Shown: positions 1 through 64,000, counted from the first letter of the stretch. The stretch is DNA of 64,000 nucleotides from Takakia lepidozioides (GCA_030704615.1 CM060734.1:43400001-43464000); one strand, 5' to 3'. Notes: generated by a model from the letters alone, not told the origin. A program made the numbers and translations.

Positions 1-289
1 CGTGGGTAGTCACCTCCCAGCTTCTCACCCGATCAGTCTCAGACCACTCCACCTCCTAGTTCACATTACTAGTCACCTTATTCCGCCAGCTACTTCTTCC
101 CAATCTCAGGCCCTCATACTTGTGTCACGTGCACCCGGCCCCTAGGAGGTGTAGGTCACCTTCGGTACTTAAGGTACAACGGCCCGATGATCCTAGGGTT
201 ACTGACCGGGAGTATAGGACGATGTTGCAGACACCATTCAGGCCTAGCCTTTGGCATGCACTAGTGCCTCCGGTCCCCATTCCTCAAGG

Positions 290-770
290 CCAACCATTTG
301 AGTTTTGGGGTCGGTGATATTGTGTGAGAGCCGCGACGAACCCTTCCATGGGTCCTGGGCTATTCACAATGGAGGATATTGTGGTTCCTCCAGGGAGAGG
401 GCAGACAGTGGACTTATTCCCTACTTTGGCCCATACTACACGATTTTCCACTGGGACTAGATATGACGGGCAGCCCCTTGGGTGAGACCTTATGGTCTTT
501 GTGTCAATGACCTCGATGTCTTCAATCGGGTGTTGGACCTTGGATCAAGGGTTATATGTGACGGAGATCCCGATGTGTTCGGGTATGTTGCAGGGTTCAT
601 CAATAGTTCAATTGGTAAACCTAAAATGAGCAAATGTATTGTGGGATGAGCGATATGATGGGGATGTTAGGCTAGCACAATCGATATCAAATTTTGTTAT
701 GACATGTGTATGTAGTACAATTCCCACCGGTTCAGAGTTATTCGCCTCTTATGAGTTCTCTGATAAGGCT
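290..770 (+). pseudogene. SET-domain-like coding segment in CACTA copy 1 (stop and frameshifts)
   Basis: Joined frames give WGR*YCVRAATNPSMGPGLFTMEDIVV...PYFGPYY...GYVAGFINSS...TIPTGSELFASYEF, matching SET motifs GxG(L)F, YxG, (AR)FINHS and IxxGEELxxxY. Confidence 0.65.
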
Positions 771-970
771 TGGGATGCGCGTGGAAATCGAAAGTGGAGG
801 GAGTTTGCCAAACGTTACAAACGTCCCTCCTGCAGCCGCCGAGGAAACTTGTACTAGGGGATGGTGATTAGTCATGCACACATATCATGGCCCCTATTGT
901 GGCACCGGTAGGAATGGGTGATTAGGGTTTAAGTTTTAGGCTGAATGTGCCACTGTACATATATTTTTTG

Positions 971-1619
971 GGAAGATAATAGAAATATATAGAACTATGC
1001 ACACGTGCAACCTCTGACAGGATGGTACGCCGGTTTTTGGCATGTCAAATCTTCCCCACCCCTCTCTGAGAGTGACATGGACCTGAAGGAGTGTCAACTC
1101 CAGTCGGGGTTACATTGGGCTACACGACGAGGTGTGTAACTCCACTTAGGGTTACATTGGGTTACACGACGAAGTGTGTTATTCCACTTGAGGTTACACA
1201 GAATGGAGTGTAGAGTGTAACTCCAGTCAGTGTATCCCACACTTGGTCTCGAAATTTGACTAAGTCCAAATGTGGCTAAGTATAAACTAGACTAACCAGA
1301 GTTACATGAGAAACCGGGGTTACAGAGGGTTACACCAATTGGAGGGTTACATTGACCAGGGTTACACTACAAGAGCCTCCCCTCAAGGATCAAACCTGAA
1401 TCTCGTCACCTACAATGCTATCACCTTACCGTCACGCTACCCCCCCACACTTGCAACCCAATCGGATTCTTAAGTATTTAATAGTGAAACAGAGGTAAGA
1501 GGGTTGGGGAGGATTTGACAGGGCCCCGGTCGGAGGAGTCCAAGTTGTCGGAATCCGGCGAAAATACTGTCAAATCATACGCGTCCATTAAGTTCTTACA
1601 TTATTCCTATTGTCTTTCC
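971..1619. mobile_element. Mutator-like (MULE) MITE
   Basis: 9-bp TSD TATTTTTTG at 962-970 and 1620-1628; imperfect long TIRs (GGAAGATAATAGAAATATATAGAAC versus reverse complement GGAAAGACAATAGGAATAATGTAAGAAC). Confidence 0.8.
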
Positions 1620-1688
1620 TATTTTTTGGATACAAATGGAACAATTCCCAACCATTGTATATTAAATGTATTGTGAATGTATTTATAG

Positions 1689-2318
1689 ATCCAAGTACAA
1701 GAGCAAATGAGGTTAGTGAACCCTCCAACGGGCGCTCAGGCTGAGGTGGTCAACAGTGGTATTGGCCGCGGAGAACAAGGCCCAGACGACCATATTACCT
1801 AAGACGGTGACTAGGTGGACAATGAACACAATATGGACACTGACGACGTGAGAGCCATGGAGGATTTGTTAATGAACCACTTGGGGGAGGGACAACAAAT
1901 TGGGGAGGATGTGGCTCGCCCGACCACATTGGATGAAGATGCCGATCCAAATCCAATGGAAGCCGAGGCAACACACCCTTGTATAAAGGAGCAAGAGTGA
2001 GTCGACTTTCCACTGTACTGTTGTTGCTTATTATAAATTTGCAAACCCAGTTCAGCATAAGCAACGTTGGCATGTCCGCAAGCATGCGCACAATTGCGGA
2101 CCACATCCTCCCCAACCATTTGGAGCAAAAAATGCCACATTCAAGAAAAGAGGCAAGAGAGGTTCTAGACAAAGTGGGGGTGGGCTACAAAATCTTCCAT
2201 GCATGTCCTTGTGATCGCACCTTGTACTATGGAGAGCATGGGTGTGCTACCACATGTCCCCCGTGCAAAAAATGTAGATACCGAGATGATGTTCAAGGAA
2301 GGGAAGATCCCAGAAAGG
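1689..2318 (+). pseudogene. CACTA TnpD transposase 5' exon (region upstream of the Transposase_21 core), frameshifted
   Basis: IADHILPNHLEQKMPHSRKEAREVLDKVGVGYKIFHACPCDRTLYYG...CPPCKKCRY is the typical TnpD Cys motif; AG acceptor at 1688 and GT donor at 2319. Confidence 0.8.
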
Positions 2319-3102
2319 GTATATTTATCTTATATTCTCTTTCCTGCCATTTCAAGTGGTTACAAATATCACTACAACACACCCTATGTAATTTCGACGA
2401 TTTAGTTTGACGCTGGCGTTGACTGTTGTCACTTTCGACTTTTCCAACCATTTTGCAGTCAAAATTTATATTAAAATATTCGAAGTGCTGGACAATCGCG
2501 AAAATTTTGATTGTAGTGAGAGACTTTGACTATCTAAAGTGAGCTGGCTGAGATAACCACTTAAACAATGGCACGTGTAATCACAATATATAAATTATAT
2601 AGCAATATATATATGTGGATAATAAGAAGTAAAAATATTTAACTATTTTTTTACTGACCCATCACATTAATATTAAATTTATCGTGTGCTGGTTAATGTT
2701 AGTGAAACAAAACAACTGAATTATGTGAACGAATGATAAACAAAACGCCTTGCTGGCAGCTATTGTGAACGTATCCAACATAATTTTTGCGCACTGGATG
2801 AACGTATGAATGAATGATAAAGCAACATACCTATCACGTGCGTGAACAAAAGAGGGTTAATTTAATACCCCTACATACAAACTATGTATATATTAAGAGG
2901 CTGGAAAATTTACAAAAGTATATATACATACTTTTACGCGAAAATTTGTAAATGGGTGTATGTAGCTTACTGGTAAGGGCTTCCCCCGCCCGTCGTGGCA
3001 TCGCGGTTTCAAATTTCTCGCGTTGTTTTTTTTCCCCTTTTTTTTCCATTCATGCACTAAGCCCCACTAAGCCCTATCGCTGCTGCGCGCACTATGTCCT
3101 CG

Positions 3103-3478
3103 TGTTGGTCTTAGCAGGTCGTGTTTCAATCTCTGCTCGCTGAGCTGCACTGTGGTGGTTCCGAGGAGCGGATTTCTTAGCAGGTCATGTTTCAATCTCT
3201 GCTCGCTCAGCTGCACCGTGGTGGTTCTCATGGACCAATCCGCTCCTCGCCAGGTTGGTCTTAGAAGGTCGTGCTTCAATCTCTGCTCGCTCAGCTGCAC
3301 CGTGGTGGTTCTCATGGACCAATCCGCTCCTCGCCAGGTTGGTCTTAGCAGGTCGTGCTTCAATCTCTGCTCGCTCAGCTGCACCGTGGTGGTAGTCGAG
3401 GAGCGGATTTCCTAGCAGGTCGTGTTTCAATCTTCTGTTTGCTCAGCTGCACCGTGGTGGTTCTCATGGACCAATCCG
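3103..3478. repeat. Tandem array: ~50-bp core x5 with two spacer types (central period 84 bp)
   Basis: Core (CT)TAGCAGGTCGTG(T/C)TTCAATCTCTGCTCGCTCAGCTGCACCGTGGTGGT recurs 5 times; a diverged single copy lies at ~5175-5250. Confidence 0.9.
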
Positions 3479-5439
3479 ACATTACGGACTACAGACACAA
3501 GCAGCACACACAAGGGTCCGTTTGGTTCATGGTCAGTCAAATCCTCCATGGGTCATGACACAAGGACGAGGACAATGTGGTGAGGGCACCTTATTCTTTG
3601 ACCTATTTTCACCAGTTTTCCCTCTCATCAATCAGGTCAGGCTAAAACTTTTGGTAGTGACGATGTCTTTTGGAATGAAACGGACACCTGATGCTATGCA
3701 CGGGGGACTAATCGTTGTGGGCAACAGTTGAAGGAGCTAAAGGCAGAGCTTTGCTCTTCTGAGAGTGGCGAAGGTGACGGGTGGCACCAAATAAGCTGTC
3801 CAATATGTAATGGCCAGTTTAGGGTTTTTACTTCACGTGCCCCCTGTAATGATGCATGCCCCATCTGGAGTTCTGCAGATGTAGGTATTGTGTCCTTGGA
3901 ATGTAACTATATTAGCAGCCATGAGCAAGTAGTACCCTTTGGAGAAATGGGCTCTTGTCCTGGTAACTCATCCATGGCTGTGATGGCATTGTTTTCCAAA
4001 GGCCCTGCTGAGCATGTAATATATCTTATTTCCGTCATATGGAATAAGGGTTGAGATGGTTGCAGCCTTCTTTGAAAACAGAGAAACAGAAGAAGAAAGA
4101 GGCGTTTCCTCCCCTATCTTCTTGTTTTTTCCCTTGTTCCTGTGGTCCGGGTCGGTTCTTGCGGTCGTCGATTGGTGGAGGGTTTGTGGTGTGGAGTAAG
4201 AAAATGTAGCGTGGTTTACGGCTATTAGAAAGAAATGATAGTAGGCGTGGGTTTGATTTTTTTTGGTTTTGAGTTTGGGGTGTTGGGTGTTGGTTTGTCT
4301 TTGGTTATACGTGGATGGGTGGAGACCAATCATTTTATGGTGGGTCTCGGATGGGGCAGCATTCCAAATGTGGTATACACTGTGGCTGGAAAGCGTTGCA
4401 TGTGTTACCAAATGTTTCTTCTTAGGCAAGTCACATGGCACATGATCATGGTGGCTTCAATCTTATTGTACCTTGGCTAACCCTGGAAGCGGAATTTTCT
4501 CTTATTGGTGTCTCTCTATCTTCTCAGAAAAAAAAGTGGAATATGTAACTTTAAAGAAATATGGACAAACAGATAAACAACAGTCGTGTGAAATGGCAAA
4601 TCAGTAGGGAATCCAAGAAATCATGCTGGAAATCTGTTAAGAAACCAACATCTAGATTGAAAAAACAAAAAAAACGATTCCTCCATGGAAAAAGTTATAA
4701 TTTGAAACCTTCGACGACTGGGAGCAAGAAAGGTCAAGGAACAATCAAAATGTGCCACTCTTCAAAATTAAGATGGAAAGGTGACAGGGGCAAAGGGCAA
4801 CTGCTTCTCTGAACAAGCGTGTTTTAATTTGAGTGTAGGCCGCTGGGGAAAGCAGAGGATCATCTGGAGGAAATTTTGCAAGTCCCGGAGCAAGAGCAAA
4901 AAAGTGAGGGATAAAGTTTTTTGTACAGATCCTTTTTTACACCAGCCCCTGCAGGAACGGAAAAGGCGAAGAAGGACAAAATTCGCGGGGACAAAAATCG
5001 CCAAGGTGTGAAAAATAGGCTTTTTCTTAATCCTAGGAAGATGGTGAACACAATTTATCGCTAATCCCCCAAATACACCATGGTGTGGGCTTTTGGCTCA
5101 CCTTCTAGTACACTGATTTGGTATTTCTTTCTGTTGTATACCCGGTTCTTGAGGTAGAGTCAGCTTGTCATTGAGCAGGACGAACGTGTTTCAAGCTCTG
5201 CTCGCAAATCAGCTGTCGTGGTGGTTCCCATGACAAATCGACATTACCTGTTATTACAGGGAGGACACACAAACAGCACCATAAGAGAACGTCCTGTTTG
5301 GGTTGAAAGTGGTCCGGTCAGATTACCCAGATGTCATTGCGAACACTGCCAGGGGCCCGCCCTGGTGGCCACATTGATGTTACTGCATAACCGTCGAGAG
5401 ATTCACAGGAGACGTGTTCAACCACTATGGCTTGAATAG

Positions 5440-5650
5440 ATATGTGGGTGTCGTAGAAACGCAATGCTTACAGGGTGTGCAGAGCAGGGCGCATGATGTG
5501 GCTTTTAAGACCATGAAAGCAAAGATGCGGGGAAGGGGTGAAGCTCAACCACATCATTTTGTGTCGTGCAGTGCATGTGCAAGCCTGTGCAAGCCCTAGA
5601 AAAGGGCAAGAGGTGGCATGGGTTGCATCACAAAGCTGGAAATTTACCAG
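5440..5650 (+). pseudogene. Short PLS-class PPR gene fragment
   Basis: DNA similar to 6540-6650 (AACCACATCA...TGTGCAAGCC...GAAAAGGGCAAGAGGT, encoding a KPNHITF..ACASL...EKGK-type motif). Confidence 0.55.
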
Positions 5651-6169
5651 ATGGATCCATGGTACAAAAGAACTGATAAATGAGTCCAAAACTAAAGGGG
5701 CCGCAGAAGGCAGCAAGCGGTCACAGTATGATACCTCAAGGCACGGGTGCTAATGAAGGTACCTTCTTCAACACATTTCACCCTGTTTTTACGCCTCTTA
5801 TCAGAATCGGCCCTAAATTTTCATAGTTGGAAGAGGAAAACAAAGCTGCACGTTCGGCTGGTATAGTGAGCCTTTGATAGGTTTGAGCGACTTTGACATG
5901 GTACTGCCAATGGGACCACAAGGAAGTATCAGTAACAGCTGAGACGAGAGAAGCTGTGCGTGATAATACTTTTCTGACCCCCGTCAATGGTGGGGACAAT
6001 CGAGGCAAAAAGGTGAATGCCTGTTGGATTACAGAGACTAGTAGAAAAGCATAATACACTTGGACCATAGTGAAACAATAATGTGATAAGTTGAGTTGGG
6101 AGTGTTCCTAGAACCAATCTAGGTGCTGTCATTGTCAGGTGCTAGCAGCAAGGCAAAGATGCTAAGCAT

Positions 6170-7120
6170 GTGAAGATGCTTTGTGAGGCAGGCAGACTGA
6201 CAGAGGCTCTACAGACTTTAAACCAACGAGGCATGTCCCAGAAATCAGATACGTATGTCTGTCCCTTTGCTTAAAGTGCATCAAGATGAAAGGTCTGGCA
6301 GCGGAAACACAGGTGCACACCCACATTATCCAAAGTGGATTCGTGCCAAATGTTTTTTCTACTCAACACCCTTGCCAACATGTAGTTAAGTGTGGGAGCG
6401 TCATGGATGCTCACCAAGTTTTCCACAACAGATGTGCCTCAACAATCTTTGATCACGTGGAATATAATGTTGGCAGGATTTACAAGGAATAGGTGTGGCA
6501 GGAATGCTTTGGAGACCTATGAGCAACTGCTGTGCGCGAGGTTGAAGCCCAACCACATCACGTTTGTTTGTGTTTTGCAATGCGTGTGCAAGCCTTGGAA
6601 CTCTGGAAAAAGGGAAAGAGGTCCATGGTGACATCGTCAAAGTTGGATGTAACCAGAATGTCATTCTGAACACTGCCAATGGTGGACATGATTGCCAAAA
6701 ATTTGGGTGCTGCAAGCCTGATGCGAAGGGAGAGTTCGACAATATGGCTGAACGAGATTGGTGTTTTGGAGTGCCATAATTGCAAGGTATGTGCCGCATG
6801 GGTATGGGATTAAGGCTTTGAAACATAAGAGCAAATGATGTGGGAAGGGATGAAGCCAGACCAGGTCATATGCATTCATGTGTTTGTAATATGCGTATTC
6901 GAGCCTAGCAGCCCTGGGAAGGGGCAAAGAGGTTCATGGTGACATTATCAAAGCTGGAATTGTACCAGATGTCATTCTGCCATTCCTTGTGTACATCTAT
7001 GGCAAATGTGAGCCTGGCAGCCCTAAAAGGGCACAAAGGTCCCATGGTGACATCGTCAAAGCTGGAATTGTATCACTAGATGTCACTCTAAACACTGCCC
7101 TGGTGGATATGTAGTTGAAG
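6170..7120 (+). pseudogene. PLS-class pentatricopeptide repeat (PPR) gene fragment with multiple frameshifts
   Basis: LCEAGRLTEAL, QVHTHIIQSGFVPNVF, ITWNIMLAGF..ALETYEQ..KPNHITFVCV, ACASLGTLEKGKEVHGDIVK and repeated GKEVHGDIIKAGI are P/L/S motif signatures. Confidence 0.85.
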
Positions 7121-8515
7121 GCAACCCTGGATCAAGTGGATGTCACTTTGGGTGACATGGTAGCTGGCACCACCATTCTCAAGAACTACAAGTTTCTGAA
7201 TTCATTCTCGAAATGATTTCTTTTGTTCGCTTGACATGTCCACGATAGGGCTTTACCTAGCTGCACAACAGATTTTCCTTCCTCAATGACTTCACTTGGG
7301 CAGTGATCTATGCATATGGCAACATGGCCCTCATGTGGGTCATCTATAGAATGTGGCCAAACTTTTTTAAAAACACTCTTGATATAACCGTTTTGAGCCA
7401 TCCAAATGCTTTTGGTTCCTGCATGTATTTGTATTCTAAGTTTTGCTGTATTTGTAATATATTTTCAATGCAGTGCAGCGAATCAATAAATTTAAATACA
7501 AACCCACTACTTCATATTTATATAGATATAAAATGAAATGTAAATGAAAATAAATAAATAAAAACAAAATAACAGTAATAAACAAAAACAATAAAACCAA
7601 ACATTAAACAAAAAGCCTCCCCAATTCATATATATATATATTATATTTATTTATATATATACTAGGTACACGTCATGCATCCACGTCATACTGCAGTAGA
7701 ACTATTTTAGTACATGTCATGCACCCATGTCATAATGCAGTTAAACCACCTTACTATATGTCATAGCCACTCATATACTGTGGTACAATCACTTTACTGT
7801 ACGTCCCCCTAGGTTTTACTGTCACATTCATTTCACTGTCAGAACCTGGCATCTGGATTCGACTGCTTGCTGAAACGACTTGACCATTGTCACGCATATT
7901 CGACTATGGAGGCTGGGAGTAAAAATGTCGCAAACGACTAAAAAATGAGTCTAATACAGAGTCGAAAAACCCATCTTGTATTGTAGTGTATGCTCACACT
8001 ACTGCAAAAAGGGGGGGTTAGTGACGGGCAGCCGCGCCCCCACGCCCCGCGCGCGCTGAGCGTGCGACGCCGGGGCATGCACGGCGCTGCGCTTGTTGAC
8101 GCACGCCGTGACAACCAAGCGCCCAAGTGTTGCCCCTGAGCGCCGGGATCATCCTGCGACGCCGGGACGTGGCAAGGTGGCCTCAAGGCAAGAGGTAGCC
8201 CTTTCTTGCCACGCTGGCCGTCGCAAAGGGGGCGGCCCCACTTGCCACGCCGGGCATGGCAAGGTGGCTTGAAGGGGGAAAAGGCCTCTGCGACGGCCGG
8301 GAGTGGCAAGGGGGGTATTGCGACGGTTTTTTTGGCTTGCCCACGGCGGGGGGGTGACAAGGGGGGGTGGTCTTTTTTCTTTGAGTTAAGGGGCAGGGAG
8401 AGGGGGGGGACGGGGGATGGGACTCTAGGGGGGGGGACCTCTCTGTTTTTTCTTCTTTGTCCCCCCCCCCTCTCTCTCTCTCTCCCTCTCTTCCCCCTCT
8501 CTCTTGGTTGTTAAT

Positions 8516-9352
8516 TGCACATATCCGGAAAGTTGTTCAAACTAGCAAGGGCAAAGCTCTGGGGCTCGATAAAATTTTCCACTCAGAGGGGTCAACTCTG
8601 AGGTTAAGAAAACCATGCTTTGTCGCGTTATTAGACCTGCCTTGGAGTACGGATCTGCAATATGGGTTGATAACTCCAACACTACAACAAATTGGGGGGT
8701 TTGCGACGCCAGCCGCGCCCCCACGCCCCGCACGGTGCTGAGTCTTGCGACGCCAAGCCCGCGGCGTTTTTTTTGCAACGCCCCGACATCGCAATCCCCC
8801 GCTGCGACACCATTACGACGCCCAGCCGTCGTAAGGTGGCATGAAGGGGATAGAGGCCCTCGCTGCGACGGATTTTTTTTCTTGCGACGCCCCAGCGTCG
8901 AAAATCCTTAAAAAAAAATAAAAAATGGATGTTGCGACGCCTCGGCGTCGCAAAAGCGTCACTAAGGGCGCCCCAGCGCCTCTGCGACGTTAGGGCATCA
9001 CAACAGCATCACCATAGTAGGAGTTTTTTTTTTTTTTTTTTTGGGCTTTGCGGCCCCCAACTTCACAAAAGCGTCGCTGGGGTGCCCCACGATGGGACGC
9101 CCAACGTTGCGACGTCAGGGGGTCGCAACGGCGTCATCACAGGGGGTCGCAATGGTATTGTGGTCAGCTTAGGTCATCACAAGGACGTCGCTTGGGGCGC
9201 CTGGCGGTGGGGGGGTGCAACAACGGCGACGATGCTGGGGCTAGGGCTGGGGCTGGGCACTAAGGCTGTGGAGGTTGCAACTCCCCGGCGTCACAAGAGA
9301 GACCCCATTAGAAGGAACTTGAAGGCTCTTGAAGGAAATCTTTATATGTGTG

Positions 9353-9388
<36 letters not shown>

Positions 9389-10773
9389 CTTTTGTGATAC
9401 ATAGATGTAGCGTAGGTGTGTTGGTTAGTTTGTATGTTATAACGTGGAGGTCTTAGGTTCAAGTACGCATTGCATGATATATGTAGAACAATGAATATAT
9501 CGCCATTAGACAGAACCAGAATCAATGGTCAATAAGTTTTTGAAATTCAAATTTTCCGCCTAAATTCAGATGTACCCCCTTAAATTGTGACGTCCGAGCG
9601 TCGCACTTTGCGACCCCCGGACGGTGCTAATTCTACATTGCAGAGTAGTTTTTTTTTTTTTTTTTCGATGCCCGGGCGTCGCAAATTGCGGTTTCGACTA
9701 TTTGCGACCCCCATTGGTCGCAAATTTGCGACATTTTTTTGGCGACGGGCTTGCGACGCCCGAGCGTTGCAAATTTGGGTTTTCCCCCCTGCCCGAAAAG
9801 GGCTGTTTTACGACGCCACGGCGTCGAAAACCTCCTTCTTTTCCTGTAGTGCAACCAGGCTAAGTCTCTAGAATCCATTCAAGTGGGGGTGCTTAAGGAG
9901 TGTATGTCAGCATGCTCCAAAACATCCAATGTGGCTGTTCGGGGTGAGTTTGGCATTCTGTCCTTAAGCTCCTGACGAGATGAATTCAAGGTCAGATGGT
10001 GGGGTCAGCTGCAACATATGTCCAACACCAATTATCCTAAGTTAAACAAGACCGCCCTGTCAAACAAGCTAAGTCCTGGCAGAAGAGATTAGAAGAGATT
10101 CTCAAGACCTGGACCTGGATCCGCAAATCTTGACCCTGCTGGATAAATCTGACTTAGAGGCTGTAGTGTCCAAAGCCTTGTCTGTTGCCATGAGATTGTC
10201 TGATGAAAATGAAGTTAGGCAAAAAGCTTCCCTGAACTTGTTTCCAGTCAGTGACATGGGGGAGGACATCTTGGATGACCTCAAGGGTCTACCCACTCTC
10301 GGCATAGACTGAAATTTAAACTCAGGGCAGGAAGCCTACCTTTGAACAGCAAACAGAAGCAGAGAGGAAAGGGAGAGTGCAATTGCCCGTTGTGTGGGCA
10401 ATCTGAAGACAATATTCATTTTCTGATATATTGTCCGGGGTTCTCACACCAAAGAGACGCTCTCTTCAAATCTATCAAGGGAATTGTGCCTATACCCCTG
10501 TTTACCAACTTTGAAAGTCTCGAGGCTGAGCCAAAAGCCCAGGCCCTCCTGAGGCTTAGTTTTTGGGCAAATCACACACATCAAATTGATGCTTGTGTGA
10601 AGGGATTTCTAGACGATATCTGGAAAACCCGGATTGATTCTATATATGAAGGTAAGTCTTACTACCAACGTCAGCCCCTGACAGAGGTAGGTTTTGTCCC
10701 TTTTGTTCCCGCTCAAACTGGGCGCGGGGTCAATGGCCACAAGGCTACGGCAAACAACGTCTTATGAGTACAA
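8516..10773 (+). mobile_element. 5'-truncated non-LTR retrotransposon (RTEX-like LINE), post-RT region plus C-terminal zinc knuckle
   Basis: 16-bp TSD TCTCTTGGTTGTTAAT at 8500-8515 and 10774-10789; IRPALEYGSAIW, VRGEFGI, CPLCGQSEDNIHFLIYCP; homologous to 20961-21710 and 54493-55934. Confidence 0.85.
8680..9851. mobile_element. Non-autonomous CACTA element (1172 bp) nested in the LINE
   Basis: CACTACA...TGTAGTG termini, 3-bp TSD CAA, many TGCGACGCC subterminal repeats; the empty site GATAACTCCAACCAGGC is visible in the LINE copy at ~54995. Confidence 0.92.
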
Positions 10774-10939
10774 TCTCTTGGTTGTTAATAGATTTGTTTG
10801 CATCATCATCATCGAGAGAGAGAGAGATGGAGGGAGACATGATTGCAAGACCATTGATGAATCATAGAAATAAGCTACAATATGCATGTACATGTACAAT
10901 CAATCGAAGGGATGGGTACAGTTCGGTGCGAGAATTATT

Positions 10940-13452
10940 ATGTAGCTTTGATTACGTGTCTAATCAACTTGAACATCATCATCCGGAGCTTCTTCATCCT
11001 CATCAAGCTGCAAGTCTTCTTGGTCATCGGAGTCATCATCATAAATGGCCCGGCCCTCAAAAGCACCTCCGTATCATCCTCCACCTCGTTGTCAATGGTC
11101 GTGTCTTCATCTCCTTGTCCAACATCCGTATCTTCTGGAGCTTCATCATATAGGGTCCGAGATGCATTCTTCAGGGCATTATCATCCTCTTCTACCCCCT
11201 CTACCCAACCTCCATCATCAGCATCATTATGACCAGCCCATCCCTCCACCGTAATTACTTCATCCCGTGGAGATCTGAGACCATGATAGATACGTCTTCC
11301 TCTTGACTGAGCATGCACAACCACCTTCCAATTCCCCCTCTTGTTTTGTCATCGGAGAAGAAAACTTGTTTCATGTCTGAAAGAAATGCAAAAGGTTCAT
11401 CGGAGGGACGATGAGTAGGATTGAGCCTATCTGCATTGACGCGCATAAAACCACAATCATCTCGCACTAGTGTTGCGGAGGGCCCCACAAAATGTGGCTG
11501 GAACCACCTTCCCTTGAAGAGAAGAGGCCGGTACCTTGTATATTGAAGTTAGAATATGCTCTCAAGCTCTTCAATGTACTCAAGTTTGCTCATAGCAGGT
11601 CGTGTATCTCCCTTACCCCACACGAAGTCTTGCCAATATGTGGCACACAAGCCAGAATCAAAGGTTGTTTTGCGCTTCATGTCAAGAGCACAAATGCGGA
11701 AATGACGATCGTGATCCCAAACCGCTGTGTATAAGGTCGTGCATTGATTGGAGCCCCTTGCAAGGTCGTGCACCATATCTGAAACCACCTCACCTTGAGA
11801 AATGACGTCATAAATTGAAGTCTTGAGCCACTGTTGGAATGAACTTAGAGGCTGCAATTCCACGGGCAAATCTTGTGAAGGAACATTCCGGCGGCCCGCT
11901 CCTCGTCGACGGCGTCTAGTAACCGGCCTTGGATGGTTGTGCCTCCATGCAAGCGTCTCCTCGTCTTGTTGTTGAACAAGGTTATTGTATCTTGTCTCCC
12001 ACTCATGTATGGATGGGGTGTTCTTCAGTATGAAATCATGCGTTTGCTCAATAACCAAGGTCAGCAATTTTACCCTCTTCGATTTTTTGGGCAAAACGAT
12101 GGTTCGTGCATCCTCCTCTTCCTTCCACATCCGATGGACTTCCTCATCCACCTTTGCCATGTACTCCATGCAATAGAACATAGCTTCTTGCAATGTATAC
12201 CCCTCCGTCATGCTACCCTCCGGGTGCGACATTTGTCTTACAAATGCTTTCAAAGTCTTCATGTAACGCTCAAGGAAGTACATCCACCGAGAATGAACGG
12301 GGCCGGCAATCGAAGCATCTTCCACTAAGTGCACTACCAAGTGCACTTGGATGTCCCACGTACTGCAATGAGCAAGATGTTTGCAAAATATTGTGGTAGT
12401 CATGAGACTTCAAACCATGGACCCCGTCTTCGTTGAACTTCTTATGGAGGGATGACCCATAACCAGTTGGACAGCATCTATGGTGGCTATCACATTCTTG
12501 TATTCCTCCTTTGTCCATTGCCAAGGTGCGCGCCTATACTTCCACCGTACAACACCCTTTGGGTCCATACCATTTTGTTCGGCCCATAGATGGCGCATGC
12601 GACCCTGCCCCTCAAGCTCCTTTCTAACACCGAGAGAATCTCCTTTTGCAGCCACTCCCTTCTTTGCCGGCGTGCCATGAAGAACCCGAAAAAGGGACGA
12701 GCAGACATTCTTCTCAATATGCGTGGGATCTTGAAGATGGCGAATCTTCATGTCATACATATATCCCCACCCACAAATACTTACACAATTTTTTTGATGT
12801 GAAAGTAACAATGCAACGCATACCAAATGTGCAATATCACATGCATGCATAGGGATATTGACGGTGTTTTTGTAGAATACGTACCGCCCAATATGGCAAC
12901 TCGTAGAAGATTGAAAGTCGCTTCATGCCGGGCACGTCCACTTCACCGACCGTGCCCGTATGGACCTCCTTCCATCGGTCTTCCCAAAACTGCCTGGATG
13001 GTGTCACAGGGAGGGGGACGTACCTCCTCTTTGCCATCAAACAAGTGTTTCTCTCTTCTTCTCCATCGATGGCTCATAGGAAGAAACTTGCGGTAGTTGG
13101 GATACACCATCTTGCGAAGATGGCGGGAGCTATGTGCATCAAGATCATTGCCACAATGCAAGCACACATGGTACCCTTTGGTGCTTAGCCCCGAGCAAAC
13201 AGTTAGTCCTGTACACATCCCGCCACATTAGCCAAGACAAGAAGTTCTCAAGACTGTCGCCTTGACAAGACTATCCGGCCTTGACAAGTAAATGTATGCG
13301 GGTTCTTCATGGGGAACATAATATACCTGGATAATCATGCATTGTCCACAGCAATATGCCTCTCATCTGAAAAAATTGTCCGGCCATAGGGTCAAGTGAA
13401 CCATCCAATGCCGGAACCCCCCTCCATAGCTACTTAAGTTCATCAACTAGTC
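10940..13452 (-). pseudogene. CACTA TnpD transposase 3' half (Transposase_21 C-terminal part, DUF4218, DUF4216), with introns, stops and frameshifts
   Basis: LVDELK*LW, LLWTMHDYPG, SGLSTKGYHVCLHC, SIFYELPYW, HIEKNV, GLKSHDYH, HLVVHL..GPVHSRWMYFLERYMKTLK..PEGSMTEGY, DEPFAF..QVFF. Confidence 0.9.
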
Positions 13453-13801
13453 CATGTTTGCCACTTGTTTTTTCCCTATGAGACATTCACATCATTGTTT
13501 CAATGCTCCACCAATATGCAAATTATACTACATAATGAATTACACGTCTTACTCCATGATTATGTCACTCATCAATCTTGCATCCGAATTGCGCCAGAGA
13601 TCATAAGATTAATGTAAAGTCCAAGGGAATAATAAGCATGAAATTGTGAGGAAGGATTTATTGTCTTGGGCTCTCTAGCACCATAGGGATGCTCCGCCTT
13701 CGGTTACCAATTTTGAAAGCCCCGAGGCTGAGGCATAGGGTTTTTTCGCCAACGGTTTTTGAGAAATGAAAATGCTGGTGGTGTGTGTTAATTAGGATGC
13801 G

Positions 13802-15460
13802 ATGGTGAGGAAACATCAACCCGTCTCCCTCGAGGATGGGGAGGTAGTACCACATATCGATTGTGGCCCTAGAACGATCGTTTTTCGTGGCGAGGAACCA
13901 CCCATTGCACTTGATCCAATACAGGCTGCCGGACACAATCGTAGAAGGGACCGGGCCCAAATTTCAGGTGATGCGGAGGATGTTGACACTCCGAGATCGA
14001 GTCGGAAGCGCCGCAAGTTACCCCGTCCACCCACGTCCACCTTTGACCCCCCCCCCCCCCCCGACAGGATTGAGTGTTGGTGCACTAAGTGTTGGGAACA
14101 GATACCGCCGGGCGGCACCAGACCACCGAGGCGGCGACCGCATATTGTCGAAAAACATTACAAGAAGAACATGATTGTGGATGCGGCAAAGGTGAGTGTT
14201 TTTCCCACCCTTCTCATTAACATTCATTTAAGGTACATTTAGGTTTATCTAATAATATAGTATGATTGATAAGCATACATGAATCCAAATTACGACATAA
14301 GTATTGATGCGTCATTCACTGCGCATATTGCAGCCACGACTTGATGCCCAAGCTCGCAATCACATTGCACAGGAGGCATTTCGCGCCGGTCTACTTGCAA
14401 AATTTGTGTCAAAGCATGTGCCCGATGTGACCAGTTGGTTCCCCCAGCAGCACGTAGATGAGATGCGTAGGGTCCAGGGGTATCGTAGGTGTCATAGGCA
14501 TTATGGCTGGCGCCAAGCAGGCCAACCCCCCCCCTAGTTTCCTCAGGCGGTCCCCTTGATCCAGTGTCATCATCTGATGATTCTCCGCACCGTACATGCA
14601 ATAGCAGCTTGCAGGTCGATTGTGCCCCACCCCCGTCTGTTTCTTTACCTGATCCACCTCTGGTAGTACTTGATCCGAACGTTGTATCCCCAACAGCACC
14701 TCCGACATTACATCCTCAACCACCTCCACTTTCATCTCCTCCGCCAGCAGTACCACCTCCACCTCCACCTCCATGTGCATGTGCCCCCCGAACCCCTATG
14801 AGGGGTCGGCTTCGCCCTAGGTTTCCTCTCCTTCGGCTTGGGCGGCCTGAGCTGGATCCTCGCCCCCGATGGCAAGCGCATAAGACTATGTTACTGAGGA
14901 CCGTCCAGCCTCGTTGTTGGGGGAATCATCTCGACCCTCCTATCCCTATCCGAGAAAATGTGGAGTTCGAGTATTGGGGGAGACGGTATGTTGTGAGAGC
15001 CGCTACAGACCCTGCTATGGGTCGGGGTTTATTCACGGTCAATGATATTGTGGTTCTTCCTCGGAGAAACACCATGGTGGATTTGTTTCCCTACTACGGT
15101 CCATACTACACCTCTAAGGAGTTCCGTACATTACGCCTCGAACCCCATACATCCTACCCTACATTTTGTGTGTCAATGGACAGGATGTACGTAGACGGGG
15201 GTTGTCTCCCATTGAGATCAGATTTTGTGATAGTGACCCCGATATCTTTGGCAATGTTGTTGGGCTCATCAATAGTTTTTTTGGTCATCCTAGGAGAACC
15301 AATGTAGTATGGGACGAGCGAAGCGATGGGCATGAGAGCTTTTGTGGTCATACGTCGATATACTGTGAGGGGATGCACATGTTTGTCATGACATGTGCTA
15401 GTAGGACTATTAGGGCTGGCAGCGAGCTATTTGCATCATACGAGTTCCGGGATGATTGGG
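13802..15460 (+). pseudogene. CACTA accessory gene: transposase-associated-type Cys/His motif, Pro-rich linker and SET-like domain
   Basis: Exon 13802-14191 (IECWCTKC...VEKHY); GT-AG intron 14192-14333 in phase 0; SET-like region ~14981-15447 (MGRGLFT..DI, PYYG, GNVVGLINS, ASRTIRAGSELFASY); frameshifts near 14535 and 15170. Confidence 0.65.
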
Positions 15461-16414
15461 ACCTCCGGTTGCAATTTTGCATATGTGATCTAAACATACT
15501 TGTGCACATGTGGACCAAATATGAGCTTGAACCAAGTTGATTCAATGGGTCATTGTAGTGTTGAACGCAGCTACGTGTCGTAGAGACGGAAAATTACGTT
15601 TCGCCTGCACATGATTTTTTTTTTAATTCCATTTTCAAGCCATATGCTTAATGATAGCATATGCAATGTGCCTACAAAATTTGGGAGTAAACAAAAGTCA
15701 TTTGGACCCAGAACCATATTTTGTTCTCTCATTTGTATTCCAAAGTTGAGTTATCTTCAACTTAATGCACTCTTCATAGAGAGTTATGCAAAAGTGACCC
15801 TAGAATTTATTATTTTTATTATTATTATTTTCTATTTTGTTTTTGTCCAATGTTTTGCATGGATGTAGTGGTGCAAAGCCCGATGTCATAGAACAAAATA
15901 GAGCCAAAAATAAAATCATTACGCCCCTCAAGATTGCAATCCTATATTTTCTAAATGCAAATATTTATTTTAATTTATTCTAAATTCGATTTAATTCAAA
16001 ATTGGTGCAAGGTGAGTGCGTCGTTGGGGAGGCAATTTTTTTTTTTAAATATATTATTATTATTATCTCTGCTGGATCTTTGTACATGTGTTGCACACAT
16101 ATTTAAGCACATGTAGGAAAAAATAAAGCTTGAACCACATCCGTTTGATGGGTGCAATGGCATGAGAGAATTTTCTTTCACATTAATAAATAAAAATTGG
16201 TTGATAGAGTGAACGCGTCCTTGGGGGGCCAAATGATTTTGTTTGGGTTTGAAACTTTGCATGCGTGACGTTGTGCACATACATGTAATTATTGAATGAC
16301 ATATTTGATGCATGCACACATTAAAGGTTGTTGTTTGCATTTCGCTTATAATAAGTTGTATGGTTGCAATGACACATTATAATATATGTCCCTATATTCA
16401 TTTGTTCGTATCAG

Positions 16415-17037
16415 GACTTTATCCATCCCTTCCCGGTCCTTTCTCTTGGCACCCCATCCGAAACAACCCAATTACATCAGGCGGGAGCCGTGGGCGAGAC
16501 GTCGCCCCCACGGTACCGGACGATGATGACGATGACAGTGACAACAACAATGAGCATGGAATTAACCAAGAGGATGTGCAAGCCATGGATGATCTCTTAA
16601 TGCATCATGTGGGCGCTAATGCATCACATGGAGAGGAAACCCGGCCAATCGATGATCCTGAAATGGCCCCCTCAAATGACATGGAGAGAGAGACAAGAAC
16701 TCCCTTGTAGAAAGGGGCGAAAGTGAGTCGACTTTCAACAATCTTACTTTTGCTCAATCTTCAAATTCGATGTGGCATAAGTAATGTTGGGATGTCTCCA
16801 TAATGCGAACTATTGCGGACTATATCCTTGTTGCACACTTGAAACCCAACATGCCACGGTCGCGGAAAGAGGCGCGTGAAGTCTTGGACTCTGTGGGGAT
16901 GGGCTATAAGATGTTTGATGCATGTCCATGTGATAAAACCCTATACTACGGAGAGGATTCACGTCTCACCAAGTGCCCAAAGTGCAATGAAGACCGATAT
17001 CGGGATGATGTCCAAGGGAAAAAAGTACCACGCAAGG
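16415..17037 (+). pseudogene. CACTA TnpD 5' exon (copy 2), premature stop
   Basis: MPRSRKEAREVLDSVGMGYKMFDACPCDKTLYYG...CPKCNEDRY...VPRK followed by a GT donor; AG acceptor at 16414. Confidence 0.8.
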
Positions 17038-17379
17038 TATAAGCGTCATTTCCCCTCGCATGGAAATTTTCTTCTTTAATCTTGTCAATGCATGTAAAGT
17101 GTATTCCACAAAGTTTAGGGTTTAGAGAGTAGTACTCATGCAAGATCTGATTTTGGTTTTGGAAGGAGTGAGTGAGGAGTGTAAAGAGCGACGTTCGGTT
17201 TTGACCATTCACGCCCAAATGAGGGAGAGGCTGCATAAAGGGAAAGACATAAGGGTGTTGTATTATGTGTGCTAATGGGATGATTACATGTGGGGGACGT
17301 GGGGTATTTCATCCTAGAAAATGCATTACTTTCCGATCATCCCGCGATTGAGGGCACAGTACCGAAGCCCCGAATTGGC

Positions 17380-20002
17380 CAGACTCAAGAGATGGAAATG
17401 CTCACAAGACAGGTGCAGACACTTAAGGAGCAGGTGGATACACTCAAGGGGCAGCTGAAGACTGCCAAAGACCAGGGAAATAAGTGGCTCTTATGCAACA
17501 CTGTACTGCTGAGGGACAGGGAAAAAAAGCAGGCTGTTAACAGCCACCACAGAAAGAGACATTGCCATAGGCAATGAACAAAAATGGAAACAGCAGCTGG
17601 AGAAGCTGACATTGCAAGCAGGGCTGGACACAGCAGACGCAGCCTTGGCCCGAGCCTGGTTGAGTGAAGGGAGTGAACTGCAAATGAAGAAACTCAACAA
17701 GGCAATGGTAAGACAAATGAAATGTCAATTGACGAAGTTGGTGACAGACATTCACGAGGAATTTCTGCCACCAATTCCAGAACAAGATGAGCTCATGGAC
17801 GAAGACGACCAAGAGGAACAAGACCATGAACAAGAAGCACCAATACAATCAACAACAACAACACTAGCACAAACACCACCAACAACACAACCACCACAAA
17901 GTCAACAGGCACTGGTATAGGCCACAACAGAGCCATCTACTCAGGAGGTAAACCCCGTACCATTACCAAGTGTTATGGTGGCATCAACTTCGGTAGTAGG
18001 GGATGGTTTCCAAATCATGCCATGCAAGCAAGATGAAGAGTGACTAAAGTATTTAAAGGATTTTTTCTAAAATGGTGATAGTCCCAGCCCACCAAATCCC
18101 AAAATTACTGGAAAAGGTATTCAAAACCTTAACCCCCTGTAGGTCATTGGGTCAATTGCATCTGCTCAATCAAACTCTCATACCTTTGAGATACAGGATG
18201 AGGCCACTGGCTAGGGAAGAGACATGGTCAGGGGTAGAATTGGTTGAATTCTGGCGCCAGGCTCCCCTGGAGTACAAGGAGCTGGTTGCTTACATGTGGG
18301 CAGTGGGGCAATTGAAGATTAATCATACCCTGACAATAGATGTTATAATGGGCTGCCCAAGTTTTTATATTGGCAGTTACTTGTACCGGATGTTCATGAC
18401 AATGACGGGAAGCTGGCAGCGCTATGAGAGTATTGAAAAAGATACTCACTGGGAATTACCCAAATTCCAGCCACCAGAGAAAGTCGCAGGCACTTCAGCA
18501 TATATGAACAGACCACTATATGCTGAAGCATGGCGCCAGGCGAAAGACCATTTTTCACCATTGGTCTTGGACAGAGACCCCTTTCAGAGAAACAGGGAAC
18601 GCAAGCTGTTAAGTGGTTAATGGGCAGCAGGGCGACTAAAAACATTATACCCTGGACCAAGGAGGAGCTGCAAACCTACCGAGAAACCCTGACCACCAAA
18701 ATCAACATGGTACGTGGGGACGGAATAGTAGAACACCCTGATGACGAAAGCTGGCCCACTCACGAACCACAGGAGCAACCAGACAGTGATGACAACAGAA
18801 ACAAGAAGCTGCCACCACGACAATCCTATGACGCACTTCCTAACCACTGACTAGCAGACAGGCATGTCACCACCCTACATCCCCAAGAGATACAACAAAC
18901 ACAAGAACTGACGAAATTGTGCAGACACAATTTCAAAAGAGAGGGGAGAATAAATGATAACGGCTAAGCTACGAGGGCCAGACAGCGAGGGTCATGATGG
19001 GACATACTGGGTGGTGATTGGTTTACACTACCTGGTCACGGGCAGAAAAGGCTAAGTACGCGGCACTTATCAAATGGCGGTACAAGGGTACATTACCACG
19101 AGAGCAGTAGGTGGTAGTGTAGCAATCGTGGGCCGTGAACCACGATATCACACGGCCACGATAGCATCAGCTTTTACTAATAGAGGAAGTAGTGAAGGAT
19201 CGTGGACCGTGTACCACTATGGCACACGATCACTACAACGAACCACTTTTTTAGCAAACCGTTTAGGTTGCATAGGCAGTTAGACAACGGTCATTAACGA
19301 CTGAAGGCTGTAACGGCTCTTTCGAGCATTGTATAAAAGGGCTACATGCAACTTAAAAGGTATCAGTGATTAGTGTGTATTCAGTGGACTCAGAGTGATT
19401 TGATGTGTACTTATGCTATGATGTGATGAACTCTGAAGTAAAGCCATGCTATTCGAAGTATCTCTGTGTAGAGTGAACGGGAGATGGGGAGAATGTGCAT
19501 TATGAGAGAACGTGAGATGGTGAGAATGTGTATCATCTCAGAATAGCTCTGGTTTTATCTTGACTACCATCTGACTGTATGAACAAAGACGCTTCAATCT
19601 TTCCGACTAATATCTTTTAGGCCAATGAGACTGTAGATTGGGCTTAATCAATAGGATTCAGCAACCTGTAGAGATATTGATTCATACGACGGCCATGGTT
19701 TAGCTATCCTTAAAACGATTACTTTGTAATCGTTTCTGAAAGCATACCGTCGGACAACTTCTGTTGCATGTCTTTGGAAATGGGCAGTAATGCTGAGAGC
19801 CTGTTTTGTCTAAGTCATAAACCAACGGTTAACAATGCCCTTGGCTTGACTTAGTTTATATGATTGAGTGGATTCATGAGTGGAGTGTTTCCATTGTGTG
19901 TTCACTTTCATTATCATTGTGGTATAGTTTTCTAGGATTGTGTGCTTAGATTGTGTGGTGGACAGTGATGTATGTTGTGGCACGATGCTTAGGTGCGCGA
20001 CA
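17380..20002 (+). mobile_element. 3' fragment of an LTR retrotransposon: degenerate extra ORF, PPT and ~1.05-kb LTR (18955-20002)
   Basis: Purine tract AAAAGAGAGGGGAGAA (18935-18950), then TG...CA; TATAAAAG at ~19333; LTR end resembles the Gypsy LTR end at 39357-39440; broken coiled-coil/acidic ORFs at 17390-18850. Confidence 0.65.
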
Positions 20003-20951
20003 CCTTGTACGAAGGGGCGAAAGTGAGTCGACTTTCAACAATCTTACTATTTCTCAATCTTCAAGTTCGATTTTGTCATAAGTAATGTTGGGATGTCTGC
20101 CATAATGCAAACTATTGCGGACTATATCCTTGCTCTACACTTGAAACCCAAGATACCACGATCGCGGAAAGAGGCGCGTGAAGTGTTGGACTCCGTGGGG
20201 ATGGGCTATAAGATTTTTCATGCATGTCCATGTGATAAAATCCTATACTACGGAGAGGATTCGCGTCCCACCAAGTGCCCAAAGTGCAAGGAAGACCGAT
20301 ATCAGGATGATGTCCAAGGGAAAAAGGTACCACGCAAGGTATAAGCGCCATTCCCCCTCGCATGGAAATTTTCTTCTTTAATCTTGTCAATGCATGTCAA
20401 GTATATTCCACAAAGTTTAGGGTTTAGATAGTAGCACTCATGCAAGATCTGATTGTGGCTTTGGAAGGAGTGAGTAATACTAGCGGCGTTCGGTTTTGAC
20501 CATTCACGCCCAAATGAGGGAGAGGCTGTATAAAGGGAAAGACATAAGGGTGTTGTATTATGTGTCCTAATGGGATGATTATATGTTGGGGGGCGTGGGG
20601 TATTTCATCCTAGAAAATGCATTACTTTCCGTTCATCCTGCGATTGAAGGCACACTACCGAAGCCCGGAGTTGGCAACACTGATGAGATGGCACGCCTCG
20701 CATCGGAACCCCCCGGGGAAAGGTGTGCGGGCCACAAGATTCACAAGCATGGAGACATACTGAAGAGATGTGGCATTTTCTCTTGGAGGACCCACGACAT
20801 GTCCGCCTCGGCTTCTCCTCGGATGGGGTCAACCCATACTCTGTCCAATCATGTAGTCATTCCACTTGGCCGGTGACTTTGGTGAATTACAACATCCCTC
20901 CGTATATTTCAATAAAAAAAGGCCATATCATGTTGGCTGACATTGTACCAG
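20003..20951 (+). pseudogene. Duplicated TnpD 5' exon and start of the Transposase_21 core
   Basis: 20003-20675 duplicates 16703-17379; DSQAWRH...DPRHVRLGFSSDGVNPY..HSTWPVTLVNYNIPP...IVPG followed by a GTGAGT donor. Confidence 0.85.
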
Positions 20952-20960
20952 GTGAGTATT

Positions 20961-21710
20961 CCTACCTCTGTCAGGGGCTGACATTGGTAGTAAGACTTAC
21001 CTTCACATATAGAATCAATCCGGGTTTTCCAGATATCCTCTAGAAATCCCTTCACACAAGGATCAATTTGCTATGTGTGATTTGCCCAAAAACTAGGCCT
21101 CAAAAGGGGCTGGGCTGTTGGCTCAGCCTCGAGACTTTCAAAGTTAGTAAACAGAGGTACATGCACAATTCTCTTGATAGATTTGAAGAGAACGTCTCTT
21201 TGGTGAGAGAACCCCGGACAATGTATCAGAAAATGAATAATGTCTTTAGGTTGCCCACACAACGGGCAATTGCACTCTCCCTTTCCTCTCTGCTTCTGTT
21301 TGCTTATCAAAGTAGGCTTCCTGCCTCGAGTTTAAATTTCAGTCTAATGCCAAGAGTGGGTAGACCCTTGAGGTCATTCAAGATGTCCTCCCCCATGTCA
21401 TAGACTGGAAACAAGATCAAGGAAGTTTTTTGCTTAACTTCACTTTCATCAGACAATCTCATGACAACAGACATGGACACTATAGCCTCTAAGTCAGATT
21501 TATCTAGCAGGGTGAAGACTTGCAGTTCCAGGTCCAGGTACTTGAGAATCTCTTCTACTGTTTTCTGCCAGGACTTAGCATGCTTGACAGGGCGGTGGGC
21601 GGTCCTGTTTCCAAGATATAGAGTCGATTAATTTATGATATGTGGTATTGGACATATGCTGCAGCTGACCCCACCATCTGACCTTAAACTCATCTTGTCG
21701 GGAGCTTAAA
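20961..21710 (-). mobile_element. LINE fragment (same family as 8516-10773), truncated at both ends
   Basis: Reverse complement of ~9965-10691, including CPLCGQPKDIIHFLIHCP. Confidence 0.88.
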
Positions 21711-21711
21711 A

Positions 21712-24700
21712 GAGAGGGAGTGAGAGGGAGAGATCAAGAAACAAAAAAAATAAAAAATAAAAAAATTGGGGGGGGGGGGGGGTGATTGAGCAGCTGTTGC
21801 TCTCGGTCACCCCCCCCCCCATCTTCTTTTGTTTATTTGTTGCCCCCTCTCTCCCTCTGTCTCCCTCCATCTTTGGAATTGGCCGGTTTTATCAGTGTTA
21901 ATTTCCTGTGTTTTCATCCATACCAGATGGACTCTGGCAGTTTTTCCACCCATCCTATAATGATTTTTCATCCATACTGGATGAACTACCTGGGTGGACA
22001 CTGAATTACCTCTAAGATGAGTCTCTGATTTTTATTCCTCTTTTATTGACTTTCATCCATACCGGATGAGTCACCAGAGAATGAGGAATTACCTCTGTGG
22101 GGGTTGCCACTGGCATCCTATTTTTCCATCCATACCGGATGAAAAATGCCAGGATATTAATTTTTTCATTCCTCTTTTATTGTTTTTTCATCCGTACCGG
22201 ATAAAGCATTTTTGGGATGTGGAATTACCTGTGAGGATGTAAAACCGATGCCTTGGATGTTATTTCCTATTTTTTCATTTTTTCCAACAGATGAACTCAA
22301 TAATTTTTTTTTATCTAAACCGGATGAAGTGTACAGCTTTTGATGGCCCTAGACTGATATTGATTACCCCTAATTATGGTTGGTTAAGGTGTGAAACCCT
22401 AACCCCTACCCTCAAACCTACCGTTTAACCTAGCTACGGATAAAATCCGTCGGTTTTTAAAGGATGTGGTGTTGATTCTCCATCCTGCACGGATGAAAAA
22501 TCGGGCAAGAGCCCTAGGATGTCTCTCCCGCCGTCAGAAGCACGAGCAGTGCTTCTGAGCTCGCGGGAAGAGCGTTATGATGTCTGCGTTTTGCTGCTAC
22601 CCTGTTTGCTGCATCGTACCCGTGCTAGGCGATCTCCTGGGGATGCGCAATGGCGGCGCTTTGTTTTTTGTTTTTTCTTATAGGCGGGAGACAATGTTGT
22701 GAATGCATTGTCTCTTTCCCTCCTCTGGCTTTTAATTTTTGCAGCGGCTCTTGTGTGGGGAAGTATCTCTCCCTCCATTCTTAAACCTAGCAAGTGTGTT
22801 TGTATGCTTCAATTCTCCTTTGCTTTGCTGGAGGTGGCTTGCTGGTGGTGATGGCGCACAGTTCTCTTCCCCAATCGCTCAAGGTGCTTTTGGTGATTAG
22901 GGTTCTTTTTGTTTTATGTCTTTTTCTCTTGCTTTTGAGGTTCTTAGTTGACATCGATGACAAGTGTAGGGGTCTGTGATTCACCTGGGGTTCCACAATC
23001 CTCACTAACCTGTTGGTTTTTGTGGGGCTTGTGATGGGACCAGGTGAGGATCCCTACTTGCTTTGAATTCTAGCTTGCAGATATGGATGTGGGCAAATGG
23101 AACCTATTATGTATGGCGTCTTGACCTGGCTGCTGCCTGCAACCCCGATTTTGGCCCGCTTGCTCCTGGTTTGGCATGTTGATGCTTACTTTTGACTTAT
23201 GTTTTGCTGCCTTTGATGGAGCATTTCGGCCTGGCAGGCCTGTCTCTTGAAGCCCAACATTTGGACCTTACCTTGTCTTGTAATCTTTGACAGCGGTGCT
23301 TGTGGATTATTAAGCTAGGTACTATTTTGGCCTTAAAGAGGAGTTGAGTTTTATGGGTAAGGCCTCAGTGGCTATCAGGTTCTAAGGAAGAGGAGGCCCT
23401 GATTTTTAATATGGCAGCCTGATAAGGCACTGACAGGCCTCTTTCAGACCTGAATCTGGTGTGGAATGGAGCATAGTGAGGTTTTTTTGCAAACCTTGGC
23501 ATAAGCCTCCTGGAAAACAGTGTTGGTAAGCTCTACTGGACCTTTGCCAAAGATTATTAGCCTTGTCTTGCCATCATGCCAGTTACCTGCAATGTATGGA
23601 TTATTTTTTGGCCAAGAGGGCTTGGTCCCGGGCACTCAAGATATTTGTGTGTCCATATCTTGAATCTGTAATATGGCAGGCTGTTCTTCCATTCCCAAGA
23701 TGCCTTGCATGATGCATGTCTTGGGGCAATTATGAATGGTATAGAATGAGGTTGCAATCTGTGTCATGCCCAAGAGGTTTACTTGGTTGCATGTTTGGAA
23801 ACTGAAAAACTGCAGGCTGGTCCATCAAGATGCTTGTGTATACATGTCTTGAATCTGTAGTATGGCAGGTTGTTCTTACCTACCCAAGGGGCCTTGCATG
23901 ATGCATGTCTTGGGGTAATTACAAATGGTAAAGAATGAGGCTGCAATATGCTTTGTCATGCCCAAGAGGGTTACTTGGTTGCATGCTTGGAATTTGCCCA
24001 GACTACAGGCTGGTCCATCAAGATGCTTGTGTGTACATATCTTGAATCTGTAATATGGTAGGTTGTTCTTACTTGCCCAAGATGCCTTGCATGATGCATG
24101 TCTTGGGGTAATACTGATAAGGTAGCTGCAAATTATTTTGTCATACCCAAGATGTTTGCTTGAAGGGCATGTCTTGAATCTGTAATATTGCAGGTTGGCT
24201 TCACATACACAAGATGTTTTGCTCTAGAATGCATGTCTTGTTGTAATTATGATGCCAGGAAAGGGTATGACACGCTGCAGCAATCTGATTTTTCAGTACA
24301 CAAGATGTTTGCTTATATGCTTATCTTGTTATCATGACCTGTACATAAACAAACCCCGCCCTCCCACCCTGTTTTATCATGAATGATTGGGTGAAATCAA
24401 TTGGGAAGTCATGACTAGAATGGAAGTGCTAGATGGTGCCCTGTTTATGGGCTGTTTATGTCCTTAATTGAAAATGACCCTAGTAGGGTCTTGTCCATGT
24501 CTTGACATGACATGAATATCTTCCCACTCTCTCCATCTCTCTTTTTAACTTTTTCTATCCTTCTCTCCCTCTGTGGGGTTTTTTTTTTGTGAGCAGCACA
24601 AAAGAGAGGAGAGAAAGAGAGGGACAGAGAAGGACAGATCAGGAAAAAAAAAAAAAAAAAATGGGGGGTGGGGGGGAGTGACTAAGCAGCTGCAGCTGCT

Positions 24701-27642
24701 CAGTCACTCCCCCCCCCCCACCCATTTGTTTTTCTTTGTTGCCCCCTCTCTCCCTCTGTCTCTCTCCCTACTTGGAATTAGCCGGTTTTATCAGTGTTTT
24801 TTTCCTGTTTTTCCATCTATACTGGATGGACTCTAAACAGTTTTTTCACCCGCCCTATAACAATTTTTGTATCCATACCGGATGAATTACCTGGGTGGAC
24901 ACTAAATTATCTCCAAACTGAGTCTATGATTTTTTCATTTCTCTTTTATTGACTTCCATCCATACCAAATGAGTCACCAGAGAATGAGAAATTACCTCTG
25001 TAGGGGTTGACACTGACATCCTATATATATTTTTTCCATCCATACCGGATGAAAAATACCAGGACATTAATTCGTTCATTCCTCTTTTATGATTTTTTTC
25101 CGTACTGGATAAGACATTTTTTCAGGGGATGTTGAATTACCTGTTAGGATGTGAAACCGATGCTTTGGATGTTATTCCATCCTACTGACAAATTTTCTCC
25201 AATGGATGTACTTATTGACTTTTCCATTTGAACCGGATGAAAGATGCAGCTTATGATGGCCCTGGATTGATGATTAATTACCCTTAATTAACCATAATTA
25301 AGGAGGTAAACCCTAACCCCTACCCTATGACCTATTGTTTAAACCTAGCTAATGGATGATATCCGTCGGGTTTCGAAAAATGCGGTGTTGATTACTCATC
25401 CTGCCACGGATGAAAAATCGGGCATGAGCCCTAAGGTGTCTCTCCTACCATCAGAAGCACTGCTCGTGCTTCTGAGCTCACGGGATGAGAGTTATGGCGT
25501 CTGCGTTTTGCTGCTACCCTGTTTGCTGCATCGTACCCTTGTTGGACGATCTCCTGAGGATGCACAATGGCGGCGTTTTGTCTCTTCTCACAGGCAGGAG
25601 ACAATGTTGTGAATACATCGTATCTTTCCCTCATCTGGCTTTTAATTTTCGCAGCGGCGCTTGTGTTGGGAAGTATCTCTCTCCCTTCTTAAACCTAGCA
25701 AGAATGCTTGTATGCTTCACTTCTCCTTAGCTTTGTTGGAGGTGGCTTGCTGGTGGCGCATAGTTATCTTCCCCAATCGCTGAAGGTGCTTTTGGTGATT
25801 AGGGTTCCTTTTGCTTTATATCTTTCTCTCTTGTTTTTGAGGTTCTTAGTTGACATCGATGACAAGTGTAGGGGTCTGTGATTCACCTGGGGTTCCACAA
25901 TCCTCACTAACCTATTGGTTTTTGTGGGGGCTTATGATGGGACCAGGTGAGGATCCCTACCTGGTTTGAAATCTCTTGAGCTTGCAGATAAGGATGTGGG
26001 CAAAGGGAACCTATTGTGTATGGCGTCCTGACTCGGCTGCTGCCTGCAGCCCCGATTTCGGCCCGCTGTTTGGCATGTTGATGCTTACTTTTGACTTATG
26101 TTTTGCTGCCTTTGATGGAGCACTTCGCCCTAGCAGGCTTGTCTCTTGAAGCCCAGCATCTGGACCTTACCTTGTCTTGAATCTTTGACAGCATTGCCTG
26201 TGGATTTTTAAACTAGGTACTGTTTTGGCCTTAAAAGAGGAGTTATGGTTTATGGGTAAAGGCATCAATGGCTGTTAGGTTCTAAGGAAGAGGAGGCCTT
26301 GTTTTTAAAGATGGCAGCCTGATAAGGCAATGACAGATCTGGATTTGGTGTGGAATGGAGCATAGTGAGGTTTTAGTTGCAAAACCTGGCATAAGCCTCC
26401 TGGAAAATAGTGTTGGTAAGCTCTATTGGACCTCTGCCAGAGATTATTTGCCTCATTTTGCCATCAAACCAGCCATCTGCAATGTATGATTTTTTTGGCC
26501 AAGTGGGCTTGGTCTCGGGCACTCAAAGTATATGTGTGTCCATATCTTGAAGCTAAAGCATGGCAGGCCTTTCCTCCATGCCAAAATGCCTTACATGTTG
26601 CATGTCTTGGGGACAATTATACATGGTGAAGAATGACGTTGCAGTCTGTCTTGTCTTGCCCAAGTGGGTCACTTGGTTGTATGTTTGGAATCTGATAAAC
26701 TGCAGGCTGGTCCATCAAGATGCTTGTGTATACATGTCTTGAATATGTTGTATGGCAGGCTGTTCTTACCTACCCAAGAGGCCTTGCATGATGCATATCT
26801 TGGGGTACTTACAAATGGCAAAGAGTGAAGCTGCAATATATTTTGTCATGCCCAAGAAGTTTACTTGGTTGCTGCTTGAAATCTGATTAATTGTAGGCTG
26901 GTCCTTCAAGGTACTTGTATGAACATATCCTGAATCTGTAGTAGGACAGGCTGTTCTTACCTACCCAAGGAGCCTTGCATGATGCATGTTTTGGGGGCCT
27001 TACAAATGGCAAAGGTGAAGCTGCAATATGTTTTGTCATGACCAAGAAGACTACTTGGTTGCATGTTTGAAATATGGTAAATTGCAGGCTGGTCCTTCAA
27101 GGTGCTTGTATGTACATACCCTAAATCTGTAGTAGGGCATGCTGTTCTTACCTACCCATGGAGCCTTGCATGGTGCATATCTTGGGCTATTTATAGGAAT
27201 TTGAACATGAATAGACCCCGCCCTCCCACCCTGTTTTATCATGATTGAATGGGTGTTGTCACTTGGTCTGCTATGACAAGACTGTAAGTGTTAGATGGTG
27301 CCCTATCAGGGGCTGTTTATGTCTTTAATTGACAATGACCCTATGGGTCTTGTCCATGTCTTGACATGACATGAATATCTTCCCACTCTCTCCTTCTCTC
27401 TTTTTAACTTTTCTACCCCCTCTTTCCCTCTGTGGTTTTTTTTTTTTGTGAGCAGCACAAAAGAGAGGAGAGAGAGAGAGAAGGACAGAGATGGACAAAG
27501 AGAGAGAGAGAGTGAGAGGGAGAGATCAGGAAACAAAAAGAAAAAAAAGAAGGTGGGAGGGGGGGGGTGGGGAAGTCACTCCCCCCCCCACCTTTTTGTT
27601 TTTTCTTTGTTGCCCCCTCTCTCCCTCTGTCTCCCTCTCTCC
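21712..27642. repeat. Tandem duplication of a ~2.9-kb non-coding unit (two units plus the start of a third)
   Basis: 21712-24600 is colinear with 24605-27465; the GA-rich/poly-G/poly-C junction recurs at ~21720, ~24610 and ~27470; internal ~60-bp subrepeats and TTCATCC(N)GGATGAA palindromes. Confidence 0.85.
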
Positions 27643-27780
27643 TGGGATGCCTACAATACTGCTGCATTTATTAGGCATTCATAAAGAAAACGAGATGGAA
27701 ACATAGGATCATCTATCTCACCACAATTTTTGCTTGATCCATTTCATAATATTTATGATATATATATATATATATATATA

Positions 27781-28324
27781 CCGTCCCTGGACAACCATTT
27801 AGGCTATAATTAATTCAAAATGAAAGTGCCTAACCAATTCTGTGATTTTTTTCAGATTTTGGCCTAATTGTTCGGAAACTATGGGACCAAAGTGCCTAAT
27901 GCCCAAAAATTCCAGCAAAGAACTTGCAAGCCTCTTCTCATGTTGTTTGTAATAAGATCAAAATTTCATTGACAAAAATCAATACAAATATATGCATGCG
28001 GAAATAACTTCCTACAAATCGCAAACTATTTGAGATAGCTCCATGTAACTTCGAAAGGCCCTTGCATGGACTCCACAATGTCATCATATTAGGGTTTCAA
28101 AGGAAATGAAAGGTAGCTGGAGCCTGGAAGGGCCCATGGGCATTGGGTGTTGTAATTTTATTCTTAAGAAAATAAATGTTTTCTCTTCTCATGTGCCTAA
28201 TTCTAAGAAATTATAGCATGAAGATGCCTAATGTGAGAAATGGTTTTCAAAAAGTGCCTAATTTGCTGATTGATTGAATTTATTATTAGGCGCAAAAATG
28301 CCTAAAACGGTTGTCCACGGACGG
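27781..28324. mobile_element. Tc1/mariner-type MITE
   Basis: TIR CCGTCCCTGGACAACCATTTAGGC versus reverse complement CCGTCCGTGGACAACCGTTTTAGGC; TA on both flanks. Confidence 0.85.
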
Positions 28325-28726
28325 TATTGTTAAGAGAGCAATATCAAAAGAATAACCTCATATTGTAATGATATCCTTAATTTTCATTAGGGAGTAGTGG
28401 AAGCAAGTTCAATACCATTTGAAACAAAGACAAACAATTGTGCATGCAAGACCATAGTTGCGCAAAATGACGTGATGTGGCGTTAACATGTTAACGCAAA
28501 AATCGACTTTATGGTATGTAATTTTTTCTTAATTTTAATTTCTATATCACGTTGGTAACCATGTGGGCTGCACACTAGCGGCTTCAAAATAATATTATAA
28601 TTTAAAAATGAGATATATGTATATATATATGTATATATATATGTATGTGAGGCCGCCAATACTTGCGGTTCCCCAACAAAAGACTAAAATAGAAGAAAAA
28701 AACAAAAGAAAAATGGGGAACGTTAA

Positions 28727-31700
28727 CCCCTAAACGACGAGCCGACCCGAATCGGGTCGGCCTGATTTTTCATCCATCCGTAGCAAGCACGGATGAAGTC
28801 CGATGAACGAGCGGCTTGAACGAAAAATGTAGTGCGGAACGAGCTGCACACACAGGTCTTTATGGCGCCCCCAACTCCGCCGTCAGGAATTTTTTGAAGT
28901 TTGGAAATTGCAGGATTTTGGGTGGAGGAGGGGGCACGGCAGTTGACCGTCGACTTGGCAGGTGGCAGCGGCCACGTGGGTGGGATTTTGCAGGGGGGGG
29001 GGGGTGGCAAGCAGGGGTGATGAGGCACGGGGTGCATGGGCACCCGCCATGATGGCACCGCCCGACCCTGTCTTTTGCGCGCGTTTTGGCAACTCGACCT
29101 TCTTCTTCACAGCTCCCTGCCAGCTCCATCCCGCATGCATTTTGTGGCTTGTGTTTGTGTGCGACAGCATTTTGCGTTGGCACAAGGCCTTATTGATTTC
29201 TGGCTACCTGGGTACCCAACCCACAATTGCTGAGGGTTAGAGGCGGGTGGCGCGTCTGCACATTCATGAATTCGCAGGCTGGGGGGAGGCATTCTGTAGG
29301 CTCTGTCGTTGAAGCTAAGTCCCCTTAGCTTGTTGCTTGTCTGTGTTCTCTGATATGCTTTGCCGCCTCTGTTGAATGTCCTTCAGTGCGTTCGTTTAGG
29401 GCGCTGATGCGCATTCATGAATTCGTAGGCTGGGGGGAGGCAGTGTGCAGGCTCTCTCATTTATGCTAAGTGCCCTTAGCTTGTTGCTTCTTTGTGTCTT
29501 GGGATATGGCTGCCGCCTCTGTTGAATGAGCTTTAGTGCATTCGTTTAGGGTGCTGCAGCGCTTTATGCCTTGGCGGCCGTTGGTGTCATTTATGCATTC
29601 TGTGTCTCCTCATTTGCATTGCTTGTACTTAGGGGGGTTTATAGGGTCTGGGCGCAGGATGCTATGGGTCACAAGCACAAGGTGTGTGATGCCTTGGAGC
29701 CACCAACACCTCCGCTGCAGTATAAGAGGGCTGTTGAGGTGGTCACTCAGTGGGCGTTGATTGAGCAGCACTGTACTGAGGGGCAATTGAGGGACATTTT
29801 GGGTTTGCTGTGCATTTAGAAGGCATGTTAGTTTGATTTTGGGGTGGAAAGAGAGAAGGGAGGAAGGTGACAAAGAGGGCTTTAGTGAGGTTGTGAATGC
29901 TGTGCTTAGAGAGGACGTCTGGTCAGATGAGGACAGTCAAACAAATGAGGGATGCAGCGCGCCAGAAGCGGGAAAGGCCTGCAGGCAAGGAGAATTCGCC
30001 TCCTCATCGACCACCTGTGAGGAGAAGAACTATGAGAAGAAGGAGTGATGCGGGGTGCATAGTGGGCGGTAGCGCACAAATGCAATTCACCGCGGGTAAC
30101 TGTGCGCCTCCCGCTAACCCCTACAGGTCTCCTCTGCGTCATTGTCTTTCAATTTGCAAGGCTCTTCCCATGTGGGGCCCAATTTGGATGCTAATGGTTT
30201 AGACTTGTTGGATTGTGGAAATGGGGATGTGGAGATGGGGCTTATGGAGGGATATGAGGGCGATTCATGTGAGGAAATGGACTGGGAGAGTGGTGGGCCT
30301 GCCGAGGAGGTTGATGAGGTGAGTGAAGAGCCTTTTGCAGCTTTGTTCGCTCCTGCAAGTTGGGAGTGCAGAGAAACTACCTTCTGCAATGATAGAGAAA
30401 AATTCACTGGTCCCCCACCTGGGCCCATGCTGCGGCTGATTTTTGGTTCCCCTGTGGAATTGTTTTTCAAGTTGTTCTGGTCCCAAGCAACCCTGCTACG
30501 AATTTGTCGAGAGACCAATCGTTACGCGGCGGAGAGGGTGAACTCGAGGTGGTGCTTCTTGGAGGCCATTGGTTGTGCCAGAGCTACTCGCCTGGCCTGG
30601 TGTGTGTTTGTTCATGGGGATAAAGAGGCTGCCAAACAGCCGCTACTACTGGCAGTAGAGTGAGGTATTCTTTGCATGCCCTGTCATCAGGAAGGTCATG
30701 ACAAGAGATCATTATGAAGCAATCTTACGTTGCTTGCATTTGGTGGATAACTCGACGTTGGTGTCTGATCGTAGCAGTCCTGCGTTTGACAAAATTGGGA
30801 AAGTGAGATGGGCATGTGAAGACATTGCCAGTGCCTACAAACGGCATTGGAACCTGCACAAATTGTTGACAGTTGACAAGATTATGATAAGGTACAAGGG
30901 TAAGTATTGTGCTATACGGCAGTATATGCCTAAAAAGCCATGCAAGTGGGGCATCAAAGTGTGGGCCCTTGCAGACACAGTCAGTAGCTATGTGTATGAT
31001 TTTGATGTCTACTGTGGCAAGAATGGGGGCCCCGAGGGCATTAGGAAGAAGTCTGGCAAAGGTGAAGGATATGATGTGGTTTGGAGGCTAGTGTCTCCAT
31101 TGCATGGACTTGGCCATGTGGTGGTGACTGACAATTACTTCACATCACCAAGGTTGCTGTATGACATGGCTTTGCTTGGGACATGGGCCACTGGCACTGT
31201 CAGGGTCAATAGAAAGGGATTGCCTCCTTCCTTGACGCGCTTGTCCAAGTCCAAGATTGCCAAGCAATGGGACACATGGTGGCATATGCACCGCAACCGA
31301 CAAGTTGCTGCTTGTTTGTGGTGGGATAAGAAAGGCGTGTTCATGGTGTCATCCGTATCTCGGCCAGCATCTGGTCTGAAGTCACCTGTGACGGTGCGAA
31401 GGTTTGTGGGGAATGTGAGGGTGCAGGTGCCTTCTGTTCCAATGCATGTTCAATACCAAACTTACATGCGTGGTGTAGATGTACAAGACCAGATGCGAGT
31501 TGCATACAACATGCAGCTGAAGAATCATAAATGGTGGTATAGAGTGTTTTTTTTCCTTTTGGACACCACGATTGTCAATTCTTACATCTTGCATGTCTAT
31601 CACATGCGAGCGAGGGGGTTGCGTCCCCTGACCCATCTGGAGTTCTCGTTGGCCTTGGCACACGCCCTTACAACTCCTAGCAGGCTGCATGTGCGTCCGG

Positions 31701-31887
31701 TTCGTGCATCCATGTTGGCGACAGAGCCTGCCCGCTGGCATTCCTCTTTGCACAGCCCGCTTCGTTGTGTGTGCATCCGCTGTGGGTTGCGTACCCACTA
31801 CTTCTGTCCCCAATGCGAGGATGCATTCATGTGTCTTGGCAATTGTTGGCGTGAGGCACATCAACTCCGGGGTCGATGAACATGTGG

Positions 31888-31918
<31 letters not shown>

Positions 31919-32948
31919 GGAACCGCATCTGCAGGTGTTTGATGCTGCTATGCTGGCCTCAGGACATGGCGGATAGAGTGTGTGGGTGGGTGTGTGTGTG
32001 TGTGGGGGGAATTGTCTGCATATGAGGGCAGATCAGGGGGTTCGATCCCCCCTCAGTTCAGTATGTAAACTTGCTTGTCGGGCTTGTCCCATGTCTGCTG
32101 AGTTCACCGTGTCTGGTGGTAGTTGACAAGTCCACAAAGAAGGAACCCGACAGTTAGAGTCGGGTGCTTGTGAGGCCCTCCCCAAAACGCTGAGGAACAT
32201 CGGGACGGTTCGAATGAGCTGGCCCTGGCAAATAATGGGAAACCTCGACGTGGCCCGGAAAACGTCGCCGGATTCAAGCGAAATTCCGGCCACCGATTGC
32301 CTGACATGGAGGAGGTCGGAAATTTCACAAAATCCCACATCCCAAATGCAATTTAGGGTATTTTTGGGAAATTCTTGGGTAGGCTTGTGTAATTCTTGGC
32401 CTATGAGGGAGTGACCGTTGGAATTCCTAATTGAAGGAGAATTTGGGGTCCCAATTGGGCTTATACCATTTCCTTTGCAAATTGTCTTTTTGGACCCCCA
32501 TTCCAGTCACATACAAAGCACCCCCCCTTTAATTTTGGCAGATTGGAGTGAAATTTGGTGTGCTGGTTTGGGATTGTGCACTTCATAGGAATATAGAACT
32601 TTTTCTCCCAGGATAATTTGGGATCATGGATAATTTGCTTGGTCAAACATGAACTTTTGCTTTGTTTTTTTCCATTTTCCAAAAAATGCACCATCTTCAA
32701 ATGTTATAATCTCCAAAGACTCCCTGTTGGTAGGGGTGTGTGTCGCGGCCCTTTGCCTTGAGGGCAGGGGGTCGGGACACAAGAGGGGAGTCTCCCCAAA
32801 TTTGGGGGGCTTGTGCATCTGATAGGTAGGAAGCAGTTTGTACGGTTCATCCACGTGGATGAACATTAATGGGCAGGTAGCCGTTGACGTGTGGGGCTAG
32901 GTCCCGGAATTGTCCAAAAACCCAAAAACACCTCTCGTCCTTTAGGGG
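28727..32948 (+). mobile_element. Full-length piggyBac-like DNA transposon (4222 bp)
   Basis: TTAA TSDs at 28723-28726 and 32949-32952; TIRs CCCCTAAACGACGAG and CCCCTAAAGGACGAG (14/15 match); internal DDE_Tnp_1_7-type transposase. Confidence 0.95.
30142..31879 (+). pseudogene. piggyBac (PGBD-like) transposase with one frameshift (~30545) and one in-frame stop (~30657)
   Basis: ETNRYA, MTRDHYEAILRCLHL, LTVDKIMI, RQYMPKKPCKWGIK, VVTDNYFTS, GTVRVNRKGLP, MRGVDVQDQ, KWWYRVFF, and a C-terminal Cys-rich domain (CIRC..CPQC..CLGNCWREAH). Confidence 0.92.
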
Positions 32949-33435
32949 TTAAATTTGGTGGTCTCCAATTGTTTGAATATAAATGGGGACCATTAGTCCC
33001 CACCGGTCCGAGAAAAACATTGGAATTTTAGAAACAACATTGAGAAAATAAAAAAGGGCACCGCTCCGGATAGCCGTCCTAGCTATAACATTAAGATATA
33101 GACGTATAGAATGTAAAATAATAAAACACGAAAATACAAATAGGACCGCACTAGCCCTGGCAGTCCCCAACATAAATACAGAAACTAAAAATATAATTAA
33201 TAGAACATATTAATATTATTTAATAAATATATATTAAGTTAAAATTATTAAAAACAAATAAATATTAAATATAAAAACAATGTGTAGGAAAATAAATTGA
33301 ACGAGTCCTGGTCCCAGTATGATTTTTGAATAAAAAAAATAAAAATGAGGGAAAAATATTATTTTCCATCAAAAAAAGAGAAAAGAAAACAAGTAAATGG
33401 GGACCACCAGCCTAGCGGTCCCCAACATGATATTA

Positions 33436-33829
33436 GAGCAACCCCACCCTACACTGAACCCAACACGCCAATGGAATATGAGGGTATGGTGGGCGGAAAC
33501 GTCCCCACCCATGCACTGAACCCTATATCCCATGAAAAGCGGGCACTGAATATCGTTCCGTGCACAGAACCCGAGTGCTGTATTCAGTGCCCAGAATACG
33601 CCCTTGAATCCAAGTCAACGTGACCAAGCGCTTGCCTGTCAGCATCTTGGTGGAGACCTCGCCCCTTCCGACCAATGGGAGGCGAGGTGCGCACGGATAG
33701 AGTGGGCGATTCAGGGACAAGGGTGTGCGCGAGTCGGGCTGCCGCGCCACAGAACCCAGCATGCCCTAAATCGATGACCCTATCTTTGGCGTTACAGGGA
33801 GTTTTTCGGGCTCAAGGTTGGAGATGCTC
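33436..33829. mobile_element. PIF/Harbinger (Tourist-like) MITE
   Basis: TTA TSD on both sides; TIR GAGCAACCCCACC versus reverse complement GAGCATCTCCAACC. Confidence 0.85.
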
Positions 33830-36384
33830 TTAGCATTAAAGGTATAAAGAATTAAAAACAGATTAAATTAGTATAAATGGGGACCGCCAGCCTTGACTAG
33901 AACATTAGGATCACAAAATTGAGTATTAGAAAACATTTTGATATTTTATATAAATATTAAATAAAATTTTAAAATGAGGATCCTCCTTCCCCAATAACAT
34001 AAAAATAAAAATATGATCTATTAATAACATATTAAAGTTTTTGAATATTTTTAAAAATAAAATCGGGGATCACCTGCCGTATAAATAGGGACTGCCCCAA
34101 TACAACATTAGAAATAAACATATGAAAAAAACATATGTGTGGACCACTAGATCTGGAGCCTCGAGGTTTTCAACATAGTATTAGAATTTAGAATATGAAT
34201 AAAACATATTAATAAAAAAAGGTAAATAGGGACTGCTTCAGCCCTAGCGGTCTTCAATATAATAGTTGAATTAACCAATGTTGGTATGGTATAGGTATCA
34301 TAACCGAGTATCAAGTATCAACCGTGGTGTCAAGGACCAGACCAGCCTGGTCCTAGATTAATCTACATACCCAGGGCGACACCATTGCTTGGCTTAGGGT
34401 AGGGTTTATGAGAACAGACGAATACCATAATGGTATGGTGTTCAGGGCTAGGGTTTACTGTTGATACTCCTTGCAAGCGTTTCGCAACCCTTCTTCGACT
34501 GGTGCCAATTCTTGTTGATGGGAAGTAGGAAAGAGTGTTATGGCGGCCATTTCGCAGCTTAGGGGGTAGGTGGATTGTTGGGCGAACAATCAAGGCTTGA
34601 ATCAAGCCTGTGCTACCAGAACTATCCACAATGTTCATTTTCAACCAGAGTGCAAGTAGGAGATCATTTTCCAATTGTCCACCCTCTTGTAGCAATGGTT
34701 GTGATTTGTACAGGCCATGTGAATCGTTTTTTTTTGTCTTGTATATGAAATTCCGTTACATAGTAGAAGCAGAAAGTTTGATTCCCATGTGCAGTTCATG
34801 TACGATGCACTCATGAAGTGTTTTTTAAGTGAATTGAAGCCTTGTTTTTTTTTTGTTTTTTTCTTAAGGGGGATAGAGGCCCTTTCAATCAAATTAAATA
34901 AAAGTAGAGTCATATCGGTGGAAAAACCAGTGCAGAGGCCGCCTTGTTTGATACTAGATCCCAATATTTATACCAGCTGATATTACTTGAGCACATTTGT
35001 ATTGATACCATTGCTTAAGTGATTAAAATAGTGATGTGGGTAGTACCACCATGCTAACAGACAAGCCAAAACAAGTCGAGGTCCCAAATGAGCGTCCCAA
35101 GTGAAATGAATGAGGTGAGAAGTTAATTAATCTTTGTTTAGCTTGGCTCCGTTGTTTTGGCATCTACGGCACTCTCGGATATCGCAACCAATTACATTGC
35201 TAGTACCAAAGGATATCAATTCAGCTTTAAAGCGGCTTATCATATCATGTATAAAATTTTAGGATGTCCATGAAAATATTACATAATCTTGCCACTTTGG
35301 TTTAATGGATACATATATATAATAATTATTAATTTTATTACAGCATTGTTTCCAATCATCCTAAAGGTTTTCTTGGGGGTTCTGTGCACACGTGGAATGG
35401 GTTGACACGTCTTCCTCTTGCAAACTCAGATTTGCGAACAAGTTTGTTTCTACGAAGAGAATAAATGATAAATATATTATAAAAATTACTGAGGTTATGA
35501 TGCTATTTTCCAGATTTAGTAGGCTATCCACAATAAACATACCGAATATGTGCCGATTATTCCTGCCCATTGTGTGTTATTGGGATGCTGTTCCTATCGC
35601 TATTCTTATCTCTAAGTTAATGCCTAGATTTGAGGGATGGGAGAGAACTCCGGCGGTAGCTGGCGTAACTACAGGCCCTTGCACCTTGCGGCTACTGCCC
35701 CCTGTCGGGGGTGGACTCTATGAAAATGGAACGGAGGTATGAGGGATATATAGTCTCAACATAGACATTGTGAAGAAGAACCCTGATGTATAATTAGAAC
35801 TTATCATATAAAACGTAACGGTTTGTTGGATCTGTCCCTTCAGGGCAGAGACTTTGCATCAGGTTGAAGTCAATGGAGAAATGTGGTCAATGGACCTTAC
35901 ACCCTGTCAAGAGTATGATTGGTCTAAAAAAGCTCTTAAGTATAAACTGTTTGCGGCTTGTTTGACCTTAAAGGACTAGCTAACTTCTTCCACTTTTGCA
36001 AAAAAACAATATATATCTTGACTAAACTAGCCCTATCTTCTTATCCCGATCCCCCCATCCATCCACATGGCCCACTTAATCTTTTTTATCTCCCAGATTT
36101 CTGAGTCCATGCAAAAGTGACCGTTGAATTTACTGCCCACCTACCCACTCTATTACCTCAAGAATGTTTAGCCATATCCAACTGCCAAATTAGAAGATTA
36201 TAATATTCAGATGTTGCCGAAAAAGAATCCTTCCTAGAAATGAAGAAATTTGCCAAATTTGGGCAATGTCTTCGTTGCATGATATGAGAGTCTTGGGAAT
36301 CTTCTACCTCACATGATAACACACCTTCCCTGAAATTTCCACTTTTTTCTGACCTGTTTTGCGTGGGCTGCTTTGTACTCACAA

Positions 36385-36416
<32 letters not shown>

Positions 36417-37686
36417 TCAAAAAACCCAATTTGCAGCAGGCAGGCCAACATCTGGGCTTGCGAAAATTACGTAGGACAAATCTACCGTCCAATTTACAAT
36501 CGCAGTGGTCCATGTCATACTTTCATGCAAAGGTTGTTGTAGAAATATTTTCAATCCAACCGGGCAATATTTTAGGCTATTTTGGGGCCCTGCCCCATAC
36601 TTCCCAGCCCAACCTATTTAGCCTGGAGCCCTACTATATATCCTACTCTAGCCCTTGTACGTGGGTTTTGGAGACCTTTCACCACCCGCCCTTTGCTCAT
36701 TGAGGCGATGACTTGGGCTTGTGGACACCGCCATTGGGGCATAACCCTTTGAGAACTGTTGCTCAAGTTTGGTGTCACCCCTCCCGGCACCTTTATGGCT
36801 ACCTTGCCCCCCAACCTTCACATTGTCCTAGGGTGCTGAATGTCAAGAGCCCTCCATGTGCTTATGACCAAGCCTACCTTGCCGGGTCCTTGAGGGGCTA
36901 CCATGCAGGCTGCTGCGCATTGATGGGGCATTGGGATGAGAGTGGGCTAGCCGTCCTTCCGGTAGAAACCCTTTCCATAACCTGATCGACTCAGCAAAAA
37001 CATGCCAAAAAAGCTGAGTTAGCCTCAGATTGGGGGATCTTACTCCATGTATAATATGTTTTTTCGAAGATTGGCCATTGCCTTTGTGTATAAAAACATT
37101 TTCCTATCTAATGAGCCAAAAATGACTCAAATCGGAGTCAATCCTCATAAGAACTGGATGGTTCAAGAAACCTGACCTAAAACAAACATATCTATGTCAG
37201 AAGCCTCGGCAATAACCTTGACTCAATCCAAAAAATGAAAGAATGTCCTCTTTATGCCCTAAATTATTCTTGGATGTGGGTATTGCACAGAATCCTGTAA
37301 GCACATCGGGGATGTAATTGGACGACAAACAAGTTGTTAAGCTTGCAGTGATCCTAACGATAGCTTTCAAGAATGGGGATCCCTTGATTCTAAGTGAAGA
37401 GTTAGTCTCGTGGGGACGGTAAGATCACAAACATCATTGATGTTATGCGTCGCACATCCTACGGGGTTATCACGAGTCACAATCAAGAATGTACAAAGAA
37501 TGCCATGCGGTGAATCCGTCTTAGCGCTTCGGTTCTCTCCATTTTGGTGGCATGCTCCAACGGATTTGTCAATGGCGGACCAACTCTGGTATGCTCTTCG
37601 GCAACAATTGACCGGCGGACTGCTCAATACTACTGATTAATAAACGTCCAATTATTTGAAACAAAAGGACTATAGCTGGTCTATAT

Positions 37687-38262
37687 CAGTGTTGGGCGGG
37701 TATAGGACTTTTAGCATACCCGCCGGCTCCGGTTATCTTCACTTTAAAAAAAAAAAAAACTTAGGAGGGATGGTGGCCTCGATAAACTTTATAGAAGTGG
37801 ACATAAAAAGGTCCAAGGAGTACAAAGATTGATCGGTGGAAAAAATAACCACCAGGGAGGCCGTGGAGGGGAAACTACCCCCTCACCAGACGACATAAAA
37901 CAAGCTAAAGCTTAGAGGGAAACTTCCCTGAAATAGATGATCGAGTAAGGTAGTAGCAGATAAGAAGAACGGCAGATTAGGAGAAAGATGCTAAGAAGAT
38001 GTAGAGACTTTTTTTATTTCTATATCCTCCAGATATGCATAGTGGACTTTAAGACAATGACAGATCTGGGTATGCATCCGCTTATTGATTTTGGGGCGGG
38101 TACTGGTGAGTATCGGCAGGGTATCAAGGAATACTAGGCCGTGTATGGAATCTTTTCTTGACATCTTCATACCCGCCGGTGCCGGATACCAGCTTACAAT
38201 TGGTTCTCCATCTGGATATGCATATTGATGCCCGCTGGTTATCCTATACCCGTCCAACACTA
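37687..38262. mobile_element. hAT-like MITE (old; TSD not recognisable)
   Basis: TIR CAGTGTTGGGCGGGTATAGGA versus reverse complement TAGTGTTGGACGGGTATAGGA; termini resemble 61770-62558. Confidence 0.7.
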
Positions 38263-38282
38263 CATGTGTCAGTTGACGACAA

Positions 38283-38445
38283 CCAAGTTGTAGTGGGGCA
38301 CATACCACCTCGGAAGTGGTTGTGGGTTCAACCCACCAATTGGAGTCACAAAGGTGTCCAGTGTCCACCTTCCTAGCGGATGGCAGTAATTCTTCGGGGT
38401 CAAGAGACACCATAATTTGACACTTCCTTATGGAGGCGTCATATA
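38283..38445 (+). mobile_element. tRNA-derived SINE, family A
   Basis: CCAAGTTGTAG...CATACCACCTCGGAAGTGGTTGTGGGTTCAACCC (B box); related copies at 38665-38835 (-), 39213-39326, 63425-63580 and 63899-64000. Confidence 0.6.
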
Positions 38446-38664
38446 TAATATGTTACTTTAAAAAAAAAAATGAAACCTGGAGCGACTGCTCACAATTCAG
38501 GCCCTTGAGGAGGGGGAAAATTTTGACCCCCTTTCAGATAAGCCATTAGGCACACACCACCAGACAAATGTTGGTTGGTTATCATTTTTTTTCAAAGCTC
38601 ATGAGCTTTAGGTTATATAAGTTGACTCACACAATAATAACCTCGGGTTCTAGGTGAAATATGC

Positions 38665-38835
38665 AAAGAAAAGAAAAAGTATGACACCTCCTGAAGGAAG
38701 CATAACTTATGGAGTAAATTCACCCCGAAGGGTTACTGCCTTCCGCTAGGAGGACACCTTTATGACACACCAGACCGTGGTTTGAACCCACAACCACACA
38801 TCCAACATGGTATGTGACCATTACCACTACTCTGG
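38665..38835 (-). mobile_element. tRNA-derived SINE, family A (inverted copy with T-rich tail)
   Basis: Reverse complement aligns to 38283-38445; its tail ...GGAGGTGTCATACTTTTTCTTTTCTTT matches 39298-39324. Confidence 0.6.
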
Positions 38836-39212
38836 TTGTCACATTTGAAGACATAGAACCGACCCAGATATCTTTTAAGTTGACGGGAAGCGGTTATCGC
38901 TATGGTTTTGCGGCAAATAGTAGTTTTTTTTTGGTGTCCAAGTGTCTATATTGTACATTGAAGTTGAAACGGCACATTGAACTTGAGCGATAGGTTCTAA
39001 AGGCTAGGTTCTGCAGCCTGCTTAGGTACTTCAATTATATCCGATGGTTGGCAGGTTATATGTCGGTTATAATAGAGAGACCCGACTTGAAATATCACCG
39101 CAGGTTATGATAGTTTATGAATCGGCTTATAACCTGACCACATATTATTCAAAATTTCATAACCGTAACCTGCAAATAACCTTCATTCAAATGCTATTCA
39201 CGCGTAGGTTCA

Positions 39213-39326
39213 AGTGTTTCACCGGGTGTTTGAGTTGTGCAGTACTGACGGGTAACCCTTCGGAGGTGAAGTGACTCAATAAGTTATGCTTCCTTCAGGA
39301 GGTGTCATACTTTTTCTTTTCTTTTT
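39213..39326 (+). mobile_element. 5'-truncated SINE A insertion with a 27-bp flanking direct repeat
   Basis: TTCAAATGCTATTCACGCGTAGGTTCA at 39186-39212 and 39327-39353 flanks the SINE 3' tail. Confidence 0.6.
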
Positions 39327-39356
39327 TTCAAATGCTATTCACGCGTAGGTTCAGGT

Positions 39357-39534
39357 TGTCGTGCGCATACATAATCGCTACACAACTACATCGCTGTCCA
39401 AAACCACACAACACATGTGCACACCACACACTAGTATACCACTAGTCCAGCCACTAGTCCAACCACTAGGCTACAGCTAGTCAGTCACTAGGCTGCCACT
39501 ATGCTGCCCACTATGGCAGTCACTAGTCCACACA
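39357..39534 (-). repeat. Putative 3' LTR (short, 178 bp) of the Gypsy element
   Basis: Minus strand: AGGGGGGCGAT then TGTGTGG...GCACGACA; end similar to 19921-20002. Confidence 0.55.
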
Positions 39535-39794
39535 ATCGCCCCCCTAGCTGGTGCTTAGGTCCCTCTAAGTCCAGGTAGCCACAAGATGTGATAGTGACCA
39601 TAGCCTCACTAAGTCCTCCACCACTATCCCTACTACACTCAAACTCGATAGATCAAGAGGCCGGGTGCAAGTGTTGCCCCATCATTAGTCACCGTCTTGT
39701 AGCCTGTGAACTTGAGCTTGGGATCTTATGTATTGACTCCTATAAGCTTGGCCTCCCATGTCTTGTTAGCTGCCTCCAGTCATGTCCATTGCCA

Positions 39795-40805
39795 TTATCC
39801 CAAGCAGTGTGGACACAACCAATCTCCGTCAGGAACCTTCTCAAGAGGTGGTGTCAAGCATCCCATATGCCAACCCCTTGAGCATCGATCACACACCAGC
39901 ATGGTGGCTGCCCTTTTGGCAGACCCACAGAGCATGCACCTCAAACCTGCAGGTACCACTGCCAAGTTTGGGTCAACTCTGCCATCGACATTGGGAAGGT
40001 GACATGGCGCACAATTACGCACATGGTCCTTCCAAGTCATGCCATCCCGACCCTCCAAGATCAGGATCCCTGAGGGCAACACCTCTCGAACCCTCAGAAT
40101 AACACGCCCTGCAGTAACATCCAGAGTCGTAGGAGCAGTCTGCTGTAAATAAACATAGTCACCAGGGCTAAACCTCCGAACCCCAGGACGATGTCCTCCA
40201 CCACGTATAGTAGCATACCTCAACGTATCACGGTGCTGTGCAATGGCAAGGTTCTCAAAAGCCATGGGCATGACTTTCTTGAACAACTCTGCACGCTGAT
40301 CACATGCACGTACCCACATGTCCGGATCGTCAAGGTTAAGGACTTGAGCAGTGTCCCTACGAATGGCTGCAGGCAAATTCGGCTCTCGGCCAAAGAGAAG
40401 GAAATATGGTGAGAAGGAGGCAAGTGATGCTTGTTTGCTGAACCTGTAGCCCATGGCTAACCAAGGAACCTGAAGATCCCAATCTCCTAGGTGTCCCTTC
40501 TGCAAGCCATACTTGCGCAAACCCCTCTTCACCGTCTGAACAACTCTCTCTACTAAGCCATCGGCCTCAGGATGATCCCGAGAAGTGGTGCGGTGGTCTA
40601 TCAAGGCTTTATCACACAAAGCCTGAAACTCCCCCAAGAACTCTCTCCCTTGGTCCGTGAGTACCTCAGCTGGAGCACCAAATCGGCTAAGCACACGATC
40701 CAAGAATGCATACGCAGCCCCCTCAGTAGCCTTGTCAAGCAATGGAACCAACTCAATCCACTTGGAGAAGTGCTCCACCATCACCAACACATATCTGTGG
40801 TGCAC
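39795..40805 (-). pseudogene. Gypsy integrase core (N-terminus deleted) with C-terminal PHD finger (39804-39938)
   Basis: RYVLVMVEHFSKW, FGAPAEVLTDQGREF, HPEADGLVER, SPYFLLFGREP; CMLC..MLVCDRC..WHMGCL..WLCPHC fits Cys4-His-Cys3. Confidence 0.9.
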
Positions 40806-40808
40806 AAC

Positions 40809-42200
40809 CTAAAAGTCATACTCCTGGAGTATGAGTGCCCACCGTGCAAGCTTCCCCGTAAGCTTGTCTGACTCCATCAACCACTTGAGTGGCTGGTGAT
40901 CCGTGACAAGGGTGAAAAGATTGTCGTATAGATAGCACCTAAAGTGTGCCACGGCCCACACTGCAGCTAAGCACTCTCCCTCATATGAGCTGTACTTAGC
41001 CTCTGCAGCGTTGTTCGAGCGGCTAGTATAAGCCACTACGAACTCTCTTCCCTCATCATCCACTTGTGTGAGCACCGCTCCAAGCCCCAGCATGCTCCAA
41101 TCCGTATGCAGCTGAAAGGGACGCCCCCTGATAGGTCGTCTCCGGATAGGCACCGAGGTCAACCTCGCCTTGAGCTCTTGAAAAGCTTGTTCCTGCTCAT
41201 CTTCCCACTGCCACTCCTGGTCCACCTTGGTCAGCTTGGTTAGAGCCTTTGCAATGGTACTAAATCCCTTGACAAACTGTCTATAATAGTTTGCCAACCC
41301 ATGAAAGCTCGAACTCGGCTCACATCCGTGGGGCGTGGAATTTGTGCAATGGCCTCTACCTTAGTCTGCTGTACCCCCAATCCTCCAGGATATATCATGT
41401 GACCCAGATACTCAATCTGGTTGTGGAAAAACTTGCACTTTCCCGGATGCAACTTCAATCCGTGCGCTCTCAACCGCTCCAATACCACCTAAAGGTGTCT
41501 CTCATGCTCCTCCATCGTAACACTAAAGATGATGATGTCATCTATGTAGCACCGAGCAAAGTCCACCCCTGCTAGAATCTTATCCATGACTCTCTGAAAC
41601 TCTGCAGGCGCATTCTTAAGCCCAAATGGTAAGAACCGCCACTGATATAGGCAATCCTTGTCGTGCTCATTGATCCCCCAGAATGTCGTCTTCTGCTTGT
41701 CCGCCTCCTTGATTGACAACTGGTGATATCCGGATCGTAAATCCAAAGTGCCAAGGACCTTAGCATGCCCGATGGCATCAAAGATCTCCTCTGGTGTTGG
41801 CATGGCATACTTATCGGACTTGGTCTGACGATTTACAGGCCGGTAATCACCGCACATACGTCTCTCCGTCCAATTGCCATAGACATCTTTCTTGGCTGGC
41901 ATCACTGTGGCTGAAGCATACTCTCCACCAGAGAGCTCCACCAAACCTGCCTCCCAGAGATCTTGAGTCCTCATCTGAATCAAAGACCTCTCCATGTCAC
42001 TGTATCTATAGGGTCTCCGAAAGATTGGCGTGTCAGTGGCCAACTCAATACGGATCTCTTGACCCTTCAGTGCTCCCAAGTCTTTCAAACTGAAGGCAAA
42101 GCAATTCTTGTAAGCCCTCAGGAACCGCCGTATACGTCGTCTTTCTCCTCCGGTGACAATGGGTCCAATGTCAGGCTCCCAATTGTCCTCCGTAACTGCA
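40809..42200 (-). pseudogene. Gypsy reverse transcriptase and RNase H (stops and a frameshift)
   Basis: RRMCGDYRPVN, LDLRSGYHQ, LPFGLKNAPAEFQR, YIDD, KCKF..YLGH, LHTDWS..GLGAVL, YSSYEGECLA, TDHQPL, RWALILQEYDF. Confidence 0.95.
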
Positions 42201-42549
42201 ACCTTAAGTCCAGTGGGCTTAGAGGTAGAGGACGCGTCCAGTGGTTGCTATGTTGGAACCTCTTGAGCAGTACTCCCTACCTGCTCAGTCAGTGATAAGG
42301 CCTCATCCTACCCCATCATCTCATCCTCAAGGACTTCCTCCACCCGAGAAAAATCCCCAACCTCATCTTTCATCGCCACCTTGGCTGCCAACTCCCTCTG
42401 AACCTCGAGCACCTCCCACGTGTGCCATGGATGCATGCACCCCGTGGTCCTCACATGCTCGCCCTCACTCACTGCCTGTACCGTCTCGGTAGGCAGAGAG
42501 ACCATCGAGGGAAGTGTACTCCGCACTCTGCGTTGCTCAGCCATAGCCA

Positions 42550-43440
42550 AGCTGATAATCCAGGTCAAGCAATTGAGATCCATTGCTTGCCCCAACACTT
42601 GACGATGTGATGCCTCAGAAAGAGACGACACCGCTGTGGTACCAGTGGTAAAACCCATTGCCCGCTCACGCTCGTTAGCATTAGGCTCCACTAACTGCTG
42701 CAACTGAGCATCCCACAGGAGGCCAGGTCCACTATCCCGGAAAGCATGCGATCCTGGGAAGCTGAGCAGTGTAGGTAATGCTGCTCGTGGTTGACCCACC
42801 TTGTTGACCACTGCCAAAGGCGAACGGTCATCGTGTCTCACACGCTGAGACTGCCTCCCTGTGTCTAGAATGCTATCCACTGTGAGATGTGCTGGCCGCT
42901 GCACCCCATCAAATGCACGCTTGAGCAGTGCGGGTGGCATCAAGTTAGTCCACCATAGCCATGGACGATGAGCCCGTGACCCCACTGTAGCTGCATCTAG
43001 CAACACTGCTGACCCAAGCCACGACCGGACTTGATGCACACTGGCCATCACCCTGGCCCGAGAATCGCCCATCAGTGGCACATTCTCCAAGATGTATGCT
43101 GGAGATACAGCTTGATGAAGCTGCAAGTGGCGCAAAACCCGCACCATCTCCCAAACAGACCCGACCTCGAGTCTCGCAATCCATTGCCATGCCCGGCTGA
43201 TGAATGCCCTTGGCAGGGCCAACCTGCCACTACCAGATCAATGGAGCCAACCCGCTCCAAATCCTGGCCAACAACAACTCAGGGTACCGCTCCACCAACT
43301 TAGCAACTTGGCGAAGTGAAACGCGTCGTGCAGTCTCATCCATCTCCACATATAGGTAACGCCGAACTCGTATACCTGCCTGTAACACAACAGCCAATCC
43401 GGTGCCGATCCCGCCAAACAAGTCCAGAAGACAAATGCCT
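42550..43440 (-). pseudogene. DNMT3-like C5 cytosine DNA methyltransferase domain within the Gypsy polyprotein (2 frameshifts)
   Basis: Motif I LDLFGGIGTG, II YVEMD, IV VAGWPCQGHS, V DSRSGLF, VI ILENV, VIII LLDAATVGSRAHRPWLWWTN, IX ERERAMGF, X RQVLGQAM, all in canonical order. Confidence 0.92.
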
Positions 43441-43583
43441 TCATCCGGATACTGCCACACAATAGGTGTGGTGTCCAATAGAGACAACTGAGGTGGTCCT
43501 GGTGCAATCCCCGCACTCTCCTCCTCTCCTGACGGTACAAAAGCCTCCACCCAGGCTTGTTGCACCCGTCAATCAGCATCCCG

Positions 43584-46345
43584 CTACAAATCCTTGCTCG
43601 TGCCCCACAATGGAGTCTGAGCAACCATGGTAGGCAACTCCGCCATACCATACATGTCATCTTGCTCTCCCGGAGGTGGCACATCCTCTGAATGAGCATT
43701 GCCCTCAAGCAACTCTCTAGGCCAACTCACTGCCGCTAGTGTCGGCATCTTGCCTCGTTGGGCAACCGCAATTCCTCCTATGAACGTCACAGGGAGCTGC
43801 ACACGCCGGCCCTCCCCTGACTGCCATGCAGGCCTATAGGAAGCTGACTCCTCCCAAAAATCCAAGGTGAAGCCCATGGGGTACAACACTGCCCCACCAA
43901 CCAGGACATCATATGAGACCGCGTCTGTTACAATGGCCTTGGCTCGCATCACTGAGCCATCTGTAGGGTGATCCGGCCGTAGTCTGATAGCGAACTCACG
44001 CCGTGTCATGCCCCGAGCCTGCTCCGATCCTTCCAGAGACGTCTGTATCTGGAAAGGACAAGGGTCCATATCCGCCTCCGTGAGGCCCAAGCCTGCAATA
44101 GTAGCTCTGCCCAGCATCAATGGCTGAGCTCCCGAGTCCAACAAGACCCGCAGTGGCCGGTACCTCTTGCCTGCCGGTCCACTCAAACAGAAAATGCCAT
44201 CCTGGTTGTCTAACATGACAACTCCAGGTGTCACCATGGCGTGCTCAATGGCTGGCCTAGCTGGCAGCTCCATCAACTTGGCAGCTGCAGCTTGCCATGG
44301 CGCCGCCGTGGCAGTCTTGACCCTCAAATCCGAGGATCCCTCCGGAACTACACCTCCCACTATCTCCGCAGAAGATGAAGTAACCTCCCCACTCTCACAG
44401 AGTGTAGCTGCCAGCTTGAACACCTCAGCTGGTCTTACCCCCGGCGTCGCAATCATGGTAGCCGAGAACAATGGAGCCTGGCACACAGATGTGGCCGCTC
44501 CTAGCAGCACACTAGCTGTCGTAGCCTTGGCAACACTAGGTAGTGGTGCTACCCGTGTAGCTCTTCCCAATGGCATAGTAACCTCCGCCTCGGTAACAGT
44601 CGGGCGAAAACTAGGTACCATGGATGGCGTCGACACTGTCTCCGCCAATGTGAATGACTGAGGAAGCCTAGCCTGACGGCTTGCCTCCTCACGCTGTGGA
44701 TCCAACTCCACCTCTGCATCTCGTGGCTCAGGAACTCGTGCTGCTCCTCGAGTCACGGCTGCAGCAGACTCCACCTGCACTAGTGGTAGTGCTGCTCCAC
44801 ACATGAATCCCATGCCTCCCATATCTCCTCCCTCAGGAGCAGGAGGTGGACCATCCGGCCTTAGAGCCGGTACCACCTGAGCTGTAGCCATGGCAGCGAG
44901 CCTCTGCTCTAGCTGCTGAAGCCGGTTGGCCATGCCTTGGTCAACACCCTGACCTCCGCGTCCTTGGCCATGTTGAGCTTGCCCTTGGCTTGCACCTCGT
45001 GGCTGGCCACCTTGTCCTCTCTGGGCTACTCCACCTTGCCCCCGGCCACCATTGTTCCCTTGGAACTGGCCTGGGCGCAACTCAGGATGCAAACCATAAC
45101 ACTGGGCCTCTCCATGCCCGTGTTTGCCACAATGCCCACACTGCAACTGTGCAGGTTGTGCATGTGTCCCTCTGGGCAATCCTTCTTGATATGGGGTCTT
45201 CCACATGTCCAGCATACCACATCCGCCCGTTGTTGGCCAGCAAATGAAGGGAGAGACCCCTGCATCTGAGGTCCTCTCTACCCTTCCTGAGCTTCACCTG
45301 AGCCCCCTTGTTGCCTTGAGCACGTTGAGGTAGTGGTTGGCTAGGAGCACCACTACCCCGTGGTGTCTCCTTAGCAAATCCCACCATAATCACTCGTTCC
45401 TCCACCATGTTGAGCTCTATCCGCTCTGCCAGCAAAAACACATTTGTTAAGGTGGGTTGGGCCGCTTGTAGGAGAGTTGCATCCCGCACCCTTCTCCTCA
45501 GCTCCTTGTCCAATATCCCATACCAGAATTGGACTGCCTGAGCTTCCGTAACCCCTTGGGTTACATTTATCAAGCGCCTCATGCAAGTGAAAACCTCCCT
45601 CAAGCTCTCGGTCGGTTTCCGTTGGAACTCTTGCAAGCTCCGCAACTTCTCTGTCCTCACCCCTTGGTAGTTCCCTCTCAACTCTTCGAAGAACTCCACA
45701 ACAGGGTTGAAGGCAGGCACGGGTACTAGTGCTGGTGCGGTAGTGGCTTGGGTGGACGTCGTAGCTACTGTACCACCAGTCCCACTAGTCCCACTACTGC
45801 TTGCTGAAGTTGCCGGTGCAGCGGCAGGTGTAGCCACTGCCTTCGTGGCTCTAGTGCCCCTAGTGATGGAGACATAGTCGAGTGACCAGTACATCCTCCA
45901 CTCCTCGATCTCAACCTCATGCCTCCGCCTGAACTCATGGTAATCATCCATAGGTGGCCCCTCAAGGTGCTGAAACAGCCCCTTCCATGCCATGAAATGC
46001 GTAAATAGTTGTGGATTGCGCATTTGCTGCAAATCACACCAACTATCAAACTCTTGGATAAAATCATCCAACTCGATGGTGCCCACCGCCCCAGAGTACC
46101 TTCGTGGGCCCCTTGGTAGCTCCATACATCTCCTCCATTGTGTCCCACAACAATGGCAAGGAAACAACTTGCACTGCCGGTATGAGTTCTCCTGATTCAC
46201 AATCCGAATCAGAACCTTCTGTAGAAGACACAGGAGGTACAGGTGGCCTAAACCGCACACCTCGTCTCGTGTACCCACTAGTATCGCTAGTGCTCAAACC
46301 GGCACTGTCCCCAGCAACTAGTGGCACCTCCGTGTTGACACTCAA
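43584..46345 (-). pseudogene. Gypsy Gag (two CCHC zinc knuckles) and aspartic protease, frameshifted
   Basis: LDDFIQEFDSW..., LQEFQRKPTESLREV, CWTCGRPHIKKDC, CGHCGKHGHGEAQC, VLLDSGA, DVLVG. Confidence 0.88.
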
Positions 46346-47044
46346 CCGGTTATGAACATGTCCCTAACCCCCTCTCCACAAGGTAACCGGGTAGAGAACC
46401 TGTTGCAGCTTAGGGTTTGGAATACTAAGTTCCTAACATAGCCTACACTTGTACCTGCATCCACCGCAAGCACTCCTATGGTTGGCTGGTCATCACCTCC
46501 AACCTCACCATAGGAGAAACAATGATGGTCTGGCTGGTCATCACCCCAGCCTCACCATCGACAGCATGCTCTAGGACTGGCCGGTGATCAAATCCGGACC
46601 AATCACCTATAAAAACAAGCGCCCACACAAAACTAGCATGACGCACAGTCAAGCATGTAGGTATGGAGGGGATCCAAACACAAGAAATCAGAACGACAAC
46701 TCCCCCACCACAAAAACAACTCCACAGTGTTGCTCCTGCAAGGACACCCCAGCCCAAACCCGGACTGACTCTTGCCTCCACCTACGGAAAGGTCTTGGCC
46801 TAATGAGAAGGTGAAACTACGAGGAAGAGAAGCTAAATCAATGCCTAACCCCAGCATGCCCTCATCCCAACACTCTTCCTCTCCTCTCTTCCCTTACTTG
46901 CATGACCATGGAAATATCATGAAGATACTCCTCAAACCGCCTCCACGAGCTTCAAAATTCGGCCTTCAAGACCACATGTCAGTCCTCAGGCAGTCCACCA
47001 GTGCCTCCACGAGTCAGCACAGGCCGTCCACAGGTCAACACGGG

Positions 47045-47436
47045 CCATCACAGACCAGCACAGGCCCACACAGCTCACAGGCCACAACCTGTCACAGCCC
47101 TACACAGGTCACAGGGTCACAGCCCCACAGGCCGCAGCCTGTCACAGCCCATCACAACCCCAAAGGCCACAGGCACAGCCTGTCGCAGCCCTACAAAGGT
47201 CACAAGGTCACAGCCCCAAAGGCCACAGCCTATCACAACCCCTCACAGCCCCATAGGCCACAGGGCACAGCCTGTCACAGCCCGACACAGATCACAGGGG
47301 TCACAGCCCCAAAGGCCACAGCCCGTTACAGCCCGTCACAGCCCCACAGGCCAGTGGGCACAGCCTGTCACAGCCCCTCACAGCCCGTCACAGCTCGCCA
47401 CAGCCTGTCACAGCCCGTCACAGCCCGCCACAGCCC
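47045..47436. repeat. Minisatellite of GTCACAGCCC-like ~10-mers in the Gypsy 5' region
   Basis: Directly visible repeated (G)TCACAGCC(C) and GGCCACAG motifs. Confidence 0.85.
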
Positions 47437-47756
47437 AAATGTCAATCCAGGGGTCAAGGCAGATTTAGGCCCTGGAGTGGTTATCTTCACGGCAAGCGCG
47501 GGAGGCTCATCTTTCTCGAGTTGAGCCTCACCGCGCCTAGCTATGGCGCCGTAGTGTGGATTCCCCATGGCGTGGGGTGCACTTGGCTTGACTTGTATTT
47601 GAGTGATGAGGTTATATATGCATGAGTTTATGTTTGTGAGCTCGTGCTTGTATTCTTCTTCTTTATTATTCGAGAAAGATGAGCTTCCCGCCCTTGCCGT
47701 GAAGATAACCACTCCAGGGCCTAAATCTGCCTTGACCCCTGGATTGACATTTGGGC
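47433..47756. mobile_element. Foldback/MITE-like element with 87-bp inverted arms
   Basis: 47433-47519 and 47670-47756 are reverse complements with 2 mismatches; 150-bp spacer; no TSD recognised. Confidence 0.75.
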
Positions 47757-48069
47757 CCATCCCAAATGTCAATATGTAAAAGCTAGCTATTTCCTAGCTA
47801 GTTTCAAACTAGTGGTAAAATAACTTGACAAGGCGTAGGTGATCCTAGGTTCAATCCTTCAACATGTGCCTTCAGATCGTCCATTGGGCATGTGTGTTGA
47901 GCAGTAGGCTCTGAAAATTCACTGGACGTTAAGAAACTTTATCTTGATCTTATCTCTTATGTTCATGACCTCTGGCTATAGTTACCCTTACCCGGCAATG
48001 TAATTAACAGTGCATAACCGACCAACACTGCACCAGACCAACCGGTCAATCCACACACCAGACAGGGCA

Positions 48070-48137
48070 GCGGGTTTTGAACCCCAAACCACCAGGGCGA
48101 CACACCGTGCACTTACCAGCTGAGCTATCAGCTGATG
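48070..48137 (-). mobile_element. tRNA-derived SINE head, family B
   Basis: Minus strand TAGCTCAGCTGG (A box)...GGGGTTCAAAACC (B box); related copy at 61095-61168. Confidence 0.55.
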
Positions 48138-49309
48138 TTATTTATTGGCTCTATCCCCTTCAGGCCAGAGTCAATGGAGAAAATCTGGTCTACCGACCTT
48201 ACACCGTGTCAAGAGTATGATTGGTCTAAAAAAGCTCTCAAGTATAAACCATGTGTTGCTTCAATGGACAGAGCCTCTCGCGCCTCTCGCGGTTTGTGGC
48301 TTGTTTATTTTTCTCTTATATTTTTCTTGTAAGGGCGTTGGCCGTTTACTTTACTAAGGGGATGTTATTATTATGTCACTTGACATTTGGGCTGGGTGGT
48401 CAATAGAATATGAATATTTCTATACCCCACTGTTTCTATATCCCCCCCCCTTGAGGATCCGGATACAATCTTTGAGACCAGATTTTCCACGAACATTTTT
48501 GGCCAGCAGCGGGTGTTGTGGGTTATATCGGAAATCTTCAGTGATGGATTCTAATTTCTGAGGAACCAACATATGATCTCGCGATTCCAATTGGTTGAAA
48601 GATTCGCCCATCGGATATTTCTGGAAACGATCGTTCGAAAAATGACACAACTTTCCGATTTTAAAAATACTTATAAAACATTTTCGAATTTTTGCAAGTT
48701 TGGCCTCTCTTTCCTCCTCATTCATATTTTAGATTCTAATTGAACAGGGGCCACCAGAGGCCTGAGAGCTTTATTTGTAAAAAATCATAAACCGTTGATC
48801 ATGGATCTCTTCCTGGAGAATCGAGACTAAGCGGTGCCGATCGATTGTGGAAGCCTGGCAGATGGCAACAATTGGTCACTTATCGGAAGCGGGCAACAAT
48901 TTACACAGACTGGAACGGACCGCCTGAATTATTTGCTGATAACGGCACCGGACTAATATTCTGTCAAGGTTCTTTTCCAACCCTTAACAGCTTCGAGATA
49001 TAAGCCGCGGGCTTTGGCTTTGGCTAATAATACCTGGCCTGCATTTTCCCCATCGCTTTTATTTATTTTTTAATTTTGTTTTTCTTACCGAGTTCGTTGA
49101 TTAATGGGACCGGCTTCGTAGTCCCCGACGATTCTCTCGATCTGACTTAAATCGACCGACAATATGTCACTTCTCGTTTGCGGACTTTTACTTAGGAATT
49201 TGTCGCATGTGTTAACAGAGAGCGAATCCGTGATGCCCTCAACTATCAACCCTCCGCAGTTGATCAATCACTCTCTCTATCAACTCTTCTGTCACTGCCT
49301 CTGCAACTC

Positions 49310-49705
49310 CCTCTCTTTGCTCCGTTCTTTCTTACGCTAAATTTCCCTTTAGAAGTCCCTCTCATCTGATCTCGATACTCTTAGTGTGGAGCTGACGTCG
49401 CTGATCTCGTAATGTTAACTACAAGTAGTCTTTTGTCTAGACTTGGTTCAATCTGGACATGATCTGTATGAGCCCTCTTTGCTTCGTTTCCCTTTAAAAG
49501 TCCCTCTCATCTGATCTCGATAGCCTTGTGTGGAAGATCGCTGTGCCCATCTCTTAGTGTTAACTACAAGTAGTCTTTTGTCTAGACTTGGTGCAATCTG
49601 GACATGATCTGTATGAGCCTTCTTTGCTTCATTTCCCTTTAGAAGTCCCTCTCATCTGATCTCGAATAGCCTTGTGTGGATCGCTGTTGCTGATCTCTCA
49701 GTGTT
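49310..49705. repeat. 145-bp tandem repeat (~2.5 copies) upstream of the GRAS gene
   Basis: TTTCCCTTTA(G/A)AAGTCCCTCTCATCTGATCTCGA starts at 49342, 49487 and 49632. Confidence 0.9.
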
Positions 49706-50553
49706 TTGGGTAGTTGTGATTATACGAAGTGGTGAAGATTCAAGTCTCTCAAGCTCGACTGGCCTTTTTCTCCTCTTGGGCTTATTTGGCAGCGTGGGTT
49801 AATGGAGTGGGTTTGGAAGCTGTACGTAGTGTCTCTAGCTTGTAAGTTAGGATCAATCCGCTCTGGAGATCTCCGCATTTCTAGCTGCTCGTATTGCAAG
49901 CGATGAGTTCCGGAAGATTTGAAATCCATCGGCATTGTTGGCTCAGACTGGAGGATCCAGAGTTGCGCTGCAGATTTAATCTCATCAAGCCACTTACCCT
50001 GTTATGACAAGGCATGTTTGCTTTACGTATGATACTCGATCCCCCCTGAAAAAAGTTCGAATGGAGACGGAGTCATCGCATGTGGTAAGCCTAGAATGAG
50101 CCTAGAATCAACTGTTCAGATCCTCTGGAAACAAGCTACAGTACATTTTAACTTTGGATAATTTAGAATAATGGAAAACCAAATTATCGTTCTACTAGTC
50201 AGTTCTGACTTCGGTCACAAACTATACTGGTAGATTCAGTAGTTATACTTCTGTAGGTCGAACTAGGGTGCCAGAATTCCAATGTTGTACAACATGTGAT
50301 CAAGCTACATATGATAATTACCACTGTCAGATGCCTATTAGCTGGCTTGTTAAGAAGCGATCCACATAGTGCAGTGGAATCTAACAATGATTCGCCTTGT
50401 GTATGGACCAGGTCACGATCCAGTAGCAAGCTGAGCGGCCTTGTAACTTGCTCTCTGAACTGAAGGACCTCCCCCAACATTTCAGTTCGAGCTCCAGATT
50501 CGTTTGGTCCACACCAGTGGGATATCCTGGAAGTCTTCTAGCCTCAGATTGCA

Positions 50554-52953
50554 ATGCCGCCCATGATGGGGTTGAGGACCGACCCCTCTACTCATCTGCT
50601 CGGAAACCCACTCTATGTACACAACGAGCCACCTGTCACAGGATTGAAGCTAGAGAGTCGGCCTAACAACTGTCTAGCACCTGGAGCGTTGGCTGACCTT
50701 TTCCAGAAGATGCAGCAGGGTCTGCAGCAGGGTCCTGCATTCTCCCCGCACCAGGAGAAACCCAAGTTTCACAGGAGGCGGCAGGAATTGCCAGCCTTGG
50801 CTCCTTCCCCCGTTCAGAGCTCAGCTGCACTGGCACCCAAAAACGACTTCTCACGTGAGACTGAAGGTATGGAGACAACTTCTGAGCATTATCTTGGGTC
50901 TTTGCTCTTACGGGAAATGCCACAGCTGAGGGCAGTACTGATGCAAGCTGGCCAAGTGTCACATCAGCAAAGTCTGCTACTAGAACATCTCACGGGATTG
51001 TTCCAGGGACTGGCACATTCTCAAATGCAGGTGCCCCAAAGTGGCACAGAAATATATCGCCATAACCACCAGCACATGCAAACTGTCTCCCCACAGTTTG
51101 ATGAGCTATGCAATGTCGACAGGAGTCTGACACAGGAGTCGGCCTTGAGTAGCAACCTTTGTAATCATTTGCACAGATTTGCATCAGGGGTTGACAGGGT
51201 CAAGGGCCAACTGGAGCTTGACATATCCTCTCATTCTCTACCGGCGCCCTCGGTTTCCAGGAAACGCTCATTTTCTGATCTTGCAGAGGAAAGCTGTAAT
51301 TCAGAGCTCAAGTTGGGGATAGGCGGTCGAAGCAACAGTTGCAGAGAAAGCGAGTTTGAAATTTCCCCTGCTTCACCTAATAAGATCTTCAAAAGGGAGA
51401 ACAGGTCAGATCTAGGCTCAGCTAATCTAAGTCTTGCGCCTCCAGTGGGTCGAAGTCAGTTTAGTTCCCAGGCAGCCTCGCAGATGAATGCGTCAAATAC
51501 ATTTGCTCGAAATGAGAACTCCAAACTATATTATCCATCATATGGTGTGGATGTACCTCGCCAAAGTGATTCCCATGCTCTCTTGGTTCAAGCGGTAGGA
51601 CTTCAGGAAAACTCAAGTCCTCACGCAAAGGCCAATCGTCAGCCTCATTCAACTCTGAGCTCCAGCTTCATTCAGCAGTCTGCGCGCCCCATACTGAATT
51701 TAAACTATATCAAACGCGAGTGTGAGTCATGCGTGTCAAGGAGCGACATCACAGAAGTTACCCAAAATGAGGACAACGAACCCGATATCCCTCCACCAGT
51801 CAGACTGGTGGCCGCTGGTCGTGAAGGTACAGCAACAGAACCTTCGGGTTTGCAGTTGGTCCATTTGCTCCTTAGGTGTGCAGATGCCATCTCTAAGGAT
51901 AACATAGAGGTGGCAGCGAGATTACTCGATGAACTGTACACGCATGCATCTGTCTATGGCGACTCAATGCAACGGACTGCCGCATATTTCACAGAAGGCT
52001 TGGCAGCCCGCATTGTAGAAAAGAACTCCCCCGTCTATCGGGCCTTCATGCAGCAATCCTGTGTAGATGATTATCTCTCATCATTCACTTCGCTCTACAA
52101 AGTCTCCCCGTATTTCCAGTTTGCCCACTTCACGGCCAACCAGGCAATTCTGGAGGCCTTCAAAGGGCATGATATAGTCCACGTGATAGATCTCGACATC
52201 ATGCAGGGCTTTCAATGGCCTGGTCTCATCCAGTCCTTGAGTGAGCGACCAGGTGGCCCTCCCCATCTACGCATTACTGCAATAGGAACACGGGTCAGAT
52301 CCATCCAAGAGACGGGGCGGCGCCTGGCGGCCTTTGCTGAGACCTTCAATGTCTCTTTCCAGTTTCATACTGTGGTGGGGGAGCTCGAGGAGTTGACTGC
52401 CATGGACCTTGGCACTAGACCTGGTGAAGCATTAGCCGTGAATTGTGTGTTGCAACTGCACCGTTTGCTGAATCAGTCGACAGGAGAGAAGCTTCAAAGG
52501 TGCATAAACAGTATTTTTGGCCTGGCGCCATCTGTGGTGACACTTGTGGAACAAGAAGCAAACCATAACGCACCCACATTCTTAAGGCGCTTCATGGAGG
52601 CGTTGCACTACTACGCTGCGGTGTTTGACTCTCTGGATGCCTCCTTCCCTGTCGGAAGTGATGAACGTGTCAAAGTTGAGCAAATGTATTTTGCTCAGCA
52701 GATCAAGAATATTGTGGCCTGTGAAGGACCAGATCGAACAGAGCGGCACGAGAAGCTGGAGATGTGGCAAAGCCGAATGACGCTTGCCGGATTCCATCAA
52801 TTGCCCCTCAGCCCGCACGCAATCACCCAAGCTAAACTACTGCTCTCACTCTCCCCATGTGAGGGTTACGAACTCACAGAACATCCATGTGGGTCTGTGT
52901 CCCTTGGTTGGCAAGACAGACATCTTCTTGCTGTATCCACTTGGTCTGCTTGA
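50554..52953 (+). CDS. GRAS-family transcription factor (scarecrow-like), intronless, 799 aa
   Basis: Uninterrupted ORF; LHRI (GLQLVHLLLRCA, GDSMQR), VHIID (AHFTANQAILEAF..VHVIDLD..QWP), PFYRE (RFMEALHYY), SAW (IVACEG..ERHE..W, LGWQDR..STW). Confidence 0.96.
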   Translation: MPPMMGLRTDPSTHLLGNPLYVHNEPPVTGLKLESRPNNCLAPGALADLFQKMQQGLQQGPAFSPHQEKPKFHRRRQELPALAPSPVQSSAALAPKNDFSRETEGMETTSEHYLGSLLLREMPQLRAVLMQAGQVSHQQSLLLEHLTGLFQGLAHSQMQVPQSGTEIYRHNHQHMQTVSPQFDELCNVDRSLTQESALSSNLCNHLHRFASGVDRVKGQLELDISSHSLPAPSVSRKRSFSDLAEESCNSELKLGIGGRSNSCRESEFEISPASPNKIFKRENRSDLGSANLSLAPPVGRSQFSSQAASQMNASNTFARNENSKLYYPSYGVDVPRQSDSHALLVQAVGLQENSSPHAKANRQPHSTLSSSFIQQSARPILNLNYIKRECESCVSRSDITEVTQNEDNEPDIPPPVRLVAAGREGTATEPSGLQLVHLLLRCADAISKDNIEVAARLLDELYTHASVYGDSMQRTAAYFTEGLAARIVEKNSPVYRAFMQQSCVDDYLSSFTSLYKVSPYFQFAHFTANQAILEAFKGHDIVHVIDLDIMQGFQWPGLIQSLSERPGGPPHLRITAIGTRVRSIQETGRRLAAFAETFNVSFQFHTVVGELEELTAMDLGTRPGEALAVNCVLQLHRLLNQSTGEKLQRCINSIFGLAPSVVTLVEQEANHNAPTFLRRFMEALHYYAAVFDSLDASFPVGSDERVKVEQMYFAQQIKNIVACEGPDRTERHEKLEMWQSRMTLAGFHQLPLSPHAITQAKLLLSLSPCEGYELTEHPCGSVSLGWQDRHLLAVSTWSA

Positions 52954-54152
52954 ATAACATTGGTCTGCTTGAATAACAGAATTGCAAGCTCAAGCTAAGC
53001 TTATCTGAACAAAGAACAATAGCAAGCTTCTTCAGTTTAGACACTGGTTTGATCGTCGTCTTGAATCGTTCGCAGTGATCTAGAACTCTACAGCGAAACA
53101 TAATTTTTTGATGACGGGTGGATCAGTGTTTCATTCTTGCTGCCCTTATATGCACAAGTTGGAAGACAACTTCCATGTGTAGAGACGGTTCTCAACTATG
53201 TTACATGCAGAATCAATCGGCCTTCCAGACACAGTAACATGCATACATCACAAATTTTTCTGTATCTTGGAGGAGCTCCATGCAGATATAACTTTTTCAA
53301 TAAAACCTTGTCGTGTACTGTGCCATTGAAGTTGAGTCACTCTATAGTTGTCAAATGCTCGAGTAGCAAAGGTGTGCAGGGGGTGGAATTCAAAAGGCCT
53401 TGAATCATTTCAAGTCTTTGCTTGTTGCAGCATTGTTGTATAGACCCCTCCATGATGATGGAACAGTGGAACTCACACTCTTCTTTGTTAAAAATACATG
53501 TCATTTTTGTCAGAGACACACAGGACAACATCCCAACTAAAGTGAAGGTAGAATTCACGTTCTCTTCAGTTTTATGCACCCCTATCCTAGTGAAAGTCGG
53601 ACTTCCATCTGTCTTGACAAGCTGTCAAGGTGGCAGTGTACTTCCATCTCATTTTAAACAACGCTTCCCTTCAATGCACAGTAAATAGGCTCCTGCCAAC
53701 GGGTATGATTGTTGCGCAGGACCAAGATCCAGTGGAGTATAACGCCAATTCAAAAAAGAACAACATTTCTGCCCTTACCAACATTTCTGCCCTTTGGATG
53801 CTCTGTGATTAGGCTCCTTACCTGGTACTCCAGCAAAAGCAAATGATGGCATCTTCAGCAAATGGAAGAATACATTCCCAACGGTCCATTAGGAAAAAGA
53901 AAGTGCCGACTCTGTGGATATGGCCAGTAAGAATGATCCTGCACGATTGATTTTCAACAAAAAAAGATCAATTTTTGGCTGCCATGCTCCCTGTCAATAT
54001 CTTCGATGAAAGCTACCCCAGGATGTTGTACACTTGGCTCTCTCCACATACCATGTGCTTCCTAGTTGGCCCACTGAGGCCCTATAGCATCCATGATGTT
54101 CAGCTTTACCGTGTACACTCTCTGATTCCTTGAGAAATGAAGAGATAGCATA

Positions 54153-57100
54153 TCAGCCTCCACGCTTCCGCATACAATCAATGAAGATTGTGGCAAGTCG
54201 CTCATACATAGGGCCCTCTCTGAACATTTTGTGCACTCTCTCTCTTCCCATTTCACCCATTTGCATGGCCAGATCTGGGTGATCAAGTAACCAATGCAGG
54301 TGACGGGCTAACACTGGGATACCTCTGTTTCCAACAGGGTGCAAGAGGCCTGTCACATTCTCTTCCACAAGCTCTTTGGTTCCCCCCGCTTCTGTCCCCA
54401 GTACCTGCAACAACAAAGCAGCTGCGTACGTTACTCTTGTTGCTTCGTGTCCCTCGAACTTGTCTCTGACTGAGAATCGAAATGTCTCACACTCTCTCTC
54501 TCCACCCTAAGATGATTGACGCTAGTTCTTGGAAGCAAGACCATCCTGTTAAACAGGCTAAGTCTTGGCGGAAAAGGGTAGAAGAGATACATTGTCGAGA
54601 CCTTTGAAACCCACTACAGTACCCTTGGCAGAATTTCTAGGTCTAACAGTGAGGGGTCCGCTGAAGAACGGAAGGACACAGTTGGAAAAACTACTCCTAT
54701 GATTCAAGACAGCCCTGATAAATTGGAGTATATTTCATTTCAAAGGCTTACAATGCTCCCATTAGTTCTTTTGAGATTGTAGAAGCAATTGAGCATTTAA
54801 ACGGATATAAAGCTGGTGGACCTGATGGCATTGTCAACAAGCTTATCAAGCACAGTGGCGATCCCATGATAGGGGCCCTTGTACTTCTCTTTAACCTTAT
54901 CTGGAGGTGCAGAGGGATCAACTCTGAGGTCAAGGAAACCATATTTTCTTGCGTTATTAGACCTGCCTTGGAGTACGCATCTGCAAAATGGGTTGATAAC
55001 TCCAACCAGGCTAAGTCTCTAGAATCCATTCAAGTGGGGTTGCTTACGGAGTGCATGTCAGCATGCTCCAAAACAGCCAATGTGGCTGTTCGGGGTGAGT
55101 TTGGCATCCCTTCTTTAAGCTCCCGACGAGATGAATTCAAGGTCAGATGGTGGGGTCAGCTGCAACATATGTCCATCGTCAGATATCCTAAGTTAATCGA
55201 CTCTATATCTTGGAAACAGGATTGCCCTGTCAACAGGCTAAGTCCTGGCGGAAGAGAGTAGAAGAGATTCTCAAGGATCTGAATCTCAATCCGCTAGTCT
55301 TGAACGTGCTGGAAAATCTGACTTAGAGGCTGTAGTGTCCAAAGCCATGTCTGTTGCCACAAAATTGTCTAATGAAAATGAAGTAGGCAGAAAACTTCCC
55401 TGAACTTGTTTCCAGTCTGTGACATGGGGGAGGACATCATGGATGACCTCGAGGGTCTACCCACTAGACTGAAATTTAAACTCAGGGCGGGAAGCCTACC
55501 TTTGAACAGCAAACAGAAGCAGAGAGGAAAGGGAGACTGCAATTGCCCGTTGTGTGGGCAACCTGAAGACAATATTCATTTTCTGATTCATTGTCCGGGG
55601 TTCTCTCACCAGAGAGACACTCTCCTCAAATCTATCAAGGGAATTGTGCCTGTACCTCTTTCTACCAACTTTGAAAGTCTCGAGGCTGAGCCAAAAGCCC
55701 AGGCCCTTTTGGGGCATACTTATTGGGCAAACCACACACAGCAGATTGATGCTTGTGTGAAGGGTTTTCTAGAGGGTATCTGGAAAACCCTGATCAATTG
55801 TTTATTCCAAGGTAAGTCTTACTACCGGCGTCAGCCCCTGACAAAGGTAGGTTCTCTCCCTTTGTGTTCCGCTCAAACTGGACCCGGGTCTATGGCCACA
55901 AGGCTACGGCAAACAACGTCTTATGAGTACATTCTCTCACACCACCGGCAGAAAAGAGAAAGATCCACCCTTGTTTAATGTAGGATTTGAGAAAGTCTAT
56001 TGTAGAGATGTGTTCATCATTGAGACACTTCAAAGACGTGGCATCTCTAACCAACAGCACAAAAGTATTGATGCATACCGGTAGACCAAAGGCCATAGCT
56101 TCAATGGTCACCCTCCCAAACGTCTCTCCAATACCCTGCAAGACAAGAGAATTGCTAAGAGGGAGTCTATCGGCAGCAAGGTTGAGCCAGAAGTTCTCTC
56201 CAACTACGAATTCTCCTTCTTGCCAAGTGCTCACAAGAAAATGTAAGACAATAACTCTTTGATTACATTTCTACAGGGGAGATAGGGGAACTTGAGAGAC
56301 AAAATCAAGAATCAGCCCTTCCATTGTCTAGACAGAAGGCCAGAAAATTACCTGCGCATTCATGACGTATGCATCTGCAGCTGCATAAATAGGAGAGACA
56401 TGAACAGTAGCTTTGGTCCACAGCAACTCGTTTGCCAAGCGTGGGTGTCTATTTAACACCCCATATATTCTTTCCAAATAAGCAGGCTTGTTGCTCTTTG
56501 AGCCCACAGATCCTATCAGTATCTTCAAGCTGCGGTTCATTGCAGGCTTCTCTGTTTGGCTCTCCAGCAAGGTTCTCCTCTCTGCTGTTTCTGTGCGCAC
56601 ATAAGTGCCTAGGTTAACCCTCCTCCATAATCTTGAATTCTACATATATACATCACTAGCATAAGAGGTTTACAAGCTTTGTGGGAGGCAGTAAGATACA
56701 ACGTGCATAGAATTGCATGACTTTGGACCAAATTATGGTAGCCCTATGGCAATGAAATAGCACCTGGAACAATCTGACAGTTGAATTTCAAAGATCCACC
56801 TTCAGGTGTAAGTAGAACTGATAGCAAATTGCAACCTTATTTTCAATAAAAAGTCAAATATAAGCTCTTGAGTACCATTCACCTCTCCTTCATTGGTAGA
56901 TACTAGCTATACAAACCAGAGGATTGACTCTAGTCCTCACGAAAGTGCTAAAATGCTCAGAGAGTTTCACCAGATGAGCATTGGGATTACAACTACAGCG
57001 AGTACTCACCAAGAAGATCTGGTGCCTTTGCATTGTGCCTCCCTTCTTTCTTCATGTAAATAAGGCTTGATTCCACATCTTTTCCACTGTCCCTCCTTGG

Positions 57101-59950
57101 ACAACCTCTTCCAAGCAGACAAGTGAAGCTATTTGGAAGATTGAAAAGCCTGCGGGATGCTTTCCCACTCTCAACTGCTTCGCTGAGGCTCCCAACAGTG
57201 CCAGACTCTATGCGTGCCAAGGCTTCAAGGCCTTCATCCTCAATGCCCTCCACTTCCATTAAAGCTGCTTGTACCAGCATTAGCTGTCCCTTTCCAGGAT
57301 TGATGCTGCTCAGCGCAATGACTAAAAAGTCTCTTGGCTCTAGTCCCATTTCACTTCGGACATCGTTTCGCAATTTTAATCTCTTCTTCAGTGCTGATGA
57401 GATCTCCTCGTCTTTCCCATCTGCAAAACCCAGGAGAGCAAGTCATAAACCAACACCAAATCCAGTTTATTGAGCATGCTAACTACATAACTCCCATCAA
57501 GCAAACAAATTAACAATACACTCACTGCGAACATTAAGCCTCGAGAGAAATGCCTTGACACAGACGTCCACCTTCACTCAATCAAAACCCCAGACAAAAT
57601 GGGGAAGAGGTATGAAAATTAAGACTGATATGTAGTCTGAAGCTACCAGGGGATTCAGAGTACCATGGCACACCATAGACTGCACAACCATGTCGTGCAT
57701 CTAGAAATAACCCTTAGATAAATAACCCTTAGTGACCCTTAGATGCACTAAGGTCCCTAAGGTCACCACCAGTAGGAAATAATAGCCAATTCTATGATAT
57801 AACCAGTTTCATGGCAGAATAAACATGAATCCTGCGGCAGTGAAAGAATTCAGGCTTTTACATCTACTTTCATATCTAGTGAGAAATGCAGTTACTTACC
57901 AGTCCCAGTGGAATCACCCAATGGGTTTCCCAGGCCTGCTATAGCAGCCATCTCATCGTTGACCGACAGGGGCACAATGCCGAGTCTAGAAGGTAAGGTC
58001 AAACCTTCCATGGATGCCCAATGCCGCCACAGCTGCTCCTGGGTTCCAGAGAGGAAAACAAGCGCCCTCGCCTTCCCTAGCAACAGCTTGGATCTTTCAA
58101 AATACTCGCGCCGATTCTCCATAATCCACCAAACCAGTCGCTCTGAGCCCCGCTTGTTGGATTGTAGGTACTGCCCTGCATGTTGACCCATCTAACAGGT
58201 CACCAGTTAGGCCCCCTGTTAGTTCTGGAGGGCAACGATTTACTTTATCTATATTTTAAAAATGATGAATGCTGGGGATCATATCCTCCATCAATGTATA
58301 GTTCACAGACCAATAGCCCTTTTGAATGATGGACTCCGTTGTTTCCAGGTTATATTATTTGGTTGGTTGTGGCCAAAATCAGTCCTCTAGAATACAAAAA
58401 CTATTTCAAGCGTGTCGAAGTAAAAAGATGACTATGCAGTTCAGTTTCAAAGATTGGGCTTTCCTACATAGAGATGTTGTTAGAGTTGTGCATAGTTGGG
58501 TCCAAATTGAGTGATACCAAACATTAATGTATGGACACATCTAGCCCAACATTGGGGATTTTCTCTTCAGACCAACACAACTAGCATTTTAATACCAACA
58601 GCCAAACGCCACAGAGGGATGGAATATATGGAGACTCGTACCAATCCATGTACTACAGGCAGCTGACCCTGCCACTACCAAATCAGCCTTTGCAGATGCC
58701 TTCCAGCTCAGTGCGGATTTGTCTCTCAGAACCTGAACGCCACTGTTCAGGAGCTCTCTGTAAAGACCTCCCTTGCTATTGAGCACAACCGCAGACACCT
58801 TCCCTCCACAACTAACAATCTTGATAGCTAACTCCAACATTGCAAGGGGAGCGCCTGTCATCGAGAGCTCATGAAACACCACAATAATTGTCCTCCCCTT
58901 CACAAAATCAGCGAAAAGACCATCTTTCTGGCAGGATTTTCCCCTCTTTTTCCTGCCCAACCCCAGCACTTGTCTCTCAATCTCATCAAACGGGCCAACC
59001 AGCCCCCCCAGAGGCTTGTTATTGTTCCCTGTAAGATTGACTCTTGGAGTACCACTAGATGTCCTCCCATCTTTGACTGGGACCCTGTTCAAATCTGATC
59101 CATCTCTGTTCAAATGAAGTTCTATTGGAAACTCAGGTAACCTCTGATCTTCCTGTGCATCTTGCTTTCCACCCTCATCAGAATCTCCTTCAATGTCTGC
59201 CCTCTCCCTTTCATTTGGTGGTTTTCTACTACTCTTAACTTCTCCTTTCCCATGGCCATTGATTGCCCCTGCTGTGTGTCCGTTAACATGAAGCCTTTCA
59301 GTCCACCCAGCATCCTCTGGACTCCCATTCCTGCTTTCATTCTCCTGAACACCATTGTTTGTCAGTGCCATTTCAACATCTGGGTTTGGATGCCATATCC
59401 AATGACTTACCCACGTTTTAAACCGTGTGTTCTCTTTTATATCCCCATGCCAGTTGTCCCTTGTAACTTCTTTGGACTTGTTCAGTTTTGTTGAAGAGCC
59501 TTTCACAAATTGAAATGCTGATAGTAATCTCAAGTCCTCATCCTCCCCCACCTGGAACTCCTCTTGTTCATCACTAGAAGCCCATCTCGACTGAACATGA
59601 AAGCCAATGTAGCTCCAAAAACAAATGAGTATGACCAGCCATGGCAATAAACGGTGGCCTGACTTCAACCGGAGCAGGGTAACTGCCCGGTTTTCTTTCC
59701 TTGCAGCTCTGAGGCTAGCTGTCCTCCTGATAGAATCACAGGGAGAGGGGGAATCCCTTTCCCTGTGGGCGGGAGAGTCCCAGAGATCCCGTCTTCCCCT
59801 CGGTGATGAAGGCTGAAGGGGGCTTGACCTGCCTGAGGAAGTTAGCTTGATACTGCGACTGACAGCTATTGAGGGCTTAAGGGTCACCACAGGCCTTACA
59901 ACCTTTCCTGTCTGATCTGAGACAATCTGACGGTGAGGTTCGGTGTCCAT
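54153..59950 (-). CDS. GT4-family (Glycos_transf_1) glycosyltransferase, probable type II membrane protein, 6 exons, 853 aa
   Basis: Exons 59950-58642, 58175-57900, 57420-57010, 56608-56352, 56135-56079 and 54404-54153; all introns GT-AG and in phase (2562 nt). TM segment LLPWLVILICFWSYIGF; motifs HELSMTGAP, WWIMENRREYF, SSINPGKGQ, GETFGRVTIEAMAFGLPVLGTEAGG. Confidence 0.92.
54493..55934 (+). mobile_element. LINE (same family) in the last intron of the GT4 gene, antisense to it, RT core deleted
   Basis: KAGGPDGIVNKLIK..LLFNLIW joins directly to the post-RT IRPALEYASAKW; zinc knuckle CPLC..HFLIHCP; same 3' end as 10773; possible TSD TCTCACAC. Confidence 0.85.
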
Positions 59951-61094
59951 TGTTGATGTCTCGTAGGGGTTGGAGATTGTTCGTTGCCATAGCCTAGGGC
60001 ATCTGCGCTTGCTGGTTGCTTGCTACACCTAAGCTGCCAATTGTATGCAGATGCAGCTCTGTTCTCTTGGTCTCCATAGCCTGCACGAGCTGTTACGACC
60101 TACCTATTTCTCAACATCCACCTGTCTTCTTCGACATTGTTTCCTTTGTATTCAAAGTCAACGCCAGTCGGGAATTCCGCCAACTGTGAATGATGTAAAG
60201 TGGAAGAATGCAGGAAATGTGCGCAAGAATTTTCTCCCTCCCATTTAAGTCTTTGAGATTCGGATTTGACATGGAACAAGCATACAGAAAAAGGAAACGA
60301 TGGACATCGGTAAAAAGTACGGAGTTTGCTTCAAATTTAACCACTGGCCAGCTCAATCAGGAAGGCAGCTGGGGAAAGAGACTGAATCGAGTCGGAGCGA
60401 CCCACTTCCAGCACGTCCTCCTCTAATCCAACTCCACCTCGATAGAACCTAACATTTTGGTCAAAACTTCGCGTTACGGAAAGTTCAACACCAACCCACA
60501 AATCTCAACTCCACCTTGTGCCTCGGGGTTTCAAATCAAAGCACCCTCTTTCAGATCACAACCACAGGGCTCCAGAGTTAAGGAGAATGCACACGAAATG
60601 GAAATGAGGGCATACCGGCTTCAACCTGCTTGCGCTTCCATCCACCAATGCTGCCTCTCTCACCCTCTTTCAGATCAAGCCACTGAACAAGCACAAACAG
60701 ACATCCAAAGCCACAAACAGGAATCTGTCCTGCACTTAACGCATTCCTCCACAATCTCCCTCTCAGACACTCTACATGTTTTGTGTCGATCCCCTTCCCT
60801 TGCTGCCCCGCACAAGACAAGCCCAGATTCTGTTTCTTCCATCCCCCTCACTTGTCTCATTTGTCAACAATTTATTTTAAACTTTTTAACGGCCACAAGT
60901 TGTACCGAACTTACTTACTCGGATCACAATGGCTTTCCTTTTCTCTCTATAATTTTTATTTTTAAGAGAGAAAGGGAAAACACCGGGGAGCGACAGCTCA
61001 CAAATCAGGCCCCTTAATAGTGAGAGGAGAAAATAACCTCTTTCACAGTAACCCACCATGAAGGCCTAGGAATGGGACCATACCACACCCCTCA

Positions 61095-61168
61095 GTAGCA
61101 AGATTTGAACCCCAGAATCATCTGGGTGGCACTCAGTGCACTAACCAACTGAGCTACTGACTAATGGT
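61095..61168 (-). mobile_element. tRNA-derived SINE head, family B
   Basis: Minus strand TAGCTCAGTTGG...GGGGTTCAAATC. Confidence 0.55.
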
Positions 61169-61489
61169 ATATTGAAAAAAAAAAAAATAGAGAGGAAAGA
61201 CTTTGGAGCCGACGTAACTAGGAGCCAGTTTACCTTACATTACTCCTCTTTTCGAAGTGAGCCCTATCTCTATTGAAATGAGGACGCGTTGCCGAAGCAA
61301 GCATAACTTATGTTGTGTGTAACTATTCCCATAGAGCCCACCCCACTAAGGGGCCGGTAAGTACCCACAAGAGGAAGATGCTCATATTTATGCTAGCTCC
61401 GGCTGGCGTCATATATATATATATTGTGTGTAACTTGTGTTGCCACTTGACTCTTGGACCGGCTACCTGCCTTCCGGTGGAAAGTAAAT

Positions 61490-61552
61490 GGAAGATATAG
61501 GAATAATGTAAGAACTTAATGCACACGGGCAACTCCTGACAGGATGGTATGT
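61490..61552 (+). repeat. Solo TIR of the MULE family seen at 971-1619
   Basis: GGAAGATATAGGAATAATGTAAGAACTTAATGCACACG...CTGACAGGATGGTA matches both ends of 971-1619. Confidence 0.6.
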
Positions 61553-61769
61553 ACCTTTACGACATCAATATATATAGAATGTAAAGGGTTACTTTATTAG
61601 GAGTTTGGGCTAAACCTAAAGGTTCTTTGGTACTTACATTATGGCATTAAAGGGACGGGGGCACCAATGTGTCATGGAATCTAACACATTGTTATGTTTG
61701 AAGATGCCCATATTGTCCCATCTGGTCTCCTAAATGTTATCTTGTACATAGTTTAGTTGAGATGGACAC

Positions 61770-62558
61770 CACTGTTGGGCGGTTCTTGCATTTGTGAAGG
61801 AACCTTTGGTTCCGGTTCCACAATTATTTCAAGAGACGGTTCCGGATCCAGTTCCGGTTTTTTTTTATTGAGCCGGTTCCGGTCCGGTTCCGGATCCAAC
61901 TTTTAAACATGGGCGCGGTTCTGGTTACCGGTTAGTTGCTGATAAAAACCATCGGTTCCGTTAGGTTCCGGTTCTATTTTAAAAATATATTTGTTTAATT
62001 TAATTGGATTTAAAATATTTTATCAGTCCGGTAGATTAAATAGCAGTCTATTCACATATTTGAACTAAAATCCAACGATTTTGTTAGTTTTCACTAACAC
62101 AAAAAAACAAACAAAAATACTCTAAATAAACTGGTAGAAGAAAATGGGTAAAATTTTATGGGTTGAAAGTACTATTCAGCTACTTGGCAAGTATTGGCAT
62201 CTTCAAACATTTTATTAATGAACTTAGCCAGGATATCATGGAGCTGGAGATTGAACCCAAGATCTCATGGCGCTGAAGCATTGAACCCAGGATCTCAGGA
62301 GCTTGAGAGCATTAAATAAGTTTTGCCCTGGGCCCACCAGCCCCACCAAGGGGTCAAGAACCAGAACCCGTTTTTATCCCCCCGAGCCCGATCCTCCGGT
62401 TCTCACACCCAGCAGAAACTGCCTGTTCGGTTCTTCGCCGATCCCCATTGGCAGGTTCCGGTTCCGGGTCAGGTTATGTAGGGATGGGCCCGGTTCTGGT
62501 TAACCTGAACCTGAACCGGTGGTTAACCTGGGTCCCGGCGGGTAACCGCCCAACACTG
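61770..62558. mobile_element. hAT-type MITE
   Basis: 8-bp TSD ATGGACAC (61762-61769 and 62559-62566); TIR CA(C/G)TGTTGGGCGGTT; GGTTCCGG subterminal repeats. Confidence 0.92.
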
Positions 62559-63424
62559 ATGGACACCTTCCGAGTAGGAAGGTGGACATTGGACACCAAT
62601 AGGTGGATTGAACTCACAACCAGCGTCCGGGAAATAATTTCAGTTGAACCAGCCAGTAGCCGCTCATTCCCAGCAGCAATCGGCTAAGTGGCGGTTGCTG
62701 CCCCTTAGTGGTAACTATACCCGGTCAATTTCCGAGATAATTTCTTTACAACCGGTAATATTCCTAATGATTTATTTTGTGTTCAGCTATAAATCCGGCC
62801 CTTACAAATATCAACCGGTTGACAACACAAGTGTCAAATGCACAACAATAAGTAAATAATAATAATAATAAATAATAAACACAACCAGTTTTAAGCAATT
62901 CAAACAAGTGAAGAACATTGTATCCTTATAGAAGTTGGACCTGTCAATGCCTTCAAACCACATGGAGAAGAATTGAACCCGCGTGGACAGGTGAGCTGTG
63001 ATAGCAGGCAGCGAGTGCAAGCAGGCGTGGGGCTGGGGCTGCGAGAGCAACGTCCACACTTAGTAGGGTTTGCCCGCGGGCCCGCCCTCTTTGAGTTCAA
63101 TATTTTTTCACCTAAACGCCCTTCCTTGGATGTAACCCGGCCTGGCACGTTGGATTTCTGCCATGTGGTGGACTTCGACGGCCATTTCCATTTTTTGTAT
63201 TATAAGAAGGGCCGGAATCCGTCCAGGCCTTGCCAACTAAGGCAGATTTCCTGTCTGTAATGAAATGGAAAGGCAAATATCCTTCCTAAAAGTAGGGCAC
63301 CCGGTTGATTTCCACTTCGGCCATTTTTTCCCTCGGATCCATTTCCTGAGGTTTCATATTTCATTCGGAAATTCTGGAATTCAGTCGGCTAGCATGTAAC
63401 TGGCTGCCGGTTCTCCCCGGACGT

Positions 63425-63580
63425 TGCTCACAACCACTTCGGAGGTGGTATGTGCCCATTAGCAGTGGGATACTTACAAGTTGGTTGTGGCCAGAGCAAG
63501 CAACATAGTGGGGACAACCAAGTTGTTGCGAGTGGTAATATGCACAAAACCACCTCCTAAGTGGTTGTGGGTTCAATGTT
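63425..63580. mobile_element. Two head-to-head SINE A fragments
   Basis: ACAACCACTTCGGAGGTGGTATGTG (minus copy) and CCAAGTTG...ACCACCTCCTAAGTGGTTGTGGGTTCAA (plus copy). Confidence 0.5.
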
Positions 63581-63898
63581 CAATGTGCCGACCATATTTT
63601 TAATTTTAACAGTGTTGTGCGGGCCCGGGTTTTGACCGCCGGTACCCAGCGGGTTAGGATCCGGGTTACCCGCACCCGGACGTGCTATCAGCAAAAACCA
63701 GGACCCTGACCCGGATTCATTTCTAAAATGAACCAGGAACAGAACCTGCTTGCTGGGTCAGAACCCTGTAAGCCCGCTACCCTGGGGCAAGTGTAGGGGG
63801 TCAAGGTCCGGGTCTTAATATCAGGAGGGGCATGCGGGGTCCACCTTAGTTCTGCAATGTGTCGAGCAATAGGCCGCTGCAGCAGCCTGCTAGCCCCC

Positions 63899-64000
63899 AC
63901 CAAGTTGTAGCCCAGTGGTAATGGCCACATACCACCTCAAAAGTGGTCGTGGGTTCAATCCACGGATTAGTGTCACGAAGTTAGTGACACCATAATTTAT
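63899..64000 (+). mobile_element. tRNA-derived SINE, family A (runs off the window), possibly inside a hAT-like element starting at 63610
   Basis: TAGCCCAGTGG (A box), GGGTTCAATCC (B box); CAGTGTTG terminus at 63610. Confidence 0.6.

Follow-up and report, generated by a model that had tools for sequence, protein, structure and literature searches.

A decayed moss Ty3/Gypsy retrotransposon from a family in which a DNMT3-like methyltransferase closes the Gag-protease frame

Retrotransposons that carry a DNMT3-like domain of their own are known from KnitGypsy-Dnmt3 of Klebsormidium nitens, a Gypsy element whose enzyme did not methylate yeast DNA, a result that the authors call inconclusive, and from SymbioDIRS-Dnmt3 of Symbiodinium, which catalyzed de novo CG methylation in yeast (de Mendoza et al., 2018, PMC5890265). 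Why a transposon should carry a transposon-silencing enzyme has been a standing question since 2018, because the hosts were difficult experimental systems and the Gypsy enzyme showed no activity in yeast. Here, we describe a decayed Ty3/Gypsy copy on the minus strand of a 64,000-nt stretch of the moss Takakia lepidozioides (GCA_030704615.1 CM060734.1:43400001-43464000), hereafter the window, together with its relatives.

A sequence-only reading had assigned a Gypsy retrotransposon of a land plant to 39357..47432. Its identity and host were borne out by the Gag-protease-RT-RNase H-integrase order found in the window and its relatives, by the moss origin and by relatives whose named hosts are Marchantia (15 of 40 matches), Calypogeia and Sphagnum; the extent needs correction, as the element starts at 47830, about 400 nt further out. 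The whole element, a short form A-coding-B with TG...CA termini (39357..47830, minus strand), was delimited by its sequence, by relatives' termini and by host sequencing runs, with high read depth between about 39357 and 47830, a fall outside, and contigs that link the end at 39357 to the start at 47830. The family is abundant in the moss, and the window copy is broken. Its domains follow the order Gag-protease-DNMT3-like-RT-RNase H-integrase-PHD, all on the minus strand: a frameshifted Gag with CCHC knuckles (45100..46138; tblastn to the Marchantia relative P0003, 61% over 289 aa; zf-CCHC weak, E 0.038), an aspartic protease (43780..44210; LLDSGA at 44144-44127; weak at E 0.063, with PF13650 above cut-off in relatives), a reverse transcriptase interrupted by a single premature stop and, near 41300, by a frameshift (41243..42181; PF00078, E 1e-19), RNase H (40812..41290; PF17917, E 4e-36) and an integrase core with a C-terminal PHD finger at 39938-39800 (39795..40808; PF00665 and PF00628, each E 5e-11). 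Directly past RNase H, about 690 nt with the integrase zinc finger are missing (gap of 21 nt vs. 712 nt in the related locus L018); the H2C2 domain is present in the related locus L025. The nearest solved relatives of the PHD finger are CHD4, PHF12, KDM5B and ATXR5.

Between the protease and the RT (YIDD at 41548) lies a broken DNMT3-like C5 cytosine methyltransferase domain (42530..43452, minus strand), recognized from its motifs, a profile of its relatives and the alignment to P0003. All C5-methyltransferase motifs named in the initial reading are present in canonical order, spread over three frames: I, LFGGIG (43421); II, YLYVEMD (43358); IV, WPCQ (43221); VI, ILENV (43093); VIII, AHRPW (42973); IX, ERERAMGF (42673); and X, RQVLGQAM (42604). 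The three pieces of the domain share 63-73% identity with P0003, against which one break at about 43270 removes some 22 residues around motif III and shifts the frame, and a second frameshift lies at 43153. Moreover, motif VIII reads RPW instead of the RxR of the relatives, the second arginine being lost, so that the copy is dead, as had been proposed from these same lesions. A profile built from 215 natural relatives, excluding the window, matched only 3 of the 1683 stop-to-stop window peptides (E 2e-84, 5e-21 and 1e-14), all of them within this domain, which places the DNMT identity above chance; read with X at the breaks, the window domain reached E 2e-102. A direct PF00145 search, suggested as a check, failed on the fragments of the window copy itself (0 of 10 peptides), and the largest DNMT fragment gave no match in Pfam or PDB searches, the motif I fragment reaching DNMT3A at E 0.02 only. 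PF00145 did score above its curated cut-off in 13 of 15 relatives as well as in L025 and in a further related locus, L001.

The initial reading had placed DNMT and RT in one polyprotein. In this family, however, Gag, protease and DNMT share a frame that a conserved stop terminates ahead of RT, which makes the enzyme part of the Gag product. In the window this stop is an in-frame TAG followed by CAA CCA (42242..42250, minus strand), identified by junction comparison; a further TAG, at 42310, is not shared with relatives. Among 41 junctions 32 are in frame, and all 32, which include repeated views of one insertion and stand for four independent families only, carry a stop at an identical position (24 TAG, 8 TAA, no sense codon), the conserved context being UAG-CAA-CC(A/C). 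The frame is kept in the four families over linkers of 291, 333, 354 and 414 nt. Consistently, stop-free Gag-protease-DNMT proteins of Marchantia, the Calypogeia cluster and metagenome rows end 58-80 aa beyond the domain; members of the P0283 cluster are chlorophyte-type and uninformative on the stop. The type I readthrough motif UAG-CAR-YYA (PMC3542737) is exact in the window and L025 and one letter off in L058 and the Sphagnum-like family, the latter having CAA CCC after the stop. No stable RNA structure was found 3' of the stop in any of five rows (z -0.5 to -1.0). From these junctions, RT synthesis likely needs readthrough of the stop. In Ogre elements, a TAG serves as 3' splice site, and RT could accordingly be reached by splicing or by reinitiation, with a spliced form possibly skipping the DNMT. 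In the Sphagnum-like family the TAG does follow a U-rich run, and an ATG two codons past it would permit reinitiation. We nevertheless consider this route unlikely: the window, L025 and L058 all lack a pyrimidine tract ahead of their TAG, the first methionine downstream lies 84 (window) or 47 codons (L025) inside RT, eight rows have TAA, which could also reflect decay, and a frame kept over four linker lengths would not be expected. Separately, a contig of what we guess to be RNA crosses the stop unspliced; it may be DNA.

Taken together, we favor, as somewhat more probable than its alternatives combined, the explanation that in the family of this dead bryophyte Ty3/Gypsy copy the DNMT3-like enzyme at the end of the Gag-protease frame acts within the particle to methylate cDNA of the element itself. 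Most ribosomes would end at the stop and a minority read through it, altering the expected enzyme:RT stoichiometry, with the enzyme far above reverse transcriptase; each particle would thus hold about as much methyltransferase as Gag, with RT and integrase scarce, and the protease would release the methyltransferase. A new copy could then arrive methylated and either resemble host heterochromatin or silence itself, sparing the haploid host, and at the target, the PHD finger of the integrase would recognize the tails of histone H3. Alternatively, the target of this Gag-level output would not be cDNA but host chromatin or copies already in the genome, reached in trans, so as to control copy number or reshape the host methylome. 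An abundant upstream product indeed uncouples the enzyme from RT, and moss DNMT3b performs de novo heterochromatin methylation (PMC6453930). The fusion to Gag points instead to packaging, and cDNA is favored by the position of the domain in two other types of relatives: in Closterium-type elements it is continuous with RT, and in chlorophyte-type elements it lies between RNase H and integrase. We therefore regard action in trans as rather improbable.

With respect to enzyme type, the best solved relatives of intact family members are DNMT3A structures (E 8e-11 and 2e-11), DRM2 scoring much lower (E 2e-4 vs. 8e-11). An alignment-based structure model of an intact relative (pLDDT 94.9) retrieved DNMT3A, B or C in 32 of 32 listed Foldseek rows (best E 1e-19, TM 0.73). 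With nearest solved relatives and predicted fold of DNMT3 and a canonical motif order, the earlier assignment to an unpermuted DNMT3 type, unlike DRM, is upheld. Among 217 domains, PC/EC is kept in 194, the ENV-type motif in 181 and HRxR in 195, and PC, ENV, RxR and FxGxG are all intact in P0001, P0003, P0041, P0048, L001 and L025. Of special interest is Marchantia polymorpha, with several stop-free Gag-protease-DNMT frames of 1278-1281 aa and intact catalytic motifs (e.g., Mp4g09160, Mp5g06330 and MpVg00370). By these motifs, the relatives' domains are predicted C5 cytosine methyltransferases with an intact catalytic set. Retention for a non-catalytic or non-DNA role, e.g., binding of cDNA or RNA, methylation of the RNA genome or shielding of cytosines from editing, would fit the inactivity of the Klebsormidium domain in yeast, inconclusive as that result is (PMC5890265), and the lack of a specific CpG footprint. 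In fact, CpG at codon junctions is depleted in the element (27 seen vs. 86 expected), yet no more strongly than in two other frames of the window, a piggyBac-like one (5 vs. 23) and an unrelated one (8 vs. 27), so that no footprint of self-methylation stands out; L025 is extreme (10 vs. 102), a value that comes without a matched control. CpG and CHG depletion is not diagnostic. Given that 83-90% of the 217 domains, many of them from decayed copies, retain the catalytic Cys, ENV and RxR, and that the modeled fold is that of DNMT3, we hold a non-catalytic role to be improbable.

The methyltransferase is a fixed and selected part of this retrotransposon family. It lies directly downstream of the protease in all 57 metagenome loci in which 500 nt or more of sequence follow a protease, the domain order being uniform throughout related loci, and related domains also occur in Closterium and the chlorophytes Monoraphidium and Haematococcus. 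A search of a viral collection gave one methyltransferase match, weak and distant. In comparisons of the window, L025 and Sphagnum-like families with one another, dN was 0.21-0.30 for DNMT, 0.16-0.21 for RT and 0.37-0.49 for the protease, with synonymous sites at or near saturation; the proposed dN/dS comparison across family members thus came out as purifying selection on the DNMT. RT and DNMT trees recovered the same groups (SH-aLRT 99) from 42 rows, left after P0209, P0230, P0028, P0190 and P0213 had been removed from 47 as near-duplicates or partial domains; the trees contained no host DNMT3, Klebsormidium-labelled sequence or DNMT-less Gypsy, and none of the best 150 of 3032 representatives could be recognized as a host DNMT3. 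That the segment is a nested insertion or a processed host DNMT3 fragment private to the window copy, for which the missing direct PF00145 match on its fragments could speak, is practically discounted by the 57 of 57 loci, the congruent trees, the purifying selection and the even depth over the element in host runs, in agreement with the initial view of the domain as part of the element.

The ends of the element depart from the expected pair of LTRs: no two identical LTRs flank it in the window, and its relatives read A-coding-B-A-B or A-coding-B. Repeat A, which is promoter- and R-U5-like, covers 47440..47830 (minus strand), its 3' end being placed by analogy to the 339-nt A of related loci, as the window has no second A; repeat B, which ends in CA, was recognized from relatives' repeats at 39357..39535 (minus strand), next to a polypurine-tract-like motif (39536..39549, minus strand; some 50 nt here match relatives at 85-90%). 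The 4-bp halves of a target-site duplication lie at 47831..47834 (left) and 39353..39356 (right; both minus strand) and match in three of four letters, and perfect 4-bp duplications flank all five distinct related sites having both ends. The form A-coding-B-A-B is complete in L018/L036 and L024 and partial in L001, L043/L005 and L046/L050, and the B-to-A junction was found in host contigs, the window copy being the short form. Tandem repeats occupy the 5' leader (47083..47449, minus strand), and an 87-nt inverted repeat (47433..47756, minus strand; arms 47670-47756 and 47433-47519) folds as one stem (z -22); an interpretation as a MITE was rejected, as it sits inside the element's end. No tRNA primer site with a TGG start follows A. 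Instead, the site is complementary to A itself: in 11 of 19 related A rows, a complement of 10-15 nt, placed like the inverted repeat, lies 28-33 nt past the TATA box, and the inverted repeat is likely a self-priming stem in which the 5' end of the RNA pairs with the site after A. In L024 this stem folds as proposed, with an overall z of only -1.4 and a hand-chosen start. Repeats, TG..CA ends, 4-bp duplications, the self-complementary primer site and the polypurine tract together suggest permuted LTRs. Less surely than the packaging steps above, reverse transcription would be self-primed, the true LTR would be B plus A, and integrase would act on the palindromic B|A junction of end-joined cDNA, opening it to yield A-coding-B-A-B and A-coding-B with 4-bp duplications. 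This circle model also predicts an A-B-A-coding-B form, which was seen in 0 of 19 rows, and the short form may instead come from recombination between B copies.

In its broadest and distinctly speculative form, which we would not expect to hold as a whole, this explanation joins chlorophytes, Zygnematophyceae, mosses and liverworts in one ancient green-plant lineage in which an active DNMT3-like enzyme moved within the polyprotein; in land plants, a leaky stop would provide capsid-level loading, and self-priming together with integration of end-joined cDNA by a DDE integrase that cuts a palindrome within the LTR would yield new copies that are methylated beforehand and circularly permuted. A family with permuted LTRs would escape LTR-finder surveys, and such LTRs would point to an unusual integration route; in bryophyte annotations, such copies can moreover be taken for host DNMT3 genes. 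Marchantia polymorpha is a transformable model with methylome data, and its stop-free intact frames make the question of why a transposon carries this enzyme directly testable.

Compared with host DNMT3 (human DNMT3A/B and Physcomitrium DNMT3), the element domain shares fold and motif order, but is about 23% identical to DNMT3A; it has no introns, forms part of a retroelement frame and carries neither PWWP nor ADD. The Chlamydomonas element Gypsy-7a_cRei (10.1101/2022.06.16.496473) is likewise a green-lineage Gypsy with a PHD finger in its polyprotein, but has no methyltransferase among its listed domains and near-complete paired LTRs. Ty3 elements of the Tf1/Tcn1 type and Tj1 of Schizosaccharomyces japonicus also have a primer site complementary to the 5' end of their own RNA (PMC6317226, PMC4600332), and Tj1 must also pass an in-frame stop before pol; its stop follows Gag, however, and it has ordinary LTRs and no methyltransferase, whereas Tcn1 has a chromodomain where the moss family has a PHD finger. 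SymbioDIRS-Dnmt3 combines a retrotransposon DNMT3 with split repeats, but DIRS elements integrate by tyrosine recombinase, whereas the moss family encodes a DDE integrase and is bounded by TG..CA ends and 4-bp duplications; the peptides scanned gave no tyrosine recombinase match and rve and H2C2 domains instead. Closest is KnitGypsy-Dnmt3, whose intronless DNMT3-like domain is likewise unpermuted and under purifying selection and whose A-coding-B-A-B repeats resemble those of DIRS, a likeness by description, as no Klebsormidium-labelled protein was among the 40 or 53 matches or clusters read. Its DNMT shares an ORF with RT and RNase H, here the case only in Closterium-type relatives, whereas the DNMT of the moss and liverwort elements is the last domain of the Gag-protease frame, set apart from RT by the conserved stop. 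New with respect to KnitGypsy-Dnmt3 are thus the land-plant and chlorophyte range, the conserved stop between DNMT and RT, and the reading of A-coding-B-A-B as permuted LTRs.

The DNMT-carrying Ty3/Gypsy element of the window is a real feature, and on the minus strand between 47830 and 39357 sequence and domain matches delineate Gag, CCHC knuckles, protease, C5 methyltransferase, RT, RNase H, integrase core and a PHD finger. All motifs named in the sequence-only reading lie at their given positions in canonical order, distributed over three frames (those of the methyltransferase carrying the labels I–X). The Pfam profile PF00145, expected there to recognize the domain, did not match the window's fragments, because the domain is interrupted twice: near 43270 about 22 residues are deleted and the frame shifts, and near 43153 the frame shifts again. 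A profile built from 215 natural relatives matched 3 of 1683 window peptides, all within the DNMT domain. Further frameshifts and stops in Gag, the linkers, RT and RNase H bear out the earlier statement that this copy is dead, and the integrase zinc finger is absent from it (about 690 nt missing). In contigs of four public sequencing runs, 39357-47830 is covered far deeper than its flanks, loose contig ends fall exactly at the window's two deletions and indels occur at two of its frameshifts. The family is clearly abundant, the depth being no measure of copy number, and its other copies differ from the window copy at these breaks.

With the largest DNMT fragment as query, 40 proteins were found among 6963 candidates, including 15 from Marchantia polymorpha, one from Calypogeia and two from Sphagnum, the rest being unnamed or nearly so; PF00145 is present in 30 of them. 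A metagenome scan yielded 77 related loci with the domain order of the window element, and the DNMT directly follows the protease in all 57 loci having a protease and at least 500 nt downstream, a count that is not fully unbiased, as one of the two seed patterns is located in the DNMT. The domain is therefore the element's own part, as had been proposed. Its assignment to the DNMT3 type likewise held: the best solved relative of the intact domains is DNMT3A, and a structure model of an intact metagenome domain (L001, pLDDT 94.9) matches DNMT3 structures only, among the 32 rows listed. Comparisons between the window, L025 and Sphagnum-like families show synonymous sites saturated or nearly so, with dN values of 0.21–0.30 for DNMT, 0.16–0.21 for RT and 0.37–0.49 for protease. 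Among the Sphagnum-like copies, which have decayed, omega is 0.48–0.62 (DNMT) and 0.27–0.70 (RT), as expected because these copies are dead. Judged from these sequences, the DNMT3-like domain in the Gag frame is under selection and complete in its catalytic motifs.

A second search with a distant relative as query returned 53 proteins, with names including Closterium, Monoraphidium and Haematococcus. Three layouts emerged, namely a bryophyte type (Gag-PR-DNMT, then a stop), a Closterium type (PR-DNMT-RT-RH-IN in a single frame) and a chlorophyte type (RT-RH-DNMT-IN-PHD). The last is represented by the proteins P0224, P0234, P0024, P0032 and relatives (named: Monoraphidium, Haematococcus), in which this methyltransferase sits between RNase H and integrase; in P0224, a Tudor domain follows the PHD finger. 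Separate RT and DNMT trees, as initially suggested, agree in their groups (42 rows, 5 of 47 dropped): both set the chlorophyte type apart from all others and unite the stop type in one group (SH-aLRT 99). Since these trees are midpoint-rooted and hold carriers only, without DNMT-less Gypsy elements and host DNMT3, they show co-inheritance among carriers, not a single origin. In a library of 50%-identity representatives, 221 clusters reached E 1e-30 or better; 82 of the 141 newly listed ones have a further retroelement domain, and 59, mostly short, have DNMT alone.

The DNMT had been placed in one polyprotein with RT, which the junctions of this lineage do not support. In the closest families, bryophyte-type full-length proteins end 58–80 residues past the DNMT domain. 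DNMT and RT are in frame at 32 of 41 junctions, and a stop stands at the identical place in all 32 (24 TAG, 8 TAA), four independent families lying behind these counts and several rows being one insertion seen twice; the other nine have frameshifting indels within the linker. The window (42250) and L025 share the stop context TAG CAA CCA, whereas the Sphagnum-like family reads TAG CAA CCC and L058 reads TAG TAG CCA. In plant viruses, UAG-CAR-YYA constitutes the type I readthrough motif (PMC3542737). RT is probably reached by stop-codon readthrough. Alternatively, RT could be reached by splicing, for which Ogre elements provide a parallel. Reinitiation would be a further route; the first Met after the stop lies downstream of conserved RT residues in the window and L025. 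Two metagenome loci carry unrelated elements of ~830–880 nt within the DNMT-to-RT linker (L008 2300-3250, L046 13800-14700). The near-intact L025 copy (618-6809), of another family, runs from Gag to integrase in one frame with one premature stop and the junction stop; its CpG loss is extreme, with no CHG loss.

If readthrough holds, the DNMT would be produced alongside Gag and protease and would outnumber RT and integrase. The enzyme may be packaged, freed by the protease and methylate the cDNA, with a benefit via host mimicry or self-silencing, a chain which, as a whole, we favor by a small degree. The conserved stop and the integrase with PHD finger are likewise established from the sequence. 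A base-composition test on the element gave no specific footprint.

The paired LTRs anticipated by the sequence-only reading were not found, an ordinary LTR pair being absent from the relatives. With A and B denoting the terminal repeats at the 5' start and 3' end, the form A-coding-B-A-B is complete in L018/L036 and L024, and A-coding-B occurs in nine rows of relatives. Their termini are TG..CA, with perfect 4-bp duplications at 5/5 distinct sites having both ends; the window copy is a short form (47830 to 39357), its target duplication matching in 3/4 letters. The long form's B-to-A junction was also found in host contigs. In 11/19 rows, the site following A shows complementarity of at least 10 nt to a segment 28–33 nt past the TATA box; an 87-nt stem occupies a similar place in the window, and a purine tract lies upstream of the first B. 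Such a primer site and purine tract typify Tf1-type self-priming (PMC6317226, PMC4600332), and these marks suggest that B and A together make up the real LTR. On this view, the elements would integrate in circularly permuted forms, opened where B and A meet in a palindrome (B|A). Two points count against this permutation reading: the mirror form A-B-A-coding-B was seen in 0/19 rows, and B-B recombination can also make the short form. In L043 (15778-16066) and L005 (5531-5819), an A-to-B joint retains a primer-site copy and a purine-tract piece, as in an end-to-end cDNA joint, in a copy that is also rearranged. In the window, 17 nt located 550 nt upstream (48380-48396) match the inverted-repeat arm of the element and may be a scrap of another copy. 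Nested, MITE-like inverted repeats (38296-39324; 38665/39265, 38371/38704, 38316/38777) directly follow the 3' end, near which a 30-nt direct repeat is found at 39186 and 39327.

An intact, intronless GRAS gene (50542-52953, plus strand), RAM1-like by named matches, lies at a distance of 2.7 kb from the 5' end of the element. Its best named matches are in Physcomitrium and Ceratodon, and a 28-row tree places it as sister to the other moss-group rows (SH-aLRT 95), so that the host is most likely a moss, and an early-branching one by this placement. The window further holds a piggyBac-like transposase frame (30118-31879, plus; PF13843, E 9e-56), a minus-strand DUF4218 frame recognized by domain match (11549-12922), DUF4218 being a domain of CACTA-type DNA transposons, and a minus-strand frame ending in a glycosyltransferase family 4 domain (58589-60022; PF16994). 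Moreover, there is a tandem duplication (21700-27650) with a period of ~2.9 kb and 190-nt subrepeats, and a ~850-nt repeat in three copies, 89–93% alike and one inverted (9850-10690, 20960-21710, 55000-55850).

Bryophyte DNMT-carrying Gypsy elements, the DNMT/RT stop and the permuted-LTR reading are undescribed in the parts consulted of 10.1101/363937, PMC6453930, 10.1101/2022.06.16.496473 and in the literature searched, subscription journals mostly excepted. Two papers later than de Mendoza et al. (2018) mention DNMT-carrying elements in “streptophytes”, with no land plant named in the relevant passages (10.64898/2026.05.21.726589; PMC12344493); the supplementary DNMT tree of the former may hold bryophyte copies. 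The closest published system is KnitGypsy-Dnmt3 of the charophyte Klebsormidium nitens, reported with the same repeats as here (de Mendoza et al., 2018; PMC5890265), a source whose searched main text and three supplementary files contain neither Marchantia nor Sphagnum. Stop-free Marchantia frames exist and make it testable why a transposon carries such an enzyme. Although both elements would work alike, the DNMT of KnitGypsy-Dnmt3 shares the RT frame (PMC5890265), a feature the bryophyte element lacks. The latter probably belongs to the lineage of KnitGypsy-Dnmt3, with the stop and the end structure as its unexpected features.
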